A stretch of 64,000 nt of DNA. Origin: Bacteroidota bacterium. GTDB taxonomy: Bacteria > Bacteroidota > Bacteroidia > Bacteroidales > UBA4417. The stretch covers positions 135,373 to 199,372 of the forward strand of contig JACAAZ010000007.1 of the NCBI GenBank assembly GCA_013376995.1, written 5' to 3'. The notes under the pieces are model-generated. The model saw nothing but the letters and a program-made list of their open reading frames with translations. It was not told where the DNA came from and made no database searches. Positions 1 through 64,000 of this stretch are shown piece by piece; within the stretch, counting starts at the first letter, position 1; the number at the start of each line of letters is the position of its first letter. Both the position numbers and the translations under genes were made by a program.

Positions 1-55
1 AACAGTTATTAGGATTGTTTAACAGTGCTTAACATTAGTATTCTAAAACCTTTTC

Positions 56-63
56 TAAATTTG
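56..63 (+). promoter_or_regulatory. candidate Bacteroidota -7 promoter box (TAAATTTG; TAnnTTTG consensus)
   Basis: Exact TAnnTTTG match 48 nt upstream of the ATG at 112, followed by a 44-nt G-free A/C-rich leader (68..111). Confidence 0.35.
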
Positions 64-111
64 CTCGTTCATTACAAACAACCAAATAACAAACATTAAA
101 AAACAATTAAA

Positions 112-441
112 ATGAAAAGAGTATTGATCATTGCAGCTGCTATCTTTTTTGCAGGAAGTGTAACCGTTTTGGCTCAAACACAAAAAGAAACAGGAAAAGC
201 TCAACCGCAGAAGGCTACCACCGCGGTAAAGCAGGAAACTCAGAAACCTGCTACAAAAACTGAAGCTCAGAAACCAGCAGAAGTAAAGGCTACCCCGGCT
301 CCTGCTAAAGAAGCTGTGAAACCAGCTCCAAAGGCTCACAAGAAACACGCTGCAGTTAAAGCAACTGAAGGTGCTAAGCCTGCCGCTAAGCCAGCTGAAC
401 CAGCAAAGGAAGTAAAACCAGCTGCAGCTCCTAAGAAATAG
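112..441 (+). CDS. small secreted Lys/Ala/Pro-rich low-complexity protein
   Basis: 109-aa ORF with a signal peptide (MKRVLIIAAAIFFAGSVTVLAQ). The mature part is KPA/KEA/AKP-type low complexity. A hairpin plus T-run follows. Confidence 0.7.
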   Translation: MKRVLIIAAAIFFAGSVTVLAQTQKETGKAQPQKATTAVKQETQKPATKTEAQKPAEVKATPAPAKEAVKPAPKAHKKHAAVKATEGAKPAAKPAEPAKEVKPAAAPKK

Positions 442-463
442 TTATTGAAATTTTTTCATGACC

Positions 464-500
464 AAAAAGAGGTATTCCTAAACAGGATGCCTCTTTTTTT
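464..500 (+). terminator. rho-independent terminator candidate
   Basis: AAGAGG (467..472) pairs with CCTCTT (490..495) and is followed by a T7 run, 23 nt after the stop codon at 439..441. Confidence 0.6.
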
Positions 501-530
501 ATTGTAGGAGGCCGATATCGTTGATTGTAC

Positions 531-640
531 TGATTTTTGAATGAATGATATATGCTGCGATAATGATCAGTTTGTTAACACGCAGATTTCTATGATTGAA
601 ATGATTTTTGAATGACTGATAAATGCTGCATAATTGCTCA
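531..640. repeat. two ~39-nt imperfect direct repeats (TGATTTTTGAATGAMTGATAWATGCTGCRATAAT...) with 71-nt period
   Basis: Copy 1 is 531..569 and copy 2 is 602..640. They were aligned by eye with a few mismatches. Confidence 0.7.
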
Positions 641-657
641 TTTTTTTTAGACTCTGA

Positions 658-673
658 TCCGTCGGCTGACGGA
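658..673. repeat. 16-bp inverted repeat TCCGTCGGCTGACGGA (copy 1 of 3 in window)
   Basis: An identical 16-mer occurs at 60343..60358, and the perfect palindrome TCCGTCAGCTGACGGA at 32896..32911. All three are intergenic. Confidence 0.85.
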
Positions 674-699
674 CTGATTTTAATAGCTGTTCAGCAATT

Positions 700-733
700 A
701 AAAAGCCGGGTAATGAGATTGCCCGGCTTTTTT
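700..733 (-). terminator. bidirectional rho-independent terminator candidate downstream of the TonB-dependent receptor gene
   Basis: 7-bp GC-rich stem: AGCCGGG (704..710) pairs with CCCGGCT (722..728). It is flanked by an A5 run (700..704) and a T5 run (729..733). Confidence 0.65.
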
Positions 734-751
734 ACATATTGCTATTATCAT

Positions 752-2902
752 CTAAAACCTTACTCGAAGGCTGACAAAAAATTCTCTTCCAGCAGCTGGT
801 TGATAGCTGTTGTAATCAGGTCCGCTGTTTGGTTCTGTGAATCCAAAATAATGCTCATCAAAGAAGTTTTTGGCGAACAGACTTAAGTCACCATACAAAG
901 TCCCAATTTTCCAGTCATACTTCAAACTGGCATTGAAAAGGCTATACCCATCTACCCATGAACTCCGTGTATTTACTATGGTATCCTGCGTAACTTCAAT
1001 ATAATTGTTGTAGATGGCTGAATCGGTCTGGATACACCACTTGGATTGTAGTTCAGTATTCAGTGTAAGTGTGAAATGCCTGAGGAATTTATAGGATGCC
1101 TCCGCTGTCAGCATATGTTCCGGGCATTGCGGAATTGTCTGATCCTTTACAGTGCCGGGTGAGGTATATTTGAAATTTGAGTAAGTATAAGCAACTGACA
1201 GGTTGAAGGGATCAATTGGATTGGCTGAAATATAGGCTTCTAAACCGGTTCGCTTACTTTCACCAATATTGCCAAAGTAAGCTGTCTGGCTTCCGGAAGC
1301 TAAGCGGTAAAATTCATCCTTCGCATTGATATTGAAAGCAGTGAGATTGTAGTAGAGCATCTTCCCTAATTCTCCTCTTACCCCAAACTCCATTTGTTGA
1401 ACCGTGGACGGTTTAATACCAGTATTGAATCCACCTTCACCGCCATTATCATAATTATTCAATAGCTCATCTCCTGTTGGTACCAGGTAACCAGTACCAA
1501 AGCTGGCGTAAATATTTGCAACTTTTGCCAGGTCATAGGCTAAACCAAGCCTGAAAGTAGGTTTGTCGAAGGACCTGTTATCAGAAGATTTTGAATCAGG
1601 CTTTTTGTTTTCCAGGTTATTGTAAACATTATCGTATCGTAGATTCAAAGTTGCATACAGCTTTTTCGCAATATCGAGTTTGTCAATCAGGTAGATACCG
1701 AAGCTTCTTTGGAGTATGATCTGGTTGATTTTCAGTTCTTCAGTATCTATATAGGATTCGCCAAAATGGGTATCGGTCCTGGAAAGGTCGTGAATACCTC
1801 CGAACATGTGCTCGGTCATAGTCTGTGATTGAATGTCTGTTCCAATGCTGAGATGGTTGAGAAGCATTTCAGTTCCGTCGTTCCTGTTATATTGAGCAGA
1901 GAAACCGGGGCTGATAAACGGTTTGTAATCATCCCCATTATTCGAAGTTTCCCGGTAGTTATTCAAGCGGAAGAAGCTTTTCAACAGGATATTCTGATTC
2001 TGTCCCAGATCAAAATTGAGAATTGAAGCGCCTGTTAAACGCTGGGTTTTATGGAACTCATTGAATGGAACAGCATCGGTGTTTGCTGCTCTCGGACCGA
2101 AATTCAGGTAGCGGTAATAACTGATCCCTTCGGAATTCTGGTTGAAGTAGCTGGAATAATTGAGAAGTTGGGTGAGTTTTATACGGGAGTTAGGCCTCCA
2201 ATTAAGTTTTTCACTGAAGTTATCACCCATAAATGCCTGGTGCTCACGGTATCCGTTTCCCTGCATATGGGAATAGGAAATCCTGTAATTGACATCACCT
2301 TTAGTGCCTCCCACCTGGGCCTGTGTTTTCCAGAAGCCGTAGGAACCTGCTGACAGGTAAACCGAACCTTTGAAAGGCATCTCGCTTCCATCATTGGTTG
2401 TGATATTTATTACGCCTGCCGTTGAACCCGCGCCATACATAGAAGCAGCCAATCCTTTTAGCACTTCAACGCTTTTGACTGATTCCCAGTCAATATCATA
2501 CAGATCCGGGGCGAATCCACCGGGATTGTTAATAGTTATTCCATCAACCATTACACCTATTCCACGGAATCCACTTTCGGTAAGTACTCCTTGTCCGCGC
2601 ATATATACATGCACACGGGACCCACCGGTTCCGTTCTCGATTTTGACACCCGGTACCAAACGGAAAATATCTTCTGCATTAATGGATTTATTCATGGAGT
2701 TCAGCTGGTTGCCGGTAATGAGTGAGATTGTAGCGGGTATCTCTTTGAGTGGTGTTTTTAACCTGGAAGCTGAAATAACCACTTCATTAAGGTTTTTAAT
2801 TGTATCAGCCTTTTCCGACGGCTTATTATTAGTTTTCTGCGATCGGCTTAGAGTAGATAAAAGCAAAAAAAGAAAGAGAAGCGTAAGTTGTTTGTATTTC
2901 AT
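752..2902 (-). CDS. TonB-dependent outer-membrane receptor
   Basis: 716 aa with a signal peptide and a plug-like N-terminal segment (NEVVISASRLKTPLKEIPATISLI...VHVYMRGQG). The long body is beta-strand-rich and the C-terminus is aromatic (...SLRVRF). Confidence 0.85.
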   Translation of the reverse strand: MKYKQLTLLFLFLLLSTLSRSQKTNNKPSEKADTIKNLNEVVISASRLKTPLKEIPATISLITGNQLNSMNKSINAEDIFRLVPGVKIENGTGGSRVHVYMRGQGVLTESGFRGIGVMVDGITINNPGGFAPDLYDIDWESVKSVEVLKGLAASMYGAGSTAGVINITTNDGSEMPFKGSVYLSAGSYGFWKTQAQVGGTKGDVNYRISYSHMQGNGYREHQAFMGDNFSEKLNWRPNSRIKLTQLLNYSSYFNQNSEGISYYRYLNFGPRAANTDAVPFNEFHKTQRLTGASILNFDLGQNQNILLKSFFRLNNYRETSNNGDDYKPFISPGFSAQYNRNDGTEMLLNHLSIGTDIQSQTMTEHMFGGIHDLSRTDTHFGESYIDTEELKINQIILQRSFGIYLIDKLDIAKKLYATLNLRYDNVYNNLENKKPDSKSSDNRSFDKPTFRLGLAYDLAKVANIYASFGTGYLVPTGDELLNNYDNGGEGGFNTGIKPSTVQQMEFGVRGELGKMLYYNLTAFNINAKDEFYRLASGSQTAYFGNIGESKRTGLEAYISANPIDPFNLSVAYTYSNFKYTSPGTVKDQTIPQCPEHMLTAEASYKFLRHFTLTLNTELQSKWCIQTDSAIYNNYIEVTQDTIVNTRSSWVDGYSLFNASLKYDWKIGTLYGDLSLFAKNFFDEHYFGFTEPNSGPDYNSYQPAAGREFFVSLRVRF

Positions 2903-3009
2903 GATTTGTTGAGGTTTTAAAGTTATAGAAAAGTGCTGGATGCACTTAAATAACAGTATGATAGCAACTTGATGAAGTTGTTACCAACCGTGAAAATTAG
3001 ATTATTGAG

Positions 3010-3525
3010 CTAAATTTTTTGAAACTGTTTAGGCGGGGGAGAGATAACCTCAAGAAATTCAGAATGGAATTGTGTTAAATGAAAACTACAAAACGTAACC
3101 TTTAAATTTTGAAAATCGTTTTCCTTCTGAGGTGGAGCAATGCAAGGAAGAATCAATATCTTGGACAGGAAATTATGGTCCTTTTTCCCCAGTTTACTGT
3201 TATTATGACTTGCCGATATAAGCTGGTTCTCCATGGTGTCATTGTAACAATATATGAAATAGGTTCCCTCTTTTATCGTATACCTGGAAACATCGAACAT
3301 CCTGCCTTTAAATTCAATTTCCTGATGCCCGCTCATCCAGCGAAGTTGCCTGGCTTCTTTTTGACCAACTACAAGAACCTGTAGATGCTCATTCAGAAGA
3401 TCTTTTTCCAGTAAGGATCTCACTTTTAAAAAATGGCTGTATTGCGCTATTTTAAGGCCATAGAATATCCCACCTGCACCCGCAAGGTAGATGATTAACA
3501 AGCATATAGGAAGAAGTCGTTTCAC
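3010..3525 (-). CDS. hypothetical membrane-anchored protein
   Basis: 171-aa ORF with an N-terminal hydrophobic helix (LLPICLLIIYLAGAGGIFYGL). I recognise no family motif. Confidence 0.55.
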   Translation of the reverse strand: MKRLLPICLLIIYLAGAGGIFYGLKIAQYSHFLKVRSLLEKDLLNEHLQVLVVGQKEARQLRWMSGHQEIEFKGRMFDVSRYTIKEGTYFIYCYNDTMENQLISASHNNSKLGKKDHNFLSKILILPCIAPPQKENDFQNLKVTFCSFHLTQFHSEFLEVISPPPKQFQKI

Positions 3526-3618
3526 TTGTTAATAGCCAGTTATGCGACAAATGTATTAAATAAAAATATATATCATATGTTGGTGCTTTTTATGCTATTG
3601 GAATTAAGTCTGAATTGT

Positions 3619-3626
3619 TAGTTTTG
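3619..3626 (+). promoter_or_regulatory. candidate -7 box TAGTTTTG
   Basis: TAnnTTTG match 39 nt upstream of the ATG at 3666. Confidence 0.3.
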
Positions 3627-3665
3627 CTATACATAGGTTGCAATGAGTTAACGAAACAAATTGAA

Positions 3666-3974
3666 ATGAACCCGGCAGAGTTAAAGTATCAGTCGACTGG
3701 ATCAGGATTGAAAGGAGCAGTTTTAAGCCAGATGTTTGGCAAACCTTGTTTCAAGGTCAATGGGAAAGCATTCCTTTGTTATTTTGAGGAAAGCATGGTA
3801 TTCAAACTTCCAAAGGAATCATTGGATGAAGCACTTAATTTACCTGGAGCAAAACTATTTGATCCTTCAGGTAAAAACCGGCCTATGAAGGAATGGGTGC
3901 AAATACCATATAAATATGATCATTGCTGGGCGATATATTCTGAGGTAGCATTCAATTATGTCAGTGCCGTATAA
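3666..3974 (+). CDS. small cytoplasmic protein, TfoX-N / MmcQ(YjbR)-like fold suspected
   Basis: The ATG at 3666 is preferred over the TTG at 3615. The MFGKPCFKVNGKAFLCYFEESMVFKLPKE pattern resembles those families; the assignment is weak. Confidence 0.5.
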   Translation: MNPAELKYQSTGSGLKGAVLSQMFGKPCFKVNGKAFLCYFEESMVFKLPKESLDEALNLPGAKLFDPSGKNRPMKEWVQIPYKYDHCWAIYSEVAFNYVSAV

Positions 3975-4212
3975 TTCAATTTGTGAAATGAAAGGAGCAT
4001 GATCAAGAAAGCTGACGATTCAGCTCCGGCTGAATTGGTCACAAGCTTGTAAGTGAATCTCTTCTTTATATATTCAATAAGCTATTTTCTAATTTAGATT
4101 TCTTATAAATTGCATGTTGCTCTATGGCCTGAAGCATATATATATCTAGGATTAAGCGCTTTCTCCGCCTTCCGCATCCTTCTTCAGTTTTTTCGAGACT
4201 CTTGATATTTCT

Positions 4213-4220
4213 TAAATTTG
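4213..4220 (+). promoter_or_regulatory. candidate -7 box TAAATTTG upstream of the cytochrome cluster
   Basis: TAnnTTTG match 53 nt upstream of the ATG at 4274. It is the only such match I saw ahead of the five-gene cluster. Confidence 0.35.
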
Positions 4221-4273
4221 ACATTAAGTTCGGATTAGTTAATAATATTTTCACACTAACTCTTGCTGATAAT

Positions 4274-5140
4274 ATGTCACTTGGCCACAAATTTTACCTT
4301 TTCCTGTTAACAATTATCACTCTAGCTGTTCTGGCCTATCTATCGTTTCATGGTTGGAATTATTATCAAACAAACCTTGAAGACCGGTTTTTTCATCCTG
4401 ATTATGCATCTCTGAAACCAAGCGGGATTTTCGGACATGGCTATGGAATTATTGGTTCATTGTGCATGTTGTTAGGCGTAGTATTATATATAGCCAGGAA
4501 ACGGCTTCGCAGCTGGTCGAGGATTGGCCTGCTCAAGCATTGGCTGGAGTTTCATATTTTTCTTTGCACAGTTGGTCCTATCCTTGTCCTCTATCATACA
4601 ACATTCAAATTCGGAGGATTGGTAGCCGTTAGTTTCTGGAGTATGGTTGCTGTGTTTGCTTCCGGTGTTATAGGCCGGTTCATTTATATCCAGATCCCGC
4701 GGACCATTGAAGGACGCGAGTTAAGCCTCAGTGAGGTTCGTGACATGAAGAGTAATATTGGACAGGTTCTATCTGAATCTTATCACCTGGATGAGGACTC
4801 TTTTAACCTGATCGTTGAATCTACAAGGAAGAAGATAGAAGTAATAGATTCAAACATTATTGCCAGGTATTTCAAAAAATATTCAGCTGACACAAAAGCT
4901 ATAAAGGCAGTGCATTCTGCTTTGTCAAAGAATAACTTATCAAAATCTGAAACCAGGGAATTATTAAGGCTGGTAAAGCACGATATCTCGCTCAACAGGA
5001 GGATTGACAGGCTGGTAACCATGCAGAACCTTTTTAAATACTGGCATGTGGCTCATCTTCCCTTTGCTTTTGTCATGCTGATCATCATGGTCATTCATGT
5101 TGCTGTAACCGTCACTTTTGGAGCTCATTGGATTTTCTGA
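4274..5140 (+). CDS. polytopic membrane protein with two H-x13-H pairs (putative dihaem-b transmembrane electron carrier, ferric-reductase-domain-like)
   Basis: The ATG at 4274 is preferred over the TTG at 4202. About 5 TM helices are predicted. FH-IFLCTVGPILVLY-H lies in one helix and AH-LPFAFVMLIIMVI-H in another. A long soluble insert sits between them. Confidence 0.6.
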   Translation: MSLGHKFYLFLLTIITLAVLAYLSFHGWNYYQTNLEDRFFHPDYASLKPSGIFGHGYGIIGSLCMLLGVVLYIARKRLRSWSRIGLLKHWLEFHIFLCTVGPILVLYHTTFKFGGLVAVSFWSMVAVFASGVIGRFIYIQIPRTIEGRELSLSEVRDMKSNIGQVLSESYHLDEDSFNLIVESTRKKIEVIDSNIIARYFKKYSADTKAIKAVHSALSKNNLSKSETRELLRLVKHDISLNRRIDRLVTMQNLFKYWHVAHLPFAFVMLIIMVIHVAVTVTFGAHWIF

Positions 5141-5142
5141 TT

Positions 5143-6477
5143 ATGGAATTAGTTCTTGAACAAGCCCTCATTTACACTTTAGCTATCCTTTTTTGCCTGG
5201 CTGTGATCATTCTATACTTGTGGCGGCAAAAGAAAAAATCGCGTAAGGTTGAAGAAAAGATATTGAAAGCCAAGGCTGAAGGATTGTATGAACCTGTTTC
5301 ACTGCATCCTGTGGTTGACGTTAACAGTTGTATAAGGACAGGTGCCTGCATTTCTGCCTGTCCTGAGAAAGATATTCTTGGTATAGTTAACGGCAAAGCG
5401 ACAACAATCAATGCTTCTCAGTGCATTGGTCATGGCGCCTGTTTTCATGCTTGTCCAACGCAGGCAATTACACTGTGTATTGGTACTGAGCAAAGGGGAG
5501 TCGATCTTCCCCATATCAACGAGCTTTTTGAAACCAATATTAACGGAGTATATATCGCCGGTGAATTGGGCGGTATGGGACTTATTAAGAATGCCGTTCA
5601 ACAGGGAGGGCAGGCTGTTGAAAATATAGTTAAGTACAGTAACAAACATCATGAAGCAGAATATGACCTGGTGGTAGTTGGAGCAGGTCCTGCAGGGATT
5701 TCTGCTTCACTGACTGCAAAAAAGCATAATCTGAGATGTATTACCCTTGAACAGGATACCTTGGGTGGAGCAGTGTTTACTTTTCCACGAGCAAAAATAG
5801 TAATGACATCTGCCATGGAATTGCCTTTGTATGGAAAGGTGAAGCTTTCAGAAACAAGCAAAACCGAGTTGCTGGATTTATGGAAGGAAGTTATCGCCAA
5901 AAATAATATCCTGATTCGAGAAAATTCCAAAGTAGAATCAATTGAGAAGCTAAATGGATATTTTGAGTTGAAAACGTTAACCGGTGAGCGATACACTACA
6001 CATAACGTGCTTCTTTCAATTGGGAGAAGGGGTACGCCCAGAAAACTTGGAGTTCCAGGTGAACAGATGGAAAAGGTTGCATATCGCTTGCTTGATCCTG
6101 AGATTATTTCCGGAAAAGAGATTCTGGTTGTCGGCGGTGGAGATTCTGCCATCGAATCCGCCCTTCTCCTTGCTGATCAAAACAAGGTTATCCTGTCATA
6201 TAGGGGTGATGTTTTCAGCAGGATCAAACAAAAGAATAATGAGAAGATTCATGAGGCAGCAGTTTCGGGACTGGTAGATCTTCAGTTTAACACTGAACTC
6301 AGCAGGATTGATAAGGATTTCATTACACTATCAAATTCAAAAACCGGTAAGGAGTTGATCTACAAAAATGACCTTGTGTACATCTTTGCCGGTGGAGAAT
6401 TACCAACACAGTTCCTTGAAAAGGTCGGAATACAGATTACAAAGAAATTTGGGGAAGCCATTCTTAAACATAAATAG
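5143..6477 (+). CDS. membrane-anchored ferredoxin-domain / FAD- and NAD(P)H-binding oxidoreductase (thioredoxin-reductase-like fold)
   Basis: The ATG at 5143 lies 2 nt after the upstream stop. It has an N-terminal TM helix and Cys motifs CIRTGACISACP and CIGHGACFHACP. The dinucleotide folds are VVVGAGPAG and VVGGGDSAIE. Confidence 0.8.
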   Translation: MELVLEQALIYTLAILFCLAVIILYLWRQKKKSRKVEEKILKAKAEGLYEPVSLHPVVDVNSCIRTGACISACPEKDILGIVNGKATTINASQCIGHGACFHACPTQAITLCIGTEQRGVDLPHINELFETNINGVYIAGELGGMGLIKNAVQQGGQAVENIVKYSNKHHEAEYDLVVVGAGPAGISASLTAKKHNLRCITLEQDTLGGAVFTFPRAKIVMTSAMELPLYGKVKLSETSKTELLDLWKEVIAKNNILIRENSKVESIEKLNGYFELKTLTGERYTTHNVLLSIGRRGTPRKLGVPGEQMEKVAYRLLDPEIISGKEILVVGGGDSAIESALLLADQNKVILSYRGDVFSRIKQKNNEKIHEAAVSGLVDLQFNTELSRIDKDFITLSNSKTGKELIYKNDLVYIFAGGELPTQFLEKVGIQITKKFGEAILKHK

Positions 6478-6502
6478 TAACTCAGGAAAATTCCCTGGCG
6501 AA

Positions 6503-8317
6503 ATGAGATTCATACTTGCATCGATTGTATTTGCTTTATTGCTTTGTTGTGGTAAACACAGCCAGGCCCAGATATCACCAGGAGATCTTGCCGAGGTGCA
6601 TGCCCAGCTTGAAGGTATTTCGAACTGCACAAAATGCCATACCCTTGGTTCAAAGGTGTCGAACGAAAAATGCCTGCAATGCCATACTGAAGTAAGTGCC
6701 AGAATTAAAAGCCAGAAAGGTTACCATTCATCTGTTCCTGTTTCCGGTAAAGCTTGTGTGAGTTGTCATAATGATCATCATGGTAAGAAATTCCAGATAA
6801 TCCGTTTCAATCCGGAAAGTTTTGATCACTTGTTTGCCGGTTACAAACTCCAGGGTGCGCATGCTAAACAGGAGTGCAAGAAATGCCATAAGCCGGAGAA
6901 TATCAGTGTGCCTGCAATTAAGAACAAGAAGTTCACTTACCTGGGACTAAGCACTAATTGCGGATCCTGCCATACAGATTATCACCAGAATACACTTTCC
7001 CTGACTTGTTCAAATTGCCATGGCTTTGACAACTTTAAGCCTGCGGTTAACTTCATCCATAATTCGGCAAAATTCAAACTGAGCGGGAAGCACGTTGATG
7101 TGCCCTGCGTGAAGTGTCATAAGATCACGGTATTAAAGGGATTGAAGTTCCAGGAATTTACCGGAATCCCGTTCCAGGGATGTGTGAATTGTCATGATGA
7201 TCCGCACAACAATAAATTTGGCAAGCTTTGCAGTGACTGCCACGTTGTTGAGTCATTCCAGGATATCAAGGGAAACTCCAAAATTGATCACTCAAAAACT
7301 AACTTTAAACTCGAGGATAAGCATCAGCAGGTAGCATGCAAATCCTGTCATAAGGGAAATATCAGTGACCCGGTAAAACATTCAAAGTGCCTGGATTGTC
7401 ATCCTGATTTTCATAAGGCCCAATTTGAGAAGCAAGGTGTTAACCAGGATTGCTCAGTTTGCCATGATACCAAGGGGTTCAATAATACATCATTCACAAC
7501 AGGGAGGCACAAGGAAACGAATTATGCCCTTGAAGGAAAACACCTGGACGTTGACTGCCTGAAATGCCACAAAAAGTCAGATACCTGGAATTTCAGGAAT
7601 TTAGGGAAGCAGTGTAAGGATTGTCACAATGATTATCATGAGAAGCAGTTTGTTAACCAGGGAGGTGTTCAGGATTGTGCGGATTGTCATAATGTAGCCG
7701 GCTTCAGTAATGCCAACTACACAATTGAGCAACACGACAAGGGCAACTTCCAGCTTAAAGGTGCTCACCTTGCAACACCATGCAATGCATGCCATCTTAA
7801 GAATAATAAATGGGCGTTCAGAGATATTGGGAAAAAGTGTAAGGATTGTCACCAGGATATTCATCAGAATAGTATAGATATAAAATATTATCCTGATCAT
7901 TCCTGCGAAAGTTGTCACAACCCTGAGGAATGGGCTTCAATAGCATATGATCACTCTCAGACGAACTTTAAGTTGTCCGGAGTTCATGCTACAACTCCCT
8001 GCCGGAAGTGCCACTTTGAAAACAAGCCTGGAGGCCAGACCGAACAGCGATTTGCCGGGCTTCCACAAGATTGCAATGGCTGTCATACCGATAATCATAA
8101 TCATCAATTTGATGAAAATGGTAAGACTGAATGTATAAAGTGCCATTCCTCAGAGGCCTGGACCATCAAGGATTTTGATCATAATAAGACTGGATTTAAA
8201 CTGGATGGAAGACATGAACATGTGCCTTGTAATAAATGCCATGTGCCTGTTAAGGAACAGCAAATCACCTATGTATTGTATAAGATAAAAGATACGCGAT
8301 GCGAAAGTTGTCACTGA
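6503..8317 (+). CDS. multihaem c-type cytochrome, 23 CxxCH motifs
   Basis: The ATG at 6503 follows the upstream stop at 6477. It has a signal peptide (MRFILASIVFALLLCCGKHSQAQ). I counted 23 CxxCH motifs in 604 aa, with recurrent CxxCHxDxH...F modules. Confidence 0.9.
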   Translation: MRFILASIVFALLLCCGKHSQAQISPGDLAEVHAQLEGISNCTKCHTLGSKVSNEKCLQCHTEVSARIKSQKGYHSSVPVSGKACVSCHNDHHGKKFQIIRFNPESFDHLFAGYKLQGAHAKQECKKCHKPENISVPAIKNKKFTYLGLSTNCGSCHTDYHQNTLSLTCSNCHGFDNFKPAVNFIHNSAKFKLSGKHVDVPCVKCHKITVLKGLKFQEFTGIPFQGCVNCHDDPHNNKFGKLCSDCHVVESFQDIKGNSKIDHSKTNFKLEDKHQQVACKSCHKGNISDPVKHSKCLDCHPDFHKAQFEKQGVNQDCSVCHDTKGFNNTSFTTGRHKETNYALEGKHLDVDCLKCHKKSDTWNFRNLGKQCKDCHNDYHEKQFVNQGGVQDCADCHNVAGFSNANYTIEQHDKGNFQLKGAHLATPCNACHLKNNKWAFRDIGKKCKDCHQDIHQNSIDIKYYPDHSCESCHNPEEWASIAYDHSQTNFKLSGVHATTPCRKCHFENKPGGQTEQRFAGLPQDCNGCHTDNHNHQFDENGKTECIKCHSSEAWTIKDFDHNKTGFKLDGRHEHVPCNKCHVPVKEQQITYVLYKIKDTRCESCH

Positions 8318-11142
8318 TAATTCTGCTTGTAGTTGTTGTGATGTCAGCAAAATTGCTGTCTCCGTCACCACATGGCCCTGACTTCAAGATAAGTTGCGGA
8401 GTATGTCATAGCGCCAAGGGTTGGGATTACGACAGGAATGTTTCCACTTTTCGGCATGATTCTACCGGGTTCATGCTGCTTGGCCAGCATAATTCAGTAA
8501 GCTGTAAAGCTTGTCATTCAACCCTTGTTTTTTCTGAGGCCAGGGGTAAGCAGAATTGCAATGCATGTCATGCCGATATCCATGAACAGACGCTTGGAAA
8601 TGATTGCGGAAGATGTCACACTCCTTCAGCCTGGCTGGTAAATAATATCACTGACCTGCACTTGAAAAGCCGTTTCCCTTTACAAGGTAAACACGCCATA
8701 GCTGACTGTTATTCATGTCATAAATCGGGCTCACTTCATCGTTTCGATCCCTTGGGAACAGAATGTTACGACTGTCACAGGACTGATTTTGAAGCTACGG
8801 CTCACCCTAACCATGTTCAGGGAGGGTTTTCCACAAACTGTTCAGAATGTCATATGGTTACAGGGTTCAATTGGAATAGTACCAATATCAACCATTCCTT
8901 TTTCCCGTTAACCGGAGGGCATTCACTTGATTGCAGCAGATGCCATACAAGCGGCAGTTATTCCGGCCTTTCCAGGTCCTGTGAATCCTGTCATCAGAAA
9001 GATTATAGTTCAGCCAACAATCCCAGCCACCAGGATCTGAACTTTCCTCTAGATTGTTCCCTCTGTCATACTACCAGCCCTGGATGGAAACCGGCTGAAT
9101 ACAAGGATCATGACAGCAGGTTCTTCCCCATATACTCCGGAAAGCACAATGGAGTCTGGAATGCCTGTTCGGATTGTCATGCCAACCCTTCGAATTACGC
9201 AATTTTCAGCTGTGTAAGCTGTCATGATCATAATCAAACATCGACAGACGAAGCCCATAGCAGTGTTGGTGGATATGTTTACAGCAGTGATGCATGTTTT
9301 CAGTGCCATCCCCAGGGAAGTGCAACCGGATCCTTTAATCACTCTACTTCCGGATTCCCGCTTACAGGCGCTCATTCAACCACACCATGCAGTCAATGTC
9401 ATGCAAACGGTTATGCAGGGACAACGACAGTGTGTGCGGATTGCCATACCAATAATTATAACCAGACCACCAATCCGAATCATACAACTGCGAATATTTC
9501 AAACCAATGTGCGCTTTGCCATACAACGAATCCAGGGTGGAAACCAGCCACATTTCCTACTCATAGCACCTATTATGAATTGACCGGTGCTCATACCTCC
9601 GTGGATTGCAATTCATGTCACAACGGTAATTATTCGAATACACCTAATAACTGTGCAGGTTGTCATACCAATAACTATAACCAGACTGCAAATCCTCCCC
9701 ATGTTTCTCTTGGGCTGAGTACAGAATGCTCAACCTGCCATACTACAAATCCTGGCTGGAAGCCGGCAACTTTTGCGGTTCACGATACTTATTACGTTCT
9801 GGCAGGCATTCATACTACTGTAGCCTGTAGTGATTGTCATTCAGCTGGTATTTATACAAATGCTCCGACTACCTGTTATGGATGTCATGCCGCAAACTAT
9901 AACCAGACAACGAATCCTCCTCATGCTACTTCTCAATTTTCGACCGATTGTGCCTCCTGCCATACGCAAACTGCATGGGTTCCTGCAACATTCGACCATG
10001 ATAACCAATACTTTCCTATCTATTCAGGGAAGCATAATAACCAATGGACACTTTGTTCTGAATGCCATTCGAATCCGGCAAACTATGCACAATTCAGTTG
10101 TATTGACTGCCATTCACATAGTAATAAGACAGAAGTTGATAACCAGCATTCAGGAGTAGGTGGTTATGCATACAATAGCCCGGCATGCTACGCCTGTCAT
10201 CCAACAGGATCAACGGCGGGTGCCTTTAATCACGGAACATCTCCTTTCCCGTTAACCGGGGGACACCAGGGTGTTGATTGTAGTGCTTGCCATTCAAATG
10301 GTTATGTCAATACAAGTATGATTTGTAAGGATTGTCATACTCCCAATTACAACCAGACATCTAATCCTGTGCATGCCGCTATTGGCATTTCTACGGATTG
10401 CGCTGTTTGTCATACTACAAACCCTGGCTGGCAACCAGCAACTTTCCCAACTCATAATAATTATTATGCACTTACAGGAGCTCATTCAACGATTTCCTCA
10501 AATTGTGCATCATGTCATAATGGTAACTACAATTCCACCCCGAATGTATGTTCAGGATGTCACATGAACAACTATAACCAGACCAATAATCCAAGTCATG
10601 TGACACTAGGATTATCGAATGATTGTGCCACCTGCCATACAACAAATCCAGGCTGGACACCTGCGACTTTCTCCATTCACAACAATTATTATGTGCTTGC
10701 CGGTGCTCATATTTCTCTGGCTTGCAATACCTGCCATAACGGGAATTACAACAACATCCCGAATACCTGTGTAGGCTGCCACCTGACAGATTATAACCAG
10801 ACGAACAATCCACCTCATGCTTCAGCACAATATCCTACAGATTGCGAGAGTTGCCATACACAAACCGCATGGATTCCATCTACTTTCAATCATGACGCCC
10901 AATACTTCCCCATTTATTCGGGAGCACATAACGGGCAGTGGAGTACTTGTTCCGATTGCCATACAAATTCTTCAAATTACACGGTATTTACGTGTTTAAC
11001 CTGTCATGCGCAGTCGACAATGAACAATTCCCATAGTGGAGTCTCAGGATATTCGTACAATAGCAATGCTTGTTATCAATGTCATCCGAACGGTTCTTCC
11101 GGTGGGAAAATGAGAATTCAGAATAAGGATAAAATAGATTAA
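8299..11142 (+). CDS. giant multihaem c-type cytochrome, 37 CxxCH motifs
   Basis: It has its own signal peptide (MRKLSLIILLVVVVMSAKLL). I counted 37 CxxCH motifs in 947 aa, with repeated CHTxNYNQTxNPxH and CHTTNPGWKPATF modules. It overlaps the upstream gene by 19 nt. Confidence 0.9.
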   Translation: MRKLSLIILLVVVVMSAKLLSPSPHGPDFKISCGVCHSAKGWDYDRNVSTFRHDSTGFMLLGQHNSVSCKACHSTLVFSEARGKQNCNACHADIHEQTLGNDCGRCHTPSAWLVNNITDLHLKSRFPLQGKHAIADCYSCHKSGSLHRFDPLGTECYDCHRTDFEATAHPNHVQGGFSTNCSECHMVTGFNWNSTNINHSFFPLTGGHSLDCSRCHTSGSYSGLSRSCESCHQKDYSSANNPSHQDLNFPLDCSLCHTTSPGWKPAEYKDHDSRFFPIYSGKHNGVWNACSDCHANPSNYAIFSCVSCHDHNQTSTDEAHSSVGGYVYSSDACFQCHPQGSATGSFNHSTSGFPLTGAHSTTPCSQCHANGYAGTTTVCADCHTNNYNQTTNPNHTTANISNQCALCHTTNPGWKPATFPTHSTYYELTGAHTSVDCNSCHNGNYSNTPNNCAGCHTNNYNQTANPPHVSLGLSTECSTCHTTNPGWKPATFAVHDTYYVLAGIHTTVACSDCHSAGIYTNAPTTCYGCHAANYNQTTNPPHATSQFSTDCASCHTQTAWVPATFDHDNQYFPIYSGKHNNQWTLCSECHSNPANYAQFSCIDCHSHSNKTEVDNQHSGVGGYAYNSPACYACHPTGSTAGAFNHGTSPFPLTGGHQGVDCSACHSNGYVNTSMICKDCHTPNYNQTSNPVHAAIGISTDCAVCHTTNPGWQPATFPTHNNYYALTGAHSTISSNCASCHNGNYNSTPNVCSGCHMNNYNQTNNPSHVTLGLSNDCATCHTTNPGWTPATFSIHNNYYVLAGAHISLACNTCHNGNYNNIPNTCVGCHLTDYNQTNNPPHASAQYPTDCESCHTQTAWIPSTFNHDAQYFPIYSGAHNGQWSTCSDCHTNSSNYTVFTCLTCHAQSTMNNSHSGVSGYSYNSNACYQCHPNGSSGGKMRIQNKDKID
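9124..10905 (+). repeat. two tandem in-frame super-repeats (888 nt and 894 nt) inside the 37-haem cytochrome gene
   Basis: The units are delimited by the FPIYSG(K/A)HN motif at codons starting 9124, 10012 and 10906. Each unit carries 12 CxxCH in the same order. A third, partial unit (3 CxxCH) follows. Confidence 0.85.
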
Positions 11143-11152
11143 TGCGAAGCTT

Positions 11153-12775
11153 ATGAAGTATTTTGTGTGTTTTATTCTGATGATGATCGGTATTGCTGGT
11201 TTCGGCCAGGCCGGTAAGCAGGTGCTTGAGGGGTCGGTTACTTATATTACCTCTCAAAATGTTTATGTGGGTTTTGCTTCAACGAAAGGCCTGACCGCAG
11301 GAGACACGCTTTATATTCTAAAGGAAAATAATTCCATACCAGCGCTTTTAATTAAGGATCTTTCTTCCCGCTCATGCGTATGTATTGCGCTTAACAGCCT
11401 GGTCTTTACCGTCGGGGATAAGATAATAAGCGGTGAAAAGCTAGTAGCTATTGATTCCAACGCTGCATCTAAAAACCCTGAACCCGTGAAACCAGCCGAG
11501 GTAAAGGTTGATACAGCAACTTCTTCAGGGAGTGGCCAGCAAGCCAGGAAACAATTGATTACAGGAAGGATCTCGGTTTCTTCGAATACAGGTTTTTCAA
11601 ACGTTTCTTCAACAAATGAGCGAATGCGTTATACTCTGCAGTTGAATGCCAGGAATATTGGCAACTCCAGATTATCAGCCGAATCCTATGTATCTTTTAC
11701 TCATAGGAACAATGAGTGGAAGCAAATTAAAAGCAATATCTTCAACGGGCTTAAGATTTATAACCTTGCGTTGAGTTACGAGTTGGGGAAATATTCGCAC
11801 CTGAGTTTAGGCCGGAAAATCAATCCAAATCTATCGACGATGGGGGCTATTGACGGGCTTCAGTATGAGTTCAGGAAAAAGGAATTCAGTGCTGGTGTAA
11901 TTGCCGGATCACGGCCTGATTATAGTGATTACGGGTTCAATTTTAATCTGCTGCAGTATGGGGCGTATCTTGGTTTGGATCATCAAATGGGGAAAGGAAG
12001 CATGCAGAATTCCGTTGCGTTTATTGAACAGCAGAATTCCGGGAAAACGGATCGTCGGTTTGCTTATTTCCAGCACTCCAATACGGTAGTGAAAAACCTC
12101 TACCTCTATGGTTCTCTCGAAGTGGATCTTTTCATCAGGAAGATTGACAGTATCAGCAATAGCAGTCCCAGCCTGACTAACCTTTATGTTTCATTAAGAT
12201 ATAAAATAGGACAGAAACTATCACTTTCGGCTTCATATAGTTCCAGGAAGAATACCATTTATTATGAAACTTACCGGTTGCTTTACACTGAAAGCTATGT
12301 TGATATGATCAGGAATTCGTTGTCCAGCCAAACACAGGGTTATTTTGTGACAGCCAATTATCATACGAATAGCAGGTTGTTATTTGGACTGTCATCAGGA
12401 TACAGGTTCCAGAAGAATGATCCCAAACCGTCGAAGAACCTCTATGGTTATGCAACCTACCTGGATATGCCTGGTTTACATGTTTCATTCACTTTGTCTG
12501 CAACACTGATGCAGTCAACCTATCTTTCTGGTAATATTTTTGGACTCGGTATTTCGAGGGACTTCCTTAAAGGGAAGCTCTATGCGAATATCAACGTAAA
12601 GTATGCCAAATACCTCTATAGCAGTTTCGATGCAACTATCATGCAGTACTTGGGAGAAGCTGACCTGATGTGGCGAATCAGCCGGAAGCTGTCTTTATCA
12701 GTTGACTATAATACAACAATGGAAAAGACTGTGAAGTATGGAAGTGTTTATGTTCAGCTGAGTAAAAGTTTTTAG
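11153..12775 (+). CDS. outer-membrane beta-barrel protein (porin-like partner of the cytochromes)
   Basis: It has a signal peptide (MKYFVCFILMMIGIAGFGQA), a small N-terminal domain and a Pro/Lys/Ser linker. About 400 aa then show an alternating hydrophobic strand pattern. The C-terminus is ...YVQLSKSF (terminal Phe). Confidence 0.7.
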   Translation: MKYFVCFILMMIGIAGFGQAGKQVLEGSVTYITSQNVYVGFASTKGLTAGDTLYILKENNSIPALLIKDLSSRSCVCIALNSLVFTVGDKIISGEKLVAIDSNAASKNPEPVKPAEVKVDTATSSGSGQQARKQLITGRISVSSNTGFSNVSSTNERMRYTLQLNARNIGNSRLSAESYVSFTHRNNEWKQIKSNIFNGLKIYNLALSYELGKYSHLSLGRKINPNLSTMGAIDGLQYEFRKKEFSAGVIAGSRPDYSDYGFNFNLLQYGAYLGLDHQMGKGSMQNSVAFIEQQNSGKTDRRFAYFQHSNTVVKNLYLYGSLEVDLFIRKIDSISNSSPSLTNLYVSLRYKIGQKLSLSASYSSRKNTIYYETYRLLYTESYVDMIRNSLSSQTQGYFVTANYHTNSRLLFGLSSGYRFQKNDPKPSKNLYGYATYLDMPGLHVSFTLSATLMQSTYLSGNIFGLGISRDFLKGKLYANINVKYAKYLYSSFDATIMQYLGEADLMWRISRKLSLSVDYNTTMEKTVKYGSVYVQLSKSF

Positions 12776-12779
12776 GTTT

Positions 12780-14228
12780 TTACCTTGTAGATTTCACAAT
12801 TCTATTGACAAATTCTACCAATAACCTGATACCCACAGCTGTTCCACCGGCTGTCCTATAGCCATCCTTTTTATCAAGAAATGCAATCCCGGCAATATCC
12901 AGGTGAATCCATGGATAATCCGTAAAATGTTCAAGAAATTTACCGGCAGTAATTGCTCCGGCATGTGGTCCGCCTATGTTTTTCAGGTCGGCTATTTCCG
13001 ATTTAATCAGTTCTGAGTATTCATCCCAGAAAGGAAATTCAGCGATACGCTCATGAACCTTTAAGCCGGCATCTTTTAATTCGTTCATGTATTTCGAGGC
13101 ACCTGAATGCATCCCAACCATGCCAAATTTGCCAATAGCAACCTGTGCAGCACCTGTAAGGGTTGCCAGGTCAATTACCAGTTTCGGATTATAGTTTTTA
13201 GCATAGGAAAGCGCATCAGCCAGCAGCAGGCGCCCTTCAGCATCCGTATTCAGGACTTCCACAGTTGTGCCATCCATCATGGTTATAATATCTCCGGGAA
13301 CATAGGCATTTCCATCAGGCCTGTTATCGGTGGCCGGAAGAAGGGCAACTACATGTAGAGGAAGTTGTAATTTTGCAATGGCATAGATGGCAGCTGCAAC
13401 CGTTGCAGCACCGGCCATGTCACATTTCATGGTATCCATGCTGCTGTTGGGTTTCAGGCTTAATCCCCCGGTATCATAAACCACTCCTTTGCCTACGAGG
13501 ACAATAGTCTTGTCATTCACCGGATTGAGTGGGTTGTATTCCATAATGGTAAAGGTCGGGGGGTCAATACTGCCGCGATTAACAGCAAGCAAGCCTCCCA
13601 TCCTGAGGGCTTCAATCTTTTGCTTATTGAGGATTTCTACCTTTATACCAGCTTCCAGGCCCATCTTTTCAAATTCAAATGCCAGGGCTTCTGCATTCAG
13701 CGAAGATAAAGGCTCATTCACCAATGAACGGCAGCGATATACTGCAGCGCCCAAAACAGACAATTGTTCTACTTCGGCCTTGCTGATTTCTTTACTCACC
13801 AGTTCAATGGTTTTCAAAGGAGACTCCTTGTCGGATGCATCCTTGCGATACTTCAGGAACTGGTAATTTCCCAGCATTAAGCCTTCTGCAAAGGCAAGGA
13901 CAATTTTCGGGAAGATACCGCTATCATAAATTATCAGCTTTTCAATTTTATGCTCATGAATGGCAGGGAGCAGGCTTTCACCTTTTCTGCGCCACTTCTC
14001 AAGCTTTGCAGGAGTCGGCTTTTGTTTTTCAATGCGGCAGATGAATATGAAACTTCCCAGCCGATCCATGAGAACCATATCTTTTGCCTTATCAGCAAAG
14101 CGTTTGCGGAGGTAGGAAAGTTCTTTTTCAGTGAACAGTTTTGGAGAAAGGTCCTTAATGGATGAAATCATCAGGACCGTATTGGACAAAGCCGTAGCTT
14201 TTTTTGATAAGACTATTTTTGGGAGCAT
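12780..14228 (-). CDS. pepA: leucyl aminopeptidase, M17 family
   Basis: Motifs VGKGVVYDTGGLSLKP and NTDAEGRLLLADAL; 482 aa. Confidence 0.92.
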   Translation of the reverse strand: MLPKIVLSKKATALSNTVLMISSIKDLSPKLFTEKELSYLRKRFADKAKDMVLMDRLGSFIFICRIEKQKPTPAKLEKWRRKGESLLPAIHEHKIEKLIIYDSGIFPKIVLAFAEGLMLGNYQFLKYRKDASDKESPLKTIELVSKEISKAEVEQLSVLGAAVYRCRSLVNEPLSSLNAEALAFEFEKMGLEAGIKVEILNKQKIEALRMGGLLAVNRGSIDPPTFTIMEYNPLNPVNDKTIVLVGKGVVYDTGGLSLKPNSSMDTMKCDMAGAATVAAAIYAIAKLQLPLHVVALLPATDNRPDGNAYVPGDIITMMDGTTVEVLNTDAEGRLLLADALSYAKNYNPKLVIDLATLTGAAQVAIGKFGMVGMHSGASKYMNELKDAGLKVHERIAEFPFWDEYSELIKSEIADLKNIGGPHAGAITAGKFLEHFTDYPWIHLDIAGIAFLDKKDGYRTAGGTAVGIRLLVEFVNRIVKSTR

Positions 14229-14328
14229 ATATTTTTAATCTTGGATTTGCAAAAGTACTGAAGATAGTTAGTTGAAAGAAATTGACTTACTTTGCTTAAC
14301 CTAGATCAGAAAAAACGTATCAAACTTC

Positions 14329-14811
14329 ATGAATAAAAAAACAATTAACCTGCTTCTCGAGATAATCTCCTTGATAGCATTGATTTCCGGTATATTTCTA
14401 GTGATTGTGAGCGTAAAACGGCTTCCTGACAATATTCCTACACATTTCTCATTCAATGGAATTCCTGATGATACTGGTAATAAGAATGAGATTTGGCTGC
14501 TGCCAATAATGGGAGGACTAATTTATGTGGTGCTCACTTTTGTCGGTCTGTTGAATAAGTTTATGAAACGCAATGATGAAAAGACAGCTGCTGTAATGGG
14601 CATGGTTAGGAGTATGATCTTGCAGCTGAAATTGGTATTTTCGCTCATCTTCCTTAGCCTGATCATTGGCACTATCCTCATTTCCGACGGCCAGGCCAGG
14701 GGCCTTGGTATAGGATCCACTCCAACATTCCTGCTATTGTTGGCCCTGGTCCTGGTTATTAACATCTGGAGAATTGGCAGGGCATTGGGGTCAGGCAACA
14801 ACAAGAAGTGA
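14329..14811 (+). CDS. DUF1648-like integral membrane protein
   Basis: 160 aa with about 4 TM helices and a PDNIPTHFSFNGIPDDTGNK motif typical of that family. Confidence 0.65.
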   Translation: MNKKTINLLLEIISLIALISGIFLVIVSVKRLPDNIPTHFSFNGIPDDTGNKNEIWLLPIMGGLIYVVLTFVGLLNKFMKRNDEKTAAVMGMVRSMILQLKLVFSLIFLSLIIGTILISDGQARGLGIGSTPTFLLLLALVLVINIWRIGRALGSGNNKK

Positions 14812-14834
14812 TCCCGGATAAGAGTCGGTTGTTA

Positions 14835-16628
14835 CTATTGTTTAATAAACCTGAGCGGGATAGATTCAGAATCTGAAGTATGAATTATATAAACTCCTGG
14901 ATCAAGTCTCTTTATATTTATTCTACCCTGTTTATCCGGTTTGACTTTGGAGACGCATTCACCACTAACTGAATAAACCGTTATTTCCTTAGGGGGAGTA
15001 GACCCGCAAATAGTAATTATATCTTTAGCCGGATTGGGATAGATGGTATAGTGCGAAATCCCGGCGGGGGCAATTCCTTGGAAAGAGTTCACCTCATACG
15101 CCCCTATATCAATCCTCCCACCATACACCCTGATCCTGCTCAAAAGGTCCGTAGTCCCTATTTGTGTGGGAGGATCTGTAGTACCCATGTTGATGCAGGA
15201 AGAAGATGGGCCAATATCCCAGTTTGATTCCGGATCAATGAACCAGGGATAGTATTTGCCGGCTTCGTTACCGGAATTTTCCGCTTCCAGTATTATAGTC
15301 CCGTTAGTGAGGTCGGTTGCACCCTGGATGGCATTGTTTAAACCACCGTCAATTCCTTCATCATTCTCATTGCCCCAGAATATAGAATTTACCACGGAGA
15401 GTGGTGCATAAATGCCATCTCCATATATGGCCCCGGAATTTTTGACTACCGTACAATTAATTATAGTACCCCCGTAAATACCAGCACCGTAAGACCGGGA
15501 GAATTCATGTTCAAGAATCCTGTTTTTGGCAATGAGCGAACCTGTCAGGTTTCCGTTATAAATATATATACCTCCTCCTGAAGGTATTTCTGCCATTTCC
15601 GGACCATAAACCTGGTTGTCGTGAATATTACAGTTGAGTATGTTGCTGTTTTCAGTGTAAATCCCACCTCCAAAGGTTTTTGAAGAACAATTCCTGATCT
15701 CGGAATTCTTCATCAGGCAGCCATTGGCAAGTGCCACTCCACCACCATAGGTGCCATAATTTCCATCATTTGAAGACAGATAACCTTCTGAAAATGTACA
15801 ATTATTGATCGAAGACTGATTTGCAAACAGGCATCCGCCAAAAACATCGGTGTAATAGGCGGGGATGATTCTACAATTACTGACAGTGCAGTTTTCGAGG
15901 GTGCTCATATTGGAATAGATACCTCCACCTGTTCCAACACCCCATGAAGCAACATTAACAGGTACCGAAGTGCAGTTTGTAACTTTTACATATCCAAGAT
16001 TACTTTTGAAAGCTGCAATTCCCGCTCCGTAAACCTGGTGTATTGTTTCATCTTCATTGTGACTATGATGTCCACAGTTGTTAACAATACAATTGCGGAT
16101 ATACCCGCTATCAGCAATAATGCCGGAAGCTATGGAGTCAATGGAGTATCCGTTTGTTATGGTGAATCCATCTATCAGTGTGTGATTGTCACCCTGAAGC
16201 ATTCTCAGGATATGATGAGTGTTGTTGGAACTGTCAGCATCACCCTGTAATTCACCGGTCAGGATACTTGCATTGGTAAACTCCCATGGTTCAATGGTGC
16301 CGTTACCATCCACATCACTTGTGGCTCTTTCTGATATGGAGGCCTCATTTCCAAGAAAACCGCCAAACATATAATTCCCGTTGTTCAGTATAAAGGAGGT
16401 AGTTGCATCTGTGTTATCTGCTTTATAAGTCCCGGCTGCCACCCAGATCTCGGAATTTGAAGCATTCTGAAGCACTGTACTTAAATTACCGGCTGCATTT
16501 GACCAGCTAGATCCATCGCCACTACTACCTGTTTTGACATAGATCCTGCCTTGCAGCTTATTCTGCTGGGCCAATAGGAAGGTAAAGGAAGAAAATACCA
16601 GGACTAAGAAGAAAATTGCTTTTTTCAT
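14835..16628 (-). CDS. secreted right-handed beta-helix repeat protein with T9SS C-terminal sorting domain
   Basis: It has a signal peptide, many GGGIY/GAGIY/NC(T/S) turn repeats and a DVDGNGTIEPWEF Ca-binding-like loop. The C-terminal ~80 aa (YTIYPNPAKDIITI...VYSVSGE...LDPGVYIIH) resemble a Por/T9SS CTD. Confidence 0.75.
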   Translation of the reverse strand: MKKAIFFLVLVFSSFTFLLAQQNKLQGRIYVKTGSSGDGSSWSNAAGNLSTVLQNASNSEIWVAAGTYKADNTDATTSFILNNGNYMFGGFLGNEASISERATSDVDGNGTIEPWEFTNASILTGELQGDADSSNNTHHILRMLQGDNHTLIDGFTITNGYSIDSIASGIIADSGYIRNCIVNNCGHHSHNEDETIHQVYGAGIAAFKSNLGYVKVTNCTSVPVNVASWGVGTGGGIYSNMSTLENCTVSNCRIIPAYYTDVFGGCLFANQSSINNCTFSEGYLSSNDGNYGTYGGGVALANGCLMKNSEIRNCSSKTFGGGIYTENSNILNCNIHDNQVYGPEMAEIPSGGGIYIYNGNLTGSLIAKNRILEHEFSRSYGAGIYGGTIINCTVVKNSGAIYGDGIYAPLSVVNSIFWGNENDEGIDGGLNNAIQGATDLTNGTIILEAENSGNEAGKYYPWFIDPESNWDIGPSSSCINMGTTDPPTQIGTTDLLSRIRVYGGRIDIGAYEVNSFQGIAPAGISHYTIYPNPAKDIITICGSTPPKEITVYSVSGECVSKVKPDKQGRINIKRLDPGVYIIHTSDSESIPLRFIKQ

Positions 16629-16699
16629 GAGTACAGATATTAAATATTTATAGTTATAAGAATTCAGAAAGGAGGCGAAATAGAAAACCTGATAAAATA

Positions 16700-16707
16700 C
16701 AAATATA
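16700..16707 (-). promoter_or_regulatory. candidate -7 box (CAAATATA on + strand = TATATTTG on - strand)
   Basis: TAnnTTTG match 71 nt upstream of the minus-strand start at 16628. Confidence 0.3.
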
Positions 16708-16872
16708 ATAGAACAATTACATTTATCCTACTGTTATATGATATATTTAAATGCAAGGTGATTTTCATACAGGATTATTTCCAATAAAGTTGAGATGTTT
16801 GAAGAATTCATGGATAATCAGCTTCCCAAAATGGAATAACCCTAAGCTTATTACCGGCATATTGATTTAACT

Positions 16873-16880
16873 TATTTTTG
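16873..16880 (+). promoter_or_regulatory. candidate -7 box TATTTTTG
   Basis: TAnnTTTG match 20 nt upstream of the ATG at 16901. Confidence 0.4.
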
Positions 16881-16900
16881 TCAAAAAAAGAAACTATAGC

Positions 16901-18004
16901 ATGGAAATTTCCTGGTTGATCAGTAAGGCATTGGATTTTGAATTTCTGAACCTGGAAGAAGGTTTATTTCTTTATGAACAAGCATCGACGGCAGAGTTGA
17001 TGTTTGCTGCCAATGAAATACGAACCATTTTGCACCCCGGTAATAAGGTTACCTGGCTCATTGACAGGAATGTGAATTATACGAATGTCTGTGTTTCAGG
17101 ATGCCAGTTCTGCAATTTCTATCGCTCAAAAAACAGCAGGGAGGCTTATGTTACTACTTTGGAGGACTATAAGCAGAAGATCGATGAACTTTTTGTGCTG
17201 GGAGGAGAGCAACTCCTTCTACAGGGTGGATTGCATCCGGGGCTGGGACTCGATTTTTACGTGGATCTTTTCAGGAACCTGAAAAAAATACAACCCAGGC
17301 TTAAACTTCATGCGTTGGGGCCTCCTGAAATTGTACATATAGCAAATATGGAAAGCCTGAGTTACAGGCATACGCTGGAAAAGTTAATCCAGGCAGGACT
17401 TGACAGTTTGCCGGGGGCAGGTGCTGAAATCCTGGTTGACCGTGTCAGGAGCCAGGTGTCGAAAAATAAATGCTCAGCTTCCGAATGGCTGGATGTGATG
17501 CGCGAAGCTCATAAACTTGGGCTGACTACTTCTGCCACGATGATGTTTGGGCATATTGAAACCAGGGAAGAGCGGATACAGCACATGATATCTATTCGGG
17601 AAGTCCAGGCAGAGAAACCCGGGAATGCAACAGGATTTATCTCTTTCATTCCCTGGCCATTCCAGGATGAAGGGACAAACCTTCAGAAAGTTCAGGGAGT
17701 CAGAAACCATGTCACCTCTGAAGAATATATACGTACCATTGCGATCAGCAGGATTATGTTGCCTAATATCCCCAATATCCAGGCTTCCTGGTTAACGGTG
17801 GGTAAAGAGATAGGACAAATTTGCCTTCACGCAGGGGCCAATGATTTTGGTTCGATTATGATCGAGGAGAATGTGGTATCCGTTGCCGGTGCTAAATTCA
17901 AGTTTGATAAAGAAGGCATTCAGCTGGCTATAAGGGAAGCGGGCTTTGAACCACAGTTGAGGAATCAGCAGTTTGAAGAGCGCACGCTTTCACCGGTTTC
18001 CTGA
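16901..18004 (+). CDS. mqnC: radical SAM menaquinone (futalosine pathway) enzyme, MqnC/MqnE family, MqnC-like
   Basis: CVSGCQFCNF radical-SAM CxxxCxxC motif, GGEQLLLQGG, and MMFGHIETREERIQH...FISFIPWPFQ. MqnC versus MqnE cannot be resolved by eye. Confidence 0.55.
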   Translation: MEISWLISKALDFEFLNLEEGLFLYEQASTAELMFAANEIRTILHPGNKVTWLIDRNVNYTNVCVSGCQFCNFYRSKNSREAYVTTLEDYKQKIDELFVLGGEQLLLQGGLHPGLGLDFYVDLFRNLKKIQPRLKLHALGPPEIVHIANMESLSYRHTLEKLIQAGLDSLPGAGAEILVDRVRSQVSKNKCSASEWLDVMREAHKLGLTTSATMMFGHIETREERIQHMISIREVQAEKPGNATGFISFIPWPFQDEGTNLQKVQGVRNHVTSEEYIRTIAISRIMLPNIPNIQASWLTVGKEIGQICLHAGANDFGSIMIEENVVSVAGAKFKFDKEGIQLAIREAGFEPQLRNQQFEERTLSPVS

Positions 18005-18118
18005 TAAGCGAATGTTAATAGTTTCATTAAAGGAGGATGCTGTTGTGGCTAGTGAACACTGCTAATTCTGCCTTGAATGGATCAGCCATTTTTTTCGTCC
18101 ATTTTTCAATTTCCCTGC

Positions 18119-21100
18119 CTACAGTCCGTTTTTCTTTGCTGTTTGTGAATGTAAAGAAAAATAGAAGGTAGCTCCTTTATTCACCTGTCCCTCAGCCCAT
18201 ATTTCACCACCATGGCGCAGGATTATCCTCTGGGCAATAGCCAGACCAACCCCTGTGCCTTCAAACTCGGTGGCGGGATGAAGCCTTTGAAAGACCCCAA
18301 AGAGCTTGTTTTTGAATTCCATATCGAACCCAACCCCATTGTCCTGGATACTAAAGACCTGTCGATGTTTTTCGGTTGAACATCGTATGCAAACCAGGGG
18401 TTTCTCTCTTTTGGAACTGTACTTAATAGCGTTCAACAATAAGTTGGTCCAAACCTGTTTTATCATAATTGGATCTCCGATAGAAGCCGGCATTTCATCA
18501 ATCTGGAATTCAAATTTTGCCAGGGTTTCAGGATCCAGTATTTCATTGAGGATCGTCTGAATTATTTCATTCATATTGATCTCGGTCTTCATTATTTCTT
18601 TCCTGCCAAGGCGGGAGAATGCAAGAAGATCATCGATCAGGTGCCCCATTTTCAGTGAGTTCTGTTTAATGATAGAACATATTCGTTTGCCTTCGTCATC
18701 CAGTTTAGGGGCATAATCTTCCATCAGGATTTGTGAGAAGCCATTAATACTTCTAAGGGGAGAGCGAAGGTCGTGGGATACAGAATAAGAAAAGGCTTCA
18801 AGTTCTTTATTGGCAGCCTGTAACTGGGATGTTCGGTCAATTACGCGGTTTTCGAGATATGAATTAAGTGTTCTTACTTCTTCTTCTGCCCTTTTGCGTG
18901 CCGTGATGTCCCTGAAATACCATACTCTGCCCATATATTCTTCGTTTTTGTTAAACATTGGGGCTGAATATCGTTCTATGATTTTACCATCTTTGGGCCT
19001 TATCTCATCAAGGCTGAATTCATGGATGTTGTTAAAAATATCCCTGATCCGCTGAGTAAATTCTTCTTTATAATCAAACATTGAACTGATATATTCCAAC
19101 AAGGCGGCATCATCCTTCCCTTCAGTTATTTTCTTTGGAATTTTCCACATTTCTATCATTCGTTGGTTGAGTGAGAGGATTTTCGCGTTCTGATCCACAG
19201 TAAGTATACCATCCAGTGAAGCCTCCTGTTGCGTTTTGAGTATGAGATTTGAGAACTGTAATTCCGCTTCTGCTCTTTTTCTCTCAGTAATTTCATTACC
19301 CATTATCAACAGGTATGAATTTCCCCTTAGATCAACCTTTTCAACTGAAATGAGCATAATGCCGATACTTCCGTCCTTTTTATTGATCTCAACTTCTAAA
19401 TTGATTACCCTGCCAATTTTGCTGAGATTGTCCTTCATTTTTTGTCTCATCTCAGGGAATCTCCATAGATTCAGATCCTTAAAGCTGTGCCCGATGACTT
19501 CTTCCCTTAAATACCCGGTAACTTCAAGGAAGGCTTCGTTTACTTCGATCCATTTTTCGCTAGAGGGATCTGTAAGGCTGATGGGTATGGGGCTAGAATG
19601 GAATGAGGTAGAAAACAATGCTTCGCTTTCTTTCAGTGCGGCTTCAACTTCTTTCCGTTCGGAAATATCATTTACTAATCCCAGGATGCATTTTTCACCA
19701 TTGATTGTTATTATTTCAGATGATATCAAGAGATCCCGAATTTCTCCACTCTTTTTCCTGGCTTTTATTTCGAAATTACTGCAATGACCTGTTTGGTTGA
19801 GTAGCATAATCATTTCCCCGCGTTGTTCCGGCTTTGCCCATAGACCCAATTCATCAGGCGAGCTTCCCAGCATTTCTTCACGTGAATATCCATGTAAATT
19901 TGCAAATGCCTGATTAAGATCAACAATTTTGCTTGACGTCAATTCTGTTATAACGATACCTGTAGGGCTATTTTGGAAGACAATGGAAAGCCTTTCCTCG
20001 CTTTCTTTCAGTTTTTTTGCAGAGTTCCTGCTCTCTGTGATATCATGTGTTGAGCTAATAATATGGTGGACCCCGTTTAGTTCAATGACGGATGCTGACA
20101 TTCGGCCATACCTGATTGTACCGTCCTTTCTGCGGAATCGGGCTTCCAGGTTATGAACCGCCCCATCTTTCTTTAATCCTTCCACCAACCGATTCCTGTC
20201 ATTAAGATCTTCCCATATATCCAATTCAATGGAGCTTTTCCCTAATACTTCAGCTTCCGTGTACCCAAGAATGTTGGTAAAGCCTTGATTGATTGATATA
20301 TATAGCCCATCTGACATCCGGTTGATGTTTATTGAGTCAGGGCTTGTTAAGAAACCTTTTCGGAATTTTTCCTCACTATCACGCAATTCTTTTTCCACCT
20401 GTTTGCGCTCCATGATATTTCTGGAAACTCCATACACTTCAATATGGCCAGAATCCTGGTTTAGTACCAGACGAGTTGTAGTTTCAGTCCATACCGTAGA
20501 ACCATCTTTACAATATTCTTCGATTTCATCCAAATATGCTTTCCTGATACCATTTTTGAAATCATTGATACGCTGAGGCAAGGATGCAGTTAGATTTTTT
20601 GCAGTTGGAGGTGTTATTCCGCTCATACCATCTTGTTTCATGACTTCTTCAACAGTATATCCGCGTAACCTGATTACAGAAGGACTTACATACAGGAACC
20701 GGGAAGTTTGCAAGTCCATTATCCAGATTACATCCGAAATATTTTCAGCCAGGAGGCGGTATTTCCTTTCGCTTTCCTTTAGTGCTTCTTCAGCTTGTTT
20801 ACGCTGGGTAATAACTTCAGAAAAGAGAATTATTCCTCCAACTTCACCAGGTTTCTCAAACCAGGGGTGAATTTCCCAACGAACCCAGTCAAGGTTGCCA
20901 TCTTCTCTCGGGAAAGTATCTTCCTGGGCTGATGCTATTCCTCCGTTAAGGCATAACTGATGAATTGCTTTCCAGCGATCGGGTATTTCCGGAAAGACCG
21001 CATAATGTGAACGACCTATGATATTTTTATCCGAGATCCGGTAATCTTCAAGAAATCTCCGGCTAACAGAAATATACCTCATTTCCCGGTCGAACATCGC

Positions 21101-22546
21101 AATGGCAGCCGGGGCATTATCAACAAATAATTTCAGTTTCCTTTCACTGGTGCGGATCTGGTCATTTGCAAGCCTCCATTCAGTAATATTCTGTTGAGTA
21201 GCAACCCTGTAAGCCAGTTTGCCATCATCGTCTCTGACACTTACAATATCCATTTGTACGAAGTACTCGCTTCCATCTTCCCTTACTTTTCGACTTTCGA
21301 ATTGAACAGACCCTTTTGCATCGGCTTCTGCCAAATAGTCTTTAATCCGTTCCTTTTCTTCATCAGGATACATATTTTGGATATGCATCCCGATAATATT
21401 CTTAACAGTTGAGTGCTGTTCATGTGCAAATGCAGGATTGCAAACCAGTATTTCAGGGGTATCTGTTTTTCCAATAGCTATCCCGTGCGCACAATGTTCA
21501 AAAGCATCAGCCCAGAGTTTCATCTGCTTTTCTGCTTCCTTTTTCTCTTTTTCCGATTCGAGATTGTCAAGAGCGAAAGAGATATCGATGCTCATTTCTT
21601 CCAGCAGTGCAATTTCTTCTTCGGATGTAAAATAGCCTGCATCAAAGTAGATAAGGTTGAGTACACCAATTGTTTTCCCTTTTGTGCTGATTGGAACAGA
21701 AGCCGCCGACCGGTAAGGTAAATCCCTGATCTGACCATGTATAGCTCCATATCGTATGTCAGTTTGTAAGTCTTCGCTTTTCTCTACTTTAGAGGTACGG
21801 ATTGCATTTGCAGCCATACTGTTTACAAGGTTTCCTGAGTGAATATTGGCATTTTCGAATGGCCATTTATCAAGGTCCATACCAGATGCAGCTACCGGCA
21901 GGATGTCTCCCGAAGGTTCATCAAGCAATCCTATCCAGGCCAGGGAAAACTCGCCATATTTAACAGCCAGGTTACAAATAGCTTCATACAATTCCTTTGG
22001 ATCCTTCACTCTAACGATAGTTTGATTTACCTGGCTTAGTGTAGCGAAAAGGCGTTTCATTTGTGCCAGGTTTTGCTCTGCCAGCTTCCTTTTGGAAATA
22101 TCATACGAGAGAATCAATACTCCATCCGTTAATGGCTGAATGCTGAGATTGAACCATCCTGCTTTCCCGTCAGGATAAATAAAGCGGTTCTCTAATTGCT
22201 GGGGAATATGTTTGTCCATGCAGGTTTTGAGCACAGAATAAACTTCTGTTGAATTGATCCCCGGCCACATATCCATATAAACATTGCCCAATAACTCGTG
22301 ATTTGGCCTCCTGTTATGAACTTCAGCACTGCGGTTAGCATATTGAATCCTCCAATCAGACCCAATTATCTGGCAGCCTTCCAGGAGGTTATCGAGTATT
22401 GAATGAAAGAAATTTTCATCTTTTATAAATTGGCTGACCTTTTGAAAGTCTTGATCTACCTGGGATTCTTTCGAAAGGATCTTGTTTTTCGAGATAGCCA
22501 TAATTGAGGATTGAACGGATAAATAAAAAAGCAGGATAATAGACAC
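18119..22546 (-). CDS. hybrid-less sensor histidine kinase with about 8 PAS/PAC modules and one GAF domain
   Basis: H-box SHDLRSPL and G-boxes QDNGVGF and GTGVGLAI. Repeated I(T/S)ERK...AE..L..SE linkers separate the PAS units. An alternative ATG start is at 22501. Confidence 0.9.
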   Translation of the reverse strand: MSIILLFYLSVQSSIMAISKNKILSKESQVDQDFQKVSQFIKDENFFHSILDNLLEGCQIIGSDWRIQYANRSAEVHNRRPNHELLGNVYMDMWPGINSTEVYSVLKTCMDKHIPQQLENRFIYPDGKAGWFNLSIQPLTDGVLILSYDISKRKLAEQNLAQMKRLFATLSQVNQTIVRVKDPKELYEAICNLAVKYGEFSLAWIGLLDEPSGDILPVAASGMDLDKWPFENANIHSGNLVNSMAANAIRTSKVEKSEDLQTDIRYGAIHGQIRDLPYRSAASVPISTKGKTIGVLNLIYFDAGYFTSEEEIALLEEMSIDISFALDNLESEKEKKEAEKQMKLWADAFEHCAHGIAIGKTDTPEILVCNPAFAHEQHSTVKNIIGMHIQNMYPDEEKERIKDYLAEADAKGSVQFESRKVREDGSEYFVQMDIVSVRDDDGKLAYRVATQQNITEWRLANDQIRTSERKLKLFVDNAPAAIAMFDREMRYISVSRRFLEDYRISDKNIIGRSHYAVFPEIPDRWKAIHQLCLNGGIASAQEDTFPREDGNLDWVRWEIHPWFEKPGEVGGIILFSEVITQRKQAEEALKESERKYRLLAENISDVIWIMDLQTSRFLYVSPSVIRLRGYTVEEVMKQDGMSGITPPTAKNLTASLPQRINDFKNGIRKAYLDEIEEYCKDGSTVWTETTTRLVLNQDSGHIEVYGVSRNIMERKQVEKELRDSEEKFRKGFLTSPDSININRMSDGLYISINQGFTNILGYTEAEVLGKSSIELDIWEDLNDRNRLVEGLKKDGAVHNLEARFRRKDGTIRYGRMSASVIELNGVHHIISSTHDITESRNSAKKLKESEERLSIVFQNSPTGIVITELTSSKIVDLNQAFANLHGYSREEMLGSSPDELGLWAKPEQRGEMIMLLNQTGHCSNFEIKARKKSGEIRDLLISSEIITINGEKCILGLVNDISERKEVEAALKESEALFSTSFHSSPIPISLTDPSSEKWIEVNEAFLEVTGYLREEVIGHSFKDLNLWRFPEMRQKMKDNLSKIGRVINLEVEINKKDGSIGIMLISVEKVDLRGNSYLLIMGNEITERKRAEAELQFSNLILKTQQEASLDGILTVDQNAKILSLNQRMIEMWKIPKKITEGKDDAALLEYISSMFDYKEEFTQRIRDIFNNIHEFSLDEIRPKDGKIIERYSAPMFNKNEEYMGRVWYFRDITARKRAEEEVRTLNSYLENRVIDRTSQLQAANKELEAFSYSVSHDLRSPLRSINGFSQILMEDYAPKLDDEGKRICSIIKQNSLKMGHLIDDLLAFSRLGRKEIMKTEINMNEIIQTILNEILDPETLAKFEFQIDEMPASIGDPIMIKQVWTNLLLNAIKYSSKREKPLVCIRCSTEKHRQVFSIQDNGVGFDMEFKNKLFGVFQRLHPATEFEGTGVGLAIAQRIILRHGGEIWAEGQVNKGATFYFSLHSQTAKKNGL

Positions 22547-22592
22547 TTAAATATAAGAATTCGTAAGCTTAGCTATTAAAATCGGGAAATAT

Positions 22593-22600
22593 TATTTTTG
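22593..22600 (+). promoter_or_regulatory. candidate -7 box TATTTTTG
   Basis: TAnnTTTG match only 9 nt before the ATG at 22610, which would imply a very short leader. Confidence 0.25.
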
Positions 22601-22609
22601 CAAAAAATT

Positions 22610-23158
22610 ATGATTATGGCAGAAGAAAAAAAAGAAAAGTGGAATAACTACCTCGCAATAACAACGGTTATTATAGCTGTATGTGCGACTTTATCAACTT
22701 TTAAAGGAGGTGGTTTTAGCAATAAGTCACTCATGAGTCAGACCAAAGCTTCGGATCAATGGTCATTCTTCCAGTCCAAAAGTATTAAAGGCTACATTTT
22801 CGGGATGGAGAAGAACAACCTTGAATTGCAGCGGGATGTCGTCAAAGCTGATCCCAAATTAAAAGCCCTGGTTTCAACTTACGATCTGAAAATAGCTGAT
22901 TATCAGAAGAAAATAGACAAGTACGAGCAGGAAAAAGAACAGATTTCAGCTGAGGCGAAGAAGTTTGAGCTTGAGCGTGATGATTGCAAACTTCATTCAA
23001 CTGCATTTGGTATTGCCGTGATCTTCCTGCAGATCTCCATATTGCTATCGTCAATTGCCGCCCTTACAAAGATCAAGTACGTGTGGTATACCAGTCTTTT
23101 GTTGGGAGCCTTTGGAATTGTGTATTTCCTTAACGGCTTTTTCCTTTTCTTTGGATAG
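22610..23158 (+). CDS. DUF4337-like membrane protein
   Basis: The ATG at 22610 is preferred over the TTG at 22598. It has the ASDQWSFFQSKSIKG motif, a central coiled region and C-terminal TM helices. Confidence 0.7.
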   Translation: MIMAEEKKEKWNNYLAITTVIIAVCATLSTFKGGGFSNKSLMSQTKASDQWSFFQSKSIKGYIFGMEKNNLELQRDVVKADPKLKALVSTYDLKIADYQKKIDKYEQEKEQISAEAKKFELERDDCKLHSTAFGIAVIFLQISILLSSIAALTKIKYVWYTSLLLGAFGIVYFLNGFFLFFG

Positions 23159-23185
23159 GGTTGGCGCGTTTACAAGATTTAACCT

Positions 23186-24241
23186 TTACTTCACCTTAAC
23201 GAATTCAACTCTCCTGTTTGTTGCTTTGCCTTCTGGTGAAGTATTTTCTGTTAGAGGATGAGATTCACCATATCCTGTGGATTTGAGCCTTGATGCATCA
23301 ATTCCCAGTTCGACAAGCATTGATTTAACTGCATCTGCCCTCGACTGCGATAGCTTGAGGTTATAGGCATCATCTCCATCACTATCCGTATACCCCTGGA
23401 TTTCATACTTGTCAGAGGAATTATCTTTCAGCATCCGTGCAATTTCATTCAGTATGCCCATGCTTTCCGGTTTGATAACCGCCTTATTGTAATCAAATTT
23501 TATCCCGTGCACTATAATTCTGCCATCTGTGGTTAATTTCTGAAGCATATTCATTCCCCCTCCTTCAGCGATCCGGACATTAGTGAAAATGATGGGCGAT
23601 TTCTGGCTGCCAATGCCTCCAAACTTAACAGCAACCGGAACAATATCCAGGTTAGGAATAACAAGAATCCTGTATTGATTCACATAGACTTTCATTTGGT
23701 TGTTCCTGTATACAAGAGCCAGGTGGTTCCATTTATCCAGGTATGATTTCGCCCGTATATCATCGGGAAGCTGGGAGCTTAGGTTTTTCGACTGTTCGGT
23801 ATAAGTTACATTGTTATCGTTGAATGTCAGGGTTGCCTCTTTTCCCAGATTGTTGACAAGAAAAAGAACAAGGCCGTAAGCTTTGTTCACGGATTGGAGG
23901 AGGTGATCACATTCGAGTGTGAACTCCGCCGGTAAATACTCTTTTGTTTTCATCCTTGGAAATACCTTTCCATAGTTACCTTCTATGATGGAGAAAGCCA
24001 TTTCATCCTTCACCTTGTTAACAACGGCCTGTCCGCTCTGAAGATCCCAATGGGAAGGAAATTCTCCATCCTGGTCAGACCGGAAGTCATCCTCAAATAT
24101 GGGTTTATCACCAGCTACAAAATCATAATTATTGTAGGATTTGTAGTCTGTTGCAGGGGCCTTAGATTCCTGAGCCTGAAGGGATATTGATCCTGAAATG
24201 AACACTAATATCAGGGAAATGGAAAGGCGGATTGGTTGCAT
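23186..24241 (-). CDS. OmpA-family protein (N-terminal lectin/jelly-roll-like domain + C-terminal OmpA peptidoglycan-binding domain)
   Basis: It has a signal peptide. The C-terminal motif is GYTDSDGDDAYNLKLSQSRADAV...GYGESHPL...NRRVEFVKV. Confidence 0.85.
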   Translation of the reverse strand: MQPIRLSISLILVFISGSISLQAQESKAPATDYKSYNNYDFVAGDKPIFEDDFRSDQDGEFPSHWDLQSGQAVVNKVKDEMAFSIIEGNYGKVFPRMKTKEYLPAEFTLECDHLLQSVNKAYGLVLFLVNNLGKEATLTFNDNNVTYTEQSKNLSSQLPDDIRAKSYLDKWNHLALVYRNNQMKVYVNQYRILVIPNLDIVPVAVKFGGIGSQKSPIIFTNVRIAEGGGMNMLQKLTTDGRIIVHGIKFDYNKAVIKPESMGILNEIARMLKDNSSDKYEIQGYTDSDGDDAYNLKLSQSRADAVKSMLVELGIDASRLKSTGYGESHPLTENTSPEGKATNRRVEFVKVK

Positions 24242-24367
24242 AATATAGAATGTTAAGGTGAAGGACTCTAATGAATTGCTTATGTAATAACAAAAATAAT
24301 AAATAATATACAGAAATCTATATATGAGTTGTAATACGTTGATGATAAACAGATTAAATGAAGAAAA

Positions 24368-24829
24368 TCAGCTTTTTCCTTCCTTTTTATTTTTTTCCAT
24401 ATCACCGAGGTGGAGATCAAGCGCTTTAACGGATATCCAGATCTCATAGATGGAAAGCCCGAGGGAGGTGATCATCATTACGAGTGCTATTCCAAAGATC
24501 CAAATGGTGATAAGCTGTTGCCCGATAAAGATCAGGAACATTGCAGCAACACAGAGGAAAAGGCTGCCAACTCCCAGTATTTGCATATTCCGTGTCAGGT
24601 AAAGCCTTTTACGAAGATTGGCAATCTGGCCTTTCAGGATTTCATTCGGATTGGCCTTGAATTTTTCATGTAATCCTCGGATTAAACTGGCATAACCCAT
24701 GAAACGATTAGTGTATGCAAGCAGTATAAGCGAGATGGCTGAAAAAAGCAGGGCCGGGGTTGTCAACGTTATTTGTTCATGCATGGCAGTTGGTATTGGT
24801 AATGTTGGATCCTTCAATTTGATAATCAA
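24368..24829 (-). CDS. DUF2721-like membrane protein
   Basis: 153 aa with TPALLFSAISLILLAYTNRFMGYASLIRGL and 3 TM helices. It overlaps the upstream gene by 4 nt. Confidence 0.65.
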   Translation of the reverse strand: MIIKLKDPTLPIPTAMHEQITLTTPALLFSAISLILLAYTNRFMGYASLIRGLHEKFKANPNEILKGQIANLRKRLYLTRNMQILGVGSLFLCVAAMFLIFIGQQLITIWIFGIALVMMITSLGLSIYEIWISVKALDLHLGDMEKNKKEGKS

Positions 24830-25245
24830 AAAGCAATCTTACAATCTACAAGCTTTTTCAAGTCATCAGCTAAAGATTCATCCCTGACCTCTATCCTGAT
24901 GCCTCTTCCTTCAGCATATACCCTCGCGGTTTCAAGTTCTTTCCTGATTTCATATGAAATGTCAGAAGCGAGAACAGAGTCGGTTGCCTTTTTTCCGAAG
25001 ACGAATGCCACTTTGAAAAATCCATCTCTTGGCAATAAATAGACCAGCGCCCGTTTTTTATCCTTTATCCTGAAGCTCCATCCATATTTTTCTCCGGAAT
25101 AGTTCCATTCTTCAATCCCTCCAGGGTATTTTAACAAGGTATAAGTCCTGATGTCCTCCCATAGATTATAGGAGCCTTTTAATGCCACTTTCAGTTGTGC
25201 AGGTGCAGGTTCTGTTTGTTTATCTTCAAAGATGCTCTTATCCAT
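24826..25245 (-). CDS. DUF3788-like small protein
   Basis: 139-aa ORF. The WNYSGEKYGWSFRIKDKKRALVYLLPRDGFFKVAFVFG pattern supports the call; the family assignment is tentative. Confidence 0.6.
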   Translation of the reverse strand: MDKSIFEDKQTEPAPAQLKVALKGSYNLWEDIRTYTLLKYPGGIEEWNYSGEKYGWSFRIKDKKRALVYLLPRDGFFKVAFVFGKKATDSVLASDISYEIRKELETARVYAEGRGIRIEVRDESLADDLKKLVDCKIAF

Positions 25246-25337
25246 TGGAATTGAAGATTACATAACCAGGAATCCAGGCGGAGAAATGTTAGTCAGACTT
25301 AGATCCTGAATGGAATTATTTCAAAGCAATACTTCAG

Positions 25338-26714
25338 TTAAAGTAACTGCGTAATCAGTCCTGGCACCAGGCCAAGCACCAGTTGGGCGAGACAAAGTAA
25401 AACAAGGAATATCCTGAGCCAGGGAGTAAGCCCGATCACAATTTGTCCCCCTTCTCGGAAGAACATGGAGATAACCGGTTTCAGGTAGTAGGCAAGGCTG
25501 ATAGCCGAGCCAATAACAGCGACGATCACGAGTCCCAGGTAACCACTTTCCAGGGTAGCTGTAAATATTGCAAATTTCCCCATAAAACCTGCCAGTGGAG
25601 GAATCCCTGTTAATGAAAGCATTGATACTGCAAGGGTGACGGCAATAAATGGATTTCGCTTAGCAAGGCCTTGATAATGCTCCATTTTATCATCATAAAT
25701 AAAGTCTTTAACAAGCATCAATACTACCAATGCTGCATAGGTAGAAAGGGAATAAGCTGTCAGATAAAGGAGCACAGCTCCCATGGAATGTGTGTTGATT
25801 GCCAGGAGGGCCATTAAAAGATAGCCGGTATGCGCAATCCCGGAATAGGCGAGCAGGCGCTTGAAAGTCCTTTGGTACAAGGCAGTCAGGTTGGCAAGCA
25901 GGATTGTAGCCGCAGAGATGATCATTACCGTATTGGCCCAGAAAGGCTGCAATCCCATGAAGCAATGATTGAACAACCTGAAGATGGCGGCAATTCCTGC
26001 CACCTTTACTACGGTAGCCATGAAGGCTGTGATAACGGTCGGTGAGCCCTGGTATACATCCGGAACCCAGAAATGGAAGGGCACAGCTGCTATCTTAAAG
26101 ATCAATCCCACGAATGTCAGCAGCATCCCTACATAAAACATCTTTGGAAGATCAGCTGAATGTGAGCAGGCAAATGAACCGATGGCAGTTAAATTGAAGG
26201 AGCCTGAAGAACCGTAAAGCAATGCAATGCCAAACAAAAGAAAGCCGGAGGCAAAGGAACCCATGAGGAAATACTTCATCGAAGCCTCCTTGGCAAGATT
26301 GTCAAATTTCTTGCTTCCCGCCAGCACATACATGGAGATAGATAAGGTCTCAATTCCGATAAAAAGCATGACCAGGTTGGCAAACGATGTCATGAGGATA
26401 CCCCCGATCAGGGAGAACACAAGCAAGATATAAACATCATCCAGTGGCTTCACTACGTTCCTGAAGTAATGTCCTGCAATGATGATAACCAGCAGGGCCA
26501 TGAGAATGAGAATTGTATTGAAGGCGATGGCGAAGTTGTCGACCACCATCATCTCATTGTAATAGTGAATATTTGTATTCCAGTCGGCTATATTCAACCC
26601 GCAGGCAACCAGCATTCCAACCACCAGGGTGGGAACTATCCATTTATATTTATGCCAGGCGCCAATCATCATGGTGATGATTGCAAGAGCTGAAAGGGCA
26701 ATTAATGTTGACAT
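25338..26714 (-). CDS. nuoN: NADH-quinone oxidoreductase subunit N
   Basis: 458-aa polytopic antiporter-like subunit. It is the last gene of the nuo series. Confidence 0.9.
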   Translation of the reverse strand: MSTLIALSALAIITMMIGAWHKYKWIVPTLVVGMLVACGLNIADWNTNIHYYNEMMVVDNFAIAFNTILILMALLVIIIAGHYFRNVVKPLDDVYILLVFSLIGGILMTSFANLVMLFIGIETLSISMYVLAGSKKFDNLAKEASMKYFLMGSFASGFLLFGIALLYGSSGSFNLTAIGSFACSHSADLPKMFYVGMLLTFVGLIFKIAAVPFHFWVPDVYQGSPTVITAFMATVVKVAGIAAIFRLFNHCFMGLQPFWANTVMIISAATILLANLTALYQRTFKRLLAYSGIAHTGYLLMALLAINTHSMGAVLLYLTAYSLSTYAALVVLMLVKDFIYDDKMEHYQGLAKRNPFIAVTLAVSMLSLTGIPPLAGFMGKFAIFTATLESGYLGLVIVAVIGSAISLAYYLKPVISMFFREGGQIVIGLTPWLRIFLVLLCLAQLVLGLVPGLITQLL

Positions 26715-26810
26715 TTATATCTTTTTGTATTTCTATTATCAGTTGAGCCTTTATTATCAATCTAATGTTTCGGGCGCCATATGTGATTATAAACACAATA
26801 GGCACAATAG

Positions 26811-28241
26811 TTAATGTATGAGTCCCAAAAGAGCCGGTTCGGCAATATTGAGGAAGGTCGCAGGGTAAATGCCTATCCAGAGGATCATGATTACCAAAGG
26901 TGAAAGAATAAGTATTTCACGGGTTGTAAGGTCATTGAAATCAGGCAATATCAATTTAGGCTTACCAAACATCACTCTCTGGTTCATCCATAGCAGGTAA
27001 ACGGCTGTGAATACTATAGTTAACCCTGCTACTCCTGCAACCCATGGCATGTATTCGAATATCCCCAAAAGAAGCAGGAATTCCCCGACAAATCCATTTG
27101 TCAGAGGCAGTGCAACGGTTGCCAGGATCATGATCATGAAGAAGGTTGCCATTACAGGTGCTTGTCCGGCAATTCCTCCCAGTTCAGATATTTTGCGGGT
27201 CTTGAAACGGACCTGTATCATTTCGATCATGGCGAAAAGGCCAACTACGTTAATTCCATGGGAGATCATCTGAATTGTGGCACCACGGATGCCTTCTGCG
27301 TTCAGTACAAAGGCTCCTGCTGCAATCAATCCCACATGGGCTATGGATGCATAGGCAATCATCCGTTTGAGGTTATCCTGTCTTATAGCTATTACAGAAG
27401 CATAGATGATGCCTGTAACGGAAAGCAATACAGCAAGCCAGCCCCACTCAGCCAGGGCATTCGGGCATAGCGGGATTATAAACCTCAGAATACCATAAAT
27501 GCCCATCTTCAGCATGATTCCTGCAAGCAGCATACTCCCCTGGTATGGAGCGGTTGTATAGGTGTCGGGTTGCCAGGTGTGGAAAGGGAATATGGGTATC
27601 TTAATGGCAAAGGCAACGAAGAATGCTGCAAACACCAATGTTTCCATATGCGGGCTCATCCTGACAGCATAAAGAGCCTCAAAACTGAAAGAATGGGGGG
27701 TAGGAGTTGCAAGGTAAAGAGAGATCAATGCGATGAGCATAAAAAGGCTGCCCAGCAAGGTATAAACGAAGAATTTAAAGGTTATCCTAATCTTATCTGT
27801 GCTCCCCCATAATCCGCAGATAAAATAAATCGGGATGAGTGCCAGTTCCCAGAAAATGTAGAACATCAATCCATCACGAGCTGAAAAAACACCGATCAGT
27901 GCCATTTCCATCATCATGATCAGTCCATAAAACACATGTGGCCTGCGATACGTCCTGTTAAAGGCTGAAAGGATGATGAGCGGTGTAAGAAAGGTTGTCA
28001 GCAGGATCAGGAGGTTGCTTAGTCCATCCATGCCGATGCTGAAATGAGCCCCGAAATTGCCTGCCAGTGCCCTGTCGAAGGTAGTATGACATTCACAATT
28101 ATTAATCGTTATGTAAACCGAAAGGATGAAAACCAGGATGGATCCTGAGAATGCAATCCACTTGGCACGGAACCCTTCCTGGCTCATAAAGCTCAGGGCA
28201 GAGGTGAGTAAGGCAATTAACAAAATAACCAGTAGTATCAT
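26811..28241 (-). CDS. nuoM: NADH-quinone oxidoreductase subunit M
   Basis: 476-aa antiporter-like subunit (…FPFHTWQPDTY…), positioned between nuoL and nuoN. Confidence 0.9.
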   Translation of the reverse strand: MILLVILLIALLTSALSFMSQEGFRAKWIAFSGSILVFILSVYITINNCECHTTFDRALAGNFGAHFSIGMDGLSNLLILLTTFLTPLIILSAFNRTYRRPHVFYGLIMMMEMALIGVFSARDGLMFYIFWELALIPIYFICGLWGSTDKIRITFKFFVYTLLGSLFMLIALISLYLATPTPHSFSFEALYAVRMSPHMETLVFAAFFVAFAIKIPIFPFHTWQPDTYTTAPYQGSMLLAGIMLKMGIYGILRFIIPLCPNALAEWGWLAVLLSVTGIIYASVIAIRQDNLKRMIAYASIAHVGLIAAGAFVLNAEGIRGATIQMISHGINVVGLFAMIEMIQVRFKTRKISELGGIAGQAPVMATFFMIMILATVALPLTNGFVGEFLLLLGIFEYMPWVAGVAGLTIVFTAVYLLWMNQRVMFGKPKLILPDFNDLTTREILILSPLVIMILWIGIYPATFLNIAEPALLGLIH

Positions 28242-28250
28242 CTAGCGGAA

Positions 28251-30143
28251 TCAAATTAATAGGTTAAGCAATAGGATCAGGATAATTCCGATCACCATGA
28301 CGAACATGTAAAAGCCGGTATTCCCGGTCTGTATCAGTCGTAATGTGTTGCCGGTGCGGATTACCAGGTTACCGATCCCATTTACAACTGCATCAATGCC
28401 TTTTACTTCGATAAAACGATGAAAGACATCCGAAAGCCAGGAGAAAGGCTTTACGAAAAGGAAATCATAAATTTCATCAACATAAAATTTCCGGCTCAGC
28501 AAGGATTTTAAGGCTGGAAGTTCAACTCCGTCAGCTATAGGAATAACTTTTTTCTTTGAGTAAATCCACCAGGCAAGTAGAATTGAAGATGCTGTAAAAA
28601 GCAAGGTAATTATGATCAGCATCCATTCAATACCAGTACTCAACTCGGTTCCGTTCGTTTGGACGGAACCCAGAACCGGCTTCAGAAAACTACCCAGGTT
28701 ATGGCTACCCCCGAACAAGGCTGGTATCCCCATGAATCCTCCAATTGCAGCAAGCACTGCAAGGATCAATAAAGGAACAGTCATTACCGCAGGAGACTCA
28801 TGCATATGTTCTTCCTGTTTTTGGGTACCCCTGAATTTGCCGGGAAATACCAGGAAAAGAAGCCGGAACATATAGAATGTTGTGAGCAGGGCACCGGCTA
28901 GAGCAAAAGCCCACATAACCGGATTGGATTTATAGACTTCCATAAGGATCTCATCTTTCGAAAAGAATCCTGAGAGAGGTGGAATTCCGGCAATAGCCAG
29001 TGTTGCAATAAGGAATGTGATGAATGTTGTTCGCAGTTTTCCCGATAGTCCTCCCATTTTCCGGATATCCTGTTCCCCGCCAAGTGCATGAATTACACTG
29101 CCGGCTCCAAGGAACAGAAGGGCCTTGAAAAATGCATGTGTTGTAAGGTGGAACATAGCTCCCGTAAACGAACCAACTCCAAGTGCAAGGAACATGTATC
29201 CCAGCTGGCTAATAGTGGAATAGGCCAGCACCTTCTTGATATCATTCTGCATCATGGCGATCATAGCTGCCATGAGGGCTGTTACCAGGCCGGTCCAGGC
29301 TATGATTTGCATAGTTACAGGAGATAGGATGAATAAGATATTGCAACGAGCCACCATGTAAACACCGGCCGTGACCATGGTTGCGGCATGGATGAGTGCC
29401 GAAACCGGTGTAGGCCCGGCCATGGCATCCGGTAGCCAGGTGAAAAGCGGAATCTGCGCGCTTTTACCGGTAGCTCCTATGAAGAGTAAAATTGTGATCG
29501 CCAGCAGGGTAGGGTCTCCGGATGAGAAGGATTTGGCTTTTTCAAAGACCGTAGTGAATTCTAAGCTTCCAAAGGTTCTAAAAATCAGGAACATCCCAAG
29601 GAGAAATCCCAGGTCACCGATCCTGTTCATGATGAATGCCTTTTTAGCTGCATTGTTGTTTGCATGGTCTTTGAACCAGAAACCGATCAGGAGGTAGGAA
29701 CAGAGCCCAACACCTTCCCAGCCGATGAACATTACGACAAAGTTCCCGGCCATCACGAGCAGCAGCATGGAGAACATGAATAAGTTCATATAAGAGAAGA
29801 AGCGGTTAACTCCGGCATCTTCATGCATATATCCTATTGAGTAGACATGTATCAGGAACCCGACGCCAGTTACGACCAGTAACATAAGGCTGGTGAGTTG
29901 ATCTATATGGAAGCTGAATCCCAACGAGAGGTTCCCTGCCTGGATCCAGTCAAAAAGCGTGATCGATATTGGCTGGTTCCCGTTTTTAAGGGAAACAAAA
30001 GCGATAATTGAAAAGACAAATGAAACAAGAACAGCCAGGCTGGCTATCAATCCTGAATATTGGCGGGGAATCAACCTGAATCCAAACCCGGTTACAAGGA
30101 AGCCGATGAGCGGAAAGATGGGTATAAGCCAGAATTCATGCAT
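28251..30143 (-). CDS. nuoL: NADH-quinone oxidoreductase subunit L
   Basis: 630-aa antiporter-like subunit (…PLFTWLPDAMAGPTPVSALIHAATMV…) with a C-terminal lateral-helix extension. Confidence 0.92.
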   Translation of the reverse strand: MHEFWLIPIFPLIGFLVTGFGFRLIPRQYSGLIASLAVLVSFVFSIIAFVSLKNGNQPISITLFDWIQAGNLSLGFSFHIDQLTSLMLLVVTGVGFLIHVYSIGYMHEDAGVNRFFSYMNLFMFSMLLLVMAGNFVVMFIGWEGVGLCSYLLIGFWFKDHANNNAAKKAFIMNRIGDLGFLLGMFLIFRTFGSLEFTTVFEKAKSFSSGDPTLLAITILLFIGATGKSAQIPLFTWLPDAMAGPTPVSALIHAATMVTAGVYMVARCNILFILSPVTMQIIAWTGLVTALMAAMIAMMQNDIKKVLAYSTISQLGYMFLALGVGSFTGAMFHLTTHAFFKALLFLGAGSVIHALGGEQDIRKMGGLSGKLRTTFITFLIATLAIAGIPPLSGFFSKDEILMEVYKSNPVMWAFALAGALLTTFYMFRLLFLVFPGKFRGTQKQEEHMHESPAVMTVPLLILAVLAAIGGFMGIPALFGGSHNLGSFLKPVLGSVQTNGTELSTGIEWMLIIITLLFTASSILLAWWIYSKKKVIPIADGVELPALKSLLSRKFYVDEIYDFLFVKPFSWLSDVFHRFIEVKGIDAVVNGIGNLVIRTGNTLRLIQTGNTGFYMFVMVIGIILILLLNLLI

Positions 30144-30203
30144 AAGTTAGTAGTCGTATTTGTAAGTTAAAAAGCTTCAAAATTCATCCCTGGGTGGAGC
30201 TGT

Positions 30204-30512
30204 TTACCACTTTAACCTGTTGAGCAGGTGTATATCTACCGAATGTGTGTGCCTGTAAACCATAACAAGTATTGCAAGCCCGATGGCTACCTCAGCTGCT
30301 GCTACTACCATAATGAAGAATACAAATACCTGACCGGCCGGGTCGTTCATATATACCGAGAAAGCTGCAAGTAAGAGATTGATGGAGTTCAGCATCAATT
30401 CGATAGACATAAAGATGGACAAGGCGTTTCGTTTGATCAGTACACCCGCCACCCCGATGGAAAAGAGGACTGTGCAGAACACCAGGTAATCATTCATTGA
30501 AATTGCATTCAT
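30204..30512 (-). CDS. nuoK: NADH-quinone oxidoreductase subunit K
   Basis: 102 aa with 3 TM helices (…AAAEVAIGLAILV…). Confidence 0.9.
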   Translation of the reverse strand: MNAISMNDYLVFCTVLFSIGVAGVLIKRNALSIFMSIELMLNSINLLLAAFSVYMNDPAGQVFVFFIMVVAAAEVAIGLAILVMVYRHTHSVDIHLLNRLKW

Positions 30513-30538
30513 ATTCTTAGAACTTGTAAAGTCGTTGG

Positions 30539-31030
30539 TTAATCTTTCTTACCCAGTAACACTGCTCCAACCATTGCGGAAAGGAAGAGTACTGATGAAA
30601 CCTCAAACGGAAGAAGGTATTCGTGGTATAATACTTTGGCGAGGCTTGATACCAGACCGATCTGGGTCATTGTGGGATCTTTTGCCATTACCACATCCGT
30701 TTGTTTCAAAACTCCCACCAGTGTGATCATGAGTATGCCACCCGCAGCCATGGCTGCCACCTGCACCAGGGCAGGCTTCTGGAACTCGCCTTCCTTGTTA
30801 AGGTTAAGGAGCATGACGGTAAACAGGAAGAGCACCATGATGGCACCGGCATAAACTATGATGTGCACTACAGCCAGGAACTGTGCATTGAGGAGAACAT
30901 AATGCCCTCCAAGGCAGAACATCGCCAGGGTAAGGTACAATACTGTATGTATTGGCTTCTTTGATATAACAACCATGAACGCCGAATACAAGGCCAGGAT
31001 ACAGAGAAAATAGAACAGATAAACCTTCAT
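30539..31030 (-). CDS. nuoJ: NADH-quinone oxidoreductase subunit J
   Basis: 163-aa membrane subunit in the conserved position. Confidence 0.85.
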   Translation of the reverse strand: MKVYLFYFLCILALYSAFMVVISKKPIHTVLYLTLAMFCLGGHYVLLNAQFLAVVHIIVYAGAIMVLFLFTVMLLNLNKEGEFQKPALVQVAAMAAGGILMITLVGVLKQTDVVMAKDPTMTQIGLVSSLAKVLYHEYLLPFEVSSVLFLSAMVGAVLLGKKD

Positions 31031-31079
31031 TCCTTGAAATTTCTATTTTTTGTAATGTGTTTGGTCAATAGTTGAACAA

Positions 31080-31667
31080 CTAATCATTGTGCTTCCGGTT
31101 CTTTTCCTTCTTGAAAGCCAGTACTTCAGGAGTTTGTCTTTTTGTGACATCGACCCTGTTGTCCATGGATTCAACCAATATATCCTTCCCATATATGAAC
31201 CGATCTCTGTGATAATCTGCGTTTACAATTCTGGGCGTCAGGAATATAGCTTCTTTGGGGCAGGCTTCCTCGCACAATCCACAGAAAATGCAGCGCAACA
31301 TATTGATCTCGTATATTTTGGCATATTTTTCTTCCCTGTATAGATTCTCTTCCCCCGGTTTGCGCTCTTCTGCAACCATGGTAATGGCTTCAGCGGGGCA
31401 GGCAACTGCACAAAGGCCACAGGCGGTGCAGCGTTCACGGCCTTCATCATCCCTTTTCAACACATGTTGTCCGCGGTATATTTCTGAGAATTCCCTCTTG
31501 GTCTCAGGGTAGCGAATGGTGGCTTTATGCTTCAGAAGGTGACTCAATGTAATAGTCATCCCTTTCAGGATGGCGGGCAGATAAAGTCGTTCCACCCAGG
31601 TAATTTTCTTATCAGAAACGATCTTCGACCGGCCTGAAACAGAAGTATATGGTTTTAAATCACTCAT
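31080..31667 (-). CDS. nuoI: NADH-quinone oxidoreductase subunit I (2x[4Fe-4S])
   Basis: Two canonical CxxCxxCxxxCP motifs: CTACGLCAVACP and CIFCGLCEEACP. Confidence 0.93.
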   Translation of the reverse strand: MSDLKPYTSVSGRSKIVSDKKITWVERLYLPAILKGMTITLSHLLKHKATIRYPETKREFSEIYRGQHVLKRDDEGRERCTACGLCAVACPAEAITMVAEERKPGEENLYREEKYAKIYEINMLRCIFCGLCEEACPKEAIFLTPRIVNADYHRDRFIYGKDILVESMDNRVDVTKRQTPEVLAFKKEKNRKHND

Positions 31668-31697
31668 TATTTCCTGATAAAAGCAGTATTGACAAGA

Positions 31698-32723
31698 TTA
31701 GTGTAACAACCTGATAACAAACCCTGTAATAACCATGTTGAAAATGGCCAGCGGGATAAGTTTCTTCCATCCCAGTTTCATAAGTTGATCATACCTGAAC
31801 CTTGGTAAGGTCCAGCGGATCCACATGAAAACAAAGCCAAAAAATGTAATTTTCAGGAAGAGAATCAGAACTCCTATAATGGTAAGGATGTTATGAGAAA
31901 CTGGTAACATGGATTCAAACGGGAAATGGTATCCGCCGAAATAGAGGCAGGAAATGATAGCAGCTGATATAAACATATTGATATATTCGGCAAACAGGTA
32001 GAAGCCGAGTTTCATGGAACTGTATTCGGTATGGTATCCTCCTACCAATTCAGTTTCACATTCAGGAAGGTCAAAAGGTGCACGATTCGTTTCAGCGAGG
32101 GCGCAAACAAGGAAGATGACAAATCCAAGCGGCTGATACCAAACGTTCCAGTTGAATCCAGCCTGCTGGTCAACGATCTTCTGAATACTCAGGGTTCCTG
32201 ACATCATAACCACGGCAATGATAGATAATCCCATTGCCAGTTCATAGCTGATCATCTGGGAGGCAGCACGAATGGCTCCCAACAGCGCATATTTATTGTT
32301 CGAGGCCCATCCCCCGATCATAATTCCATAGACACCAACAGAAACGACTGCAAAAACATAGAGTATCCCAATATTGATATCAGCAACCTGGAGACTGAAT
32401 TCATGCCCATTGATAATAAGGCTGTTACCCCAGGGGATTACTGCGGAGGTGAGCAAAGCCACCAGCATGGTGAGGGAAGGCCCGAGGATATAAAGGAATT
32501 TATTAGCTGATGCGGGCATGAATTCCTCTTTGTAGAAAAGCTTGATGCCATCAGCCAGGGGCTGTAACAGTCCGAAGGGACCTGCCCTGTCCGGCCCAAG
32601 CCTGTCCTGGAAAAAGGCAGCAAGCTTCCTCTCAGCCAATGTGGAGTACATGGCAATCAGCAGGCTCACAGTCAGTATGGCGATGGACAGAGTGGCTTTG
32701 TATAGGATGAATTGGTATTCCAT
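31698..32723 (-). CDS. nuoH: NADH-quinone oxidoreductase subunit H
   Basis: 341 aa (…RLGPDRAGPFGLLQPLADGIKL…, …APFDLPECETELVGGYHTEYS…). Confidence 0.93.
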   Translation of the reverse strand: MEYQFILYKATLSIAILTVSLLIAMYSTLAERKLAAFFQDRLGPDRAGPFGLLQPLADGIKLFYKEEFMPASANKFLYILGPSLTMLVALLTSAVIPWGNSLIINGHEFSLQVADINIGILYVFAVVSVGVYGIMIGGWASNNKYALLGAIRAASQMISYELAMGLSIIAVVMMSGTLSIQKIVDQQAGFNWNVWYQPLGFVIFLVCALAETNRAPFDLPECETELVGGYHTEYSSMKLGFYLFAEYINMFISAAIISCLYFGGYHFPFESMLPVSHNILTIIGVLILFLKITFFGFVFMWIRWTLPRFRYDQLMKLGWKKLIPLAIFNMVITGFVIRLLH

Positions 32724-33032
32724 GCTGGTCTTTTAGGGTACTAAAAATCTCTTGATGTTAAGGCTAAGCGCTAAGAGCATAGTGCATAGCGTTATATTGA
32801 TGTTATAATTTATGCAGGGTAGTTTTATTCTTTTGCATCTTGATTCGTTCTTCTGACTTCCGACTTCTTACTTCCTATTTTTATCTTTTGACTTTTCCGT
32901 CAGCTGACGGATTTGACTTTTATCTTTTGACTTTTGTCTTTTGTCTTTTGACTTTTGTCTTTTGACTTTTGTCTTTTATCTTTTGACTTTTATCTTATTC
33001 CTCCCCACTTTGCGCTTAACGCTGCACCCCCC
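32724..33032. repeat. mosaic heptamer-repeat spacer between nuoG and nuoH (region A)
   Basis: 309 nt non-coding. It has about 15 phased WCTTTTR heptamers (about 32880..32997), GACTTCC/TACTTCC words, and GCTAAGCGCTAAGAGCATAGTGCATAGCG (32762..32790). The perfect 16-bp palindrome lies at 32896..32911. Confidence 0.9.
32896..32911. repeat. perfect 16-bp palindrome TCCGTCAGCTGACGGA (copy 2 of 3)
   Basis: Read directly from the sequence. It is embedded in the CTTTTG heptamer tract. Confidence 0.9.
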
Positions 33033-34001
33033 TCACTCCTGTTTCTCTGTCTTTTCCTCAAGTGGCTTGATGATAGACGGTTTTTTTATTTTTTCATAAT
33101 GGTTGGCTGATATGACCGAATTCCGTTCGATGTGGCGGGGGCCTTCAATAACCCAATCGGAAGTCTGTTTCTTTTCAAAACGGCATTCATCGCAAATGAA
33201 TTCCTCAACTTCTCCGAATTGATCCTTGCGGGCAGTTACCCTGTAAATCTCCTTGCCAAACATCCAGGCTGTGACTTTCCCGCTGCATTTCAGGCAATCG
33301 CGGTGGGCGTTCATTGGGTTCAGGAACCATACCCTGCTTTTAAAGCGGAAAGTGCGGTCAGTCAGGGCCCCTACAGGGCATACATCAATCACATTCCCTG
33401 AGAAATCAGAATTAATATTTTGGCTGATGAGGGTGCTGATCTCAGCCGTGTCACCCCTGTACATCACGCCATGCACACGTTTGCCGGCAATCTGGTCCGC
33501 AGTATAAACGCAGCGGTAGCAAAGGATACATCGGTTCATGTGCAGTTTGATCTTCTCACCAATATCAACTACATCAAATTCTCTTTTCTCTTCGATATAG
33601 CGGGTAGCTTCAAGTCCATGTTTGAAACTGAGGTCCTGGAGGTCGCATTCACCAGCCTGGTCGCAAACCGGGCAATCCAACGGGTGATTGATCAGCAGGA
33701 ATTCCACGATGGCTTTCCTGGCTGCAAGAACTTCGGGAGATGTTATATTCTGAACGACCATTCCATCCTGGACAGGTGTGCTGCATGAGGCTACCAATTT
33801 AGGCATAGGCCTTGGATCAGCTGCGGAACCCTGGGCTACTTTAACCAGGCAGGTACGGCATTTTCCGCCGCTTCCCTTCAATTTGGAGTAGTAACACATA
33901 GCAGGAGGCACTACTTCCCCGCCGATTTTTCTGGCAGCGTTGAGGATAGTGGTTCCCGGTTCTACTTCGACCGTTATGTTATCAATGGTTACTTTAAACA
34001 T
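33033..34001 (-). CDS. nuoG: NADH-quinone oxidoreductase subunit G, short form (FeS N-terminal module only)
   Basis: 2Fe-2S motif CYYSKLKGSGGKCRTCLV...C, HPLDCPVCDQAGEC, and CILCYRC...CPVGAL. The ATG at 34001 overlaps the nuoF stop by 8 nt; the ORF track TTG is at 34013. Confidence 0.88.
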   Translation of the reverse strand: MFKVTIDNITVEVEPGTTILNAARKIGGEVVPPAMCYYSKLKGSGGKCRTCLVKVAQGSAADPRPMPKLVASCSTPVQDGMVVQNITSPEVLAARKAIVEFLLINHPLDCPVCDQAGECDLQDLSFKHGLEATRYIEEKREFDVVDIGEKIKLHMNRCILCYRCVYTADQIAGKRVHGVMYRGDTAEISTLISQNINSDFSGNVIDVCPVGALTDRTFRFKSRVWFLNPMNAHRDCLKCSGKVTAWMFGKEIYRVTARKDQFGEVEEFICDECRFEKKQTSDWVIEGPRHIERNSVISANHYEKIKKPSIIKPLEEKTEKQE

Positions 34002-35340
34002 GTACTTGTGCAAGTTTAGAAATGGGCTGGTGTTTTGGATCCCTGACCAATTCCGGGTAATTTACATGAAATTCAAATTCTTCCCTGAAATGCCTTATGG
34101 CGCTGGCAACAGGCCAAGCAGCAGCATCCCCGAGCGGACAGATGGTATTGCCTTCAATCTTGGCCGCTATGCTTACGAGCAGGTCAATATCTTCCTGGCG
34201 CCCATGGCCGTTCTCGATCCGGTGAAGCACCTTCTCCATCCAGCCTGTGCCTTCGCGGCAGGGCGAACACTGGCCGCAGCTTTCATGGTGGTAAAAACGT
34301 GAGAAATTCCAGGTACTGCGGACCATGCAGGCATCCGCATCATACACAATAAATCCCCCGGAACCCATCATGGTCCCGCTGACAAATCCACCTTCAGCCA
34401 GGGATTCATAACTCATAAGCCTTGGTTCACCTGCTGCGGTAGTAGTAATCAGCTTAGCAGGAAGAACAGGAACCGAAGATCCGCCGGGTATAACAGCTTT
34501 TAATTGCTTCCCGCCTTTGATGCCCCCGCAATATTCTTCGGAAAACAGGAATTCACTGACCGGAAGCCCCAGTTCTATTTCATAAACACCCGGTTTGTTA
34601 ATATTGCCGCAGGCAGAGATCAGTTTTGTACCAGTACTACGTCCAATTCCAATCTTAGCGTATTCAGGGCCGCCCATATTGATGATAGGGCCGACGGCTG
34701 CAAGTGTTTCTACATTGTTGACTACCGTAGGGCAGTCGTAAAGCCCCTTAACAGCGGGGAAAGGAGGTTTGATGCGGGGATTTCCCCTTTTACCTTCCAG
34801 GGATTCCAGCAAAGCTGTTTCTTCACCGCAGATATAGGCTCCCGCACCTGAATGAACATATATCTCAAGCGAGTAATTCGTTCCGAGTATATTTTTTCCA
34901 AGGAAACCGGCTTTACGGGCTTCGGCTACCGCCTGTTCCAGGATGCCAATTTGGGTTTTAAACTCACCCCTGACATAAACGAAGGTGGCATTGCAGCCCA
35001 GTGCATAACTTGAAACAATCAAACCTTCAATTAACAGGTGAGGGATATGGTCAATCAGGTAGCGATCCTTGAATGTTCCGGGTTCACTTTCATCTGCATT
35101 ACAAACGAGGTAGCGGGGATTATTGGTTTTCCTGTCTAAGAAGCTCCATTTGAGGCCTGTCGGGAAGCCGGCTCCACCACGGCCACGCAGGCCCGATTTC
35201 TTAACCTCTTCGATGACTTCGTCAGGAGACATGGTTTTCAGGGCTTTCTCCACTGCGGAGTAGCCTTTGTTGGCCCGGTAAACATCGAAGGTTTTGATGC
35301 CGGGAACGTCGATATGTTCTAACAGAATTTTTCGGCCCAT
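33994..35340 (-). CDS. nuoF: NADH-quinone oxidoreductase subunit F (FMN/NADH-binding)
   Basis: GRGGAGFPTGLKW, GAGAYICGEETALLESLEG and ESCGQCSPCREG. Confidence 0.95.
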   Translation of the reverse strand: MGRKILLEHIDVPGIKTFDVYRANKGYSAVEKALKTMSPDEVIEEVKKSGLRGRGGAGFPTGLKWSFLDRKTNNPRYLVCNADESEPGTFKDRYLIDHIPHLLIEGLIVSSYALGCNATFVYVRGEFKTQIGILEQAVAEARKAGFLGKNILGTNYSLEIYVHSGAGAYICGEETALLESLEGKRGNPRIKPPFPAVKGLYDCPTVVNNVETLAAVGPIINMGGPEYAKIGIGRSTGTKLISACGNINKPGVYEIELGLPVSEFLFSEEYCGGIKGGKQLKAVIPGGSSVPVLPAKLITTTAAGEPRLMSYESLAEGGFVSGTMMGSGGFIVYDADACMVRSTWNFSRFYHHESCGQCSPCREGTGWMEKVLHRIENGHGRQEDIDLLVSIAAKIEGNTICPLGDAAAWPVASAIRHFREEFEFHVNYPELVRDPKHQPISKLAQVHV

Positions 35341-35897
35341 TTGCTTTCCTTCGGTTTATCAACATTTGCTTTAGATCTCAATTCCGATAGAATCCGGTCG
35401 ATCTTTTCGTTAGTCAGGTTTTCTTCAAATTCGGTATTTACCTGCATGACCGGGGCATATCCACAAGCACCCAGGCACTCAACTCCCTGGAGGGTAAAAA
35501 GCCCGTCGGGAGTAGTTTCACCGTCAGTGATTCCAAGTTTTTCGCTGAGGTATTCAAAAATATCTTCGCCTCCGCAAATGGCACAGGGAGCAGTACGGCA
35601 AACTTCCAGCAGGAATTTGCCGGTATTCTCAAGTCTGAACTGGGTGTAGAAGGTTGCAACTTCGTAAACCTCCACAGGCTGGATTTTCAGCAGATCAGCA
35701 ACGAAATCCATAACATCCACGCGGAGGTGACCACCGGATTCTTCCTGTGCAATATGAAGTATCGGAAGCAGGGCTGATTTTTGCCTGCCTTCCGGGTAGC
35801 GGCCAATAAGCTTCCTGAACTTCGCAAGGGTCTCCTTACTGAATTCTACAGGCTGATTATCCCGTTCGAATATTTTATGTTGTATGCGTAAGGCCAT
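35319..35897 (-). CDS. nuoE: NADH-quinone oxidoreductase subunit E (2Fe-2S)
   Basis: Thioredoxin-like ferredoxin pattern CRTAPCAICGG...ECLGACGYAP. Confidence 0.92.
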   Translation of the reverse strand: MALRIQHKIFERDNQPVEFSKETLAKFRKLIGRYPEGRQKSALLPILHIAQEESGGHLRVDVMDFVADLLKIQPVEVYEVATFYTQFRLENTGKFLLEVCRTAPCAICGGEDIFEYLSEKLGITDGETTPDGLFTLQGVECLGACGYAPVMQVNTEFEENLTNEKIDRILSELRSKANVDKPKESKWAEKFC

Positions 35898-36234
35898 TAA
35901 TCGGGTAGTTGTGTTTTGTTTAGCACTTAGGGCTTAGCGCGGGGTGTTATGGTTTGGCGTTCGACGTTTGGGGTTCCTGGTTCTTGGTTCCATGTTCAGA
36001 GTTCTGTGTTCCATGTTCCATGTTAAGCTTTCTTTATTGAGTCTTTCAGTTTCTATATCATTCTTACTACTTGCTTCTTGCTTCTTACTTCTTTCTACCT
36101 GCTTCTTACTTCCTACTTCCTACTTCCTACTTCCTACTTCTGTCTTCTTACATCCACTTTTATCTTTTGTCTTTCTCCTTTTGTCTTTTATCTTAAACTA
36201 CCCGCTTCGCTCTCAGCGCTTTGCTCTAAGCTCA
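35898..36234. repeat. mosaic heptamer-repeat spacer between nuoD and nuoE (region B)
   Basis: 337 nt non-coding. It has TACTTCC x4 plus TACTTCT (36107..36141), GTTCCAT(G) repeats (35987..36024) and CTTTT(A/G)T words. GCTTAGCGC and CAGCGCTTTGCTCTAAGC blocks sit at the ends. Confidence 0.9.
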
Positions 36235-37446
36235 TCACGCATCCAACTCCCCGGCGATCACGTTCATGCTGCTCATGGTAAGGATAGCATCCGATAAAAC
36301 ACCTCCCCGGATCATTTCGGGATAGGCCTGGTAGTAGATGAATCCCGGCCTGCGGAAATGCAGCCTATATGGAGTTCTGCCTCCATCGCTAACCAGGTAG
36401 AATCCAAGTTCTCCGTTACCACCTTCTACAGCATGGTAAACTTCTCCGACCGGGGGATTCACTTCTCCCATCACGATCTTGAAATGCCAGATCAGGGATT
36501 CCATTTTACTGTAAACATCCTCTTTAGGAGGGAGGTATATTTCAGGAACATCAGCATGATATGGACCTTCTGGTAAATTGTCCAGCGCATTCCTTACGAT
36601 TTTCAGGCTTTGCCAGAGCTCTTCCTGGCGCACACAGAAGCGGTCGTAAGTATCACCATGTGTTCCTATCGGTATTTCAAAGTCAAAATCTCCGTAGGAT
36701 GAGTAGGGTTGGGCAACTCTTACATCATAATCAACCCCGGCAGCCCTGAGGTTAGGACCTGTGAAACCATAATTCAGTGCCCGCTCTGCCGTTATAGGTC
36801 CAACACCAATGGTCCGGTCCATGAATATTCGGTTTCGCTTAAGCAGCTTCTCAAATTCTCTAAGGACTTTAGGCAAATGATCCAGCAATTCCCGGATCTT
36901 TTTTATGGCTTTTGGAGAAAGGTCACGCTCGAAACCGCCTATTCTACCCATATTAGTAGTAAGGCGGGCGCCGGAAACTTCCTCGTAAATTTCGTAAATC
37001 TTTTCACGTTCCTGGAAAACGTATACAAAACCAGTAAGGGCACCACTATCAACACCAATAACCGAATTGCAAATCAGGTGATCGGTAATTCGCGCCAATT
37101 CCATCAGGATGATGCGCATATAATCGACCCGTTTGGGCATTTCGATTCCAAATAGTTTTTCTACTGTCATCATCCAGCCCAGGTTATTGATGGGGGAGGA
37201 GCAATAGTTCAGCCGATCAGTAAGCGGGGTGATCTGGTAATAGGGGCGGTGTTCTGCCAGTTTTTCGAAAGCACGGTGGATATAGCCTATGGTCTGCTCA
37301 GCATCGATCACGATCTCGCCATCCATTTTAAGGACATTCTGAAAGATACCGTGTGTTGCCGGGTGGGTTGGGCCCAGGTTCAGGGTGCTGTAGACCGGGG
37401 TTTCGACTTCTGCAGGGGGCATAGGCTGATGGACATCGTTTTTCAT
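36235..37446 (-). CDS. nuoD: NADH-quinone oxidoreductase subunit D
   Basis: 403 aa (…LNLGPTHPATHG…, …HRAFEKLAE…). It overlaps nuoC by 4 nt. Confidence 0.95.
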   Translation of the reverse strand: MKNDVHQPMPPAEVETPVYSTLNLGPTHPATHGIFQNVLKMDGEIVIDAEQTIGYIHRAFEKLAEHRPYYQITPLTDRLNYCSSPINNLGWMMTVEKLFGIEMPKRVDYMRIILMELARITDHLICNSVIGVDSGALTGFVYVFQEREKIYEIYEEVSGARLTTNMGRIGGFERDLSPKAIKKIRELLDHLPKVLREFEKLLKRNRIFMDRTIGVGPITAERALNYGFTGPNLRAAGVDYDVRVAQPYSSYGDFDFEIPIGTHGDTYDRFCVRQEELWQSLKIVRNALDNLPEGPYHADVPEIYLPPKEDVYSKMESLIWHFKIVMGEVNPPVGEVYHAVEGGNGELGFYLVSDGGRTPYRLHFRRPGFIYYQAYPEMIRGGVLSDAILTMSSMNVIAGELDA

Positions 37447-37952
37447 ACACTTGCCTCCCTTCCAAAAAAGCGGTTGTCCTTATCTTCACGGGTCGGATCT
37501 TCCAAAGGATATTCTTTGCGAAGCGGGAAATAATCCAGGTACTCGACGTTCAGGATACGGATAAGGTTTGGGTGGCCCATGAAATTGACCCCGTAAAAGT
37601 CATAGGTTTCGCGTTCCATCCAGTTTGCCGCAGAAAATAGGTCAGTAACAGTTGGGATTGACGGGTTCTCCTTAGGAAGGAATGTTTTTATACGAACCCT
37701 TGTATTTTCCCTCATATTGTACATCAGGTAAACTACACCGAACGGGTCTTCCTGATCAGGATAGTGTATACCGCAAAGGTCGGTGAGGAATTCAAATTCC
37801 AATCTTTCCGTTTCTTTCAGGAATTGAATGGTATCATGAAGAACTGCAGGACTAACAGTGACAGTGAGGATTCCATAAAGGACCTCCTGTTGCAGTATTT
37901 CACTGCTGAACTTCCCGCTCAAGGATTCTAGGATATGTTGGTTGTCAATCAT
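37443..37952 (-). CDS. nuoC: NADH-quinone oxidoreductase subunit C
   Basis: 169 aa (…ANWMERETYDFYGVNFMGHPNLIRIL…). Confidence 0.92.
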   Translation of the reverse strand: MIDNQHILESLSGKFSSEILQQEVLYGILTVTVSPAVLHDTIQFLKETERLEFEFLTDLCGIHYPDQEDPFGVVYLMYNMRENTRVRIKTFLPKENPSIPTVTDLFSAANWMERETYDFYGVNFMGHPNLIRILNVEYLDYFPLRKEYPLEDPTREDKDNRFFGREASV

Positions 37953-37964
37953 TCTAAAACAATG

Positions 37965-38516
37965 CTATCGTATTCCGTAGGAAGAAAGAAGTTCCCTGTA
38001 TTCCGGTGAGTAGCGCCTGCGCAGGGGTTCATTGGCTACCAGGTCCTGGATGCGCATGAATCCATCGATGATCTGCTCCGGTCTGGGTGGACAGCCTGGT
38101 ACATAAACATCCACAGGGACAATCCTGTCGATCCCCTGGAGTACACTATAAGTGTCAAATATTCCGCCACTGGCAGCACAGGCTCCAACAGCTATAACCC
38201 ACCGGGGTTCAGCCATTTGTTCGTAGACCTGGTGGACAACGGGGGCCATCTTTTTGGCAATGGTGCCCATGACCATGAGTAGGTCAGCCTGCCTGGGTGA
38301 GAAACTGAGCCGTTCGGATCCAAAGCGCGCCAGGTCATAATGGGCGCCCATGGTTGCCATGAACTCTATGCCACAGCATGAAGTTGCAAAAGGAAGAGGC
38401 CAGATGGAGTTGCTGCGTGCAAGGCCAATTACTTTGTCGAAGCGGGTGGCGAACATACCGGGTGATGAGTAACCTTCCGGTGGTTCGACTTTATTATAGA
38501 GAGGTTTTTCTGACAT
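37965..38516 (-). CDS. nuoB: NADH-quinone oxidoreductase subunit B (N2 cluster)
   Basis: SCCGIEFMA ... GACAASGG ... VPGCPPRPE. Confidence 0.95.
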
Positions 38517-38540
38517 GTTGTATTTACTTTCAGTTCCTGC

Positions 38541-38921
38541 TTATTCCCATTCAAAGGCTTTTTTCCGCATAATGTAGTAGAAGCCGGCGATAAATACACC
38601 CAAAAACAACAGCATTCCAAGGAATTCATTCCAGGTGCCATTCCTGAAATCCACAGCAAAAGGGTAGAAGAAGATAACTTCCACATCAAAGAGGACGAAA
38701 AGGATGGCTATCAGAAAATACTTTACTGAAAAAGGAAAACGGGCATTTCCTTTGATCTCGATACCGCATTCAAAGTTTTCTCCCTTATGCAGGGTGCGGA
38801 TTTTCTTGCGTTTTCCGCCTATGAAATGCGAGAGGCCCATTGTAATTACAACGAATCCAAGTGCTACGAGTGTTTGAACCAGGACCGGCACATAATCAAC
38901 CGGTAATTGTTGGGTTTCCAT
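38541..38921 (-). CDS. nuoA: NADH-quinone oxidoreductase subunit A
   Basis: 126 aa with 3 TM helices (…ECGIEIKGNARFPFSVKYFLIAILFVLFDVEVIFFYP…). Confidence 0.92.
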   Translation of the reverse strand: METQQLPVDYVPVLVQTLVALGFVVITMGLSHFIGGKRKKIRTLHKGENFECGIEIKGNARFPFSVKYFLIAILFVLFDVEVIFFYPFAVDFRNGTWNEFLGMLLFLGVFIAGFYYIMRKKAFEWE

Positions 38922-39165
38922 GCAGGATTAAAATTTATTAAGGTTGCAAGCCAATTGGTCTGAGTAAGAACTTTAAAGATAGTTGAAAAAAGGTAACAAA
39001 AATTTACTTTCAAATCTCCTGAATTCCTTTTCTCTCTAAGCAATCCTTACTGTTAATAAATAAACAATCAGCCAGACGATATAAATAACAATTTACAACA
39101 TATTTTGTTCGGTTAAAAATAATACAAAATATTGCGAATTCTGAATAAATATGTGAGGATTTCTC

Positions 39166-39211
39166 CAGTTTTTAAACTTTTAAACCTGTCAGGTTTATGG
39201 TTTAAAAACTG
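39166..39211. repeat. REP-like nested palindrome (CAGTTTTTAAAC-TTT-TAAACCTGTCAGGTTTA-TG-GTTTAAAAACTG)
   Basis: Outer 12-bp arms are 39166..39177 and 39200..39211; the inner palindrome is 39181..39197. It overlaps the last codons and the stop of the transposase gene. Confidence 0.8.
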
Positions 39212-39851
39212 TTTTATCCGCCATAAATTCTTCCGGCTCCAGACAAAAATCTTTGAAAAGATCGTAGGCTTGAAATACTTCATGTTCGCTTTCAAATTCA
39301 GCGATGCTATTAAACCATCCGATAATCTTATGCCTGTTAATGCGGGTTGGTTTCAAGCTTAGGATTGTTCCGTAAGATGACCAGGGATAATGCCTGAAAT
39401 TATCTGTAAATCCATGTTTTTCAGGATTTTTATGTATGTAGATTATAATATTTCTGAAATATGCCGGCTGGTCAACCAGGAGCCTTCTGAATGGACGTTC
39501 GAAAAGAGCACCGGTTCGTTCCTCCTGCTTGTTAATCGCTTTACAATAGGCATTGAACAGATCTGAAAAGTAAAGATGAGGTTTTCTGAGTTTGACATCG
39601 TAGTCTTCCATATTGTCATACTTGGGGATCGGAAGAGAACTTAGTATCACTTCAGATTCCAGCCTGATTCTTACAAGCAGGTGGAAATGATTTTTCAATA
39701 GAGCCCAGGCGAAAGTTTCAGCAACCGGATCGATGTATTTCTGATACAGCCGAAGAAAATGACGATAATTTTCTACTGAATAAAATAGGTTACAACCATT
39801 GATACCCCTGTTGTAGATGTGGTAAAAATTACCAGATTCAAGTTCAATCAT
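39195..39851 (-). CDS. REP-associated tyrosine transposase (RAYT) / IS200-like HUH transposase
   Basis: 218 aa with FYHIYNRG, the HUH motif in KNHFHLLVRI, and a catalytic-Tyr region IIYIHKNPEKHGF. Confidence 0.8.
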   Translation of the reverse strand: MIELESGNFYHIYNRGINGCNLFYSVENYRHFLRLYQKYIDPVAETFAWALLKNHFHLLVRIRLESEVILSSLPIPKYDNMEDYDVKLRKPHLYFSDLFNAYCKAINKQEERTGALFERPFRRLLVDQPAYFRNIIIYIHKNPEKHGFTDNFRHYPWSSYGTILSLKPTRINRHKIIGWFNSIAEFESEHEVFQAYDLFKDFCLEPEEFMADKTVFKP

Positions 39852-39883
39852 AATATGAAAGTTTAAATAATAATTTATTAATA

Positions 39884-39930
39884 GGGTTTTAAACCTGACA
39901 GGTTTCTAAAACCTGTCAGGTTTAAAACCC
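39884..39930. repeat. REP-like 47-nt perfect palindrome (22-nt arms, 3-nt loop)
   Basis: GGGTTTTAAACCTGACAGGTTT-CTA-AAACCTGTCAGGTTTAAAACCC, 33 nt upstream of the transposase start. Confidence 0.85.
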
Positions 39931-40175
39931 GTTAATTCTATTGGTCAATATACCAAACATCTCATCTAAATCCCTGCCAATCAATACATATTGATCTCTG
40001 ATGGTGAATATCCGGTTCTGGATATCCTCTTGATGAATTGGAGACATTGAAATACTCATACATGAATGTTTATAATAATGGAATGACTATTACAGAAAAT
40101 ATAATTACCTAATTTACAAATATAAGCTGAAGCGAACCTAAAAGCCAGCCTCCGGGAGTCTGGTTCAACCCGGAG

Positions 40176-41417
40176 TTAAATTCCTTCGAGTATCCGGCCT
40201 GTTGCTCCGATCCTGCTCGAAACATAGTGACTGCAGACCAATGAAGTATCTGCCAGTAATTCAGGATCCTGATTAAAACGTCTCAGTTGTTTTTCCAGCC
40301 CTGAATAATTATGAATGACAAATGCTCCCTTGAGTTCCACCAGGTCATTGGCTTCCTGGAATTTGTGATGAACCGGACCGAATATTACCGGCATACCATA
40401 AACTGCTGCTTCCAACGTATTGTGAATGCCGGATCCAAATCCGCCTCCTATATAGGCAATCTGGCCGTACCTGTAAAGTTGCGAAAGCATTCCAACTGAA
40501 TCAATTATAAGCACCCGGTAAGTGCTCATATCGCTCTTTTCTGCCTGGGAGTAGCGGATTGCCATTGAGCCGAATTTACCGTCAAGTGCAATGATATCTT
40601 CTTCATGGATTTCATGCGGTGCAATGATCAGCTTACAGGAAACCGGATTTTCATTCATGAATTTCACCAAAAGCTCTTCGTCGGCAGGCCAGGTGCTGCC
40701 AGCCACAATTGTAACTATACCTTCGGTGAATTTCCGGACCAGCGGGAATTCCTTTTTTTGAGCAGCAATTTCACTTACCCTGTCGAAGCGGGTATCACCG
40801 GAAATGGTAACGTGATCAATGCCGACAAACTCCAACAATTCTTTCGAGTAATCGTTTTGAACGAATATATGTGTAAAACCTTTGAGAATACTTCGTGGCC
40901 AATCTCCATACCATTTGAAGAAATGCTGATCAGCGCGGAAAATGGCTGAAACCAGGTAATGGGGTGTCTTATTCTTCTGCAGCAGCCTCAGGTAATTGAA
41001 CCAGAATTCATACTTGATAAAAAAGACAATATCGGGTTTAACAATTTCAAGGAATTTCCTTGCGTTACCAGCAGTGTCCAGCGGAAGATAAAAGATCAGG
41101 TCAGCACCCTTGTAATTCTTCCTCAATTCATATCCGGATGGACTAAAGAAGGTGAGCAATATGAGATATTCGGGATGCTTCAATTTAAAAGCCTCTATCA
41201 GAGGCCTTCCCTGTTCGAATTCGCCTAGTGAAGCACAATGAAACCAGGCTAAATTCTTTCCTGGTTTTTCAATCCTTATTTTTCCGAATGCTTCTTCCAA
41301 ACGAATGAACTGGTCTTTCCTGCCCTTGACCCATAAAGATGCCTTGCCGTTGAACAAGGCTGAAAGCCTTGCCAGCAGTCCATACATTACAATCCCAACA
41401 GAATAGAAAAATGACAT
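40176..41417 (-). CDS. waaA: 3-deoxy-D-manno-octulosonic acid (Kdo) transferase
   Basis: 413 aa with an N-terminal anchor and WFHCASLGEFEQGRPLIE, plus a GT30-like C-terminal (GGFGSGIHNTLEAAVYGMPV). Confidence 0.85.
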   Translation of the reverse strand: MSFFYSVGIVMYGLLARLSALFNGKASLWVKGRKDQFIRLEEAFGKIRIEKPGKNLAWFHCASLGEFEQGRPLIEAFKLKHPEYLILLTFFSPSGYELRKNYKGADLIFYLPLDTAGNARKFLEIVKPDIVFFIKYEFWFNYLRLLQKNKTPHYLVSAIFRADQHFFKWYGDWPRSILKGFTHIFVQNDYSKELLEFVGIDHVTISGDTRFDRVSEIAAQKKEFPLVRKFTEGIVTIVAGSTWPADEELLVKFMNENPVSCKLIIAPHEIHEEDIIALDGKFGSMAIRYSQAEKSDMSTYRVLIIDSVGMLSQLYRYGQIAYIGGGFGSGIHNTLEAAVYGMPVIFGPVHHKFQEANDLVELKGAFVIHNYSGLEKQLRRFNQDPELLADTSLVCSHYVSSRIGATGRILEGI

Positions 41418-41443
41418 GATGCCTGTATTTACTGGCCGGTAGA

Positions 41444-42214
41444 TTAGTAGTAAAAGTATTCATGACTGGATTTGCCGTATATAGGTACAAGCCATCCAAT
41501 CTTGATACCACAAAGCATATCGAAGCGTTTTTCGTTAGGCCTTGTCATCTCAGTGAAGTAATAAGCCCTTCGCGATTGAGTCCAGGCAAGTGAAAAATCA
41601 AGTCCTGCATAAAAGTTTACCCTCTTTAAAGGGTCGATGTATTGGTAGCCAACAAACTCATTAATAGCCGGGCCATTACATAAATGATCGTACCCTTTCT
41701 TATAAGCTGTCCGTAGTTGAGGAGCCGTATTCTGTGATACATCAATCCTGATCTTATGCTGCATCATTCCAATTCCAGACATCAACAGAATTCCTGAGTT
41801 GGGATCCCTGGTTCCGGTTGGGATAAGCTTACCGGTTTTTAGCCAGAAGGTAAATCCTCGCTCGGAAATTGCAATGCTTGCAAATGTGCCTGACTGATCA
41901 ATGATATACCCATTACTGGTGGCAATAGGAGCGAGCAAACTTGCCGAGTTTTTGATTTTTCCGCCGAAAAGAAAGTTCCCTTCAAAATCCAACAGCCACT
42001 TATTTTTAAAGATGATTGAATAGCCGGCACCGAGTGATTGAGTAATCCCAAAACGATCCTTCATGTCAAATGCAGGGATATTAAGAGAATAGGATGGATA
42101 AAGAATAGAAAGCGGTTTTTGGGTATCCTGTTTTTCCTGAGCAAAAGAAGATAATTGGAGCAGTATGCAAGTAATCAGGAGGATGAAAGGAAAAGAAAGG
42201 CCGCGGGTAGTCAT
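41444..42214 (-). CDS. hypothetical outer-membrane beta-barrel protein (co-oriented with waaA)
   Basis: It has a signal peptide ending SSFAQ, an alternating strand pattern and an aromatic C-terminus ...HEYFYY. The ATG at 42214 is preferred over 42238. Confidence 0.6.
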   Translation of the reverse strand: MTTRGLSFPFILLITCILLQLSSFAQEKQDTQKPLSILYPSYSLNIPAFDMKDRFGITQSLGAGYSIIFKNKWLLDFEGNFLFGGKIKNSASLLAPIATSNGYIIDQSGTFASIAISERGFTFWLKTGKLIPTGTRDPNSGILLMSGIGMMQHKIRIDVSQNTAPQLRTAYKKGYDHLCNGPAINEFVGYQYIDPLKRVNFYAGLDFSLAWTQSRRAYYFTEMTRPNEKRFDMLCGIKIGWLVPIYGKSSHEYFYY

Positions 42215-42303
42215 GATGTAAAGGAAGATGAGGTGCAATTAACTGCAAAGATACAAATATCCTATATCTGTGGGGTTGATACTTCCTGCACTTCGCAATT
42301 ATG

Positions 42304-42311
42304 TATCTTTG
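42304..42311 (+). promoter_or_regulatory. candidate -7 box TATCTTTG
   Basis: TAnnTTTG match 34 nt upstream of the ATG at 42346. Confidence 0.4.
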
Positions 42312-42345
42312 TCAGGCTATAAAATTATGAATCAACTCTTATCGT

Positions 42346-43476
42346 ATGCGTAAAATTTCAATGGTTGATTTGAAGGCTCAGTATGAGAAGATTAAGCCTG
42401 AAATCGACACTGCAATTGCTGAGGTAATCACTTCGACAGCTTTCATTAATGGACCTATTGTCAAAGAATTCCAGGCTGACCTTGAAACATACCTTGGGGT
42501 GAAGCATGTGATCCCCTGCGGTAATGGCACGGACGCTTTACAGGTTGCCATGATGGCTTTGGGACTTAAACCCGGTGATGAAGTAATTGCACCTTCTTTT
42601 ACATTTATTGCAACTGCTGAAGTTATTGCCCTGCTTGGGCTCACTCCGGTGCTTGTGGATGTTGACGCTGAAACTTTCAATATCGACCCTGAATCCCTTA
42701 AAAGAGCTATCACTCCCAAAACAAAAGCCATTGTACCTGTCCATTTGTTTGGACAGAGTGCAGATATGGAAGCCATAATGGAGATTGCAGATAAGCATGG
42801 ATTGTTTGTTATTGAGGATGCCTGCCAGGCTATAGGAGCTGATTATATCTTCAAAAACGGACGGAAATCAAAGGTCGGTACTATAGGTCATGTCGGATGT
42901 ACTTCTTTTTTCCCCTCCAAGAACCTGGGTTGCTATGGTGATGGGGGAGCTATCTTTACCAATGATGATAAACTGGCAGCAAAGCTTCTTTCAGTTGTTA
43001 ACCACGGTATGACCGTGCGTTACTATCATGATGATATTGGGGTGAATAGCAGGCTCGACAGTATCCAGGCTGCTGTTTTGAAGGTTAAGTTGAGCCATCT
43101 GGATGAATATGCCACTGCGCGTCAGCAAGCTGCATCTTTTTATGATAAGGCATTCTCGGGAAATCCGAAATTGAAGATCCCAGCCCGGTTTTCTAATTCT
43201 ACGCATGTTTTTCATCAATATACACTCGTTTTGAATCAGGTTGATCGTCAAAAATTGATCGAATTCCTTACCTCCAGGGAGATACCAGCCATGGTTTATT
43301 ACCCCGTACCTATTCACCTTCAGAAAGCCTACCTCGACCCAAGGTATAAACCTGGTGATTTCCCGATAACTGAATTCTTGTCGGGAATTGTGGTATCACT
43401 GCCAATGCATACTGAGCTGGATGCAGAACAGCTTAATCACATCACCTCATCCGTACTGGAATTCGTAAGTGCTTAA
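42346..43476 (+). CDS. DegT/DnrJ/EryC1/StrS-family PLP-dependent sugar aminotransferase (WbpE/GnnB-like)
   Basis: 376 aa (…VDLKAQYEKIK…, …SFFPSKNLGCYGDGGA…, …SRLDSIQAAVL…). Confidence 0.85.
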   Translation: MRKISMVDLKAQYEKIKPEIDTAIAEVITSTAFINGPIVKEFQADLETYLGVKHVIPCGNGTDALQVAMMALGLKPGDEVIAPSFTFIATAEVIALLGLTPVLVDVDAETFNIDPESLKRAITPKTKAIVPVHLFGQSADMEAIMEIADKHGLFVIEDACQAIGADYIFKNGRKSKVGTIGHVGCTSFFPSKNLGCYGDGGAIFTNDDKLAAKLLSVVNHGMTVRYYHDDIGVNSRLDSIQAAVLKVKLSHLDEYATARQQAASFYDKAFSGNPKLKIPARFSNSTHVFHQYTLVLNQVDRQKLIEFLTSREIPAMVYYPVPIHLQKAYLDPRYKPGDFPITEFLSGIVVSLPMHTELDAEQLNHITSSVLEFVSA

Positions 43477-43521
43477 CAAATAGGATTTTTTATTTTCAAA
43501 TGCTTTAGAAACCTGAGAGTT

Positions 43522-44106
43522 ATGGATAATGAAAAGGAATATTATGCTCATCCCACCGCAGTGATTGACGAAGGTTGTAAAATTGGAAAAGGGACGAAGA
43601 TCTGGCATTTTACGCATATAATGAGCAATTGTGAGATTGGTGAAAATTGTAATTTCGGTCAGAACGTCGTTGTTTCTCCTGGTGTGATTTTGGGCAGGAA
43701 TGTGAAAGTACAGAACAATGTTTCCATTTATACCGGGGTGATCTGTGAAGATGATGTTTTCCTGGGGCCGTCCATGGTCTTTACCAATGTGATCAATCCC
43801 CGCTCAGCTGTTAACAGGAAAAGTGAATATGCGCGCACACTGGTTCGCCATGGTGCTTCCATTGGTGCCAATGCTACAATTGTTTGTGGAAACGACATAG
43901 GGGAATTCAGTTTCATTGGAGCTGGTGCTGTTGTGACTAAACCCGTGCCTGCCTATGCATTGCTGGTTGGAAACCCGGCGCGGCAAACGGGTTGGATGAG
44001 TGAATATGGCCACCGCCTGAAATTCGATGAAAAAGGCTTTGCTACCTGTCCCGAAAGTAATGAGACCTACTTGTTAAAAGATGGCAAAGTCTCCAAGATC
44101 AGCTAA
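43522..44106 (+). CDS. left-handed beta-helix (hexapeptide) sugar N-acetyltransferase, WbpD-like
   Basis: Hexapeptide repeats with the IWHFTHIMSNCEIGENCNFGQNVVVSPGVILGRNVKVQNNVSIY pattern. Confidence 0.8.
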   Translation: MDNEKEYYAHPTAVIDEGCKIGKGTKIWHFTHIMSNCEIGENCNFGQNVVVSPGVILGRNVKVQNNVSIYTGVICEDDVFLGPSMVFTNVINPRSAVNRKSEYARTLVRHGASIGANATIVCGNDIGEFSFIGAGAVVTKPVPAYALLVGNPARQTGWMSEYGHRLKFDEKGFATCPESNETYLLKDGKVSKIS

Positions 44107-44351
44107 ATTTGGCAAATAGGATTAACAACCTGCTTTCTGCCTATTACCATTTCCTAAAAAGTTAATAAACCTCTGATAGCAATGCTCTTGGAATAAATAA
44201 TCCTGACATGGCTGTTATTAAGGTTTACTTTAATGTTCTTTTGCATGAAATAGCCGTGATTGTGATAGTCAACAACAATTGATGGTAGTAATCCGTGTTC
44301 ATGGCGCCTGCCTTAAGCAAATCTGACCATTAAAAATCAAATTATTGACAG

Positions 44352-45380
44352 ATGAAAAAAATCCTTGTTACCGGTGGAACCGGGTATATTGGCTCACATA
44401 CGGTTGTTGAATTACAGCAACAGGGTTATGGGGTAGTGATTGTTGATAATCTTTCCAATTCGGTAATTGAGGTTTTGGATAACATCGAAAAGATAAGTGG
44501 CAAGCGGCCTGATTATGAGCAATTTGACCTGGCAGACCGGGATCTTACAGCCGATTTTTTCAAACGTCATAAAGACCTGGATGGAATTATTCATTTTGCA
44601 GCTTTCAAAGCTGTTGGAGAGTCGGTTGCAGACCCTTTGAAATATTATCGTAATAATCTCTACTCCCTTATTCATGTGCTTGAAGGAATGAAGGCTCAAA
44701 ATATTCCAAACCTTGTATTCTCTTCATCCTGCACTGTTTACGGTCAACCTGAGGAACTCCCGGTTACAGAGCTGGCTCCTATGCAAAAAGCATGGTCTCC
44801 ATATGGAAATACCAAGCAGATGAGTGAGGAAATCATTAGGTTTACCGTTGAAAGCAGTTCTATTAAGGCCATAGCTTTGCGCTATTTTAACCCTATTGGT
44901 GCACACGAATCAGCGCTAATTGGTGAATTACCTTTGGGAACTCCAAGCAACCTGATGCCTTTTGTTACCCAGACAGCTATTGGAATCCGTCAATGCCTCG
45001 ATGTATTTGGCGGTGATTACAATACTCCTGATGGAACTGCCGTTCGCGATTATATCCATGTGGTTGATCTTGCAAAAGCTCACGTAATTGCTGTTGAGCG
45101 AATGATGGGCAATAAAGGTAAATCGAATATGGAAGTCTTTAATTTAGGGACCGGAAACGGACTTTCAGTTCTGGAAGTTATACGATCATTTGAAAAAGTT
45201 ACCGGTTTAAAACTCAACTATAAGATTGTAGACAGGCGACCAGGTGATGTTGAAAAAGTATGGGCTGATACCCGTTTCGCAAATGAAGAACTGGGATGGC
45301 AAGCTAAAAAGACCGTGGATGATATGACCTATTCTGCCTGGGAGTGGGAAAGAAGACTGGCTGAAAGACGTGGGGCCTGA
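44352..45380 (+). CDS. galE: UDP-glucose 4-epimerase
   Basis: GGTGYIGSH Rossmann motif, SSSCTVYG, PYGNTKQ (YxxxK); 342 aa. Confidence 0.9.
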   Translation: MKKILVTGGTGYIGSHTVVELQQQGYGVVIVDNLSNSVIEVLDNIEKISGKRPDYEQFDLADRDLTADFFKRHKDLDGIIHFAAFKAVGESVADPLKYYRNNLYSLIHVLEGMKAQNIPNLVFSSSCTVYGQPEELPVTELAPMQKAWSPYGNTKQMSEEIIRFTVESSSIKAIALRYFNPIGAHESALIGELPLGTPSNLMPFVTQTAIGIRQCLDVFGGDYNTPDGTAVRDYIHVVDLAKAHVIAVERMMGNKGKSNMEVFNLGTGNGLSVLEVIRSFEKVTGLKLNYKIVDRRPGDVEKVWADTRFANEELGWQAKKTVDDMTYSAWEWERRLAERRGA

Positions 45381-45618
45381 AGAAATGCAAAGTGCAAAAT
45401 GCAAAGTGCAAAATGCAAAATGCAAATAGATGGATGTCGGGTGCCGACGAACGAGGGACGAGGGAAAAGGGACGGTTTCCAGGTGCCTGGTTCCAAGGGA
45501 CAGGGGACAAGGGACTTGAGATAAGTGTAGTGTTCCATGTTCAGTGTACTAAAAACAAAGAACTAATAGCTCATAACATAACTCATAACTCATAACGAAT
45601 ACACCACAACAATCCACC
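45381..45618. repeat. mosaic heptamer-repeat spacer between galE and rfbB (region C)
   Basis: RTGCAAA x6 (45385..45426), ACGAGGG/AAAAGGG and GACARGG words, the 13-mer GTTCCATGTTCAG (45532..45544) and CTCATAAC repeats (45570..45596). Confidence 0.9.
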
Positions 45619-46671
45619 ATGAAGAACATTCTCATCACCGGGGGAGCCGGCTTTATCGGATCTCATGTAGTCAGGCTTTTTGTTAACAAATATCCTCATT
45701 ACAAGATCATCAATCTTGACAAGCTTACCTATGCCGGGAACCTTGCCAACCTGAAAGATATTGAGAATAAACCGAACTATGAGTTCGTAAAAGCCGATAT
45801 AGTAGACGAAGATACCTTAATGGCTATTTTCGATGCGTACCGCTTCGAAGGAGTTATTCACCTTGCAGCTGAAAGTCATGTAGACCGGTCGATATCGAAC
45901 CCTAAGGAGTTCATTATGACCAATATTGTTGGCACTGTTAATCTCCTGAATGCTGCCAGAAGTATTTGGAAGGAGAATTATTCCGGAAAGCGCTTCTACC
46001 ATATTTCAACAGATGAGGTTTATGGTTCGTTGGGTGATGAAGGCAAATTTCTCGAAACTACCCCTTACGACCCACGTTCGCCTTATTCAGCCTCCAAAGC
46101 AAGTAGCGATCACCTTGTAAGGGCTTATAATCATACATTCGGGTTACCCGTGGTGATCTCCAATTGTTCAAATAACTATGGCCCATTCCAGTTCCCTGAA
46201 AAATTGGTTCCATTATGCATCAACAACATCCGGCATAACCGTACCTTGCCTGTTTATGGGGAAGGTTCCAATATCCGCGACTGGCTTTATGTTGAAGACC
46301 ATGCCAAAGCTATTGACCTGATCTTCCATTCAGGCGGTGATGGCGAAACCTACAATATCGGCGGTAATAATGAATGGACAAACCTGAACCTCGTCAGGAA
46401 GCTTTGCGAGATCATGGATCGTAAACTGGGAAGGGAAGCCGGCAGTTCAGAGAAACTTATCACTTTTGTTAAAGACCGCGCCGGTCATGATTTCCGTTAT
46501 GCCATAGATTCAACCAAGTTACAGAATGAACTTGGCTGGAGACCAGAAGCAAAGTTTGACGAAGGGTTTGAAAAAACCATCGAATGGTATCTTTCCAATC
46601 AAACATGGCTGGATGATGTAACTTCCGGAAACTATACCAGGTACTATGACGGTATGTATAAGAACCGTTAA
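45619..46671 (+). CDS. rfbB: dTDP-glucose 4,6-dehydratase
   Basis: GGAGFIGSH, HLAAESHVDRS, YSASKASSDHL; 350 aa. Confidence 0.93.
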   Translation: MKNILITGGAGFIGSHVVRLFVNKYPHYKIINLDKLTYAGNLANLKDIENKPNYEFVKADIVDEDTLMAIFDAYRFEGVIHLAAESHVDRSISNPKEFIMTNIVGTVNLLNAARSIWKENYSGKRFYHISTDEVYGSLGDEGKFLETTPYDPRSPYSASKASSDHLVRAYNHTFGLPVVISNCSNNYGPFQFPEKLVPLCINNIRHNRTLPVYGEGSNIRDWLYVEDHAKAIDLIFHSGGDGETYNIGGNNEWTNLNLVRKLCEIMDRKLGREAGSSEKLITFVKDRAGHDFRYAIDSTKLQNELGWRPEAKFDEGFEKTIEWYLSNQTWLDDVTSGNYTRYYDGMYKNR

Positions 46672-46782
46672 TGTTGTTCAAAATCAAGATTTTATTGTAC
46701 CTTTAGTCTTAATATCAAGAAAATTGCATATTTCGCAGTTTTCAGTTTCTGTAATTATGAAATTTCGACAATTCTATTGCCT

Positions 46783-48576
46783 ATGGTTGAAAAACACTTG
46801 GTCGAAGTAGTTAATAATCGTGCAGCCAAATATGGACACAAAACGGTTTTTCGTTTCAGGGAAGCCGGCCTGGAGTCCTATTCGCAATATACCTGGCTGC
46901 AACTGGCTGACCATATTAAAAGTGTTTCCCGATCATTGCTAAAACTTGGATTCAATGCAACTTCCCGTATAGGAATATTCAGCGATAACCGTCCTGAATG
47001 GACTATTGCTGACCTTGGTATTATGGGCATTCGCGGAGTTGTTGTCCCTTTTTTTGGTAATGCGTCCATTCAACAGGCAAAGTACATAATTGATGAAACA
47101 GGAATGGAGCTTTTGTTTGTTGGGAACCAGGAACAATTGGATAAAGCTCTTTGGTTAATGGAAAATACCGACAGCCTGAAAATAGTGGTTGTCTTTCCTT
47201 CTAAAACAATTATCCCTCAACTGCCATCTGTTTATTCATGGCAGGATTTTCTTTTGCTGGATAAAGATTTACTTCTTGGAGCCCGGGCAGAAGAATTGCT
47301 TAGCAAGGCTGAAGAAGATGACCTTGCAACAATCATATATACGTCTGGTACTACAGGGGAGCCGAAAGGGGTGATGCTGGGACAGGATAATTTTATCCGT
47401 TGCATGCAATTGCATGACTACAGGCTGGATGTAACGGATAGTGATATATCTCTTTGCTTCCTGCCTCTTTCTCACATCTTTGAACGTTGCTGGACATTTT
47501 ATATGCTCTTTAGGGGAGCTATCAACATTTATCTTGAGAATCCGAAATCAGTGATGCAGGAGTTACCACTGGCCAGGCCAACACTCATGTGCACTGTTCC
47601 CAGGTTCTTTGAGAAGACATACCAGGGGATAAAAAAGGAGGAATCAAATTGGCCGGCATTCAAACAATGGATTTTTAACTGGGCTATTGAAACAGGAAAC
47701 CAATGCACCGAGTACCGTAAGGATAATCGCCCGATACCTGTTATATTGAGAATCCGGAGGAATATTGCTGATAGGCTGGTGCTGAATAAACTGCGTTCAA
47801 TATTTGGTGGCAGAATACGCCAGATGCCTTGCGCAGGCGCTGCTATGAGGAGCGACCTGATTAAGTTTTTCCATGCTACAGGCCTTTTTGTAAATTATGG
47901 TTATGGAGCAACCGAAACCACAGCAACAGTTTCCTGCTTTAAAAGCGATGTTTATGAATTCGAATCCTGTGGCACCATTATGCAGGGTGTATCCGTCAGG
48001 ATAGGAGAAAATGGAGAAATACACGTAAAAGGCCCTATTGTTTTTAAAGGATATTTCAATAAACCCTCGGAAACTTCAAAAGTATTAAAGGATGGATGGT
48101 ATTCTACCGGTGACCAGGGTCACATTTCAGTCGCCGGTAATCTTATTATGGAAGACAGGATCCATGATATATTCAAAACTTCGGTGGGGAAATATGTTTC
48201 ACCTCAGAAAATTGAACTTCTTCTTAGCCAGGATCCTTTTATCGAACAGGTGCTTGTAATAGGGGATAACCAGAAGCATATAACAGCATTGATTGTTCCT
48301 TCCTTTGAGTCACTTCTAACAAGGTTTTCCGGTATATTCGAAATAAATCCTGATTCATATACCTTGGTGAATGATAATACGGTTAAGCAGTTTTTCATGG
48401 AAAGGCTGGAAAAATTGCAGGACGAACTAAATCCCCATGAAAAGGTAGTCAAATTCACATTGCTGCCGGAACCTTTCAGCGTTGAGAATGAATCGCTGAC
48501 CAGCACCCTTAAATTAAGACGAAAAAAAATAATCGAGAAATATAGCAGTATTGTTGAGAAGATGTACCTATCTTGA
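46783..48576 (+). CDS. long-chain fatty acid--CoA ligase (AMP-dependent synthetase)
   Basis: AMP-binding motif YTSGTTGEPKGVM, plus GYGATET and TGDQG. The ATG at 46783 is preferred over the TTG at 46777. Confidence 0.85.
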   Translation: MVEKHLVEVVNNRAAKYGHKTVFRFREAGLESYSQYTWLQLADHIKSVSRSLLKLGFNATSRIGIFSDNRPEWTIADLGIMGIRGVVVPFFGNASIQQAKYIIDETGMELLFVGNQEQLDKALWLMENTDSLKIVVVFPSKTIIPQLPSVYSWQDFLLLDKDLLLGARAEELLSKAEEDDLATIIYTSGTTGEPKGVMLGQDNFIRCMQLHDYRLDVTDSDISLCFLPLSHIFERCWTFYMLFRGAINIYLENPKSVMQELPLARPTLMCTVPRFFEKTYQGIKKEESNWPAFKQWIFNWAIETGNQCTEYRKDNRPIPVILRIRRNIADRLVLNKLRSIFGGRIRQMPCAGAAMRSDLIKFFHATGLFVNYGYGATETTATVSCFKSDVYEFESCGTIMQGVSVRIGENGEIHVKGPIVFKGYFNKPSETSKVLKDGWYSTGDQGHISVAGNLIMEDRIHDIFKTSVGKYVSPQKIELLLSQDPFIEQVLVIGDNQKHITALIVPSFESLLTRFSGIFEINPDSYTLVNDNTVKQFFMERLEKLQDELNPHEKVVKFTLLPEPFSVENESLTSTLKLRRKKIIEKYSSIVEKMYLS

Positions 48577-49434
48577 CAGTTTCCAACGCTTATGTGACCA
48601 GAGCCAGCTACCCGGGGTTTTCAGGATTGCCTCTTCCAGTTTTTTTGCATACTGCCGTGTTACTTCGCCTTCAGGCAAGAACTTCGGATCGTCAGATATA
48701 AGTGAAAGTTCAAGTGTATAATGCCCTCGCTTAACCCTTTGAACATCGGCATACAAGACAACCATATTGTAATGCCTGGAGTATTTCTCAGGTCCATGCA
48801 GGAAAGCAGTATCCCTCCCCAGGAAATCAACCCAATAGGATTTTGCAGAGTTGGTAGGGCTTTGATCTGCAGCCAAAACATAGATGGATGGAATTTTTTC
48901 ATTTGCCCGGAATGTGATCCCTGTAACATAGATTGACGACAGGGAAGTGCCGAATTTAGAACGACTTTTTCGGATGAAATTATCCAGATACTTGTTTGTT
49001 AATGGTTTATATAAGGCAATTATTGGATAATTGGTGTACAGGCCTGGAGCAAGACTGCCCCATTCCCAGTTATTGAAATGAGCGGGTAATCCCATAACAC
49101 TTCTTCCTTGTTCAAGGTATTTCTCAATGAGTTCTACGTTGAGGACCTTATATCTCTTTTTTATTTGCTTAGCAGACATTCCAAAGCTCTTAATGCTTTC
49201 GACCAGTATGTCAGACAGATTTCTATAGATAGCCTTAAGCAGTTTTTTCTGTTCTGCCTCTTCCATACCAGGGAAGCAGTCATTCAGGTTCTTGAGGACA
49301 ACCTTCTTCCGATAACCAACAACCCTGTGCAAAATGAAACTGATAATATCTGAAATTATATAGAGAACCCTGAACGGTAACAATCCAAACAAGAAAGTGA
49401 AAAAGAAAAATATTCCGGCAAGCAGTAGATTCAT
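48568..49434 (-). CDS. lipid A biosynthesis (Kdo2-lipid IVA) late acyltransferase, LpxL/HtrB family
   Basis: 288 aa with an N-terminal anchor and the LPAHFNNWEW catalytic-His region. Its 3' end overlaps the convergent CoA-ligase gene by 9 nt. Confidence 0.7.
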   Translation of the reverse strand: MNLLLAGIFFFFTFLFGLLPFRVLYIISDIISFILHRVVGYRKKVVLKNLNDCFPGMEEAEQKKLLKAIYRNLSDILVESIKSFGMSAKQIKKRYKVLNVELIEKYLEQGRSVMGLPAHFNNWEWGSLAPGLYTNYPIIALYKPLTNKYLDNFIRKSRSKFGTSLSSIYVTGITFRANEKIPSIYVLAADQSPTNSAKSYWVDFLGRDTAFLHGPEKYSRHYNMVVLYADVQRVKRGHYTLELSLISDDPKFLPEGEVTRQYAKKLEEAILKTPGSWLWSHKRWKLSR

Positions 49435-49571
49435 CTGGTAGTGTTTTTACGTGCGCAAATGTAGATTTTTTTGGTGTTCATCCTGAAAGAGATAAAGTTC
49501 CTTCCCCATTTCCTGGTGTGGAAAACAAACTTGAGTGATCTGCAAAAAACTTAAATACGCCTCACATTTAT

Positions 49572-49579
49572 TACATTTG
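49572..49579 (+). promoter_or_regulatory. candidate -7 box TACATTTG
   Basis: TAnnTTTG match 28 nt upstream of the ATG at 49608. Confidence 0.4.
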
Positions 49580-49607
49580 AGAACATAAAAGACAACAAGG
49601 ATATCCT

Positions 49608-50600
49608 ATGAATTATATTCCTGAATCTTCGCGTTACTACAGCATGAAATACCGCCGGTGTGGAAATAGCGGAATCATACTTCCAGCCATTTCACTTGGG
49701 CTCTGGCATAATTTCGGTAATGTTGACGATTTCAAAACTGCCCATTCCATTGCTCTCCGGGCATTTGACCTGGGAGTTACCCATTTTGACCTGGCTAACA
49801 ATTATGGCCCCCCGCCAGGCACGGCAGAAGAAAACTTTGGCCGTATCCTGCGCGAAAGCCTGATGCCTTACCGCGACCAGCTCATTATTTCTACCAAGGC
49901 CGGTTATCTTATGTGGCCCGGTCCATATGGAGATGGTGGATCAAGGAAATACCTGGTCTCCAGCCTGGATCAGAGCCTTAAAAGAATGGGATTGGAATAT
50001 GTGGATATCTTCTATCATCATCGCCCTGACCCTGATGTACCCATCGAAGAATCCATGATGGCGCTGGATCATATTGTGAGACAGGGGAAAGCTTTATATG
50101 CAGGTGTTTCAAATTATCCTCCTGATAAGGCTTTGGAAGCTTTCAATATCCTTAAATCACTGGGCACTCCCTGCTTGATCCATCAACCCCGTTATAATCT
50201 CCTGGATCGATGGGCAGAGCGCGGATTGCTGGATGTGCTCGGACAAAACGGTGTTGGATGCATCGTATATTCTCCGCTTGCGCAAGGTTTGCTCAGTGAT
50301 CGCTACCTGGAAGGAATTCCTAAAGACTCGCGTGTGGCAAAGCCACATGGATTTCTTAAGGAAGATAGGGTTCTCACTTTCATGCCAAAAATTCTCAAAC
50401 TCAATGTAATAGCTTTAAAACGAGGACAAAGCCTTGCACAGATGTCGATCTCCTGGTTGCTGCGTGATCCCCGGGTTACTTCTGTTCTTGTCGGGGCAAG
50501 TTCTGTGGCTCAGTTAGAAGATAGTATCAACAGCCTGCAATATGTTGATTTTACGGTTGCAGAGCTTGAAGAGATCGAGAAGGCCTTGGCAGAAAATTAA
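49608..50600 (+). CDS. aldo/keto reductase (YghZ/Tas-like)
   Basis: 330 aa (…GVTHFDLANNYGPPPG…, …DIFYHHRPD…). Confidence 0.85.
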   Translation: MNYIPESSRYYSMKYRRCGNSGIILPAISLGLWHNFGNVDDFKTAHSIALRAFDLGVTHFDLANNYGPPPGTAEENFGRILRESLMPYRDQLIISTKAGYLMWPGPYGDGGSRKYLVSSLDQSLKRMGLEYVDIFYHHRPDPDVPIEESMMALDHIVRQGKALYAGVSNYPPDKALEAFNILKSLGTPCLIHQPRYNLLDRWAERGLLDVLGQNGVGCIVYSPLAQGLLSDRYLEGIPKDSRVAKPHGFLKEDRVLTFMPKILKLNVIALKRGQSLAQMSISWLLRDPRVTSVLVGASSVAQLEDSINSLQYVDFTVAELEEIEKALAEN

Positions 50601-50624
50601 AAATGCACCCTGGTGGATGCATTT
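50601..50624. terminator. shared hairpin between convergent AKR and fabD genes
   Basis: AAATGCA (50601..50607) pairs with TGCATTT (50618..50624). On the minus strand it is followed by a TTTTTAATTTT run. Confidence 0.5.
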
Positions 50625-50663
50625 ATGGCTGAAAAGCCTATTTCTATCAAGTGTTTTGGATGA

Positions 50664-51539
50664 TCAGGCTCCCATAGTTTCAACTTCAGGTGCAATTTTC
50701 TTAACGAGTCCCTGGAGAACGTTGCCGGGACCGAGTTCTGTGAATGATGAAGCTCCGTCAGCAACCATATTCTGAACCGTTTGTGTCCACCTTACAGGGG
50801 AAGTCAGCTGGGATACCAGGTTTGCCTTGATTTCTGCAGGTGATGTAAATGGTTTTGCGTTCACATTCTGGTACACCGGACAAATTGGAGTGTTGAAAGT
50901 GGTGGCTTCAATGGCAGCTGCCAGCTCAACACGTGCAGGTTCCATAAGAGGTGAGTGGAAAGCTCCGCCTACCTTAAGCGGGAGAGCCCGTTTGGCTCCT
51001 GCTTCCTTCAACTTTTCGCAGGCAATGTCAATTCCCTTGAAGGATCCGGATATTACCAGCTGGCCAGGGCTGTTATAATTTGCGGGTACAACTACTTCTT
51101 CAATTCCGGCAAGTACTTCTTCCACTTTGCTGTCATCCAGTCCAAGGATCGCAGCCATGGTTGATGGCTCGGCTTCGCAGGCTTTCTGCATGGCCATGGC
51201 ACGGGCATAAACCAGGCGGAGGCCATCCTCAAAAGTCAGGGCTTTGTTGGCAACCAGTGCTGAGAACTCACCCAACGAATGACCGGCAACCATTTCCGGT
51301 TTGAAATTATCGCCCAGTGTAGCAGCAAGAATTACAGAATGCAGGAAGATGGCAGGTTGTGTGACACGGGTTTGACGAAGGTCTTCATCAGTCCCGGCAA
51401 ACATCAGGTCAGTAATGCGAAAACCAAGGATATTATTGGCTTTTTCGAACATTTCTTTAGCAACGGGATATTGATCATACAGATCTTTTCCCATACCAAC
51501 AAATTGGGCTCCCTGTCCGGGGAATACATATGCTTTCAT
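50664..51539 (-). CDS. fabD: malonyl CoA-ACP transacylase
   Basis: FPGQGAQ, GHSLGEFSAL, GAFHSPLM; 291 aa. Confidence 0.94.
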   Translation of the reverse strand: MKAYVFPGQGAQFVGMGKDLYDQYPVAKEMFEKANNILGFRITDLMFAGTDEDLRQTRVTQPAIFLHSVILAATLGDNFKPEMVAGHSLGEFSALVANKALTFEDGLRLVYARAMAMQKACEAEPSTMAAILGLDDSKVEEVLAGIEEVVVPANYNSPGQLVISGSFKGIDIACEKLKEAGAKRALPLKVGGAFHSPLMEPARVELAAAIEATTFNTPICPVYQNVNAKPFTSPAEIKANLVSQLTSPVRWTQTVQNMVADGASSFTELGPGNVLQGLVKKIAPEVETMGA

Positions 51540-51611
51540 AAATTGGGATTACTTAATTTGGCGGCAAAAATACAAATTCCGTTGGGATATCAGCACCGAA
51601 GGTTATGGAAC

Positions 51612-51635
51612 AAAAAAGGCCGGAAAGCCCGGCCT
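51612..51635 (-). terminator. rho-independent terminator after the BI-1 family gene
   Basis: AGGCCGG (51617..51623) pairs with CCGGCCT (51629..51635). On the minus strand it is followed by a T6 run. Confidence 0.7.
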
Positions 51636-51656
51636 GATCTGAATTTATTATTAAAA

Positions 51657-52379
51657 CTAGTTCCTTTTACCCATAAAACGAAGGAGGAAAAGGAAAAGGT
51701 TAATGAAGTCAAGGTATAGCGAGAGAGCACCCATAATTGCGTATTTGCGGGTTGATTCTTCACCGGCAACCATTTCTGAGCCCATTCTTTTCAGTTTTTG
51801 AACATCATAGGCAGTAAGGCCTGTAAAGATAAGCACGCCAATGAAACTGATGAGGTACTGCATGGATTCGCTTTTCAGGAAAAAGTTGACCAATGAGGCT
51901 ATGATAATTCCGAAAAGAGCCATCATCAGAATGCTACCGAAACGGGTAAGATCCGTCTTCGTGGTATAGCCTGCAATAGCCATAACACCAAAGGTTAAAG
52001 ACGTTACACCAAAAGTTGTAGCAATCGATCCCATTGAATAGGCAAGGAAAATAAAACTCAGGCTAAGGCCAACGAGAACGGCATAAACGAGGAAAAGCAT
52101 GGTAAGAGAGCCCGCACTTAACTTCTGGAACCTGAATGACATCAGGAGGACGAATCCAAGGGGAGCAAACATTACGATCCATCCAAACATGGACAAACCG
52201 GTCGGGGTAACCAATAACCTAAGGAAAGAAGGTGTGATGGAAACCATGTATGCAGTGGCTGCTGTAATAGCCAGAGCAATGAACATCCATGAAAAAACAC
52301 CGGTAATGAAAGTACGAACTGAACTTTCATCCTTAACAGTGTAGGTTGGCAGGGTGTTATATTGATCTTCGTTGAACAT
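51657..52379 (-). CDS. Bax inhibitor-1/YccA family membrane protein
   Basis: 7-TM pattern with C-terminal ...YLDFINLFLFLLRFMG. The ATG at 52379 is preferred over the TTG at 52415. Confidence 0.8.
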   Translation of the reverse strand: MFNEDQYNTLPTYTVKDESSVRTFITGVFSWMFIALAITAATAYMVSITPSFLRLLVTPTGLSMFGWIVMFAPLGFVLLMSFRFQKLSAGSLTMLFLVYAVLVGLSLSFIFLAYSMGSIATTFGVTSLTFGVMAIAGYTTKTDLTRFGSILMMALFGIIIASLVNFFLKSESMQYLISFIGVLIFTGLTAYDVQKLKRMGSEMVAGEESTRKYAIMGALSLYLDFINLFLFLLRFMGKRN

Positions 52380-52446
52380 ATAAATTGTTTTTGGTTTTCG
52401 GATGCAAAAATACAATGATTCCGGTTACCTCTGATGCTAAGAATTG

Positions 52447-53106
52447 TTAATGCAGCCTTGAACCTATCAGGTGGATGAATTCGGCACGTGTTTTATCCAC
52501 GAGGAAGGCTCCATTGAAGTCGGAAGTAGTGGTAACTGAGTTCTGTTTCTGGATGCCTCTCATGCTCATGCACATATGCTGGGCTTCAATAACTACGGCT
52601 ACTCCCAGGGGTTTCAGTGTATTATGGATGCACTCCTTGATCTGGGTGGTCAGGCGCTCCTGAACCTGCAGGCGCCTGGCAAAGGCATCCACGACTCTTG
52701 GCAGTTTGCTTAATCCAACGATGTAACCATTTGGAATATAAGCAACGTGTGCTTTGCCAAAGAAGGGGATCATATGGTGCTCGCACATTGAATACAGTTC
52801 AATATCCTTAACAATGACCATCTGTTTGTAATCTTCCTTGAACATTGCAGATCGAAGAATTTCTTCTGGTTCCAGGTCATAGCCGTGGGTAAGGAATTGC
52901 ATGGCTTTTGCAACACGTTCAGGGGTTTTAAGCAAGCCTTCCCTTGTAGGATCTTCCCCGATCAGTTTCAGGATTTCAGAATAATGCACTGCCAGTTCCT
53001 TAATGGTCCCGGCATTGTATAGGTCCCGCTTTTCATATCCATCCTGTTGAGGATAATCGTCCATCATATTTTCTACAATCATATCTTTTACTATCTCACT
53101 ACTCAT
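52447..53106 (-). CDS. folE: GTP cyclohydrolase I
   Basis: [21 protein letters not shown] and [14 protein letters not shown]. Confidence 0.95.
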
Positions 53107-53321
53107 GGGGTGAAGGTGTTATTGTCTGTTGTTAGTTATTGGTAATTGATGATTAGTTATTGGTAATTGGTGATTGGTTATTGGTTATTGGTTATTGGTT
53201 ATTGGTGATTAGTTACTGGTAATTAGTTAGTTCCGGTTAAGGAGGATTGCATTTTCTTGTATTACAAGGCTCTTCGCCCTTTGCCCTACGCGCTGCACCC
53301 TAAGCCCTTTGCGCTAAGCAT
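53107..53321. repeat. mosaic heptamer-repeat spacer between the PTPS/QueD-family gene and folE (region D)
   Basis: 14 perfectly phased heptamers TRGTDAT (53133..53230). A GC-rich block of phased 7-mers (CCCTTTG CCCTACG CGCTGCA CCCTAAG CCCTTTG CGCTAAG CATTCAG CGCTGCG) runs into the stop codon at 53322. Confidence 0.92.
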
Positions 53322-53744
53322 TCAGCGCTGCGCATTACCATAGTATTCAACATAGTTATTCTCAGTTTCATAAAGCTTGACACAATGAAGTTCAGCGCCA
53401 AGCTTCCTGACTTCTTCTTCAAGTTCATTCCATATCCCGATTGAAATATTTTCGGTTGATGCCAGCCGGCCTGCCATGAAGTCAACTTCCAGGTTGATAT
53501 TCCGGTGATCCAACTTTTCTATGATACGGTCATTTATCAATGCGCTAAGCACTTTCAGATCGACCAGGAACCCGGTTTCAGGATTAACTTCTCCCTTTAC
53601 AGTAACAAATAATTCATAGTTATGCCCATGCCAAAGAGGATTGGAACATTTCCCGAAAACCTGCAGGTTCTGTTCATCGCTGTATTCAATTCTGAATAAA
53701 CGATGTGCTGCATTAAATCTTTCCCGACGTGTTATGAATATCAT
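53322..53744 (-). CDS. 6-pyruvoyl-tetrahydropterin / 6-carboxy-tetrahydropterin synthase family protein
   Basis: 140 aa with FNAAHRL and CSNPLWHGHNY (Cys plus HGH zinc and catalytic motifs). Confidence 0.85.
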   Translation of the reverse strand: MIFITRRERFNAAHRLFRIEYSDEQNLQVFGKCSNPLWHGHNYELFVTVKGEVNPETGFLVDLKVLSALINDRIIEKLDHRNINLEVDFMAGRLASTENISIGIWNELEEEVRKLGAELHCVKLYETENNYVEYYGNAQR

Positions 53745-53887
53745 ATTGGCTGATGTTTTCTATTAGCTCAAGGCTTACGAATAATTAACCATGTAAAGCT
53801 ATAAATGTTTAACAAATAGTTCGATTTCTTTAACAAAACATACAGGATATTTTTATTAATAATACAGGGGTGCCAATCATACTCCAG

Positions 53888-54268
53888 TTATTTCTGCTTG
53901 TTGATCTTCAACAGCCAGAAAACCTCAAAAATGGTATAAACCAGGTAAAGTACGCAGGTAGTTACTACAAAACGGAATGCGTCTTCTTTTCGGAAATAAA
54001 GGTAAATAGTGATAACAATTAGCAGGAGTAACAACTTGAAAGCACTGGCAGCCATGAAATAATTGGCAAAAAGGCTGAATTTCTTCTCACTGGCTTTTAA
54101 AAGTATATTAAAGAGGGTGAAAGTTGTTAATATAAATAGGAGGATCAGCCAGGGCAGGGCAGGCGTGGTGGTAGTTGGAAGCAAGAAATGTTGTGATAGC
54201 CCGGCTATGGATACAAGAGTTGAAACGATTGCCAGGTTCCTGATAAAGCGGACTTGAAGTTCATTCAT
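53888..54268 (-). CDS. small 4-TM membrane protein (AtpI-like?)
   Basis: 126-aa hydrophobic ORF directly downstream of the AtpZ-like gene. The function is a guess. Confidence 0.5.
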   Translation of the reverse strand: MNELQVRFIRNLAIVSTLVSIAGLSQHFLLPTTTTPALPWLILLFILTTFTLFNILLKASEKKFSLFANYFMAASAFKLLLLLIVITIYLYFRKEDAFRFVVTTCVLYLVYTIFEVFWLLKINKQK

Positions 54269-54280
54269 GACATGATGAGT

Positions 54281-54523
54281 CTATCTGATAAGATCCTTTA
54301 TTGCAGAATATATGGCTGCAGCTACTGATAATATTGATAAAATCAGTGTAAATACCGGGAATGAAAGGTTAAGCCATTGATCAAGTTTAACACCTGCAAA
54401 AATTCCTATCCCGATGATCGCAAACATCTGGAATGCCAGGTTAGTATACCGGGCATAGCCTTCAAGAGGTTTACGTGCTTTATCAGGCTGTGACGGTTTC
54501 TGCTTTATAGACGGATTTTTCAT
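54281..54523 (-). CDS. AtpZ/AtpI-family small membrane protein
   Basis: ARYTNLAFQMFAIIGIGIFAGVKLDQWL plus a second TM helix. The ATG at 54523 is preferred over 54580. Confidence 0.55.
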   Translation of the reverse strand: MKNPSIKQKPSQPDKARKPLEGYARYTNLAFQMFAIIGIGIFAGVKLDQWLNLSFPVFTLILSILSVAAAIYSAIKDLIR

Positions 54524-54875
54524 TGACCACTTCCTGGTTTCCCATAGTGCAGGCACCAGTGAATACAGCTCCCGGTTCAATGGCTAGTTTGTTGGTGATG
54601 ATATCCCCACTGACTATTGCACTGGCTTTCAGGCTTAGAAGCTCATACACTTTAAGATGCGCTTTCACTTCCCCGGAGATATCTGCATTTTGGCAGATAA
54701 TTTCACCTTCTACTTTTCCAGTGGTTCCCACCACCACTTTTCCCGTTGATTTGATGGTGCCTTTCAGAAAGCCATCAATACGGAAATCTCCGTTCGAATT
54801 AATATCCCCGGTAATTTCAGTTCCACTTCCGATGATGTTTACAGAAGGAGTTTCAGCTATTGGAATTTTTGACAT
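54483..54875 (-). CDS. bactofilin (polymer-forming cytoskeletal protein, DUF583)
   Basis: Beta-helical repeat pattern IIGSGTEITGDINSNGDFRIDGFLKGTIKSTGKVVVGTTGKVEGEIICQNADISGEV. Confidence 0.8.
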   Translation of the reverse strand: MSKIPIAETPSVNIIGSGTEITGDINSNGDFRIDGFLKGTIKSTGKVVVGTTGKVEGEIICQNADISGEVKAHLKVYELLSLKASAIVSGDIITNKLAIEPGAVFTGACTMGNQEVVNEKSVYKAETVTA

Positions 54876-54917
54876 GCTGAGCGTATTTACTAATTCATCA
54901 TTAGCAAATATACGGCA

Positions 54918-57647
54918 TTATTTGAGATAATACCTATTGAAGAAGTTCACATAACCGTTATATTTCTTCTCACGGTAGAAGACCGGATAATTCTCCATCG
55001 AGATCACAAAATGCTTATAATCACCCTCGCGCATTGCCGCCATTACATAATTATCGATCTTAACCGTCTTGTAAAAGTTCATGGCCGATAGGCTGTTCCT
55101 GAAACTGCTTACAGTGATCATTTGCCAGCCTCCTTCCAGGACAATGGCATTCACATTCAGGTTGTCGTTATTGAAATTTTTGCTGATGAAGTCCGATAAC
55201 CGGTTCTTGATTGCTGTAACGTTAACATTGTTCTCATTCACCATTAATATGTAAAAATGAGTTAGTGATGGGTTAACCTTGTATATGGTTGGAACAATCG
55301 TATCTCCATCATTGGATGTAATATTAGCAACAGGGGCAAGTTTGGCCGTTGAATCTGCCGCTACTGGAGTATTGCCGGAAACGTTACCTGCCGGGCTTGC
55401 AGGAATTCCTTTACCGTACTTGGTGATTAAATCCTGTGCAAGAGGTGTGACAGAACTTGACGGATAGGTTTTCACTATCTTGTTGAGCATCACAACCATC
55501 GTGTCTGCATTTTGCAATTTTCCAAGGGATAATGCTCTCAGGTATTCAAACTTGGGAAGCAGATCTTTGTCCTTAAAGGTTGAAAGAGCTTCATCACTGT
55601 ATAGAAGTACCATCCTGAACTGCCCTTTGGTATAAGCCTGGTATGTTTCTTCATAAAGACTCTTTACCCTGTTCTTTTTAGCCAGCACTTCCTTGTTATA
55701 ATCTGGATTCTGTATGATAAGTGCATAATCACTATCTGAGTAGCCGGCCATGATTTTATCCTTATATTTTGTTGCCAGTTCTTCTTCCGGAATCTCCTTG
55801 CCCATCAGGTAAAGCTGGTAATAAACCTTAAGGGCTTCTTTTGTTTGAGGGAACCTGGAGAGCAGTTCTTCAAAGGACTTAATGGACTTAATCATGTCCT
55901 CGAGGCCGTCCTTGTAAATATAACCCAGGTTCAGCAGGGCTTCTTCAATCTTTACGTTGGATGCATTTATAGCTTCAGCAGAACGAGGGATTTGTTGTAA
56001 ATAACTTTTTGGATCCTTTGGATCGATGGTTCCTGCCTCTTTCGATTTCCCTCCGGCTGTTGTGTCAGCAGGATTGCTGGATGTTGAATCAGCTTCGTCA
56101 TTAGTAAATGAGGCTACTGCTTTCTTGTTTGAAAGCCTCCAGTTGTCTTCCAGCTTACGTCTGCCCCATTTTCGCATAAACTCACTATAGCCGTAGCTTA
56201 CTGCCGAGGGATTGCTAAAATACCATCCGTTGCTGCTGTTATCCAATGGACGGTTACCAGAGTTCTGGTTCGTCATCGAATTATTCATCGACATCGCAAT
56301 GTCCATCTGTTGCTGCTGTTCTTCTTCAAGACGTTGTTGCTCTTTTTTGTTGTATTCATCAACAAGTTTTTGGATTAGTGCTGTAAGCTGGGCTTCAGGC
56401 AACCTGCCAAGCTTCTGCATACTGTCTTCATGCTGAACCACAGCAAGGTTGGTGACGAGGTCAGTCAAAATCAAAGTACGCTTATTGATATCTTCATAAT
56501 TCGGATAGTCAACAGGCAAGGCTTGTATGGTTGTATCGTAATAGGCCCTGGCATCTTCATACATCTGCCTTGCAAAACACATTTCAGCAAGTTTGAGTGA
56601 AGAAGTGGTTTTTTGGAAGTCATTGTTCACGCTGGTTCCCACTGAAAGCCTCAGGTAATGCATGGCAAGGGTGTCGTTATGCCCAACCTGGGCTAGCTCA
56701 GCTAGCGCGTAATATACCTGGTCAAGGTAATCTTTGTTTTTATTCTCCCTGGCCATTTTACGAAGCTGCTTTTCAAGCTCGCTCTTGTTGCCGGTCCTGA
56801 TATCAAAGGCTTTTGCCATATTGATACGGGCATTGAAAGCCATTTCATAATTTGAAGGCCCTTTGAGCACCTTGGTATAGTACTCAGTAGCTTTGGCAAG
56901 GTTCTTTTCCTGTTGGCTGATCTGAGCCAGAATATAGTACACCCGCATTTTGAGTTTTCGGCTGGAAGTCATCGTCAGTCCCTGTTGCAGGTAAGTCTTG
57001 GCTGCGGAAAGGTTATTATTGATGATAAAATAATCGGCGTAGACATAAGGAATCTCACGCCTGACAGAGAATGGGACCCGATGCTTGTTCATGGTTGTTT
57101 CAAACTCATCCAGAGCTGATTGAACCTCATCAAACCTTTTCTGCTGCAAACTTGTCCGGATCATCCACAGCATAGCCTGGTAGCTTGTGTTTTTTTCAGG
57201 GTACTGACGGATAATATAATCAAATGTTCTCCTGGCAGAAGTGTAATCCTGCTTGTAAAACTGGGCTTTCCCTATCAGCAGATAGCAATCATCAACCCAA
57301 CGGTTATGTTCTACTTTGTCGAAAAACAGGGAATGGCGCTGTACGGCAAGTGAAGCTTTCTCTATTGCCCTGTCCATGGAGGAGTATATCTTCCTGGAAT
57401 CGTCAGCTGATCCGAAATTATGCACAAGCAGGATCTTGTTGTAATTATCCCGCATATTCTTGTCAAGATCGATCAGTCCATTCTTGAAGCTTTCATTTCC
57501 GTTCCAGAAAATGTTGTAATGGGTGGTAAGATTATGGTAAACTCTCCTGGTAAATGTGTTTTTCTTGGTTGAACAGGAGTTAAGCATTACACTGGTTCCC
57601 AGTATAACCAAGGCAAACAGGAAATTGGTAAATATGCGTAGTTTCAA
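54918..57647 (-). CDS. TPR-repeat outer-membrane lipoprotein, PorW/SprE-like (T9SS/gliding associated)
   Basis: 909 aa with a lipoprotein signal (…VMLNSCS) and the N-terminal motif FTRRVYHNLTTHYNIFWNG. It has multiple TPR-like helices and a Q/E-rich central linker. The family call is from memory. Confidence 0.6.
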   Translation of the reverse strand: MKLRIFTNFLFALVILGTSVMLNSCSTKKNTFTRRVYHNLTTHYNIFWNGNESFKNGLIDLDKNMRDNYNKILLVHNFGSADDSRKIYSSMDRAIEKASLAVQRHSLFFDKVEHNRWVDDCYLLIGKAQFYKQDYTSARRTFDYIIRQYPEKNTSYQAMLWMIRTSLQQKRFDEVQSALDEFETTMNKHRVPFSVRREIPYVYADYFIINNNLSAAKTYLQQGLTMTSSRKLKMRVYYILAQISQQEKNLAKATEYYTKVLKGPSNYEMAFNARINMAKAFDIRTGNKSELEKQLRKMARENKNKDYLDQVYYALAELAQVGHNDTLAMHYLRLSVGTSVNNDFQKTTSSLKLAEMCFARQMYEDARAYYDTTIQALPVDYPNYEDINKRTLILTDLVTNLAVVQHEDSMQKLGRLPEAQLTALIQKLVDEYNKKEQQRLEEEQQQQMDIAMSMNNSMTNQNSGNRPLDNSSNGWYFSNPSAVSYGYSEFMRKWGRRKLEDNWRLSNKKAVASFTNDEADSTSSNPADTTAGGKSKEAGTIDPKDPKSYLQQIPRSAEAINASNVKIEEALLNLGYIYKDGLEDMIKSIKSFEELLSRFPQTKEALKVYYQLYLMGKEIPEEELATKYKDKIMAGYSDSDYALIIQNPDYNKEVLAKKNRVKSLYEETYQAYTKGQFRMVLLYSDEALSTFKDKDLLPKFEYLRALSLGKLQNADTMVVMLNKIVKTYPSSSVTPLAQDLITKYGKGIPASPAGNVSGNTPVAADSTAKLAPVANITSNDGDTIVPTIYKVNPSLTHFYILMVNENNVNVTAIKNRLSDFISKNFNNDNLNVNAIVLEGGWQMITVSSFRNSLSAMNFYKTVKIDNYVMAAMREGDYKHFVISMENYPVFYREKKYNGYVNFFNRYYLK

Positions 57648-57763
57648 AGGCGGGATGGATTAAACCTGATACATTTGGTAATTCTTAATTCGAGGGCAAA
57701 TGCCTTATATGCTTTGATCAAAATGAATATGCCCCGGATTACTTCCTATTAACTCCAATACTG

Positions 57764-57771
57764 CAAAAATA
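57764..57771 (-). promoter_or_regulatory. candidate -7 box (CAAAAATA on + strand = TATTTTTG on - strand)
   Basis: TAnnTTTG match 116 nt upstream of the minus-strand start at 57647. Confidence 0.3.
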
Positions 57772-57983
57772 TTTTATTTTTTTCAATGAGCAGCCATATG
57801 TCTGTCGGTCATTCAGTAGTTTATAGCTTTTATTCCATGGAATGCAGGATTGTAACGCTTTTTCTTACCCCGGAATCGTTAAATAATGCTAAATGATCCA
57901 TATTACCGGATGGCCTTATCGTAGCATTCCGGTTGATTTTTCAGATATTTGCACAAACATAGGTTTCGCCGATCTCCAAAAAC

Positions 57984-58880
57984 ATGAGCCGATTCCGGAT
58001 TGAAGGACAAAAAATCTGGCAACTTTTGCTGCGTAGGATAAGGGATAAGTATCGTCTCGTGATCCTGGATGAGGAGACATTCGAGGAGAGGCTTTCTTTC
58101 AGGCTTTCCCGTCTGAATGTCTTCGTAGTTATTGGTTTGCTCTCCATAATCCTGGTATTGATCACTACGTATATTATTGCGTTTACACCACTCAAGGAGT
58201 ATATCCCCGGTTATACGGATGTTACTATGCAGCGACGCATCTATGAACTGCAGCTCAGGTCGGACAGCGTTGAGCGTGCTTTGAAAGCGAATGAGGGATA
58301 TCTTAAAAATTTGCGAAAGATATTAGGTGGAGAGGATCTTTCCGATAAGCGGGACCTGGCGGTGGATACGGCAAATGTTAAGAAATACAAGAGTATTGCA
58401 GATAAAAAATCTCCTGAAGATTCCATAATGCGGGCTGATTATGAAAATAGGAGTAAATACAATCTTTTCAAGGCTTCTGATGCCGTTTCCGGTCAAACAG
58501 CCATGGTAAGGAACCTTTTCTTCTACTCCCCTCTGAAAGGTGTTATAACCAGCCAGTTTGATCCACAGCAGGCTCATTACGGTGTTGATGTAGTTGCAGC
58601 AAAAAATGAAGCTGTTAAGGCAATACAGGATGGCACAGTCATATTCTCGGGTTGGACAGTTGAATCCGGTTATGTAATCACATTGCAACATCCAGGCAAT
58701 GTTATTTCCGTATATAAACATAATTCCACCCTGCTAAAGAAAGTTGGAAGCATAGTAAGGGCAGGCGAAAGTATAGCTATCATTGGGGAATCTGGTGAGC
58801 TGAGTACAGGCCCGCATCTCCACCTTGAGATTTGGATAAATGGTAACCCCGTGAACCCGAAGGACTATATTATGTTCTAG
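57984..58880 (+). CDS. M23 family (LytM-domain) metallopeptidase with N-terminal membrane anchor
   Basis: HYGVDVVA ... GPHLHLEIWINGNPVNP; 298 aa. Confidence 0.88.
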   Translation: MSRFRIEGQKIWQLLLRRIRDKYRLVILDEETFEERLSFRLSRLNVFVVIGLLSIILVLITTYIIAFTPLKEYIPGYTDVTMQRRIYELQLRSDSVERALKANEGYLKNLRKILGGEDLSDKRDLAVDTANVKKYKSIADKKSPEDSIMRADYENRSKYNLFKASDAVSGQTAMVRNLFFYSPLKGVITSQFDPQQAHYGVDVVAAKNEAVKAIQDGTVIFSGWTVESGYVITLQHPGNVISVYKHNSTLLKKVGSIVRAGESIAIIGESGELSTGPHLHLEIWINGNPVNPKDYIMF

Positions 58881-59077
58881 AGGAGAGATAGGGGAAAAGG
58901 GGACAAGGAGTGAGTCGCCCAATAGTCAAACAATAGTCATTCATTGGTCACTCAATTGTTAATTGAAAGGAAAGCATTAAACCGGGAGCAAGGTTCTATG
59001 TAATTAATAAAGATATTCAATCCAAAACCAATAACGTATTACCGGTAACCTATAACCTATAACTAATCACCTGCACC
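58881..59077. repeat. mosaic repeat spacer upstream of dxr (region E)
   Basis: GGGGAAAAGGGGACAAGG words, an 11-mer array CAATAGTCAAA / CAATAGTCATT / CATTGGTCACT (58920..58952), and CCAATAAC and CCTATAAC words just before dxr. Confidence 0.85.
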
Positions 59078-60241
59078 CTGAAACGAAGAATAGCCATACT
59101 TGGATCTACAGGCTCCATTGGAACACAGGCGCTGGAAGTCATTCGCGACCATCCCCGTGAACTGGATGTCGAAGTGCTTACTGCACATTCCAATGCCCCC
59201 CTTCTTATCAGGCAGGCCCTGGAATTCAAGCCCAATGTTGTGGTTATTGCTAAGGAGAGCATGTACGAAAAGGTACATGAAGCCCTGGATCCTTTTGACA
59301 TCAAAGTATATGCTGGAGAAGAGTCCATTTCGCAGGTTGTTGCAATGGATACAATCGACATGGTGCTTGTAGCCCTGGTAGGATTTTCGGGACTGAAGCC
59401 GACCATTGAAGCCATCAAGGCACAAAAACCCATTGCTCTTGCAAATAAGGAGACATTGGTGGTAGCAGGTGAACTCGTCACCCGTCTTGCTAAGGAGAAA
59501 GGTGTTAACATTTACCCAGTTGACTCTGAGCATTCGGCGATCTTTCAATGCCTTGCCGGGGAATTCCATAACCCGGTCGAAAAAGTTATCCTCACCGCCT
59601 CCGGCGGGCCATTTAGGGGAATGGACCGCAAAGCATTGGAAAAAGTAAGCAAGGACCAGGCCCTTAATCATCCAAACTGGAAAATGGGCTGTAAGGTCAC
59701 TATTGACTCTGCTTCTATGATGAACAAAGGTCTTGAGGTTATTGAAGCCTGCTGGCTATTTGGGCTCAAACCTGAACAGGTTGATGTGATCATTCATCCG
59801 CAGAGTATTATTCACTCCCTTGTGCAGTTTACTGACGGAGCGATGAAAGCCCAAATGGGGCTGCCTGACATGCGCCTTCCCATTCAATATGCTCTTGGAT
59901 ATCCACAGCGGATGAAATCTTCATTTCCGCGGTTTAACTTCCTGGATTATCCCCAACTGACTTTCCAGGCTCCGGACCATGAAGCTTTCCCCTGCCTGGA
60001 TCTTGCCTACAGCGCAATGAAAAAGGGTGGAAATATGCCTTGTGTGATGAATGCGGCGGATGAAATTGCAGTGCATGCTTTCCTTCGTGAAGAGATCAGT
60101 TTCCTCCAGATCCCTGAACTCATTGAACAATGCATGAACACTTCAGGTTTCATTCAAGCTCCAGGCTTTGACGAGTTTATGCTGACGGACCAGGAAACCA
60201 GGATGCTGGCAAATGAGGTATTGCGTAAAATGAAACGATGA
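59078..60241 (+). CDS. dxr: 1-deoxy-D-xylulose 5-phosphate reductoisomerase
   Basis: (L/M)KRRIAILGSTGSIGTQALEVI NADPH motif, NKGLEVIEA, 3' end at 60241. The 5' end is uncertain. The conserved N-terminus lies upstream of the first GTG (59174) with no ATG/GTG/TTG after the in-frame stop at 59060; CTG at 59078 is proposed. Confidence 0.85.
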   Translation: MKRRIAILGSTGSIGTQALEVIRDHPRELDVEVLTAHSNAPLLIRQALEFKPNVVVIAKESMYEKVHEALDPFDIKVYAGEESISQVVAMDTIDMVLVALVGFSGLKPTIEAIKAQKPIALANKETLVVAGELVTRLAKEKGVNIYPVDSEHSAIFQCLAGEFHNPVEKVILTASGGPFRGMDRKALEKVSKDQALNHPNWKMGCKVTIDSASMMNKGLEVIEACWLFGLKPEQVDVIIHPQSIIHSLVQFTDGAMKAQMGLPDMRLPIQYALGYPQRMKSSFPRFNFLDYPQLTFQAPDHEAFPCLDLAYSAMKKGGNMPCVMNAADEIAVHAFLREEISFLQIPELIEQCMNTSGFIQAPGFDEFMLTDQETRMLANEVLRKMKR

Positions 60242-60509
60242 TCGTCTTACCTTTGCAGGGAGAGGCAGTGGTCACACAATAGTCAAACAATGGTCAAACA
60301 ATGGTCAAACAATGGTCAAACAATGGTCAAACAATGGTCATTTCCGTCGGCTGACGGATCATTCAATTGGCGTAGGGCATAGCGCTTAGAGGGGGTAATA
60401 AGGAGATAAAAGCTTTGCATCTTTGCGCCTTTGCGAGAGAAAGAATAGTCAGACAAGAACGAACAAACAATAACCAATAACTCATAACACATTATCCTTC
60501 AACATATAT
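60242..60509. repeat. mosaic repeat spacer between dxr and rseP (region F)
   Basis: 11-mer array TGGTCAAACAA x about 7 (60269..60345, four perfect copies), the 16-bp inverted repeat (60343..60358) and GCATAGCGCTTAG. It also has CTTTGCATCTTTGCGCCTTTGCG and a 48-nt G-free CCAATAAC/CTCATAAC leader (60462..60509). Confidence 0.92.
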
Positions 60510-61835
60510 ATGGTCATATTAATAAAAGCTGCACAACTACTCCTGAGTCTGTCGATCCTTGTGATCTTTCATGAATTCGGACATTATATTGCCGCCAAGA
60601 TTTTCAAAACACGTGTAGAGAAGTTTTACCTCTTTTTCGATCCCTGGTTCTCACTCTTTAAATTCAAAAAAGGCGAGACTGAATATGGAGTGGGCTGGCT
60701 TCCTCTTGGTGGATATGTCAAGATATCCGGGATGATTGATGAGTCCATGGACAAGGAAGCCATGAAACTTCCGCCTCAGCCATGGGAATTTCGTTCGAAA
60801 CCAGCATGGCAGAGACTGATCATTATGCTTGGTGGTGTTACGGTTAACATTCTTCTGGCTATCGGGATTTATATTATCACCCTGGCAGCATGGGGAGATG
60901 AATATCTTCCCACCAGCGAAGTAAGATTCGGGATTACCGTTGATTCAGTTGGTCAGCAACTTGGATTGAAGAACGGGGACAAGATTTTGAGTGTCGACAA
61001 CCAGGTGGTTGAAGATTTTACAAAGATTCCGGGCAGGATCATCCTTGAAAATGCCAAAACTATCCAGATTGAACGCGAAGGACAGAAGATGGAAGTCAAT
61101 GTCCCAATGGGTTTTATTTCAAAACTTATCAAGCACCAGTCTGCTGATTTCATCAATGTGAGGATACCTTTCGAAGTTGCTGAATTCTCCAAAAGTTCAC
61201 TGGCTCCGGCTGCAGGTATGAAGATTGGGGATAAAATCATAGGGCTTAATGAGTTATCTACACCCTGGTTTGATCAATTCAAATCGGAGTTGGGAAAGAT
61301 GAAGAACAAGGAAGTGACAGTGGTTGCCCTTCGCGGAGTTGATACTGTAAGAATGAAGGTAAAAGTTCCATCCACCGGTATTCTTGGTATTGCTCCCCAA
61401 TTGCCAATAAAATACTTTTCTTTTAAAGAGAGGCATTATAATATCCTCCAGGCAATCCCTGCAGGCGTATCAAAAGCCTATGCCGGTGTGGGGAATTACC
61501 TGAAACAACTTAAACTCATCTTCTCACCTGAGGTCAAAGCCTACGAATCAGTGGGTGGTTTTATTACTATTGGAAAGATATTCCCTTCCACCTGGGATTG
61601 GGGTGCTTTCTGGGGATTAACGGCCTTCCTGAGCATTATGCTTGCTATCCTTAACGTTTTGCCTATCCCTGCCCTGGATGGAGGCCACGTGCTCTTCCTG
61701 CTCTTTGAGATTGTTACAGGCCGGAAGCCAAGCGATAAATTCCTCGAATATGCCCAGATCGTTGGTATGGTTCTCCTTTTTGGCTTACTGATATTCGCCA
61801 ACGGGAATGATATTATCAAGTTATTCAGGCATTGA
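60510..61835 (+). CDS. rseP: RIP site-2 metalloprotease RseP
   Basis: HEFGHY zinc motif, a PDZ-like middle region and NVLPIPALDGGH. Confidence 0.93.
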   Translation: MVILIKAAQLLLSLSILVIFHEFGHYIAAKIFKTRVEKFYLFFDPWFSLFKFKKGETEYGVGWLPLGGYVKISGMIDESMDKEAMKLPPQPWEFRSKPAWQRLIIMLGGVTVNILLAIGIYIITLAAWGDEYLPTSEVRFGITVDSVGQQLGLKNGDKILSVDNQVVEDFTKIPGRIILENAKTIQIEREGQKMEVNVPMGFISKLIKHQSADFINVRIPFEVAEFSKSSLAPAAGMKIGDKIIGLNELSTPWFDQFKSELGKMKNKEVTVVALRGVDTVRMKVKVPSTGILGIAPQLPIKYFSFKERHYNILQAIPAGVSKAYAGVGNYLKQLKLIFSPEVKAYESVGGFITIGKIFPSTWDWGAFWGLTAFLSIMLAILNVLPIPALDGGHVLFLLFEIVTGRKPSDKFLEYAQIVGMVLLFGLLIFANGNDIIKLFRH

Positions 61836-61921
61836 TGGCTGCAATTGTAATCTCAGCAAATAATTACTGAGGTTCACAAAAACAGTTAGCCATAAGTTTG
61901 TTCTTTAGTAGAAGCTCCGAT

Positions 61922-62485
61922 TTATTCGAAGATCACTTCCTTTGCTTTTATCAGCATTCCCGGGGATCTAAATTCAAGGACATCGCCTTTCCTATTGTAG
62001 CTCAGTACCAGGTCCCCGGGGTTTTCATAAATAATATCCAACGGTAATGCACCTGTCGCAGGATTGGTGATGTTAATCTGTTTACCCAGTATTTGTTTTT
62101 TTACCTCTTCACCTTCAACAGCAAAAGAATACATTATCTGGTGAGCGAAATTATTCCCATAGTTAATGAAGTAATAGGGTGTTCCAGTTTCAGGTACTTT
62201 GATAATGAGTCCTTTCTGCGTTGCCATTGTTTCGGTTGTTGTTTCACCAACAGGGGCCAGAACCAGGAATTGAGCCTTGTCTTCTGTTTTACCGGGTTCT
62301 GAATTGAACCTTACATGCGCGATCTGTGATGAATCGATCCTGATGGTGGTAACATAAGTCCTGCCGTTCTGGGCTTTGGAGCGAATTGTGTATTCCTTGC
62401 CCAGTTGATAATTGAACTGGCAAATTGCATTTTGAAATAACAGTATAATTGCGAAACCGGTCGCAAACACTCTGATTTTTTTCAT
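61922..62485 (-). CDS. hypothetical secreted protein
   Basis: 187 aa with a signal peptide (MKKIRVFATGFAIILLFQNAICQ). I recognise no family. Confidence 0.6.
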   Translation of the reverse strand: MKKIRVFATGFAIILLFQNAICQFNYQLGKEYTIRSKAQNGRTYVTTIRIDSSQIAHVRFNSEPGKTEDKAQFLVLAPVGETTTETMATQKGLIIKVPETGTPYYFINYGNNFAHQIMYSFAVEGEEVKKQILGKQINITNPATGALPLDIIYENPGDLVLSYNRKGDVLEFRSPGMLIKAKEVIFE

Positions 62486-62828
62486 AATAAATAGTTTTTA
62501 AGGTGAAAATTATGGATCTATTATAAACCAGGGATTTCCAGATAACTTTCTCAATAAATAAAGCCGTGTAATATATCAGGGAGTATTTTGAGTGCCAGGA
62601 TTCAGATTGATAACGGATAAACCCGGCTGGTATTTCAAATGAACCGATCAAAATTCCTTCATGCTGCAATTGCTCACATTGATTAAATATTTCTGATTCC
62701 AATAAGAAATAATACTGCATGAAATGAAATATTAATACTTCTCAGGTATTCAGAGTTCAATCATTGTCAGGGATTTACTTGTGTAGATTGCTCAAAGGCA
62801 ACCAGGTAAGTTATAGAATTTTATATGC

Positions 62829-63656
62829 TTATTCTTTTAACATCCATACTTCCTGTGAAATGAAGTTGATCATGAAGACATACCTGCAGATGAGATCATA
62901 GTTTAGTGCTCCATCATAGATCAGGTCATTGGCTGCTGCCTGCACATTGAGATCTTCGTTCCCGATATGAAACGGTATGGTGGAAAGTCTGTTGCGGAGG
63001 CTGTCCACCCCGGATTCCAGTTTCCATTCACGTGCTGTTGAATGCGAAAGCAGTAAATCGTCCAGGTTCCCGCTATCAAAGAGAAACCAATATGCATGAT
63101 GTTGCCTGGGTATACTGATCAGTACATCCAATTCATTTGCCGTAATGCCACTAGCAAAACGGCTTCTCAGCAGTGTTTGGTTCATTTGCTTTTTGCGATA
63201 GGATAAGGGCGTCTCAACGATGAGCCGGCTATGTGACAAATCAATGGTAAGGATCTTGTTCCGGAAAGAGTTAAGCGAGATAATACCGTATAATTCAGGT
63301 ACATCCGTAGGCAGCACGCTCATGATATCCCAAACGCAGGCATCCTGGTTAAAAAGCAGGGTATGGCCCAATTGCAGGGTAATGCTGTCAGTCTTTTGGA
63401 AGCGTATTTTTTCGCCTGACATCCGGTAGCCGGTGCCATCTCCGAATATCTCCCTCCCGGAATTCCTTATGAGTGATGGGGCGATAAAAGTTGCTCCACC
63501 GCCTGAATCGAAGAGAAAATTGTATTTCTTGCCGTCGATTGTTACTTCAACAGTTTTAAGGTTGCCAAGGTATTTAGAAAGTGCAATTGTATCCTGCGAA
63601 TATCCGTGGAGGCAGATGAATAACAGCAATGCAGGAATGCTGATAATTAATTTCAT
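62829..63656 (-). CDS. secreted retropepsin-like aspartic protease with two DSG motifs (pseudo-dimeric)
   Basis: It has a signal peptide and two motifs, NFLFDSGGGATFIAP and WFLFDSGNLDDLLLS, about 145 aa apart. Confidence 0.65.
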   Translation of the reverse strand: MKLIISIPALLLFICLHGYSQDTIALSKYLGNLKTVEVTIDGKKYNFLFDSGGGATFIAPSLIRNSGREIFGDGTGYRMSGEKIRFQKTDSITLQLGHTLLFNQDACVWDIMSVLPTDVPELYGIISLNSFRNKILTIDLSHSRLIVETPLSYRKKQMNQTLLRSRFASGITANELDVLISIPRQHHAYWFLFDSGNLDDLLLSHSTAREWKLESGVDSLRNRLSTIPFHIGNEDLNVQAAANDLIYDGALNYDLICRYVFMINFISQEVWMLKE

Positions 63657-64000
63657 GCGAATTTTATTTAGAATTGATTATAGCAGGTTAAAAGAACGGA
63701 GATAAAAATAATTAACTTTTTAAGGAGCATATGGAATATTAAACATCCTTATTCAAATTAGAGTCTTTTGAAAGTGCGTACTGAAATGATGGCTGAAATT
63801 TCTTCGGAAAATTTATCGTATGTCAGATCCCTGGAATAAATAGAAATTAATTCCTGTATTTGATTCATTTCAAATGCTCTGCCATAAATACCCTTAACGG
63901 ATACGGGATATCCTTTTCATGTTTTATCTGGTGGTTTCGCGTATAAACGATGAATTCCAACTGTTGTTTTTCCATTATTTTGGCCAGTATGAGCGCATGG

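What the first reader, a model, noticed from the sequence alone, without database searches (positions are those of the whole stretch)
8299..11142. 37-haem cytochrome built from two tandem 12-haem super-repeats of about 297 aa
Units at 9124..10011 (296 codons) and 10012..10905 (298 codons) each carry 12 CxxCH in the same order, bounded by FPIYSG(K/A)HN. A third truncated unit (3 CxxCH) ends the protein, and a 10-haem N-terminal region precedes them.

Inside each unit, an ~84-aa sub-repeat recurs: C..CH.(N/T)NYNQT.NP.H ... C..CHTTNPGW(K/Q/T)PATF..H..YY.L.G.H....C..CH. The mature protein is rich in Asn/Thr/Ser and poor in charged residues, which suggests an extracellular location.

The nucleotide copies are clearly diverged. 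The duplication is therefore old and maintained, as expected for a modular haem 'nanowire'-like extension.
Basis: seen in the sequence. Interest (0 to 1): 0.6.

Follow-up and report, generated by a model that had tools for sequence, protein, structure and literature searches.

The report
Modular 37-haem cytochrome wire, Bacteroidota family
This gene encodes a real 37-haem electron-carrying protein built from repeated three-haem modules; it is the shortest member seen here of a large, unnamed Bacteroidota family (16 to at least 108 haems) that always sits beside a fixed partner cytochrome and an outer-membrane barrel, so it is probably a length-adjustable wire for moving electrons out of the cell.

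Summary
ORF 8299..11142 (+) encodes 947 aa with exactly 37 CxxCH, and all 74 Cys lie in those motifs. The two claimed units carry 12 haems each (66% aa, 64% nt identity). One correction: the basic period is a 73-76-aa trihaem module, not about 84 aa. The layout is signal peptide, decahaem head (1+3 modules), two [A-B1-B2-B3] super-repeats, and a complete terminal A module. That last module is a conserved cap, not a truncated remnant.

Pfam places the protein in the c7/c3 class. It fails the Geobacter nanowire_3heme and MtrA/DmsE models. Each module has three conserved non-motif His, so the haems are probably all bis-His.

Relatives number in the thousands and are all named "hypothetical". Among the 217 fetched, haem counts run from 37 to 108, and 85% fit 1+3k. 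In 20+ genomes the gene lies in one cluster: dihaem-b-like membrane protein, FeS flavoprotein, constant 20/23-haem cytochrome, this variable cytochrome, and a barrel of about 540 aa with 22 predicted strands.

An envelope electron conduit is the best reading. Extracellular location is inferred, not shown. The scan had already noted this operon on the same window. I class it as a new variant of a known kind.

The parts
8299..11142 (+). Gene for the 947-aa, 37-haem modular cytochrome (stop codon included)
   Evidence: ORF list. 37 CxxCH, with all Cys in the motifs. Pfam Cytochrome_C7 6e-35, Cytochrom_c3_2 3e-24.
8299..8358 (+). Sec signal peptide (MRKLSLIILLVVVVMSAK..), followed by the conserved mature N-terminus SPHG; no lipobox
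   Evidence: Sequence. Homologues show ..AQ|SPHG at the same place.
8359..9099 (+). Decahaem 'head': one single haem plus three divergent trihaem modules (CxxCH at aa 33, 69, 87, 103, 137, 156, 181, 212, 228, 253)
   Evidence: CxxCH positions. The gap pattern 36,16-18,16,34,19,25,31-32,16,25 recurs in most relatives from 16 to 37 haems, with variants in the most distant ones. The head has more charged residues than the rest.
9124..10011 (+). Super-repeat 1: modules A-B1-B2-B3, 12 haems, 296 aa
   Evidence: Global alignment with unit 2: 66% aa, 64% nt. Module identity matrix.
10012..10905 (+). Super-repeat 2: modules A-B1-B2-B3, 12 haems, 298 aa
   Evidence: It is closest to the last unit of relatives.
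10906..11106 (+). Terminal A-type trihaem 'cap' (FPIYSGAHN ... GYSYNSNACYQCHPNG)
   Evidence: 57-64% identical to the internal A modules. 68-74% identical to the cap of relatives, so it is the best-conserved part. Present at the end of nearly all complete family members.
11107..11139 (+). Short Lys/Arg-rich C-terminal tail (KMRIQNKDKID); present in some relatives only
   Evidence: Sequence. Comparison of C-termini.
6503..8317 (+). Partner cytochrome, 23 CxxCH, Lys-rich. Its 3' end overlaps the start of the 37-haem gene by 19 nt
   Evidence: A constant 20- or 23-haem partner stands in nearly every related locus (15 haems in one, L028). SPase-I site AQ|ISPGD, so not a lipoprotein.
11153..12775 (+). 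540-aa outer-membrane protein: small N-terminal beta domain, disordered linker, 22-strand beta-barrel, C-terminal ..SKSF
   Evidence: AF2 pLDDT 78, with 22 strands between residues 135 and 539. Foldseek hits only large OM barrels, including MtrB 6r2q_B. The family has 515 clusters at E<=1e-30.
4274..5140 (+). 288-aa membrane protein with two conserved H-x13-H pairs (putative dihaem b)
   Evidence: Alignment of four orthologues from three orders. Weak DUF4405 hit. Syntenic in most loci.
5143..6477 (+). Membrane-anchored 2x[4Fe-4S]-type ferredoxin domain plus FAD/NAD(P)H-type (Pyr_redox_3) flavoprotein
   Evidence: Pfam and NCBIfam. Syntenic in L001-L003.

Best explanation
The gene encodes the variable-length component of a conserved electron conduit in the cell envelope of Bacteroidota (in the GTDB sense, which includes Ignavibacteria).

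The protein is one polypeptide carrying 37 covalently bound c-type haems. It has a conserved decahaem head, a stalk of c7/c3-class trihaem modules (here two four-module super-repeats) and a conserved trihaem cap. Each module supplies three conserved non-motif histidines. All haems are therefore most likely low-spin bis-His, suited to electron transfer or storage and not to catalysis.

Inferred pathway: a cytoplasmic FeS flavoprotein oxidises NAD(P)H or a similar donor. A dihaem-b-like membrane protein carries the electrons across the inner membrane. The Lys-rich 23-haem partner takes them through the periplasm. The 37-haem protein, held in or at the 22-strand outer-membrane barrel, passes them outward to insoluble or polymeric acceptors such as Fe(III) or Mn(IV) minerals, humics or other cells.

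Stalk length is set by gain and loss of trihaem modules or of A-B-B(-B) blocks.

Shown: gene, haem motifs, module grammar, family, synteny, barrel fold prediction. Inferred: axial ligation, direction of electron flow, insertion in the barrel, extracellular exposure of the stalk.

The confidence given is for the conduit reading as a whole. That the protein is a multihaem electron-transfer protein of this modular family is near certain. That the stalk itself is extracellular is about even odds.
For: - 37 CxxCH, no free Cys.
- Pfam Cytochrome_C7 119 bits against a 24.8-bit cut-off.
- 41 non-motif His for 37 haems. Three per module are invariant or nearly so in 25 aligned homologues. There are only 8 Met, none of them conserved.
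- Hierarchical repeat.
- Haem counts of 37-108 in 217 relatives, 85% of the form 1+3k. Counts reach down to 16 in syntenic loci.
- The same gene order (b-type protein, flavoprotein, 20/23-haem, variable cytochrome, barrel) in more than 20 genomes from several families of the phylum.
- Overlapping or closely spaced genes.
- The barrel is predicted with confidence and resembles large OM barrels, including MtrB. Its 22 strands fall in the 18-22 range reported for Pcc porins (PMC4245776).
- K+R falls in steps: partner 13.6%, head 5.6%, stalk 1.2%, cap 1.9% (n=173).
- A cytochrome c maturation protein (Cytochrom_C_asm, 807-aa frame) is present in the genome.
Against: - There is no experimental or expression evidence.
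- The AF2 model of the cytochrome itself is unusable (pLDDT 38). Haem packing and linearity are therefore assumed by analogy with GSU1996.
- There is no lipoprotein signal, T9SS domain or other known export signal for crossing the outer membrane.
- A 22-strand barrel is narrower than the 26-strand MtrB.
- Which of the two cytochromes enters the barrel is unknown.
- Composition gradients are circumstantial.
- The poly-c7 proteins of Geobacter are regarded as periplasmic capacitors (PMC10138318).
Confidence: 0.6

Rival explanations
1. Periplasmic electron store (capacitor). The giant cytochrome stays in the periplasm and buffers electrons, as proposed for Geobacter GSU1996, GSU0592 and GSU2210. 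Only the 20/23-haem partner, or only the head, engages the barrel.
For: Sec signal only, with no outer-membrane export signal. The poly-trihaem architecture parallels GSU1996, which is periplasmic (PMC10138318). Capacity would scale with haem number, which would explain the free variation from 16 to 108. A capacitor role was also suggested for the Saprospiraceae giants (PMC11495043).
Against: The gene lies immediately upstream of the barrel gene in most loci. The extreme K/R depletion contrasts with the Lys-rich partner in the same operon. A chain of 100+ haems would be several times longer than the width of the periplasm if it is extended (inference from about 1 nm per haem in GSU1996).
Confidence: 0.28
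2. Inward conduit. The system takes electrons up from Fe(II), reduced humics, cathodes or partner cells and delivers them to the cell.
For: Porin-cytochrome conduits such as MtoAB and PioAB work inward in iron oxidisers (PMC5566968, PMC4245776). Bis-His haem chains are reversible in principle.
Against: The inner-membrane module is a flavoprotein of the NAD(P)H-oxidoreductase type. Reducing NAD(P)+ from Fe(II) or low-potential c-haems runs uphill without an energy input, and none is evident in the cluster. No Cyc2- or Mto-like genes were seen in the cluster.
Confidence: 0.08
3. Catalytic multihaem reductase, for example for nitrite, sulfite, hydroxylamine or metalloids, rather than a wire.
For: Some multihaem families (NrfA, HAO, MccA, octahaem tetrathionate reductase) are enzymes. 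There is a weak NCBIfam similarity to DmsE/ExtN-type proteins.
Against: There is no CxxCK and no atypical haem motif. Every module has enough conserved His for bis-His ligation. There is no non-cytochrome domain. Repeat number varies freely, which is unlike an enzyme active site.
Confidence: 0.03

Closest known systems
Geobacter sulfurreducens poly-c7 'nanowire' cytochromes GSU1996 / GSU0592 (12 haems) and GSU2210 (27 haems)
   Same: One polypeptide made of tandem trihaem domains of the c7 class, giving a linear haem chain. Both lack any domain other than the cytochrome modules. Both match Pfam Cytochrome_C7 (PMC10138318).
   Different: No hit to the NCBIfam nanowire_3heme model TIGR04257. PDB profile matches to the GSU1996 fragments 3oue and 3ouq reach only E about 0.1. 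GSU1996 has one His-Met haem per domain, whereas here three conserved His per module point to all bis-His. The spacing of the three CxxCH is different (15/25). The repeats are hierarchical (A and B modules, super-repeats). The family spans 16-108 haems. The gene sits in an operon with an OM barrel, and the protein is K/R-poor, not basic.
Porin-cytochrome conduits: MtrCAB (Shewanella) and Pcc OmaB-OmbB-OmcB (Geobacter; also reported in Ignavibacterium album)
   Same: A barrel gene adjacent to multihaem cytochrome genes. The predicted barrel has 22 strands, within the 18-22 reported for Pcc porins (PMC4245776). Foldseek lists MtrB 6r2q_B among the matches.
   Different: No sequence membership: the DmsE/MtrA model scores 33 bits against a 192-bit cut-off, and the barrel has no Pfam or NCBIfam hit. 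Neither cytochrome is a lipoprotein, unlike MtrC and OmcB. The cytochromes have 20-108 haems rather than 8-12. The published I. album Pcc (14-haem IALB_1838) is a different cluster. The inner-membrane input is an FeS flavoprotein plus a dihaem-b-like protein, not CymA, ImcH or CbcL.
Desulfovibrio high-molecular-weight cytochromes HmcA (16 haems, 1z1n) and nine-haem cytochrome (19hc)
   Same: These are the best profile matches among solved structures (E 7.6e-6 and 5e-3). They are tandem c3-type modules in one chain with bis-His haems.
   Different: They are tetrahaem c3-type units, periplasmic subunits of inner-membrane complexes. They have no OM barrel partner and no length variation. The similarity is confined to the spacing around CxxCH.
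Polymerised cytochrome filaments OmcS / OmcE / OmcZ
   Same: The proposed function, long-range extracellular haem wires, is the same.
   Different: Those wires are non-covalent polymers of 4-8-haem subunits. Here length is encoded in a single gene by module number. No homology was detected.

Membership tests
Class III (c3/c7) multihaem cytochromes (Pfam PF14522, PF14537, PF02085) | Match above the curated cut-off to the family HMMs | tested here: met
   PF14522 119.3 bits (cut-off 24.8), PF14537 85.6 (25), PF02085 71.6 (22.9).
Class III (c3/c7) multihaem cytochromes | Closely spaced CxxCH with bis-His axial ligation | tested here: inconclusive
   37 CxxCH and 41 other His. Three non-motif His per module are conserved in 25 homologues, and there is no conserved Met. 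Ligation itself needs spectroscopy or a structure.
Geobacter nanowire trihaem-domain family (NCBIfam TIGR04257, GSU1996 type) | Match to the TIGR04257 domain model (cut-off 40 bits) | tested here: not met
   No hit at E<=0.01 for the 37-haem protein. The 23-haem partner scores 16 bits.
Geobacter nanowire trihaem-domain family | One His-Met haem in each trihaem domain | tested here: not met
   There are 8 Met in 947 aa, none at a repeated module position. The conserved ligand candidates are all His. The feature is as described in PMC10138318.
MtrA/DmsE decahaem family (TIGR03508) | Match above the 192-bit cut-off; about 300 aa with 10 haems | tested here: not met
   33.3 bits.
MtrC/OmcA outer-surface decahaem lipoproteins | Lipoprotein signal, and two pentahaem domains alternating with two beta-barrel domains | tested here: not met
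   No Cys outside CxxCH, so no lipobox. PF22113 matches only one stretch (53.6 bits, residues 226-372) and no beta domain was detected.
Porin-cytochrome trans-outer-membrane complex (functional class) | Gene for an OM beta-barrel next to genes for periplasmic multihaem cytochromes | tested here: met
   Barrel prediction. Synteny in more than 20 loci.
Porin-cytochrome trans-outer-membrane complex (functional class) | A cytochrome physically inserted in the barrel and electron transfer across the membrane | not testable with these tools
   Needs a complex structure, proteoliposome assays or genetics.
T9SS cargo (the usual Bacteroidota route to the surface) | C-terminal Por_Secre_tail domain | tested here: not met
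   No PF18962 hit in the cytochrome. A neighbouring gene at 14835..16628 does have it.

The most novel reading that the evidence does not exclude
The family is a genetically length-tunable, single-polypeptide extracellular haem wire (16 to more than 100 haems, roughly 15-100 nm) that threads an outer-membrane barrel. It is fed directly from cytoplasmic NAD(P)H through a NOX-like FeS-flavoprotein and dihaem-b transmembrane module. That would be a quinone-independent route of extracellular electron transfer, widespread in Bacteroidia and Ignavibacteria of sludge, sediments and aquifers.
Probability: 0.3. Interest if true: 0.8.

Novelty: new variant of a known kind. Interest (0 to 1): 0.55.

Why it matters
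Bacteroidota and Ignavibacteria are abundant in sediments, aquifers, anodes and activated sludge, but their means of extracellular electron transfer are essentially uncharacterised. Surveys have only remarked that Saprospiraceae encode 'undescribed' cytochromes with very many haem motifs (PMC11495043) and that Ignavibacteria carry 33-40-haem proteins (PMC7399161).

The analysis here gives that family a simple grammar: decahaem head, trihaem stalk modules, trihaem cap, so that haem number is 1+3k. It also gives a fixed genetic context: a constant partner cytochrome, a dedicated barrel family, and a flavoprotein/b-type input module.

This makes the question testable:
- Module number can be changed by design.
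- Several carriers are single-contig genomes and may be cultured isolates.
- The 37-haem version in this window is the shortest of the 217 full-length relatives fetched, so it is the most tractable one for expression and structure work.

If the stalk is extracellular, it would be a way of building long-range wires by gene length rather than by polymerisation.

Tried and rejected
1. AF2 of the full protein with a 25-sequence alignment gave pLDDT 38 and pTM 0.20. No fold search was run on it, and no haem-haem distances can be given.
2. A plain sequence search of the 37-haem protein, the barrel and the b-type protein against PDB found nothing significant. Only a module profile reached HmcA and the nine-haem cytochromes.
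3. Tandem Repeats Finder found no array in the gene. The copies are too diverged at nucleotide level, so repeat slippage in this genome is unlikely.
5. Lipoprotein anchoring of the 23-haem partner (the 'LLLCCG' in its signal peptide) is rejected. Orthologues lack the Cys and share the AQ|ISPGD cleavage site.
6. Identity with the published Ignavibacterium album Pcc cluster is rejected on component sizes (14-haem, 400 aa).
7. The papers on Melioribacter multi-omics, OM-MHC prediction and peat MHCs contain nothing on this family.
9. Pfam ResB was not found in the genome, but a Cytochrom_C_asm protein of 807 aa was.
Full report
OBSERVATION

The ORF at 8299..11142 on the + strand encodes 947 aa. 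A recount gives exactly 37 CxxCH, with no CxxxCH, CxxxxCH or CxxCK. All 74 cysteines lie in these motifs, and there are 78 His and 8 Met.

The two claimed units (9124..10011, 296 aa; 10012..10905, 298 aa) align globally with only three small gaps. They are 66% identical in protein and 64% in DNA. Each has 12 CxxCH and begins FPIYSGKHN. The last 78 aa begin FPIYSGAHN and hold three CxxCH.

The period needs correction. CxxCH spacing (15, 25, 33...) and the nucleotide repeat families (spacings of 219-225 nt) show an elementary unit of 73-76 aa with three haems, not about 84 aa.

The protein reads as one haem plus twelve trihaem modules. A module-by-module identity matrix shows:
- Modules 4, 8 and 12 are one type, 'A', 57-64% identical to each other.
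- Modules 5/9, 6/10 and 7/11 are positional pairs (62, 73 and 63%).
- Modules 1-3 are divergent (31-49%).

The layout is therefore: signal peptide, decahaem head, [A-B1-B2-B3] twice, then A. The super-repeat arose by duplication of a four-module block.

WHAT IT IS

Pfam places the protein in the class III cytochromes: Cytochrome_C7 119 bits, Cytochrom_c3_2 86 bits, Cytochrom_CIII 72 bits, all far above the cut-offs.

It does not reach the NCBIfam model for the Geobacter 'nanowire' trihaem domain (TIGR04257). It scores only 33 bits against the 192-bit cut-off of the DmsE/MtrA decahaem family.

No solved structure is found by sequence. A profile of 26 B modules finds Desulfovibrio 16-haem HmcA (E 7.6e-6) and the nine-haem cytochrome (E 5e-3). 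Cytochromes c7, PpcA and the GSU1996 fragments reach only E 0.05-0.5. The module is thus a distinct branch of the c3/c7 class.

In an alignment of 25 homologues, every module has three invariant or nearly invariant histidines outside the CxxCH motifs. No methionine is conserved. The haems are therefore most likely all bis-His, which fits electron transfer or storage and not catalysis. This is an inference from sequence.

THE FAMILY

A search of 5.8 billion proteins returned more than 5,600 significant hits among the 8,000 candidates scored. They come from Bacteroidales, Saprospiraceae, Lewinellaceae, Chitinophagales, Ignavibacteriales and Melioribacteraceae MAGs. Nearly all named ones are 'hypothetical protein', and a few carry evidently wrong names.

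The window's protein is the shortest of the 217 relatives fetched. Their CxxCH counts run 37, 40, 43... up to 108 (2,648 aa), and 184 of 217 are of the form 1+3k.

Parsing the architectures shows one grammar: one haem, three head modules, then blocks of A followed by two, three, four or more B modules, and a final A.

In more distant syntenic loci the same head is followed by as little as one B module plus the cap, giving 16 haems in 421 aa. Its gap pattern there is 36,16,16,34,19,25,32,16-17,25. Other distant loci have a long run of B modules without internal A modules. The head and the cap are the constant parts and the stalk is the variable part.

Among the close relatives, the cap is the best-conserved segment (68-74%, against 52-57% for the head).

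Unit comparisons show weak positional orthology. The window's unit 1 is closest to the first unit of relatives, and unit 2 to their last. They also show higher identity between neighbouring units within a protein (up to 88%) than between proteins (55-68%). The arrays therefore expand or are homogenised independently in different lineages.

In this genome the copies share no long identical DNA, and Tandem Repeats Finder reports nothing. The array here is old and stable.

CONTEXT

The gene lies in a tight cluster:
- a 288-aa membrane protein (4274..5140)
- a membrane-anchored ferredoxin-domain/FAD flavoprotein (5143..6477)
- a 23-haem cytochrome (6503..8317), whose end overlaps the start of the 37-haem gene by 19 nt
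- the 37-haem gene
- ten bases later, a 540-aa protein (11153..12775)

The same order recurs in a Bacteroidales, a Lewinellaceae and an Ignavibacteriales MAG. It also recurs in about 20 further genomes drawn from a sample of 401 genomes of the phylum. In that sample the 540-aa protein family was found in 34 genomes, patchily distributed.

In most of these loci the first cytochrome has 20 or 23 haems (15 in one locus). The second has 16, 22, 24, 31, 32, 33, 34, 37, 40, 43, 46, 49, 58, 61, 64 or 67.

The 540-aa protein is predicted with good confidence (pLDDT 78). It has a small N-terminal beta domain, a disordered linker and a 22-strand barrel ending in ..SKSF. Foldseek matches only large outer-membrane barrels: ushers, AlgE, TonB-dependent receptors and MtrB. 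It has no Pfam or NCBIfam family, yet it forms 515 clusters at 50% identity with E<=1e-30, all about 540 aa long.

The 288-aa protein has two H-x13-H pairs in predicted helices. Both pairs are conserved across three orders. This feature was noted earlier in this scan and was checked here. The flavoprotein has Pyr_redox_3/Pyr_redox_2 and Fer4 domains.

The genome is 5.05 Mb and 96.7% complete. It has twelve ORFs with four or more CxxCH and only one such cluster. It also has a cytochrome c maturation protein.

LOCATION

Both cytochromes have SPase-I-type signal peptides with conserved cleavage contexts (AQ|ISPGD and AQ|SPHG). Neither has a conserved lipobox Cys or a T9SS C-terminal domain, although the genome uses T9SS. 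Any exposure at the surface would have to occur through the barrel.

Three observations favour exposure of the stalk, but none of them shows it:
1. The gene lies beside the barrel gene.
2. K+R content falls in steps across the family: partner 13.6%, head 5.6%, stalk 1.2%, cap 1.9%. In the window's B modules, all charged residues together make up 1.4-5.5%.
3. Length is unconstrained. At about 1 nm per haem, as in the 12-haem GSU1996 (own knowledge of Pokkuluri et al. 2011; architecture described in PMC10138318), 37 haems would span about 35-40 nm and 108 haems about 100 nm. That is well beyond the width of the periplasm.

A periplasmic capacitor role, as proposed for the Geobacter proteins (PMC10138318) and suggested for the Saprospiraceae giants (PMC11495043), remains a serious rival.

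MECHANISM PROPOSED

Electrons from a cytoplasmic donor (NAD(P)H, by domain type) enter through the FeS flavoprotein. They cross the inner membrane on the dihaem-b-like protein and pass to the Lys-rich 20/23-haem partner. From there they move to the acidic, K/R-poor giant cytochrome held at the barrel, and leave to external acceptors.

Only the parts list and its conservation are shown. The direction of flow, the complex and the topology are inferred by analogy with MtrCAB and Pcc (PMC4245776) and with NOX-type transmembrane electron transfer.

COMPARISON AND NOVELTY

The closest known kind is the Geobacter poly-c7 cytochrome (GSU1996, GSU2210), followed by the porin-cytochrome conduits. This family fails the sequence models of both. 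It differs from them in several ways:
- haem ligation pattern
- module spacing
- hierarchical repeats
- range of haem number
- absence of lipoprotein components
- the inner-membrane input module

The published Ignavibacterium album Pcc cluster has a 14-haem, 400-aa periplasmic cytochrome and is a different system.

In the searchable literature the family is only mentioned in surveys. PMC11495043 refers to 'undescribed cytochromes' with very many haem motifs, mostly in Saprospiraceae. PMC7399161 reports Ignavibacteria with 33- and 40-haem proteins. I found no dissection of its architecture or operon.

The scan itself had already noted the operon and its parts on this same window.

I rate this finding as a new variant of a known kind. 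The single 37-haem gene is a small member of a large uncharacterised family, and the interest lies in the family grammar and its context.

LIMITS

- The AF2 model of the cytochrome is unusable, so no haem distances can be given.
- The genome sample covers 401 of many genomes, so absence elsewhere is not shown.

Noticed in passing
window 4274-12775: The five genes (dihaem-b-like membrane protein, FeS flavoprotein, 23-haem cytochrome, 37-haem cytochrome, 22-strand barrel) form a cluster conserved across Bacteroidia and Ignavibacteria-type genomes. The input module resembles a split NOX/ferric-reductase design rather than a quinol oxidase.
   Followed up: partly
window 8299-8317: The 23-haem gene ends ..CESCH-stop, and its last 19 nt overlap the start of the 37-haem gene. 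A similar overlap (19-22 nt) occurs in L001 and L003, which suggests translational coupling.
   Followed up: partly
L002 2745-12350: In a Lewinellaceae MAG a 22-haem 'mini' version (head + short stalk + cap) occupies the slot before the barrel, and a 58-haem giant is encoded after the barrel. One barrel may therefore serve two stalk cytochromes of different length.
   Followed up: no
window 11153-11560: The barrel protein has a small N-terminal beta domain (residues 26-93, with a conserved S-S-x-S-C-V-C stretch) joined by a disordered Pro/Lys/Ser linker. Its role is unknown; it could be a plug, or a dock for a cytochrome.
   Followed up: no
window 14835-16628 (-): The neighbouring gene encodes a T9SS cargo protein (Por_Secre_tail). 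The organism therefore has type IX secretion, but the cytochromes do not carry its signal.
   Followed up: partly
window 16901-18004 (+) and 18119-22546 (-): A CofH/MqnC-type radical SAM gene (futalosine route to menaquinone) and a 1,475-aa histidine kinase with several PAS domains and GAF lie a few kb downstream. A regulatory link to the cytochrome cluster was not examined.
   Followed up: no
G000:C34:198352-198876: A second Cytochrom_C_asm match in the genome carries two in-frame stops (TAG, TAA). It may be a pseudogene or two genes.
   Followed up: no
window 9343-10860 (B modules): The B modules are almost free of charged residues (1.4-5.5% D+E+K+R) and contain many N-x-S/T triplets (23 in the protein against 7 in the partner). 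The conserved NYNQT motif may be structural or a modification site.
   Followed up: no

Follow-up and report, generated by a model that had tools for sequence, protein, structure and literature searches.

The window, by which we mean the whole 64,000-nucleotide stretch of DNA analysed here, contains the full set of 14 nuo genes as one minus-strand operon, running from 38921 to 25338 as judged from the ORF map and NCBIfam matches. The junctions between its genes measure -22 to +60 nt, save for nuoD|nuoE (337 nt) and nuoG|nuoH (309 nt). A preliminary description of this DNA had drawn attention to the second of these gaps, here called spacer A, and the 309-nt non-coding interval it reported is real. 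Both flanking genes are confirmed by NCBIfam, and the gap has no Rfam match. The junction is organised as follows.

31698 to 32723, minus strand: nuoH, downstream of spacer A, identified by NCBIfam, without a Shine-Dalgarno sequence before its ATG.
32724 to 33032, minus strand: spacer A, the 309-nt intercistronic gap nuoG|nuoH, a mosaic of heptamer blocks.
32760 to 32792, minus strand: G+C-rich heptamers GCTAAGC, GCTAAGA, GCATAGT and GCATAGC, at the 3′ end of spacer A in the mRNA sense.
32844 to 32882, minus strand: second array, TTCYGAC/TTCTTAC units, of GGAAGTM type in the mRNA sense, delimited by a TRF array at 32850-32875 plus a lag-7 segment.
32896 to 32911, no strand assigned: palindrome TCCGTCAGCTGACGGA, perfect over 16 bp, interrupting the spacer A array.
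32912 to 32996, minus strand: main array, 12 copies of a unit that reads WCTTTTR on the plus strand and, in the mRNA sense, AAAAGWC.
33000 to 33032, minus strand: 5′ module directly past the nuoG stop codon, GGGGGGTGCAGCGTTAAGCGCAAAGTGGGGAGG in the sense strand, part of a predicted long-range stem (z=-3.1).
33033 to 34013, minus strand: nuoG, upstream of spacer A, the short Bacteroidota form of 322-326 aa (TIGR01973, E=1.2e-87).

The nuoG gene is called at 322 aa in a Logan contig. In addition, the two ends of spacer A match each other as imperfect inverted repeats.

Identity at lag 7 within spacer A is 0.523, as against 0.311±0.024 in 2000 shuffles (maximum 0.411) and 0.25 in the coding DNA of the window. 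This periodicity resides in three blocks, 32760-32792, 32844-32882 and 32911-32999, which together make up ~52% of the spacer; the earlier statement that it consists "almost entirely" of phased 7-nt words is thus correct as to the heptamer mosaic but overstated as to its extent. For the main array, TRF returns period 7, 12.1 copies and a score of 114. The ~15 WCTTTTR units claimed previously agree with our counts for the spacer (14 WCTTTTR, 15 CTTTT), 11 consecutive units being in phase. Because it ends 189 nt ahead of the nuoH ATG, the main array is not itself the ribosome-binding region. Units of the second array are common to spacer B, described below, and to a related metagenome contig, L082. 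The 5′ module shares the words GCTGCACCC and AGCGCAAAG with spacer D, modules related to it open both spacers B and D, and in the predicted RNA fold of spacer A it pairs with the heptamers at 32760-32792.

The palindrome is indeed a perfect one of 16 bp, as had been reported, and is present in three copies in the window (658-673, 32896-32911 and 60343-60358), plus one in a related locus, L024. In spacer A it is flanked by a direct repeat, TTTGACTTT, and its excision together with 2 or 9 nt brings the array back into phase. These flanking duplications suggest that the palindrome may be mobile, which would make it a small element in its own right and a later arrival in the array. A precedent may exist in Nostoc, where the SDR elements of Elhai et al. 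2008 are said to be very small hairpin-forming elements (~20 nt) inserted into tandem heptamer arrays. The window palindrome resembles these reported elements in being very small and hairpin-forming but differs in sequence and in the phylum of its host. It likewise resembles the CGTC-REPs (Di Nocera 2013, PMC3733652) as a small dispersed extragenic palindrome that contains CGTC and lies in same-strand or convergent gaps. However, CGTC-REPs have an unpaired CGTC tag, 8-9-bp stems starting with A-T pairs, 4-5-nt loops and a 3-nt tail (PMC3733652), whereas in TCCGTCRGCTGACGGA the CGTC is paired, lying inside a stem of 6 bp or, taken whole, a perfect palindrome of 16 bp, and we reject this assignment.

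Periodic spacers related to spacer A are found at five further positions in the window, and a seventh locus had been grouped with them.

442 to 751, no strand assigned: gap between convergent genes, non-heptamer, in which a 71-nt tandem duplication accompanies a pair of terminator-like hairpins and the palindrome (658-673).
35898 to 36234, minus strand: spacer B, the 337-nt nuoD|nuoE gap, with TRF arrays at 35972-36231 and a lag-7 identity of 0.59.
45381 to 45618, plus strand: spacer C, the galE|rfbB gap, with AAATGCA x6, ACGAGGG, CAAGGGA and AACTCAT units and a lag-7 identity of 0.59.
53107 to 53321, minus strand: spacer D, the gap between a queD-like gene and folE, with GTTATTG x13.6 (CAATAAC in sense) and a lag-7 identity of 0.58.
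58881 to 59077, plus strand: spacer E, the gap between an M23-peptidase-like gene and dxr, with AATAGTCAAAC units and an AACCTAT array at 59026-59063.
60242 to 60509, plus strand: spacer F, the dxr|rseP gap, with an 11-nt array x6.5 (60269-60340) and the palindrome at 60343-60358.

All six periodic spacers (nuoD|nuoE, nuoG|nuoH, galE|rfbB, queD-like|folE, M23 peptidase|dxr and dxr|rseP) lie between same-strand genes. The proposal of a seven-locus heptamer family stands for these six, which carry period-7 arrays, but not for 442-751, where lag-7 identity is 0.26 and the palindrome is the sole tie to the other spacers. The members are not uniform. Over 58881-59173, the spacer E region, lag-7 identity is 0.38; in spacer F it is 0.36 and the lag-11 signal is stronger (0.43), the main array there having a period of 11, not 7, by TRF. 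Spacer F also carries CTTTGCG x3 (60413-60440) and, near the ATG, CCAATAAC/TAACTCA units. G+C-rich heptamers stand at the sense 5′ end of spacer D, and the AACTCAT array of spacer C ends 22 nt before the ATG. At least ten unrelated units occur in the window, including AAAAGWC, GGAAGTA, ATGGAAC, AAATGCA, ACGAGGG, CAATAAC, AACTCAT and AACCTAT, along with 8- and 11-nt units.

Across this diversity the spacers are related, and their reuse of words is non-random. We found 93 distinct 9-mers in at least two of the seven regions, compared with 21.5±6.0 in dinucleotide shuffles (maximum 48), and 63 such 10-mers compared with 6.2±3.2, so that the word sharing noted earlier is borne out against shuffled sequence. 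Most of the individual words cited in its support are where they were said to be: ACTTTTATCTTTTG at 32916 and 36156, GCTGCACCC at 33021 and 53292, GCATAGCG at 32784 and 60377, and four copies of TACTTCC in 36107-36134. One was misplaced, as CTTAGCGC, assigned to region F, sits in region B (35933); what region F carries is AGCGCTTAG, common to region A as its reverse complement. The closest pair is collinear, spacers A and B aligning locally in the mRNA sense over ~200 nt (z=10.4) in a shared order: G+C-rich CAAAGCG/CTTAGCG-type heptamers directly past the stop codon, an AAAAGAY array, GGAAGTA-type units, a non-periodic stretch and, before the start codon, G+C-rich heptamers once more. Together these two spacers bracket nuoEFG. 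Sense-strand local alignment also links E with F (z=7.4), D with F (z=6.0) and D with E (z=5.7).

With respect to known repeats, all six periodic spacers belong with the STRRs and long simple sequence repeats (LSSRs), as mosaics of tandem heptanucleotide units. Their units are arranged head to tail (12.1 copies by TRF at 32912-32996; the other five spacers have arrays as well); they are non-coding and dispersed, with six spacers per 64 kb here and 84 intergenic against 18 coding arrays in related loci; and in relatives they change length by whole units, a pair of loci, L016 and L099, differing by one of 7 nt. The canonical STRR units are CCCCAGT, TTGGTCA and CAACAGT. None of the three occurs in tandem in the window, whose host is moreover a member of the Bacteroidota, and the arrays are accordingly not cyanobacterial STRRs in the strict sense. 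The preliminary description did not recognise the repeats as a described class, but they are not an undescribed one, heptamer intergenic arrays having been reported both as STRRs (PMC2670836) and as LSSRs and Bacteroidetes assemblages (PMC4679880). STRRs are 7-bp tandem repeats of filamentous cyanobacteria, located for instance between hupS and hupL, where they have been suggested to act in transcript stability or in translational coupling, though what they do is not known (PMC2670836). The window arrays share with them tandem 7-bp intergenic units, many loci per genome and a location within multi-subunit redox operons (PMC2670836), but differ in their Bacteroidota host, in the several unit types per spacer and in the G+C-rich heptamers at spacer ends.

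The LSSRs of Mrazek 2007, as summarised in PMC4679880, are repeats of 5-11-nt units, with heptamers the commonest, for which polymerase slippage was proposed. As in that survey, arrays here are longer than chance, heptamers are the commonest unit, and units that are not multiples of 3 are kept from coding DNA. LSSRs are, however, a statistical class with no stated tie to operon-internal gaps, strand bias or block sharing, and according to the summary the top genomes do not include Bacteroidota (PMC4679880). MacGregor 2015 described forward TAACTGA arrays closely upstream of start codons in Beggiatoaceae, Cyanobacteria and five Bacteroidetes, as well as "larger assemblages of heptamer repeats" in intergenic regions of Gramella, Aequorivita and Elizabethkingia, and observed that close relatives have shorter, repeat-free gaps and that assemblies break inside the repeats (PMC4679880). 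For the TAACTGA repeats, S1, Csp and CsrA have been suggested as binding proteins (PMC4679880); ideas of transcript stability and of translational coupling or regulation have been put forward for these and for the Nostoc heptamers too. The present arrays are similar in being intergenic, heptameric, in forward orientation and near start codons: in spacers C, D and F they stop 22-28 nt short of the ATG, within the few to tens of nt typical of TAACTGA repeats. Here too, close relatives have shorter gaps that lack repeats, and assemblies break within the arrays. They are not TAACTGA direct repeats, since neither the window nor 162 loci contain a single tandem TAACTGA. TAACTCA, with one mismatch to that unit, occurs at 45579 and 60478, 22-27 nt before two start codons. 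Unlike TAACTGA repeats, the window arrays are many-unit mosaics, and they occur within a respiratory operon.

We concur with the earlier view that these are not REP, BIME, MITE or CRISPR elements. REP and BIME sequences are 20-40-bp imperfect palindromes of high copy number, often clustered in alternating orientation, whereas the arrays are direct repeats without hairpin units, and the fold z is ~0 or positive in five of the six spacers. Pairwise alignments between spacers are local and confined to repeat blocks, with no common termini as expected of a MITE, and the units are contiguous and 7 or 11 nt long, not 23-47-nt repeats with unique spacers of similar length as in CRISPR. Nor do the spacers correspond to a known ncRNA family: Rfam gave no match in the window at the gathering threshold, and relaxing to E<=1 gave one sub-threshold match, in coding DNA.

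Viewed in the mRNA sense, all nine window arrays have more A than T. On that strand, A makes up 35-47% and U 13-23% of the window spacers, while U equals or exceeds A in ordinary window gaps. Predicted folding energies of the spacers run from -0.12 to -0.24 kcal/mol per nt, compared with -0.258±0.034 in coding windows. Against composition-matched shuffles, spacer A alone folds better than expected (z=-3.1), through a predicted long-range stem joining its two G+C-rich ends; the other five score +0.9, -0.75, +0.2, +1.2 and +1.6, and given these differences the six spacers have no common fold. No Shine-Dalgarno sequence precedes any of the start codons downstream of the spacers. Five of the six spacers lack TAnnTTTG, the -7 promoter motif of Bacteroidetes, which three of seven upstream regions in a control set have 27-41 nt before the start. 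A scan of the spacers for sigma-70 promoters and intrinsic terminators likewise gave nothing above shuffle expectation (promoter matches 1, expected 4.1), and the sole terminator-like site, the palindrome followed by a T-rich tract, is on the plus strand, antisense to nuo.

To place the window among its relatives, we assembled 80 genome and 80 metagenome loci around nuoH, in which array placement was scored on a gene map from a crude longest-ORF heuristic and nuo gap lengths on nuo genes placed by homology. Among 185,579 species genomes (GTDB) the best NuoH match is 77% identical, in Prolixibacteraceae and Bacteroidales metagenome-assembled genomes, and the closest metagenome contig, L082, has a NuoH that is 91% identical. 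Strong arrays (score >=40) were present at least once in 42 of the 80 genome loci. Cultured relatives whose nuo genes carry arrays include Pedobacter, Mucilaginibacter, Mariniphaga and Draconibacterium. At that threshold, period 7 prevailed in these loci (n=42), together with 14 (n=30) and 21 (n=12), and periods 8, 9, 10 and 11 numbered 14, 12, 7 and 3. On the heuristic gene map, the 56.7 kb of same-strand gaps in the related loci contained 78 period-7 arrays, the 8.6 kb of convergent gaps 6 and the 13.9 kb of divergent gaps none; a further 18 lay within 1.1 Mb of called coding DNA. Across 93 nuo spacers, a median of 8 nt separates the stop codon from the first array and, again, the last array from the start codon.

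The premise that nuo genes are tightly packed holds for the median gap, which is 2-42 nt per junction in relatives, but is less general than supposed, as gaps of at least 100 nt occur at 10 of 146 G|H and 40 of 119 F|G junctions in the 160 Bacteroidota loci. When 12 lags were tested on the 184 nuo gaps of at least 100 nt, the best lag was 7 in 55 and 14 in 18. Which junction is expanded varies by lineage: relatives at 77% identity have 2-4 nt between nuoG and nuoH, and the 22-nt nuoE/nuoF overlap is almost never disturbed. The data do not point to particular heptamers being favoured across taxa, with 23 classes in at least two loci compared with 21.2 expected from composition. The A>T bias in sense was present in 56 arrays in same-strand gaps and reversed in 22. 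It is not specific to arrays, being found in 154 of the 184 long nuo gaps, and the arrays may therefore merely conform to a general constraint.

Length polymorphism in orthologous spacers, proposed earlier as a point of comparison, was found in relatives. The loci L016 and L099, with 93% DNA identity in nuoH, have C|D spacers whose lengths are exactly one 7-nt unit apart, wholly replaced D|E spacers (114 and 277 nt) and G|H spacers that are ~99% identical. In L082 the long gaps are G|H (353 nt) and D|E (194 nt), the same two junctions that are long in the window; its G|H spacer has AGTAGGA/AGTAAGA units (GGAAGTA-type) as in spacers A and B and is otherwise unalignable to spacer A, and its D|E gap is built of 8-nt units. 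These comparisons indicate that arrays change by unit steps and by block replacement and that an expanded position can persist. Our searches for a second strain of the window species found none, the exact NuoH and NuoE sequences being present in one Logan sample only and the exact NuoG sequence in no record. Short-read unitigs of the same organism (Logan SRR12042537) match the window exactly and terminate within the arrays.

Taken together, we think it probable that the arrays are intercistronic heptamer mosaics born of slippage that serve as an A-rich, weakly folded leader or linker lacking a Shine-Dalgarno sequence. Two components of this reading are supported by the data above, namely an origin by slippage with exchange of blocks, and the confinement of arrays to same-strand gaps, from just past one stop codon to just before the next start. 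In mechanistic terms, arrays grow, shrink and diversify through replication slippage in whole-unit steps, and blocks are exchanged or copied between spacers, which accounts for their common vocabulary and quick turnover. Co-transcription and a leader or linker function are a further, inferred step. The same-strand genes flanking each spacer are presumably co-transcribed; a polycistronic mRNA would then carry the arrays with the A-rich, U-poor strand as sense, giving a long, weakly folded linker that would uncouple neighbouring cistrons and serve Bacteroidota ribosomes as an A-rich leader without a Shine-Dalgarno sequence at the downstream gene. Changes of length in unit steps could tune the downstream start. 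Some observations sit poorly with this proposal. The predicted long-range stem of spacer A (z=-3.1) does not fit a purely unstructured linker, 22 of the 78 same-strand arrays are T-rich in sense, and the 7-nt size of the unit is left outside its account.

The main rival to a leader or linker function holds that the arrays are neutral debris of slippage, a property of the replication machinery, and are kept where harmless, with no effect on expression. Fast turnover, the lack of sequence conservation between close relatives, the variation by lineage in which junction is expanded and the diversity of units are all compatible with such neutrality, as is the polymerase-slippage proposal of Mrazek, as summarised in PMC4679880. 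It is harder to reconcile with a total of 78 arrays in the same-strand gaps (56.7 kb) when the divergent ones (13.9 kb) have none, with the strand bias of 56:22, and with the length of the same two junctions in the window and in L082 despite changed content. Placement, strand and junction data thus show at least purifying constraints on the arrays, which does not in itself prove a positive function, and we regard full neutrality as unlikely, if still a serious contender.

The arrays could instead be multivalent platforms on which a protein of, for example, the cold-shock-domain or S1 OB-fold type binds single-stranded nucleic acid with a footprint of 7 nt, such that one unit is one binding site, regulation is post-transcriptional and the period of 7 reflects the register of the protein. 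The idea is attractive because the cold-shock domain binds a heptanucleotide and because the Bacillus subtilis CspB consensus, GTCTTTG/T (PMC1904285), matches the plus strand of spacer A, which has five exact GTCTTTT and 11 G[AT]CTTTT; S1, Csp and CsrA have already been proposed for TAACTGA repeats (PMC4679880), and arrays adjoin start codons. The matching strand is, however, antisense, as nuo mRNA carries AAAAGAC. Furthermore, no single specific binder fits all of the at least ten unrelated units and the 8- and 11-nt units of the window, and heptamer classes recur across taxa only as composition predicts (23 vs 21.2), which leaves a protein platform doubtful in our estimation.

Two other explanations appear very improbable. 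If spacer A were a non-autonomous, MITE-like cassette inserted in the operon, and the family its transposed copies, the ~200-nt collinearity of A and B (z=10.4), the imperfect inverted repeats at the ends of spacer A and the 2-4-nt G|H gap of relatives at 77% identity would be readily understood, but no spacer pair aligns end to end, similarity is limited to repeat blocks, members have neither terminal inverted repeats in common nor target-site duplications at spacer ends, and only the 16-bp palindrome behaves like an insertion, so that we give transposition very little credence. Regulation at the DNA level, by internal promoters, terminators or phase-variable switches that divide the nuo operon into modules, would suit the exact bracketing by A and B of nuoEFG, the NADH-oxidising module, the unit-step changes in array length and the terminator-like score of the palindrome and T-rich tract on the plus strand; it is equally hard to credit, given that this site is on the antisense strand, that sigma-70-like matches are below shuffle expectation (1 vs 4.1), that the Bacteroidetes -7 motif is missing from five of six spacers and that divergent promoter gaps are wholly free of arrays.

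The favoured leader or linker function bears on a wider question, as the function of heptanucleotide repeats has been in question since their cyanobacterial description and they have barely been studied in Bacteroidota. Bacteroidota and Cyanobacteria are two phyla that largely dispense with Shine-Dalgarno pairing. It is a speculative and rather improbable extension that heptamer arrays are a selected mRNA-level device common to both, in which multivalent landing pads for OB-fold proteins (S1/cold-shock) in a 7-nt register would drive independent initiation at internal cistrons and unit steps would tune subunit stoichiometry, here that of nuoEFG. The window provides a compact example, with six related arrays, two of which bracket nuoEFG in an essential respiratory operon. 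There is also a practical consequence, in that the arrays break short-read assemblies and metagenome-assembled genomes are thereby fragmented at operon-internal positions. Placement inside operons, together with the regularities of the survey, offers a handle on the old question of what heptamer repeats do. If whole genomes follow the same pattern, heptamer repeats would be associated with transcription units and with translation that lacks Shine-Dalgarno sequences, not with promoters.

Spacers A (32724-33032, nuoG/nuoH junction) and B (35898-36234, nuoD/nuoE junction), both heptamer mosaics, are paralogues that align collinearly and in direct orientation (sense-strand local alignment, z=10.4). 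Between them lies exactly nuoEFG, which forms the NADH-oxidising module of complex I. Within this module, the nuoE and nuoF genes share 22 nt (window 35319-35340), as they do in most of the 100 related loci where the junction is measurable; the overlap is near-universal, and expansion at this position rare, among the closely related loci listed, and the other nuo junctions of related loci are sporadically expanded. Upstream of the nuo operon region, a gap in the window holds 2.7 copies of a period-18 tandem repeat (GGTTTAAAACCTGACA-like, 39885-39929).

The repeat unit is not strictly 7 nt long, since the nuoD/nuoE spacer of the closest relative (L082 166-323, a metagenome contig) has, in place of the window's heptamers, repeats 8 nt long (AATTTGAG and AATTAGAC). 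A further motif, CTTTGYG, stands head to tail in two or three copies in spacers of four genomes, with 7 hits versus 1 in shuffled sequence, and is followed by AGA(G/A)AA in three of the four. The runs lie as follows:

Window, 60413-60445, in the dxr/rseP spacer
L082, the closest relative, 279-310
L064, a related locus, about 6932, minus strand
L099, a related locus, 2067-2095

The array of spacer A is broken by a 16-bp palindrome, TCCGTCRGCTGACGGA, and regains its phase when the palindrome plus 2 or 9 nt is taken out. Three copies occur in the 64-kb window versus 0.32 expected, all flanked by short direct duplications (ctga/ctga, tcatt/tcatt and tttgacttt/tttgacttt), and one was found outside it:

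Window, 658-673
Window, 32896-32911
Window, 60343-60358
L024, a Mariniphaga MAG, 15502-15517

The nuoD/nuoE spacer of another related locus (L016, within 4986-5099) has a variant hairpin whose stem is identical but whose loop is larger. The palindrome resembles a tiny inserted element.

The gap between convergent genes at 442-751 differs in kind from the heptamer spacers, and contains:

464-498, terminator-like hairpin
700-732, terminator-like hairpin
511-581 and 582-652, 71-nt tandem duplication, copies 76% identical

At dxr, the reading frame in window 59060-59180 (LITCTLKRRIAILGSTGSIG) offers no ATG, GTG or TTG between an in-frame TAA (59060-59062) and GSTGSIG, the essential N-terminal motif. 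Initiation must occur at a non-canonical codon, for example CTG 59078 or ATC 59066, about 15 nt past a heptamer array, unless this stretch alternatively contains a sequence error.

Unitigs built from short reads of the same organism (Logan SRR12042537) break off within the heptamer arrays; the following two overlap each other by only 29 nt:

L001, window 28698-32995
L162, window 32967-36127

Heptamer-type repeats split assemblies at positions within operons.

Follow-up and report, generated by a model that had tools for sequence, protein, structure and literature searches.

A heptanucleotide-repeat mosaic in the nuoD-nuoE spacer of a Bacteroidota nuo operon and its transcription-linked composition

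The nuoD-nuoE spacer

The window, i.e. the whole stretch of 64,000 nucleotides (64 kb) analysed here, comes from a member of Bacteroidota, has a GC content of 42.7%, and encodes a NuoD that is 85-88% identical to proteins of Bacteroidales and Bacteroidota metagenome-assembled genomes. A nuo operon of the 14-gene type is encoded on its minus strand (Table 1). Gene calls and homologue alignment leave a gap of 337 nt between nuoD and nuoE, termed spacer B. The alignments of NuoD homologues extend to the last residue (403), and those of NuoE homologues begin at residues 1-5 of a product that already uses the most upstream possible start; the gap is therefore real. Bacterial heptanucleotide repeats were already known in 1990; from 2007 on, they have ranked as the most over-represented class of long simple repeats.

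Table 1. Genes of the nuo operon around spacer B, repeat blocks of spacer B, and heptamer spacers of the window.
Feature	Position in the window	Strand	Description
nuoH	31698-32723	-	
Spacer A, nuoG-nuoH	32724-33032	-	309 nt; paralogous heptamer mosaic
nuoG	33033-34013	-	
nuoF	33994-35340	-	
nuoE	35319-35897	-	ATG at 35895-35897
Spacer B, nuoD-nuoE	35898-36234	-	337 nt; about 47 heptamer slots
Inverted-repeat arm	35899-35910, partner 36196-36207		12 nt, 92% complementary; would join bases just before the nuoE AUG to the 5' portion of the spacer
Start-proximal GC block	35924-35943	-	Sense CCCCGCG CTAAGCC CTAAGTG; partly complementary to the stop-proximal block
NNNNAAC family	35952-36028	-	Plus strand GTTNNNN x11 in perfect register, e.g. 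GTTCCAT; holds the 13-mer common to spacer C
GAAGTAR/GAAGCAA array	36061-36151	-	Plus strand TTCTTAC family, 13 units; contains TACTTCC x4 and TACTTCT
AAAAGAY array	36157-36194	-	Plus strand CTTTTAT/CTTTTGT, about 5.4 units; words common to spacer A (exact 12-17-mers)
Stop-proximal GC block	36203-36231	-	Sense GCTTAGA GCAAAGC GCTGAGA GCGAAGC; GCNNAGN family; weak palindrome, 71% complementary
nuoD	36235-37446	-	Stop at 36235-36237
nuoC	37443-37952	-	
nuoB	37965-38516	-	
nuoA	38541-38921	-	
Spacer C, between two NAD-dependent sugar epimerase/dehydratase-family genes	45381-45618	+	238 nt; CAAAATG, ACGAGGG, ACAAGGG, CATAACT; p = 4e-17
Spacer D, between 6-pyruvoyl-tetrahydropterin synthase (PTPS) and GTP cyclohydrolase I genes	53107-53321	-	215 nt; GCNNAGN block, then CAATAAC array; p = 5e-15
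Spacer E (weaker), M23 peptidase gene-dxr	58881 to about 59076	+	AACCTAT and CCAATAAC words; same compositional gradient
Spacer F (weaker), dxr-M50/rseP gene	60242-60509	+	11-mer array, hairpin, GCNNAGN block, CAATAAC words

Read in the sense direction, spacer B begins with units of the GCNNAGN family, which are followed by AAAAGAY units and then by GAAGTAR/GAAGCAA units, including five copies of GGAAGTA. After a degenerate stretch, NNNGAAC units (ATGGAAC etc.) lead to CTAAGNN and A/C-rich units. The slots run from the nuoD stop to the nuoE ATG in essentially one register, with a drift of one base at two block boundaries, and a 21-nt super-period, about two helical turns, is observed. The plus strand is 70% pyrimidine. 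The two GC blocks contain GCTTAGCGC (35932-35940) and GCTCTAAGC (36223-36231), which constitute an inverted pair with 89% complementarity. An earlier note on this DNA had described the spacer as a heptamer mosaic within the nuo operon, akin to the nuoG-nuoH spacer and to spacer C, and this description is supported. The four TACTTCC words and one TACTTCT that it placed in phase are found at 36107-36141 (sense GGAAGTA), the families of its CTTCTTR, GTTCCAT, and CTTTTRT words are all present, and GC blocks lie at both ends as stated. The shared 13-mer, GTTCCATGTTCAG at 35987-35999, is indeed identical, on the same strand, to 45532-45544.

The identity of spacer B with itself is 0.591 at lag 7, and 0.56, 0.53, and 0.51 at lags of 14, 21, and 28, respectively; 2000 shuffles of the spacer gave a lag-7 identity of 0.313±0.023 with a maximum of 0.40. 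Base composition depends on the position modulo 7 (chi-square p = 5e-11). The corresponding tests of spacer B with moduli of 5, 6, 8, 9, and 11 were not significant, nor was the modulo-7 test in five ordinary spacers. Across the 64 kb, 40 segments of 70 nt reach an identity of at least 0.6 at lag 7, all of them in four intergenic spacers, and the only other lag to reach this value is 11, which originates from one 11-mer array. Tandem Repeats Finder identified five arrays of period 7 or 14 within the spacer. Spacer B is composed of tandem 7-nt units arranged head to tail.

The three sense frames of spacer B contain 16, 4, and 9 stops and the three plus-strand frames 3, 1, and 5. A coding reading, based on a 117-aa plus-strand ORF (35944-36297), was rejected; the ORF has no Pfam match and the pyrimidine-rich strand is poor in stops. 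It is true, as noted earlier, that TAG occurs in all three frames within 21 nt, a TAG being supplied every 7 nt by the GGAAGTA repeats. A stop lies in the repeat unit of 85 of 147 arrays in the sense orientation versus 67 of 147 in the antisense orientation, and the discordant arrays (50 versus 32, p = 0.06) do not differ significantly. Selection for stops in all frames is therefore unconvincing, and the pattern follows arithmetically from 7 being coprime to 3 and does not testify to design.

No Rfam family matched the window at the gathering score, and none matched 35800-36330 at E ≤ 1. Consensus scans revealed no Bacteroidetes promoter (-33 TTTG / -7 TAnnTTTG) in 35898-36234, and neither a sigma-70-type promoter nor an intrinsic terminator (GC hairpin with U-run) on the sense strand of spacer B. 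The pattern TTTG-N15-23-TAnnTTTG has four matches in the window, as many as chance would give, and the spacers contain none of them. The sole terminator-like site of the nuo spacers is antisense, on the plus strand of spacer A at 32896-32911. The sense RNA of spacer B is predicted to fold worse than 99 of 100 dinucleotide shuffles (z = +2.0), and its centroid fold retains only one pairing, that of the 12-nt inverted repeat. Spacer A contains a perfect hairpin and folds significantly better than its shuffles (z = -3.3), because its GC blocks pair, which means that an unstructured linker is not universal among these spacers. The folding of spacers C and D is unremarkable against shuffles. With significant folding confined to spacer A and spacer B folding worse than shuffles, a structured-RNA reading of spacer B was rejected.

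Related spacers in the window and in other Bacteroidota

Heptamers characterize six spacers of the window, four strongly (A, B, C, and D) and two more weakly (E and F), and all six are located between co-directional, functionally linked genes. The p values quoted for spacers B, C, and D refer to the contingency test of base versus position modulo 7. In sense, spacers A and B have colinear 5' halves, with the order stop, GC block, TAAGATAAAAGNCAAAAG, and GAAGTAAGAAG, and exact 10-17-mers are common to spacers of the window. The GCNNAGN-doublet pattern GCNNAGNGCNNAGNG has 12 matches in the window where 0.27 would be expected, and each of them lies in spacer A, B, D, or F. Beyond the words common to others, and the module order of A and B, each spacer possesses its own unit set. 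We also note that spacers C and D carry a few GGG-N4 units with G-quadruplex potential; in spacer B, no G3 runs have the spacing that a quadruplex needs. The sharing of units by several loci is a property of heptanucleotide repeats of the SSR (simple-sequence repeat) or STRR (short tandemly repeated repetitive) type.

The comparative set comprised 935 kb from 80 Bacteroidota nuo loci. Period 7 is the commonest class of tandem array in it, with 81 arrays, compared with 37, 42, and 19 of periods 6, 8, and 9, respectively, and further arrays of periods 14 and 21. Heptamer arrays are present at the D-E junction in 16 of 76 loci, at C-D in 12 of 78, and at F-G in 10 of 65; lower counts were obtained at B-C (8/76), A-B (7/73), H-I (6/61), and G-H (3/64). 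The nuoD-nuoE spacer has a median length of 28 nt and exceeds 200 nt in 7 of 76 loci. In the nearest genomes, L002 and L006 (NuoD 87-88% identical), this spacer measures 27 and 43 nt and has no array, and in the nearest metagenomic relative, L082 (NuoE 80% identical), it is 171 nt long and mostly non-repetitive, with short unrelated heptamer runs and a lag-7 identity of 0.35. The nuoD-nuoE words mostly differ between genomes (GGATAAA, GATTAGC, GACAATT, GGCAGTA, GGTAAAT, and AAATCTG). The short or array-less spacers of relatives, together with the differing words, indicate that heptamer spacers turn over quickly and recur independently. A counter-example is the GGCAGTA array, which immediately follows nuoD in two genomes, L056 and L128, of only 70% DNA identity. 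The spacer centre is inverted between L106 and L110, and nuoD of L001 is adjoined downstream by an unrelated gene. Units of CTCATAA, AAAAGTC, CAAAATG, and TAACCAA recur in arrays of other genomes; such sharing of words across species was rejected as a signal, as it does not, by a rough estimate, clearly exceed what chance gives for A-rich heptamers.

A near-identical strain did not emerge: look-ups by exact protein sequence (NuoE, NuoD, and NuoH) led solely to Logan contigs of SRR12042537. The closest genomes found are 80-88% identical in protein and the best metagenome match is 80% identical. The Logan contigs, which belong to the same organism, end inside the GGAAGTA array of spacer B, and the practical point is that short-read assemblies break within heptamer arrays. 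The earlier note had proposed that the spacers cut the operon into functional blocks of nuoA-D, nuoE-G, and nuoH-N. The geometry is as described, but the functional part of the proposal is not supported: consensus scans of spacer B gave no promoter or sense terminator, the nearest relatives have no array at nuoD-nuoE, and each of the nuo junctions carries arrays in some of the other genomes, which led us to reject conserved block boundaries.

The diverged heptanucleotide tandem repeats of spacer B form a non-coding mosaic between two cistrons, the Bacteroidota counterpart of cyanobacterial STRRs and of the heptanucleotide long SSRs of many bacteria. The testable defining features of heptanucleotide SSR/STRR-type repeats, namely 7-nt units, non-coding status, shared units, and an excess of period 7, are all observed. 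Like the STRRs of the cyanobacteria Calothrix, Nostoc, and Anabaena, the region has tandem 7-nt units in an intergenic or intra-operon position, with many loci sharing units and function unproven in both; in Nostoc, STRR heptamers can lie in operons, e.g. pecE-pecF (PMC4692102). STRRs are usually described as having few fixed units per array, whereas each spacer here is a mosaic of at least six unit families that fills the whole gap in one register, is found in Bacteroidota, and shows a sense-strand composition gradient. Heptanucleotides are reported to outnumber the other classes of long SSR in most genomes, and slippage of the polymerase was proposed as their origin, the 7-nt preference and loops of this size being attributed to it (Mrazek 2007, as cited in PMC4679880 and PMC4692102). 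The dominance of period 7 among repeats of 5-11 nt and the intergenic location agree with that survey, whose period-7 excess is reproduced here; whole-spacer mosaics, an operon-internal position, and transcription-linked polarity are not described in the survey as these two papers present it.

The TAACTGA repeats of Beggiatoaceae, Cyanobacteria, and some Bacteroidetes (MacGregor 2015, PMC4679880) offer a further comparison. In Gramella and Aequorivita, other heptamer repeats fill intergenic regions while close relatives have shorter spacers without repeats (PMC4679880), the same pattern as here. Spacer B differs in that it contains no TAACTGA unit and in that the arrays span the entire gap rather than clustering immediately before the start codon. 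The GGGAATC/GGGGAYT repeats of Xanthomonas and Nostoc (Rehm 2015, PMC4692102) likewise form heterogeneous arrays and inverted array pairs, with large differences in length and sequence between close relatives at one intergenic site; they are composed of G-quadruplex-forming G3/G4 units, in contrast to spacer B. The likeness to REP/BIME of enterobacteria is at best loose. Both are intercistronic mosaics with GC-rich palindromic parts right after stop codons, and the GC blocks of spacer A pair into a stable long-range stem; nevertheless, there is no conserved palindromic unit of ~35 nt here, the body is 7-nt periodic, and the palindrome of spacer B is weak. What is modestly new is the single register from stop to start and the polar composition pattern, G to C and A>U.

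Composition relative to transcription

The sense strand is A-rich and T-poor in all six spacers of the window (A 0.35-0.47, T 0.13-0.23). In the first third, sense G is 0.22-0.34 (0.27-0.34 in five of the six, 0.22 in spacer F) and C is 0.08-0.20, and in the last third C is 0.22-0.34 and G is 0.01-0.14; each of the six is rich in A+G behind the stop and becomes rich in A+C towards the start. Words of at least 10 nt shared between spacers have the same sense orientation in ~13 cases and discordant orientations in ~3, by manual grouping of matches. The earlier note had held that the orientation of the elements is not tied to transcription. This is contradicted by the polarity of all six spacers and by both trends in other Bacteroidota, and the 13-mer common to B and C is a genuine but isolated exception to transcription-linked orientation.

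Among co-directional spacers of other Bacteroidota, sense A exceeds T in 55 of 68 heptamer-rich spacers versus 155 of 257 others (Mann-Whitney p = 5.6e-5), and the G-C skew is larger in the 5' half than in the 3' half in 33 of 41 heptamer-rich spacers (Wilcoxon p = 3.6e-6), compared with 113 versus 81 for ordinary spacers; all of these loci are nuo-centred, so that a replication-strand confound is possible outside the window. Within the window, polarity tracks gene direction: spacer D and spacers C, E, and F have opposite plus-strand compositions within the same 20 kb, and no GC-skew switch was seen across 40-64 kb. This points to RNA or transcription rather than replication, and a replication-strand account of the polarity was rejected within the window. 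The composition of heptamer spacers is transcription-linked.

The 3' 78 nt of spacer B has a C/G ratio of 3.0, which lies above the 99th percentile (2.55) of 78-nt windows in the 64 kb and is a statement about composition only; the ratio in the 3' part of spacer D reaches 24. The criterion for a rut site is an unstructured, untranslated stretch of ~80 nt rich in C and poor in G; this segment of spacer B shows the raised C/G ratio and a low predicted structure, and may be called rut-like on grounds of composition only.

Origin and possible roles of the heptamer spacers

On balance, we lean towards an account, predicted from sequence, in which spacer B is an STRR-like mosaic grown by slippage that forms a co-transcribed, largely unstructured, and untranslated linker under a selective filter at the RNA level. 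Growth would have taken place through repeated replication-slippage duplications of 7, 14, or 21 nt followed by point mutation, and seed words may have been exchanged with other spacers, e.g. the paralogous 5' half of the nuoG-nuoH spacer. Spacer B is probably co-transcribed with nuo, since it has no detectable promoter or sense terminator and the six spacers lie in linked co-directional pairs. Bacteroidota ribosomes do not recognise Shine-Dalgarno sequences. Ribosomes would stop at the nuoD UGA, with further stops in all frames behind it, and nuoE would be initiated afresh without a Shine-Dalgarno sequence. Translation of nuoE would be uncoupled from that of nuoD, a situation presumably tolerated by Bacteroidia, whose initiation dispenses with Shine-Dalgarno pairing and takes place on leaders of weak structure (PMC6847099).

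Selection in this account would mainly filter the repeats that are tolerated. After the stop, a U-poor and purine-rich sense strand would avoid a terminator, strong folding, and a C-rich Rho-loading site, and before the start codon an A/C-rich and G-poor sequence would keep the initiation region open. Such a filter would yield the observed transcription-linked polarity, for which it is most simply the explanation. On this reading, spacer B does not serve as a dedicated partition between regulatory blocks of the operon. The polarity statistics are, however, stronger than pure neutrality predicts, and slippage alone leaves unexplained both the identical 13-17-mers at different loci and the GGCAGTA array after nuoD in two genomes.

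A positive function would fit the sense excess of A over T, and above all the passage from G-rich to C-rich sequence, just as well as a passive filter. Spacer B could be an adaptive cis-acting RNA element that sets the expression of nuoE-G versus nuoA-D, either by binding one OB-fold (S1/cold-shock) or RRM protein per 7 nt or through an A/C-rich, G-poor 3' part that serves as a ribosome standby site or a Rho-loading (rut) site. We regard this, the main alternative, as possible but rather doubtful. The polarity in the six spacers and in other Bacteroidota, the extreme C/G ratios at the 3' ends of B and D, the confinement of the six spacers to functionally linked co-directional gene pairs, and the retention of the GGCAGTA word at the same junction at 70% DNA identity all argue for it. 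Precedents are available in CspB of B. subtilis, of which one protein is bound per heptamer, and in the translational regulation proposed for TAACTGA repeats (PMC4679880), and RRM-family RNA-binding proteins are present in Bacteroides (PMC11697453). The lead of an RbpB motif was rejected, as neither PMC11697453 nor a literature search gave a link between RbpB and such repeats. T-rich words of the CspB type (GTCTTTT) lie on the template strand and are absent from the nuo mRNA. The spacer sequence is not conserved between relatives and is missing from the closest ones, and arrays may occur at any nuo junction without a conserved position. Complex I subunits are required 1:1, and differential expression would bring no obvious benefit. 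We know of no binding protein or motif for these repeats.

A function at the DNA level, such as a site for a nucleoid or replication protein, a non-B structure, or direct repeats flanking nuoEFG that promote its loss or gain, appears very unlikely. The purine/pyrimidine asymmetry of the tract, with its pyrimidine-rich plus strand, and the 21-nt super-period speak for it, as does the quadruplex potential of the GGG-N4 units in spacers C and D, which recalls the Xanthomonas and Nostoc repeats (PMC4692102). Two further points in its favour are the direct orientation of spacers A and B on either side of nuoE-F-G and the unrelated gene behind nuoD in L001. Against it, the tract is not a mirror-symmetric homopurine run, quadruplex-type G3 runs are absent from spacer B, and the longest exact match between A and B is 17 nt, a poor substrate for homologous recombination. 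Polarity that goes with gene direction (D unlike C, E, and F, the GC skew showing no switch) also argues against this explanation.

Insertion of a dispersed mobile or recombining element (MITE-like or BIME/REP-like), with the heptamers as its internal filling, has equally little to recommend it. The colinear 5' halves of A and B sharing 14-17-mers, the GCNNAGN blocks at the ends of four spacers, the inverted repeats of 12 nt (close to the ends of B) and 11 nt (in A), the B/C 13-mer in both orientations relative to transcription, and the inverted centre in L106 versus L110 are what such an element might leave. There are, however, no near-identical copies among the spacers of the window, each of which has its own unit set, and the 7-nt register runs from stop to start rather than within a bounded insert. 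The inverted repeats are short and non-terminal; that of spacer B is non-terminal on the nuoD side, and no flanking target-site duplication was found, so that spacer B lacks the defining features of a MITE. Most words are oriented with transcription, an outcome that insertion at random would reach only with the help of selection, and no transposase was noted adjoining the six spacers, whose flanking genes belong to ordinary metabolic and housekeeping Pfam families.

A broader, improbable reading is a transcription-polar "linker grammar" specific to Bacteroidota, composed of stop, GCNNAGN block, A+G-rich heptamers, A+C-rich and G-poor heptamers, and start, and read by a per-7-nt protein, Rho, or S1. 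If true, it would set the level of transcription and translation of the downstream operon segment and would explain the persistence of period-7 repeats in operons. Spacer B itself adds no new kind of element and provides a clean operon-internal example in Bacteroidota. Together with ~40-70 comparable spacers, it reveals two measurable transcription-linked regularities, sense A>U and the shift from G-rich to C-rich, which turn the choice of "junk or function" for heptamer repeats into a testable question.

Junctions between nuoD and nuoE in other genomes

In the nuo loci of two other Bacteroidota genomes, L056 and L128, GGCAGTA arrays begin at the nuoD stop codon (7156-7303 and 2848-2952, respectively, in the coordinates of each locus), and the DNA identity between the loci is only ~70% despite the presence of the array in each. 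The L128 array switches from six copies of GGCAGTA to seven copies of GGCAATA, which is a clear case of amplification of a variant unit. The junction of L087 (2855-2997) is filled by a hexamer array (GGTTAA) of ~20 copies; thus, period 7 is dominant, yet not exclusive. L001 is among the closest MAGs, with a NuoD that is 85% identical. Here, the ORF after nuoD is unrelated and its start resembles a signal peptide, and no nuoE was found in the 1.7 kb that remain past nuoD (2943-4649). Either the operon is genuinely interrupted between nuoD and nuoE, or the assembly is wrong at this point.

Comparison of the nuoD-nuoE spacers of L106 (1964-2202) and L110 (2734-2991), related metagenomic genomes with 88% identity over the locus, reveals a common GC-rich centre of 141 nt, with heptamer arms of CAAAACT and TTTTGAG/TTTTGCA on either side. 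The 93.6% match of the centres in inverted orientation between these arms suggests that the centre may be an invertible segment.

Hairpins, palindrome and G-rich heptamers in the window

The hairpin of the nuoG-nuoH spacer is nearly the same as that of the dxr-rseP spacer. Together with a T-run, the former looks terminator-like solely on the strand antisense to nuo. The palindrome, a candidate bidirectional terminator or repeat element, is situated upstream of nuoA, within a gap of 324 nt at a distance of two genes. The GGG-N4 units of the heptamer-mosaic spacers C and D (ACGAGGG, ACAAGGG, GCAAAGG GCTTAGG) resemble the G-rich heptamers of Xanthomonas and Nostoc and could potentially form G-quadruplexes on the sense strand.

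Repeat and hairpin features, with window coordinates
Feature	Position	Location	Details
11-mer array TGGTCAAACAA	60269-60340	dxr-rseP spacer	6.5 copies, 95% identity
Hairpin TCCGTCGGCTGACGGA	60344-60359	dxr-rseP spacer	3' of 11-mer array
Hairpin TCCGTCAGCTGACGGA	32896-32911	nuoG-nuoH spacer	
Palindrome GGGTTTTAAACCTGACAGG...CCTGTCAGGTTTAAAACCC	39884-39930		47 nt, 20-bp stem
GGG-N4 heptamer units	45451-45515	spacer C	
GGG-N4 heptamer units	53270-53312	spacer D	

Start of dxr

The Pfam profile match of dxr, read from the ORF-list start at 59174, starts at profile position 30, and the frame upstream of it reads ...RRIAILGSTGSIGTQ. The true start is almost certainly located ~30 codons upstream (within 59077-59173), apparently at a non-ATG codon, so that the AACCTAT heptamers would extend right to the start of dxr.

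Follow-up and report, generated by a model that had tools for sequence, protein, structure and literature searches.

The window analysed here is a 64,000-nt stretch of contig JACAAZ010000007.1 from a Bacteroidota bacterium. In it, a gene of the PTPS/QueD family and folE, encoding GTP cyclohydrolase I, lie in tandem on the minus strand, separated by a spacer in which two heptanucleotide arrays are set apart by a non-repeat linker (Table 1). It was found that folE orthologues align over residues 1-219, which identifies the ATG at 53106 as the conserved start of this gene. The upstream gene was named at the family level only, because its product scores below the QueD equivalog cutoff.

Table 1. 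Features of the queD-folE region, in window coordinates.
Feature	Position	Strand	Remarks
folE, GTP cyclohydrolase I, 219 aa	52447..53106	-	PF01227 E=1.6e-75; TIGR00063 254.7 bits, above cutoff
Proximal leader CACCTTCACCCC, immediately 5′ of the ATG	53107..53118	-	relatives likewise finish ...ACC/CCC before ATG
CCAATAA-type heptamer array	53119..53230	-	14 clear units (53133..53230) and 2 degenerate; G-poor, without start triplets, TAA in all frames
Non-repeat linker, 41 nt	53231..53271	-	palindrome CTTGTAnTACAAG at 53256..53268; CCUCC word (mRNA sense) at 53241..53245
Heptamer array rich in GC and purines, nine SGCDDAG-type units	53272..53334	-	supplies codons 138-140 (AQR) and TGA of the upstream gene
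PTPS/QueD-family gene, 140 aa	53322..53744	-	PF01242 E=5.7e-34; last 13 nt within the GC-rich array

Read on the plus strand, the segment 53133..53230 resolves into exactly 14 heptamers (TAGTTAT TGGTAAT TGATGAT TAGTTAT TGGTAAT TGGTGAT TGGTTAT x4 TGGTGAT TAGTTAC TGGTAAT TAGTTAG), as the original prediction had it; TRF reports 53135-53229 (period 7, 13.6 copies, score 113), and the lag-7 identity of 0.77 was matched by 0/20000 shuffles. Two more degenerate units in phase (ACAACAG ACAATAA, mRNA sense) extend the array to 53119, giving 16 units in total, and it ends 12-26 nt upstream of the folE ATG (12 nt with the degenerate units). The array is built around a core of four perfect copies, with diverged copies and a 21-nt super-repeat around it, and is the longest among the CCAATAA-type tracts of the genome. 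In mRNA sense, the 109 nt preceding the ATG hold A53 C34 G1 T21, and the single G reported before is thus correct; at most one G in those 109 nt was found in only 3/1867 leaders of this genome. Stop triplets had also been claimed for every frame, and 5, 6 and 7 of them were indeed counted in the three frames of the spacer in folE sense, although any 7-nt unit holding a stop triplet gives stops in all frames automatically, since 7 and 3 are coprime. Moreover, no ATG, GTG or TTG occurs in the last 145 nt before folE in mRNA sense. Closer to the gene, positions -3 and -6 are C, whereas Flavobacterium johnsoniae prefers A there (PMC6847099); this proximal sequence is not the optimal Kozak-like context, which counts against a beneficial leader.

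The GC-rich block is phased more weakly (lag-7 identity 0.57-0.58, lag-14 0.62-0.65, shuffle p<=5e-5) and was missed by TRF at score 30. Its best sense register, over 53272..53334, comprises nine units (TGCGCAG CGCTGAA TGCTTAG CGCAAAG GGCTTAG GGTGCAG CGCGTAG GGCAAAG GGCGAAG), so the phased 7-mers do run across the stop at 53322. The claim that the block encodes the last codons of the PTPS/QueD-family gene is supported: the array begins with the final base of Asn137 and takes in the Ala-Gln-Arg codons and the TGA stop (53322..53324). A relaxed G-quadruplex motif, GGGCTTAGGGTGCAGCGCGTAGGGCAAAGGG, lies inside this array as a putative element, and GGGCUUAGGGUGCAGCGCGUAGGGCAAAGGG was noted as a candidate G-quadruplex sequence.

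The comparison of C-termini proposed in the original prediction was carried out on 31 orthologues from the genus and the order. The motif EY(F/Y/L)G is conserved, and all but three of the orthologues stop 0-2 residues after it (G*, GG*, GN*, GT* and similar endings). Among the orthologues compared, GNAQR* is found in this genome only and is not shared by relatives without the repeat. Thus, of the statement that an element had remodelled the 3′ end of the gene, the remodelling stands, as a lineage-specific C-terminus, and the single element does not, the two blocks belonging to separate genome-wide classes of 142 GC-rich and 67 CCAATAA-type tracts. The array has rewritten the gene's end by three residues, probably harmlessly: tails of +8 and +15 residues after the conserved glycine exist in the PTPS/QueD family without repeats, and, since this tail is variable anyway, the change is probably functionally neutral.

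The spacer differs widely between relatives. Across the orthologous loci compared, its length ranged from 0 to 215 nt, the upper value being that of this genome, and the folE spacer held from 0 to >20 units, with a unit that varied by species (CCATTAA, CCCATCAAT or CCAATAA) or no array at all. The genome with the closest FolE (93% identical) has an 87-nt spacer with four CCAATAA units and without the GC array, and its QueD ends in EYFG*. In most congeners the folE array is absent or different, including the CCAATAA-rich G005 and G055; as regards the genus search, its reversed-pattern control, AATAACC, is a rotation of CCAATAA and hence carries no information. These comparisons point to a repeat labile in copy number and unit, and suggest rapid turnover at the folE locus. 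An identical FolE protein was found on one other contig, from a short-read assembly, which breaks inside the perfect core of the array, and no other record of the exact QueD-family protein was found.

It was also asked which signals the spacer carries. A riboswitch or structured leader (THF, preQ1, folE motif) was rejected, since the Rfam scan of the spacer at gathering thresholds returned 0 hits, a permissive Rfam scan gave a sole match inside the queD-family gene, considered a chance hit, and the spacer fold z-score of 0.16 indicated no significant structure. Likewise, an internal promoter or terminator was rejected: no intrinsic terminator (GC hairpin followed by a U-run) was detected on the minus strand of the spacer, and the Bacteroidota -7 box TAnnTTTG is absent from the sense strand of 53107..53340, linker included, even in relaxed form.

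Arrays of this kind are not confined to the locus. About 230-290 heptamer arrays were found in the genome, and period 7 dominates its tandem repeats, both in TRF rows (226/172/116 at periods 7/14/21) and in lag counts, where 234 lag-7 arrays (14.2 kb in total) compare with 1-57 arrays at every other lag from 5 to 13 (lag 11: 54; lag 5: 57). Genes were called crudely throughout (first-ATG ORFs, >=80 aa); 190 of these 234 arrays are intergenic, 33 genic and 11 at contig edges. Their units include CCAATAA, SGCDDAG, AAAAGAY and GGAAGYM. Of the 67 CCAATAA-type tracts, 54 face a downstream gene on their own strand, mostly within 100 nt, and the other 13 point away from any start; all arrays of the AACCAAT class (15/15) sit in sense 2-89 nt upstream of a start. 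About 35 of the 142 GC-rich tracts begin between -5 and +35 nt relative to a stop read in the same sense; for at least 32 genes, the stop codon is part of an array. Compared with expectation by spacer length, 149 arrays lie in co-directional spacers (124 expected), 27 in convergent (21) and 14 in divergent ones (45; chi-square p=9e-7); arrays thus favour transcribed spacers. The -7 box, which ranks first among the oriented leader words of the genome (TACCTTTG-type; 95 in sense vs 4 in antisense), is rarer in array-bearing co-directional spacers (2/33 vs 175/488; Fisher p=2e-4). The genes downstream of 41 CCAATAA-type leaders are functionally diverse, including metG, murC, purC and fabG, and a folE- or queuosine-specific regulon was rejected on this ground. 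For the same reason, and because several relatives have folE leaders without any array, the folE tract is not a folE-specific device or regulator.

The arrays follow a rule of orientation relative to genes: those beside stops carry stop triplets in sense, and those beside starts are free of G and of ATG/GTG/TTG. In the 60 nt that follow a stop, stop triplets were commoner in the sense strand in 48 arrays vs the antisense strand in 17 (p=1.5e-4), and within 60 nt before a start, ATG/GTG/TTG was wholly missing in sense from 31/38 arrays vs 5/38 in antisense (p=5e-6). Where no array follows a stop, the sequence is not rich in purines, which rules out local background composition as the source of the purine richness of post-stop arrays, and the stop-triplet argument accounts for that richness only in part. 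A polarity set by replication rather than by genes was also rejected, as purine-on-sense prevails on both gene strands (24:9 and 25:18), in a test that is noisy and with a weak GC skew. Regarding the arrays near starts, ordinary leaders are themselves depleted of G close to the gene (11.8% at -20..-1 vs about 16.7% farther upstream), CCAATAA leaders fold more weakly (median MFE -3.7 vs -10.1 kcal/mol; p=2e-12), and single-copy CCAATAA is enriched only 1.4-1.9 times in ordinary leaders. In relatives the rule is less sharp: in a 400-kb sample of G004 arrays are present with a less clear polarity, and in G055, a small sample, only about 5/12 CCAATAA arrays adjoin a same-sense start.

Several known systems resemble these arrays. 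Among them are the TAACTGA direct repeats found directly upstream of starts in marine Beggiatoaceae, some Cyanobacteria and five Bacteroidetes (MacGregor 2015, PMC4679880). As in that case, the arrays described here are intergenic, consist of tandem 7-nt units in forward orientation that stop short of the start codon by anything from a few nt to some tens, occur at many loci per genome without a functional theme downstream, share their spacers with other heptamer repeats, and are missing at the same site in relatives. The units TAACTAA and TAACCAA found here are 1-2 bases from TAACTGA, and those of the folE array are 1-4 mismatches away. The forward orientation near starts is therefore shared and the TAACTGA unit is not, this genome having 0 TAACTGA doublets; moreover, the arrays here are longer (14-16 units vs mostly 2-6 in the Beggiatoaceae genome), G-free, and accompanied by a purine- or GC-rich class adjoining stop codons.

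A broader class is that of long simple sequence repeats (LSSR) with units of 5-11 nt, described by Mrazek, Guo and Shah in 2007 as summarised in PMC4679880. In that summary, heptanucleotides are the commonest among LSSR and cyanobacterial STRR, which are intergenic, sporadic in phylogenetic distribution and attributed to slippage, all of which resembles the present case. Being tandem, many per genome, mostly non-coding and labile, the folE and queD arrays belong to this heptanucleotide LSSR/STRR-type kind, which is widespread in the intergenic DNA of Bacteroidota and cyanobacteria. The STRR consensus units are probably different words from the units found here. To our knowledge, neither the gene-relative orientation rule nor the overlap with stop codons figures in descriptions of LSSR or STRR.

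The folE leader also recalls the initiation regions of Bacteroidia, which are A-rich, unstructured and AUG-depleted (Baez et al. 2019, PMC6847099), in a group where the anti-SD sequence is sequestered (PMC7797042). This leader is 49% A, nearly G-free, without upstream start triplets and predicted to be unstructured, and the ordinary leaders of the genome follow the same trend more weakly. Unlike the folE array, the Bacteroidia features are position-specific preferences (-3, -6, -12, -13) and not tandem repeats.

Taking these observations together, we consider it somewhat better than an even chance that the spacer consists of two slippage-born heptamer arrays, tolerated under the constraints of translation, one of them providing folE with a passive, unstructured leader. 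The region would be an intra-operon spacer made of two heptanucleotide simple-sequence arrays, both born and enlarged by replication slippage, which may have persisted because their sequence and orientation did not conflict with the reading frames on either side. The perfect four-copy core amid diverged copies, together with the super-repeat, speaks for slippage as its typical signature. First, the purine-rich GC array would have expanded up to the PTPS/QueD-family gene and invaded its terminal 13 nt; as its units carry stop triplets, a TGA ended the frame once three codons (AQR) had been added. Second, the CCAATAA-type array would form the leader of folE within a joint queD-folE transcript. 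Having almost no G, it offers no G-C or G-U pairs and no AUG/GUG/UUG, and with UAA in every frame it would in this way act as a passive, open strip before the folE start. In F. johnsoniae, initiation is tuned by structure, upstream adenines and AUG depletion (PMC6847099). Such an open, G-poor leader may suit the ribosomes of Bacteroidota, which ignore Shine-Dalgarno sequences and depend on leaders that are open, A-rich and without upstream AUG. Independent local slippage is, nonetheless, not an easy explanation for a few units recurring at dozens of loci (67 for the CCAATAA type) when the single-copy word is so weakly enriched. Such recurrence is a hint that the word itself is selected, or that it has some means to spread.

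In a different explanation, the CCAATAA array would be a sequence-specific platform on the mRNA. A protein that binds single-stranded nucleic acid with a footprint of about 7 nt (candidates being bS1, a cold-shock-domain or an RRM protein) would there recruit ribosomes or regulate a wide post-transcriptional network, in line with MacGregor's proposal for the TAACTGA repeats (PMC4679880). The orientation of 54 of the 67 tracts toward a start, and the uniform placement of the AACCAAT class, speak for such a platform; the units lie 1-2 mismatches from TAACTGA, CspB binds one heptamer per protein (cited in PMC4679880), contacts of bS1 at -12 to -15 have been proposed for Bacteroidota (PMC6847099), and the near lack of single-copy enrichment suggests that the array form itself matters. 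However, the folE array is not retained in most congeners, even CCAATAA-rich ones, its units drift freely between species, the downstream genes have no functional theme, and 13 of the 67 tracts, and about half in G055, do not face a start. On balance, this platform seems doubtful, though with some probability left to it.

A further reading would make the arrays of this genome one organised, position-specific system instead of tolerated stutter. GC arrays of (G3N4) type, placed on the sense strand just behind stops, would give rise to G-quadruplexes or R-loops and so stall RNA polymerase or shield upstream mRNA ends, and an OB-fold protein (bS1, cold-shock) would recognise CCAAUAA arrays in steps of 7 nt and load ribosomes on internal cistrons of operons lacking Shine-Dalgarno sequences. 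We regard this system as unlikely; if it were true, unit recurrence would reflect selection for words or an active seeding process.

The lability of the array could itself be of use, if slippage changed the copy number and hence how the folE leader is spaced or how stable it is, so that folE output would vary between cells, as at a contingency locus acting as a phase switch or rheostat. The perfect core is the substrate that slippage needs, species range from 0 to >20 units, and an independent short-read contig breaks in that core. A precedent is the heptanucleotide SSR of hmw1A/hmw2A in Haemophilus influenzae (PMC8262952, PMC12721329), which is likewise a slippage-prone 7-nt tandem in the 5′ untranslated region, its mechanism being documented for hmw1A (PMC12721329). 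The hmw repeat, as presented there, lies between promoter and gene and forms a hairpin cut by RNase III, at a contingency locus for a surface adhesin. In contrast, the folE spacer has neither a promoter whose spacing could change nor a hairpin for RNase III, folE is a housekeeping gene, and hundreds of such arrays adjoin housekeeping rather than surface or contingency genes; the junction of leader and start gave no match in a metagenome scan. A switching function for the folE array is consequently quite improbable.

An even lower probability is given to a Rho loading (rut) site, by which the tract of 110 nt, when uncovered, would attenuate transcription into folE and keep it below queD. Rut sites recognised by Escherichia coli Rho are classically C-rich, G-poor and unstructured, and the tract has 31% C and 1% G over 109 nt, a CC dinucleotide every 7 nt, essentially no structure, and no intrinsic terminator in its spacer. 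Nevertheless, similar tracts precede essential genes such as metG, murC, purC and fabG, where polarity would be costly, and equivalent spacers are filled by purine-rich arrays that are not rut-like. Finally, a single inserted cassette comprising both blocks (an element resembling a MITE or REP, or a hairpin of heptamers reaching from stop to start) can be given hardly any credence: GC-rich words such as GGGTGCAGCG and TTAGCGCAAAG do recur between regions of the window, four spacers of which share the order GC-rich, purine-rich, G-poor, but no inverted repeats or inverted termini were found in the spacer, its fold z-score is unremarkable, inverted matches are not in excess genome-wide (5/135 array-bearing vs 20/300 array-free spacers), the arms are not complementary (GSGCWWA vs CCAATAA), the sequence 3′ of CCAATAA arrays in G055 differs from locus to locus, and the short CCAATAA remnant without a GC block in the closest relative indicates that the blocks come and go independently.

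The locus provides a small, clean example of an array that overran a stop codon and rewrote a protein C-terminus, next to a second array that makes up a G-free leader, in a lineage initiating translation without Shine-Dalgarno pairing. The orientation rule puts into testable form what selection lets such repeats be. Regarding annotation, the stop-free strands of arrays give spurious ORFs, arrays shift the ends of genes, and short-read assemblies break inside them.

The 215-nt spacer between the PTPS/QueD-family gene and folE (Region D) comprises four parts in the mRNA sense, and the synteny of the two genes extended throughout the genus and to further families of its order. Since the upstream product scored below the NCBIfam QueD equivalog cutoff, it is named here at the family level only. 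The GC array reads, in sense, TGCGCAG, CGCTGAA, TGCTTAG, CGCAAAG, GGCTTAG, GGTGCAG, CGCGTAG, GGCAAAG and GGCGAAG. Two features of the linker, a perfect 6+1+6 palindrome CTTGTAnTACAAG (window 53256..53268) and the anti-Shine-Dalgarno core word CCUCC in the mRNA sense (window 53241..53245), may be due to chance.

Genes and spacer parts of the PTPS/QueD-folE locus (window coordinates)
Feature	Position	Strand or sense	Remarks
PTPS/QueD-family gene	53322..53744	minus	PF01242, E=5.7e-34
Part i, GC-rich, purine-rich heptamer array	53334..53272	mRNA sense	
Part ii, non-repeat linker			41 nt, between the two arrays
Part iii, CCAATAA-type array	53230..53119	mRNA sense	14 clear and 2 degenerate heptamers
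Part iv, CACCTTCACCCC			12 nt, directly 5′ of the folE ATG
folE, GTP cyclohydrolase I	52447..53106	minus	PF01227, E=1.6e-75; TIGR00063 above cutoff

The original prediction of a CCAATAA-type (AT) array of exactly 14 × 7 nt was confirmed, with a lag-7 identity of 0.77 that none of 20,000 shuffles reached and a TRF score of 113, and so was that of a single G in the 109 nt preceding the folE ATG (A53 C34 G1 T21), a stretch that held at most one G in only 3 of the 1867 leaders of this genome (G000). Stop triplets occurred, as also proposed, in all three frames of the spacer in the folE sense (5, 6 and 7). The last 145 nt before the ATG were devoid of ATG, GTG and TTG. The GC block was likewise phased, more weakly than the AT array but significantly (lag-7 0.57, lag-14 0.62-0.65, p≤5e-5), and a relaxed G-quadruplex motif, GGGCTTAGGGTGCAGCGCGTAGGGCAAAGGG, lay 15 nt 3′ of the upstream stop. 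Because no −7 box (relaxed form included), intrinsic terminator, Rfam match or significant fold (z=0.16) was found in Region D, folE is presumably co-transcribed with the upstream gene, and the arrays would be part of the mRNA. In an independent assembly from short reads, the contig over this locus (L153, Logan contig SRR12042537_1249, bases 1..96) ended within the perfect (CCAATAA)4 core; arrays of this type break assemblies and conceal copy-number variation.

The proposal that the repeat block encodes the last codons and the stop of the PTPS/QueD-family gene was substantiated by aligning the C-terminus with 31 orthologues, all but three of which ended 0-2 residues past the conserved EY(F/Y/L)G (G*, GG*, GN*, GT*, GD*, GK*, GS* or GE*), whereas the protein studied here ended in GNAQR*. 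In its best register, the block opened with the third base of the Asn137 codon and spanned Ala-Gln-Arg and the TGA stop. The five GN* orthologues had their stop directly after the Asn codon, where G000 has GCG CAG CGC TGA, and in G044, the species with the closest FolE (93%), an 87-nt spacer carried no GC array and QueD ended in EYFG*. These endings and the locus without a GC array indicated that the array gave three codons and the stop, and that the remodelling of the C-terminus is real. The added residues are probably neutral, as judged from the variable tail of the family, in which two orthologues carried tails of +8 and +15 residues without any repeat.

Arrays like those of Region D recur throughout the genome. 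In the 5.05-Mb assembly (42% GC), whose nearest named relatives are Lentimicrobium/Lentimicrobiaceae MAGs, TRF rows were most numerous at periods of 7 (226), 14 (172) and 21 (116) and formed a smaller peak at 11, and an independent lag detector found 234 lag-7 arrays (14.2 kb), whereas each of the other lags between 5 and 13 gave 1 to 57. The original prediction had treated both blocks as one element, which does not hold, given two genome-wide array classes: 142 GC-rich CDDAGSG-type tracts against 67 CCAATAA-type tracts (at least three CCAATAA-like units), the longest of which was that of Region D. Same-strand downstream genes were faced by 54 of the latter, mostly at less than 100 nt, while about 35 of the former began −5 to +35 nt from a same-sense stop, and the stop codon lay inside a heptamer array in at least 32 genes. 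The only other strongly over-represented period was that of the 11-nt arrays (54, totalling 5.3 kb), such as TGGTCAAACAA ×6.5 at window 60269..60340. Canonical G-quadruplex motifs (G3+N1-7 ×4) were rare (81, 53 of them intergenic); a same-sense stop preceded 34 of the 81 at a median of 25 nt, and many were (GGGNNNN)n arrays, which are heptameric by construction.

Arrays were enriched in co-directional and convergent spacers and three-fold depleted in divergent, promoter-only ones (149/27/14 observed vs 124/21/45 expected, p=9e-7). The genome makes use of the Bacteroidota −7 box: TACCTTTG-type words were the most strand-biased within 80 nt 5′ of starts, a bias usable as a promoter predictor here, and ACCTTTG occurred 95 times in sense vs 4 in antisense in ordinary leaders. 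Co-directional spacers with arrays were depleted of this box, both overall (24/104 vs 446/1088) and where the non-array sequence measured 100-199 nt (2/33 vs 175/488, Fisher p=2e-4). Within co-directional spacers, arrays purine-rich in sense lay nearer the stop in 65 cases vs nearer the start in 7 (median 43 nt past the stop), and G-poor mixed arrays adjoined the downstream start (median 38 nt); all 15 AACCAAT-class arrays lay 2-89 nt 5′ of a start, and in convergent spacers the orientation flipped with whichever gene was nearer. Background composition was ruled out as the cause of the post-stop purine bias, as array-free sequence 3′ of stops was T-rich; ordinary leaders were weakly G-depleted (11.8% G at −20..−1).

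These orientation data fit a simple translational reading. Within 60 nt past a stop, stop triplets were more numerous in sense in 48 arrays vs 17 in antisense (p=1.5e-4), and 13 arrays had none in sense, 33 in antisense; within 60 nt before a start, 31/38 arrays lacked start triplets in sense vs 5/38 in antisense (p=5e-6). Leaders with CCAATAA arrays had almost no predicted structure (median MFE at −60..+30 of −3.7 vs −10.1 kcal/mol, p=2e-12). This pattern agrees with known initiation in Bacteroidia, whose ribosomes disregard Shine-Dalgarno sequences (PMC7797042) and in which low structure and upstream adenines tune initiation and AUG is under-represented around starts (PMC6847099). On a pyrimidine-rich array strand, the lack of stop triplets creates spurious ORFs open to annotation by gene callers; a 117-aa ORF (window 35944..36297, plus strand) lay wholly inside the heptamer mosaic of Region B, another repeat region of the window.

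At folE itself, congeners carried CCATTAA-type arrays (up to ~200 nt), CCCATCAAT arrays or nothing; the closest relative had four units, and two CCAATAA-rich genomes (G005 and G055) had no array. The varied leaders indicated that the locus turns over quickly while the G-poverty of the leader is kept. From their sequences, read by eye, we take the genes behind CCAATAA leaders to include folE, a deaminase, pnuC, phoU, fabG, purC, rseP, metG, murC, miaA, ilvE, nuoK and many others, and no common functional theme was found among them in G000. Thus, while the C-terminal remodelling stood, the folE-specific interpretation did not, and a folE-specific regulator was ruled out by the varied downstream genes and the array-less folE of G005 and G055. 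In a further congener (G004:C1:4711263-4712646, L159-L160), a ~1.5-kb non-coding stretch held about four tandem copies of a ~420-bp unit, each with CCATTAT and TCCATTG heptamer arrays, as a higher-order repeat.

The reading that we consider somewhat more probable than all others together is that slippage would create and lengthen the arrays, as fits the perfect 4-copy core, the diverged flanks and the 21-nt super-repeat; that they would persist in transcribed spacers only where they neither open nor extend frames and do not fold; and that the leader array would offer ribosomes a passive, open strip on which to load at the internal cistron. This reading does not account for the recurrence of a handful of units at dozens of loci when single-copy CCAATAA is enriched only 1.4-1.9 times in ordinary leaders. 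This recurrence keeps alive a sequence-specific reader of the CCAATAA array, such as bS1, a cold-shock-domain protein or an RRM protein, an idea put forward by MacGregor for TAACTGA repeats (PMC4679880) that we regard as unlikely here. It is more doubtful that the array serves as a copy-number rheostat, and more doubtful again that it is a Rho loading site. A mobile or hairpin cassette is the least credible, the hairpin model being rejected for this genome on the inverted-match tests (none in the Region D spacer; 5/135 array-bearing vs 20/300 array-free spacers genome-wide).

The arrays belong to an already known kind of repeat. Heptanucleotide LSSR/STRR repeats are the general class among their closest described relatives, and placement and orientation are shared with the start-proximal TAACTGA repeats of MacGregor, from which the units differ by one or two bases, although exact TAACTGA tandems were absent from G000. 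Region D is chiefly of interest for the overrun of a stop codon and for the quantified orientation rule. Elsewhere in the window (59025..59176), the dxr N-terminus KRIAILGSTGSIGTQALEV was encoded 3′ of a CCTATAA-type G-poor tract, with no ATG, GTG or TTG between the in-frame TAA and KRIAILGSTGSIGTQALEV, and only CTG or ATC as possible initiators.
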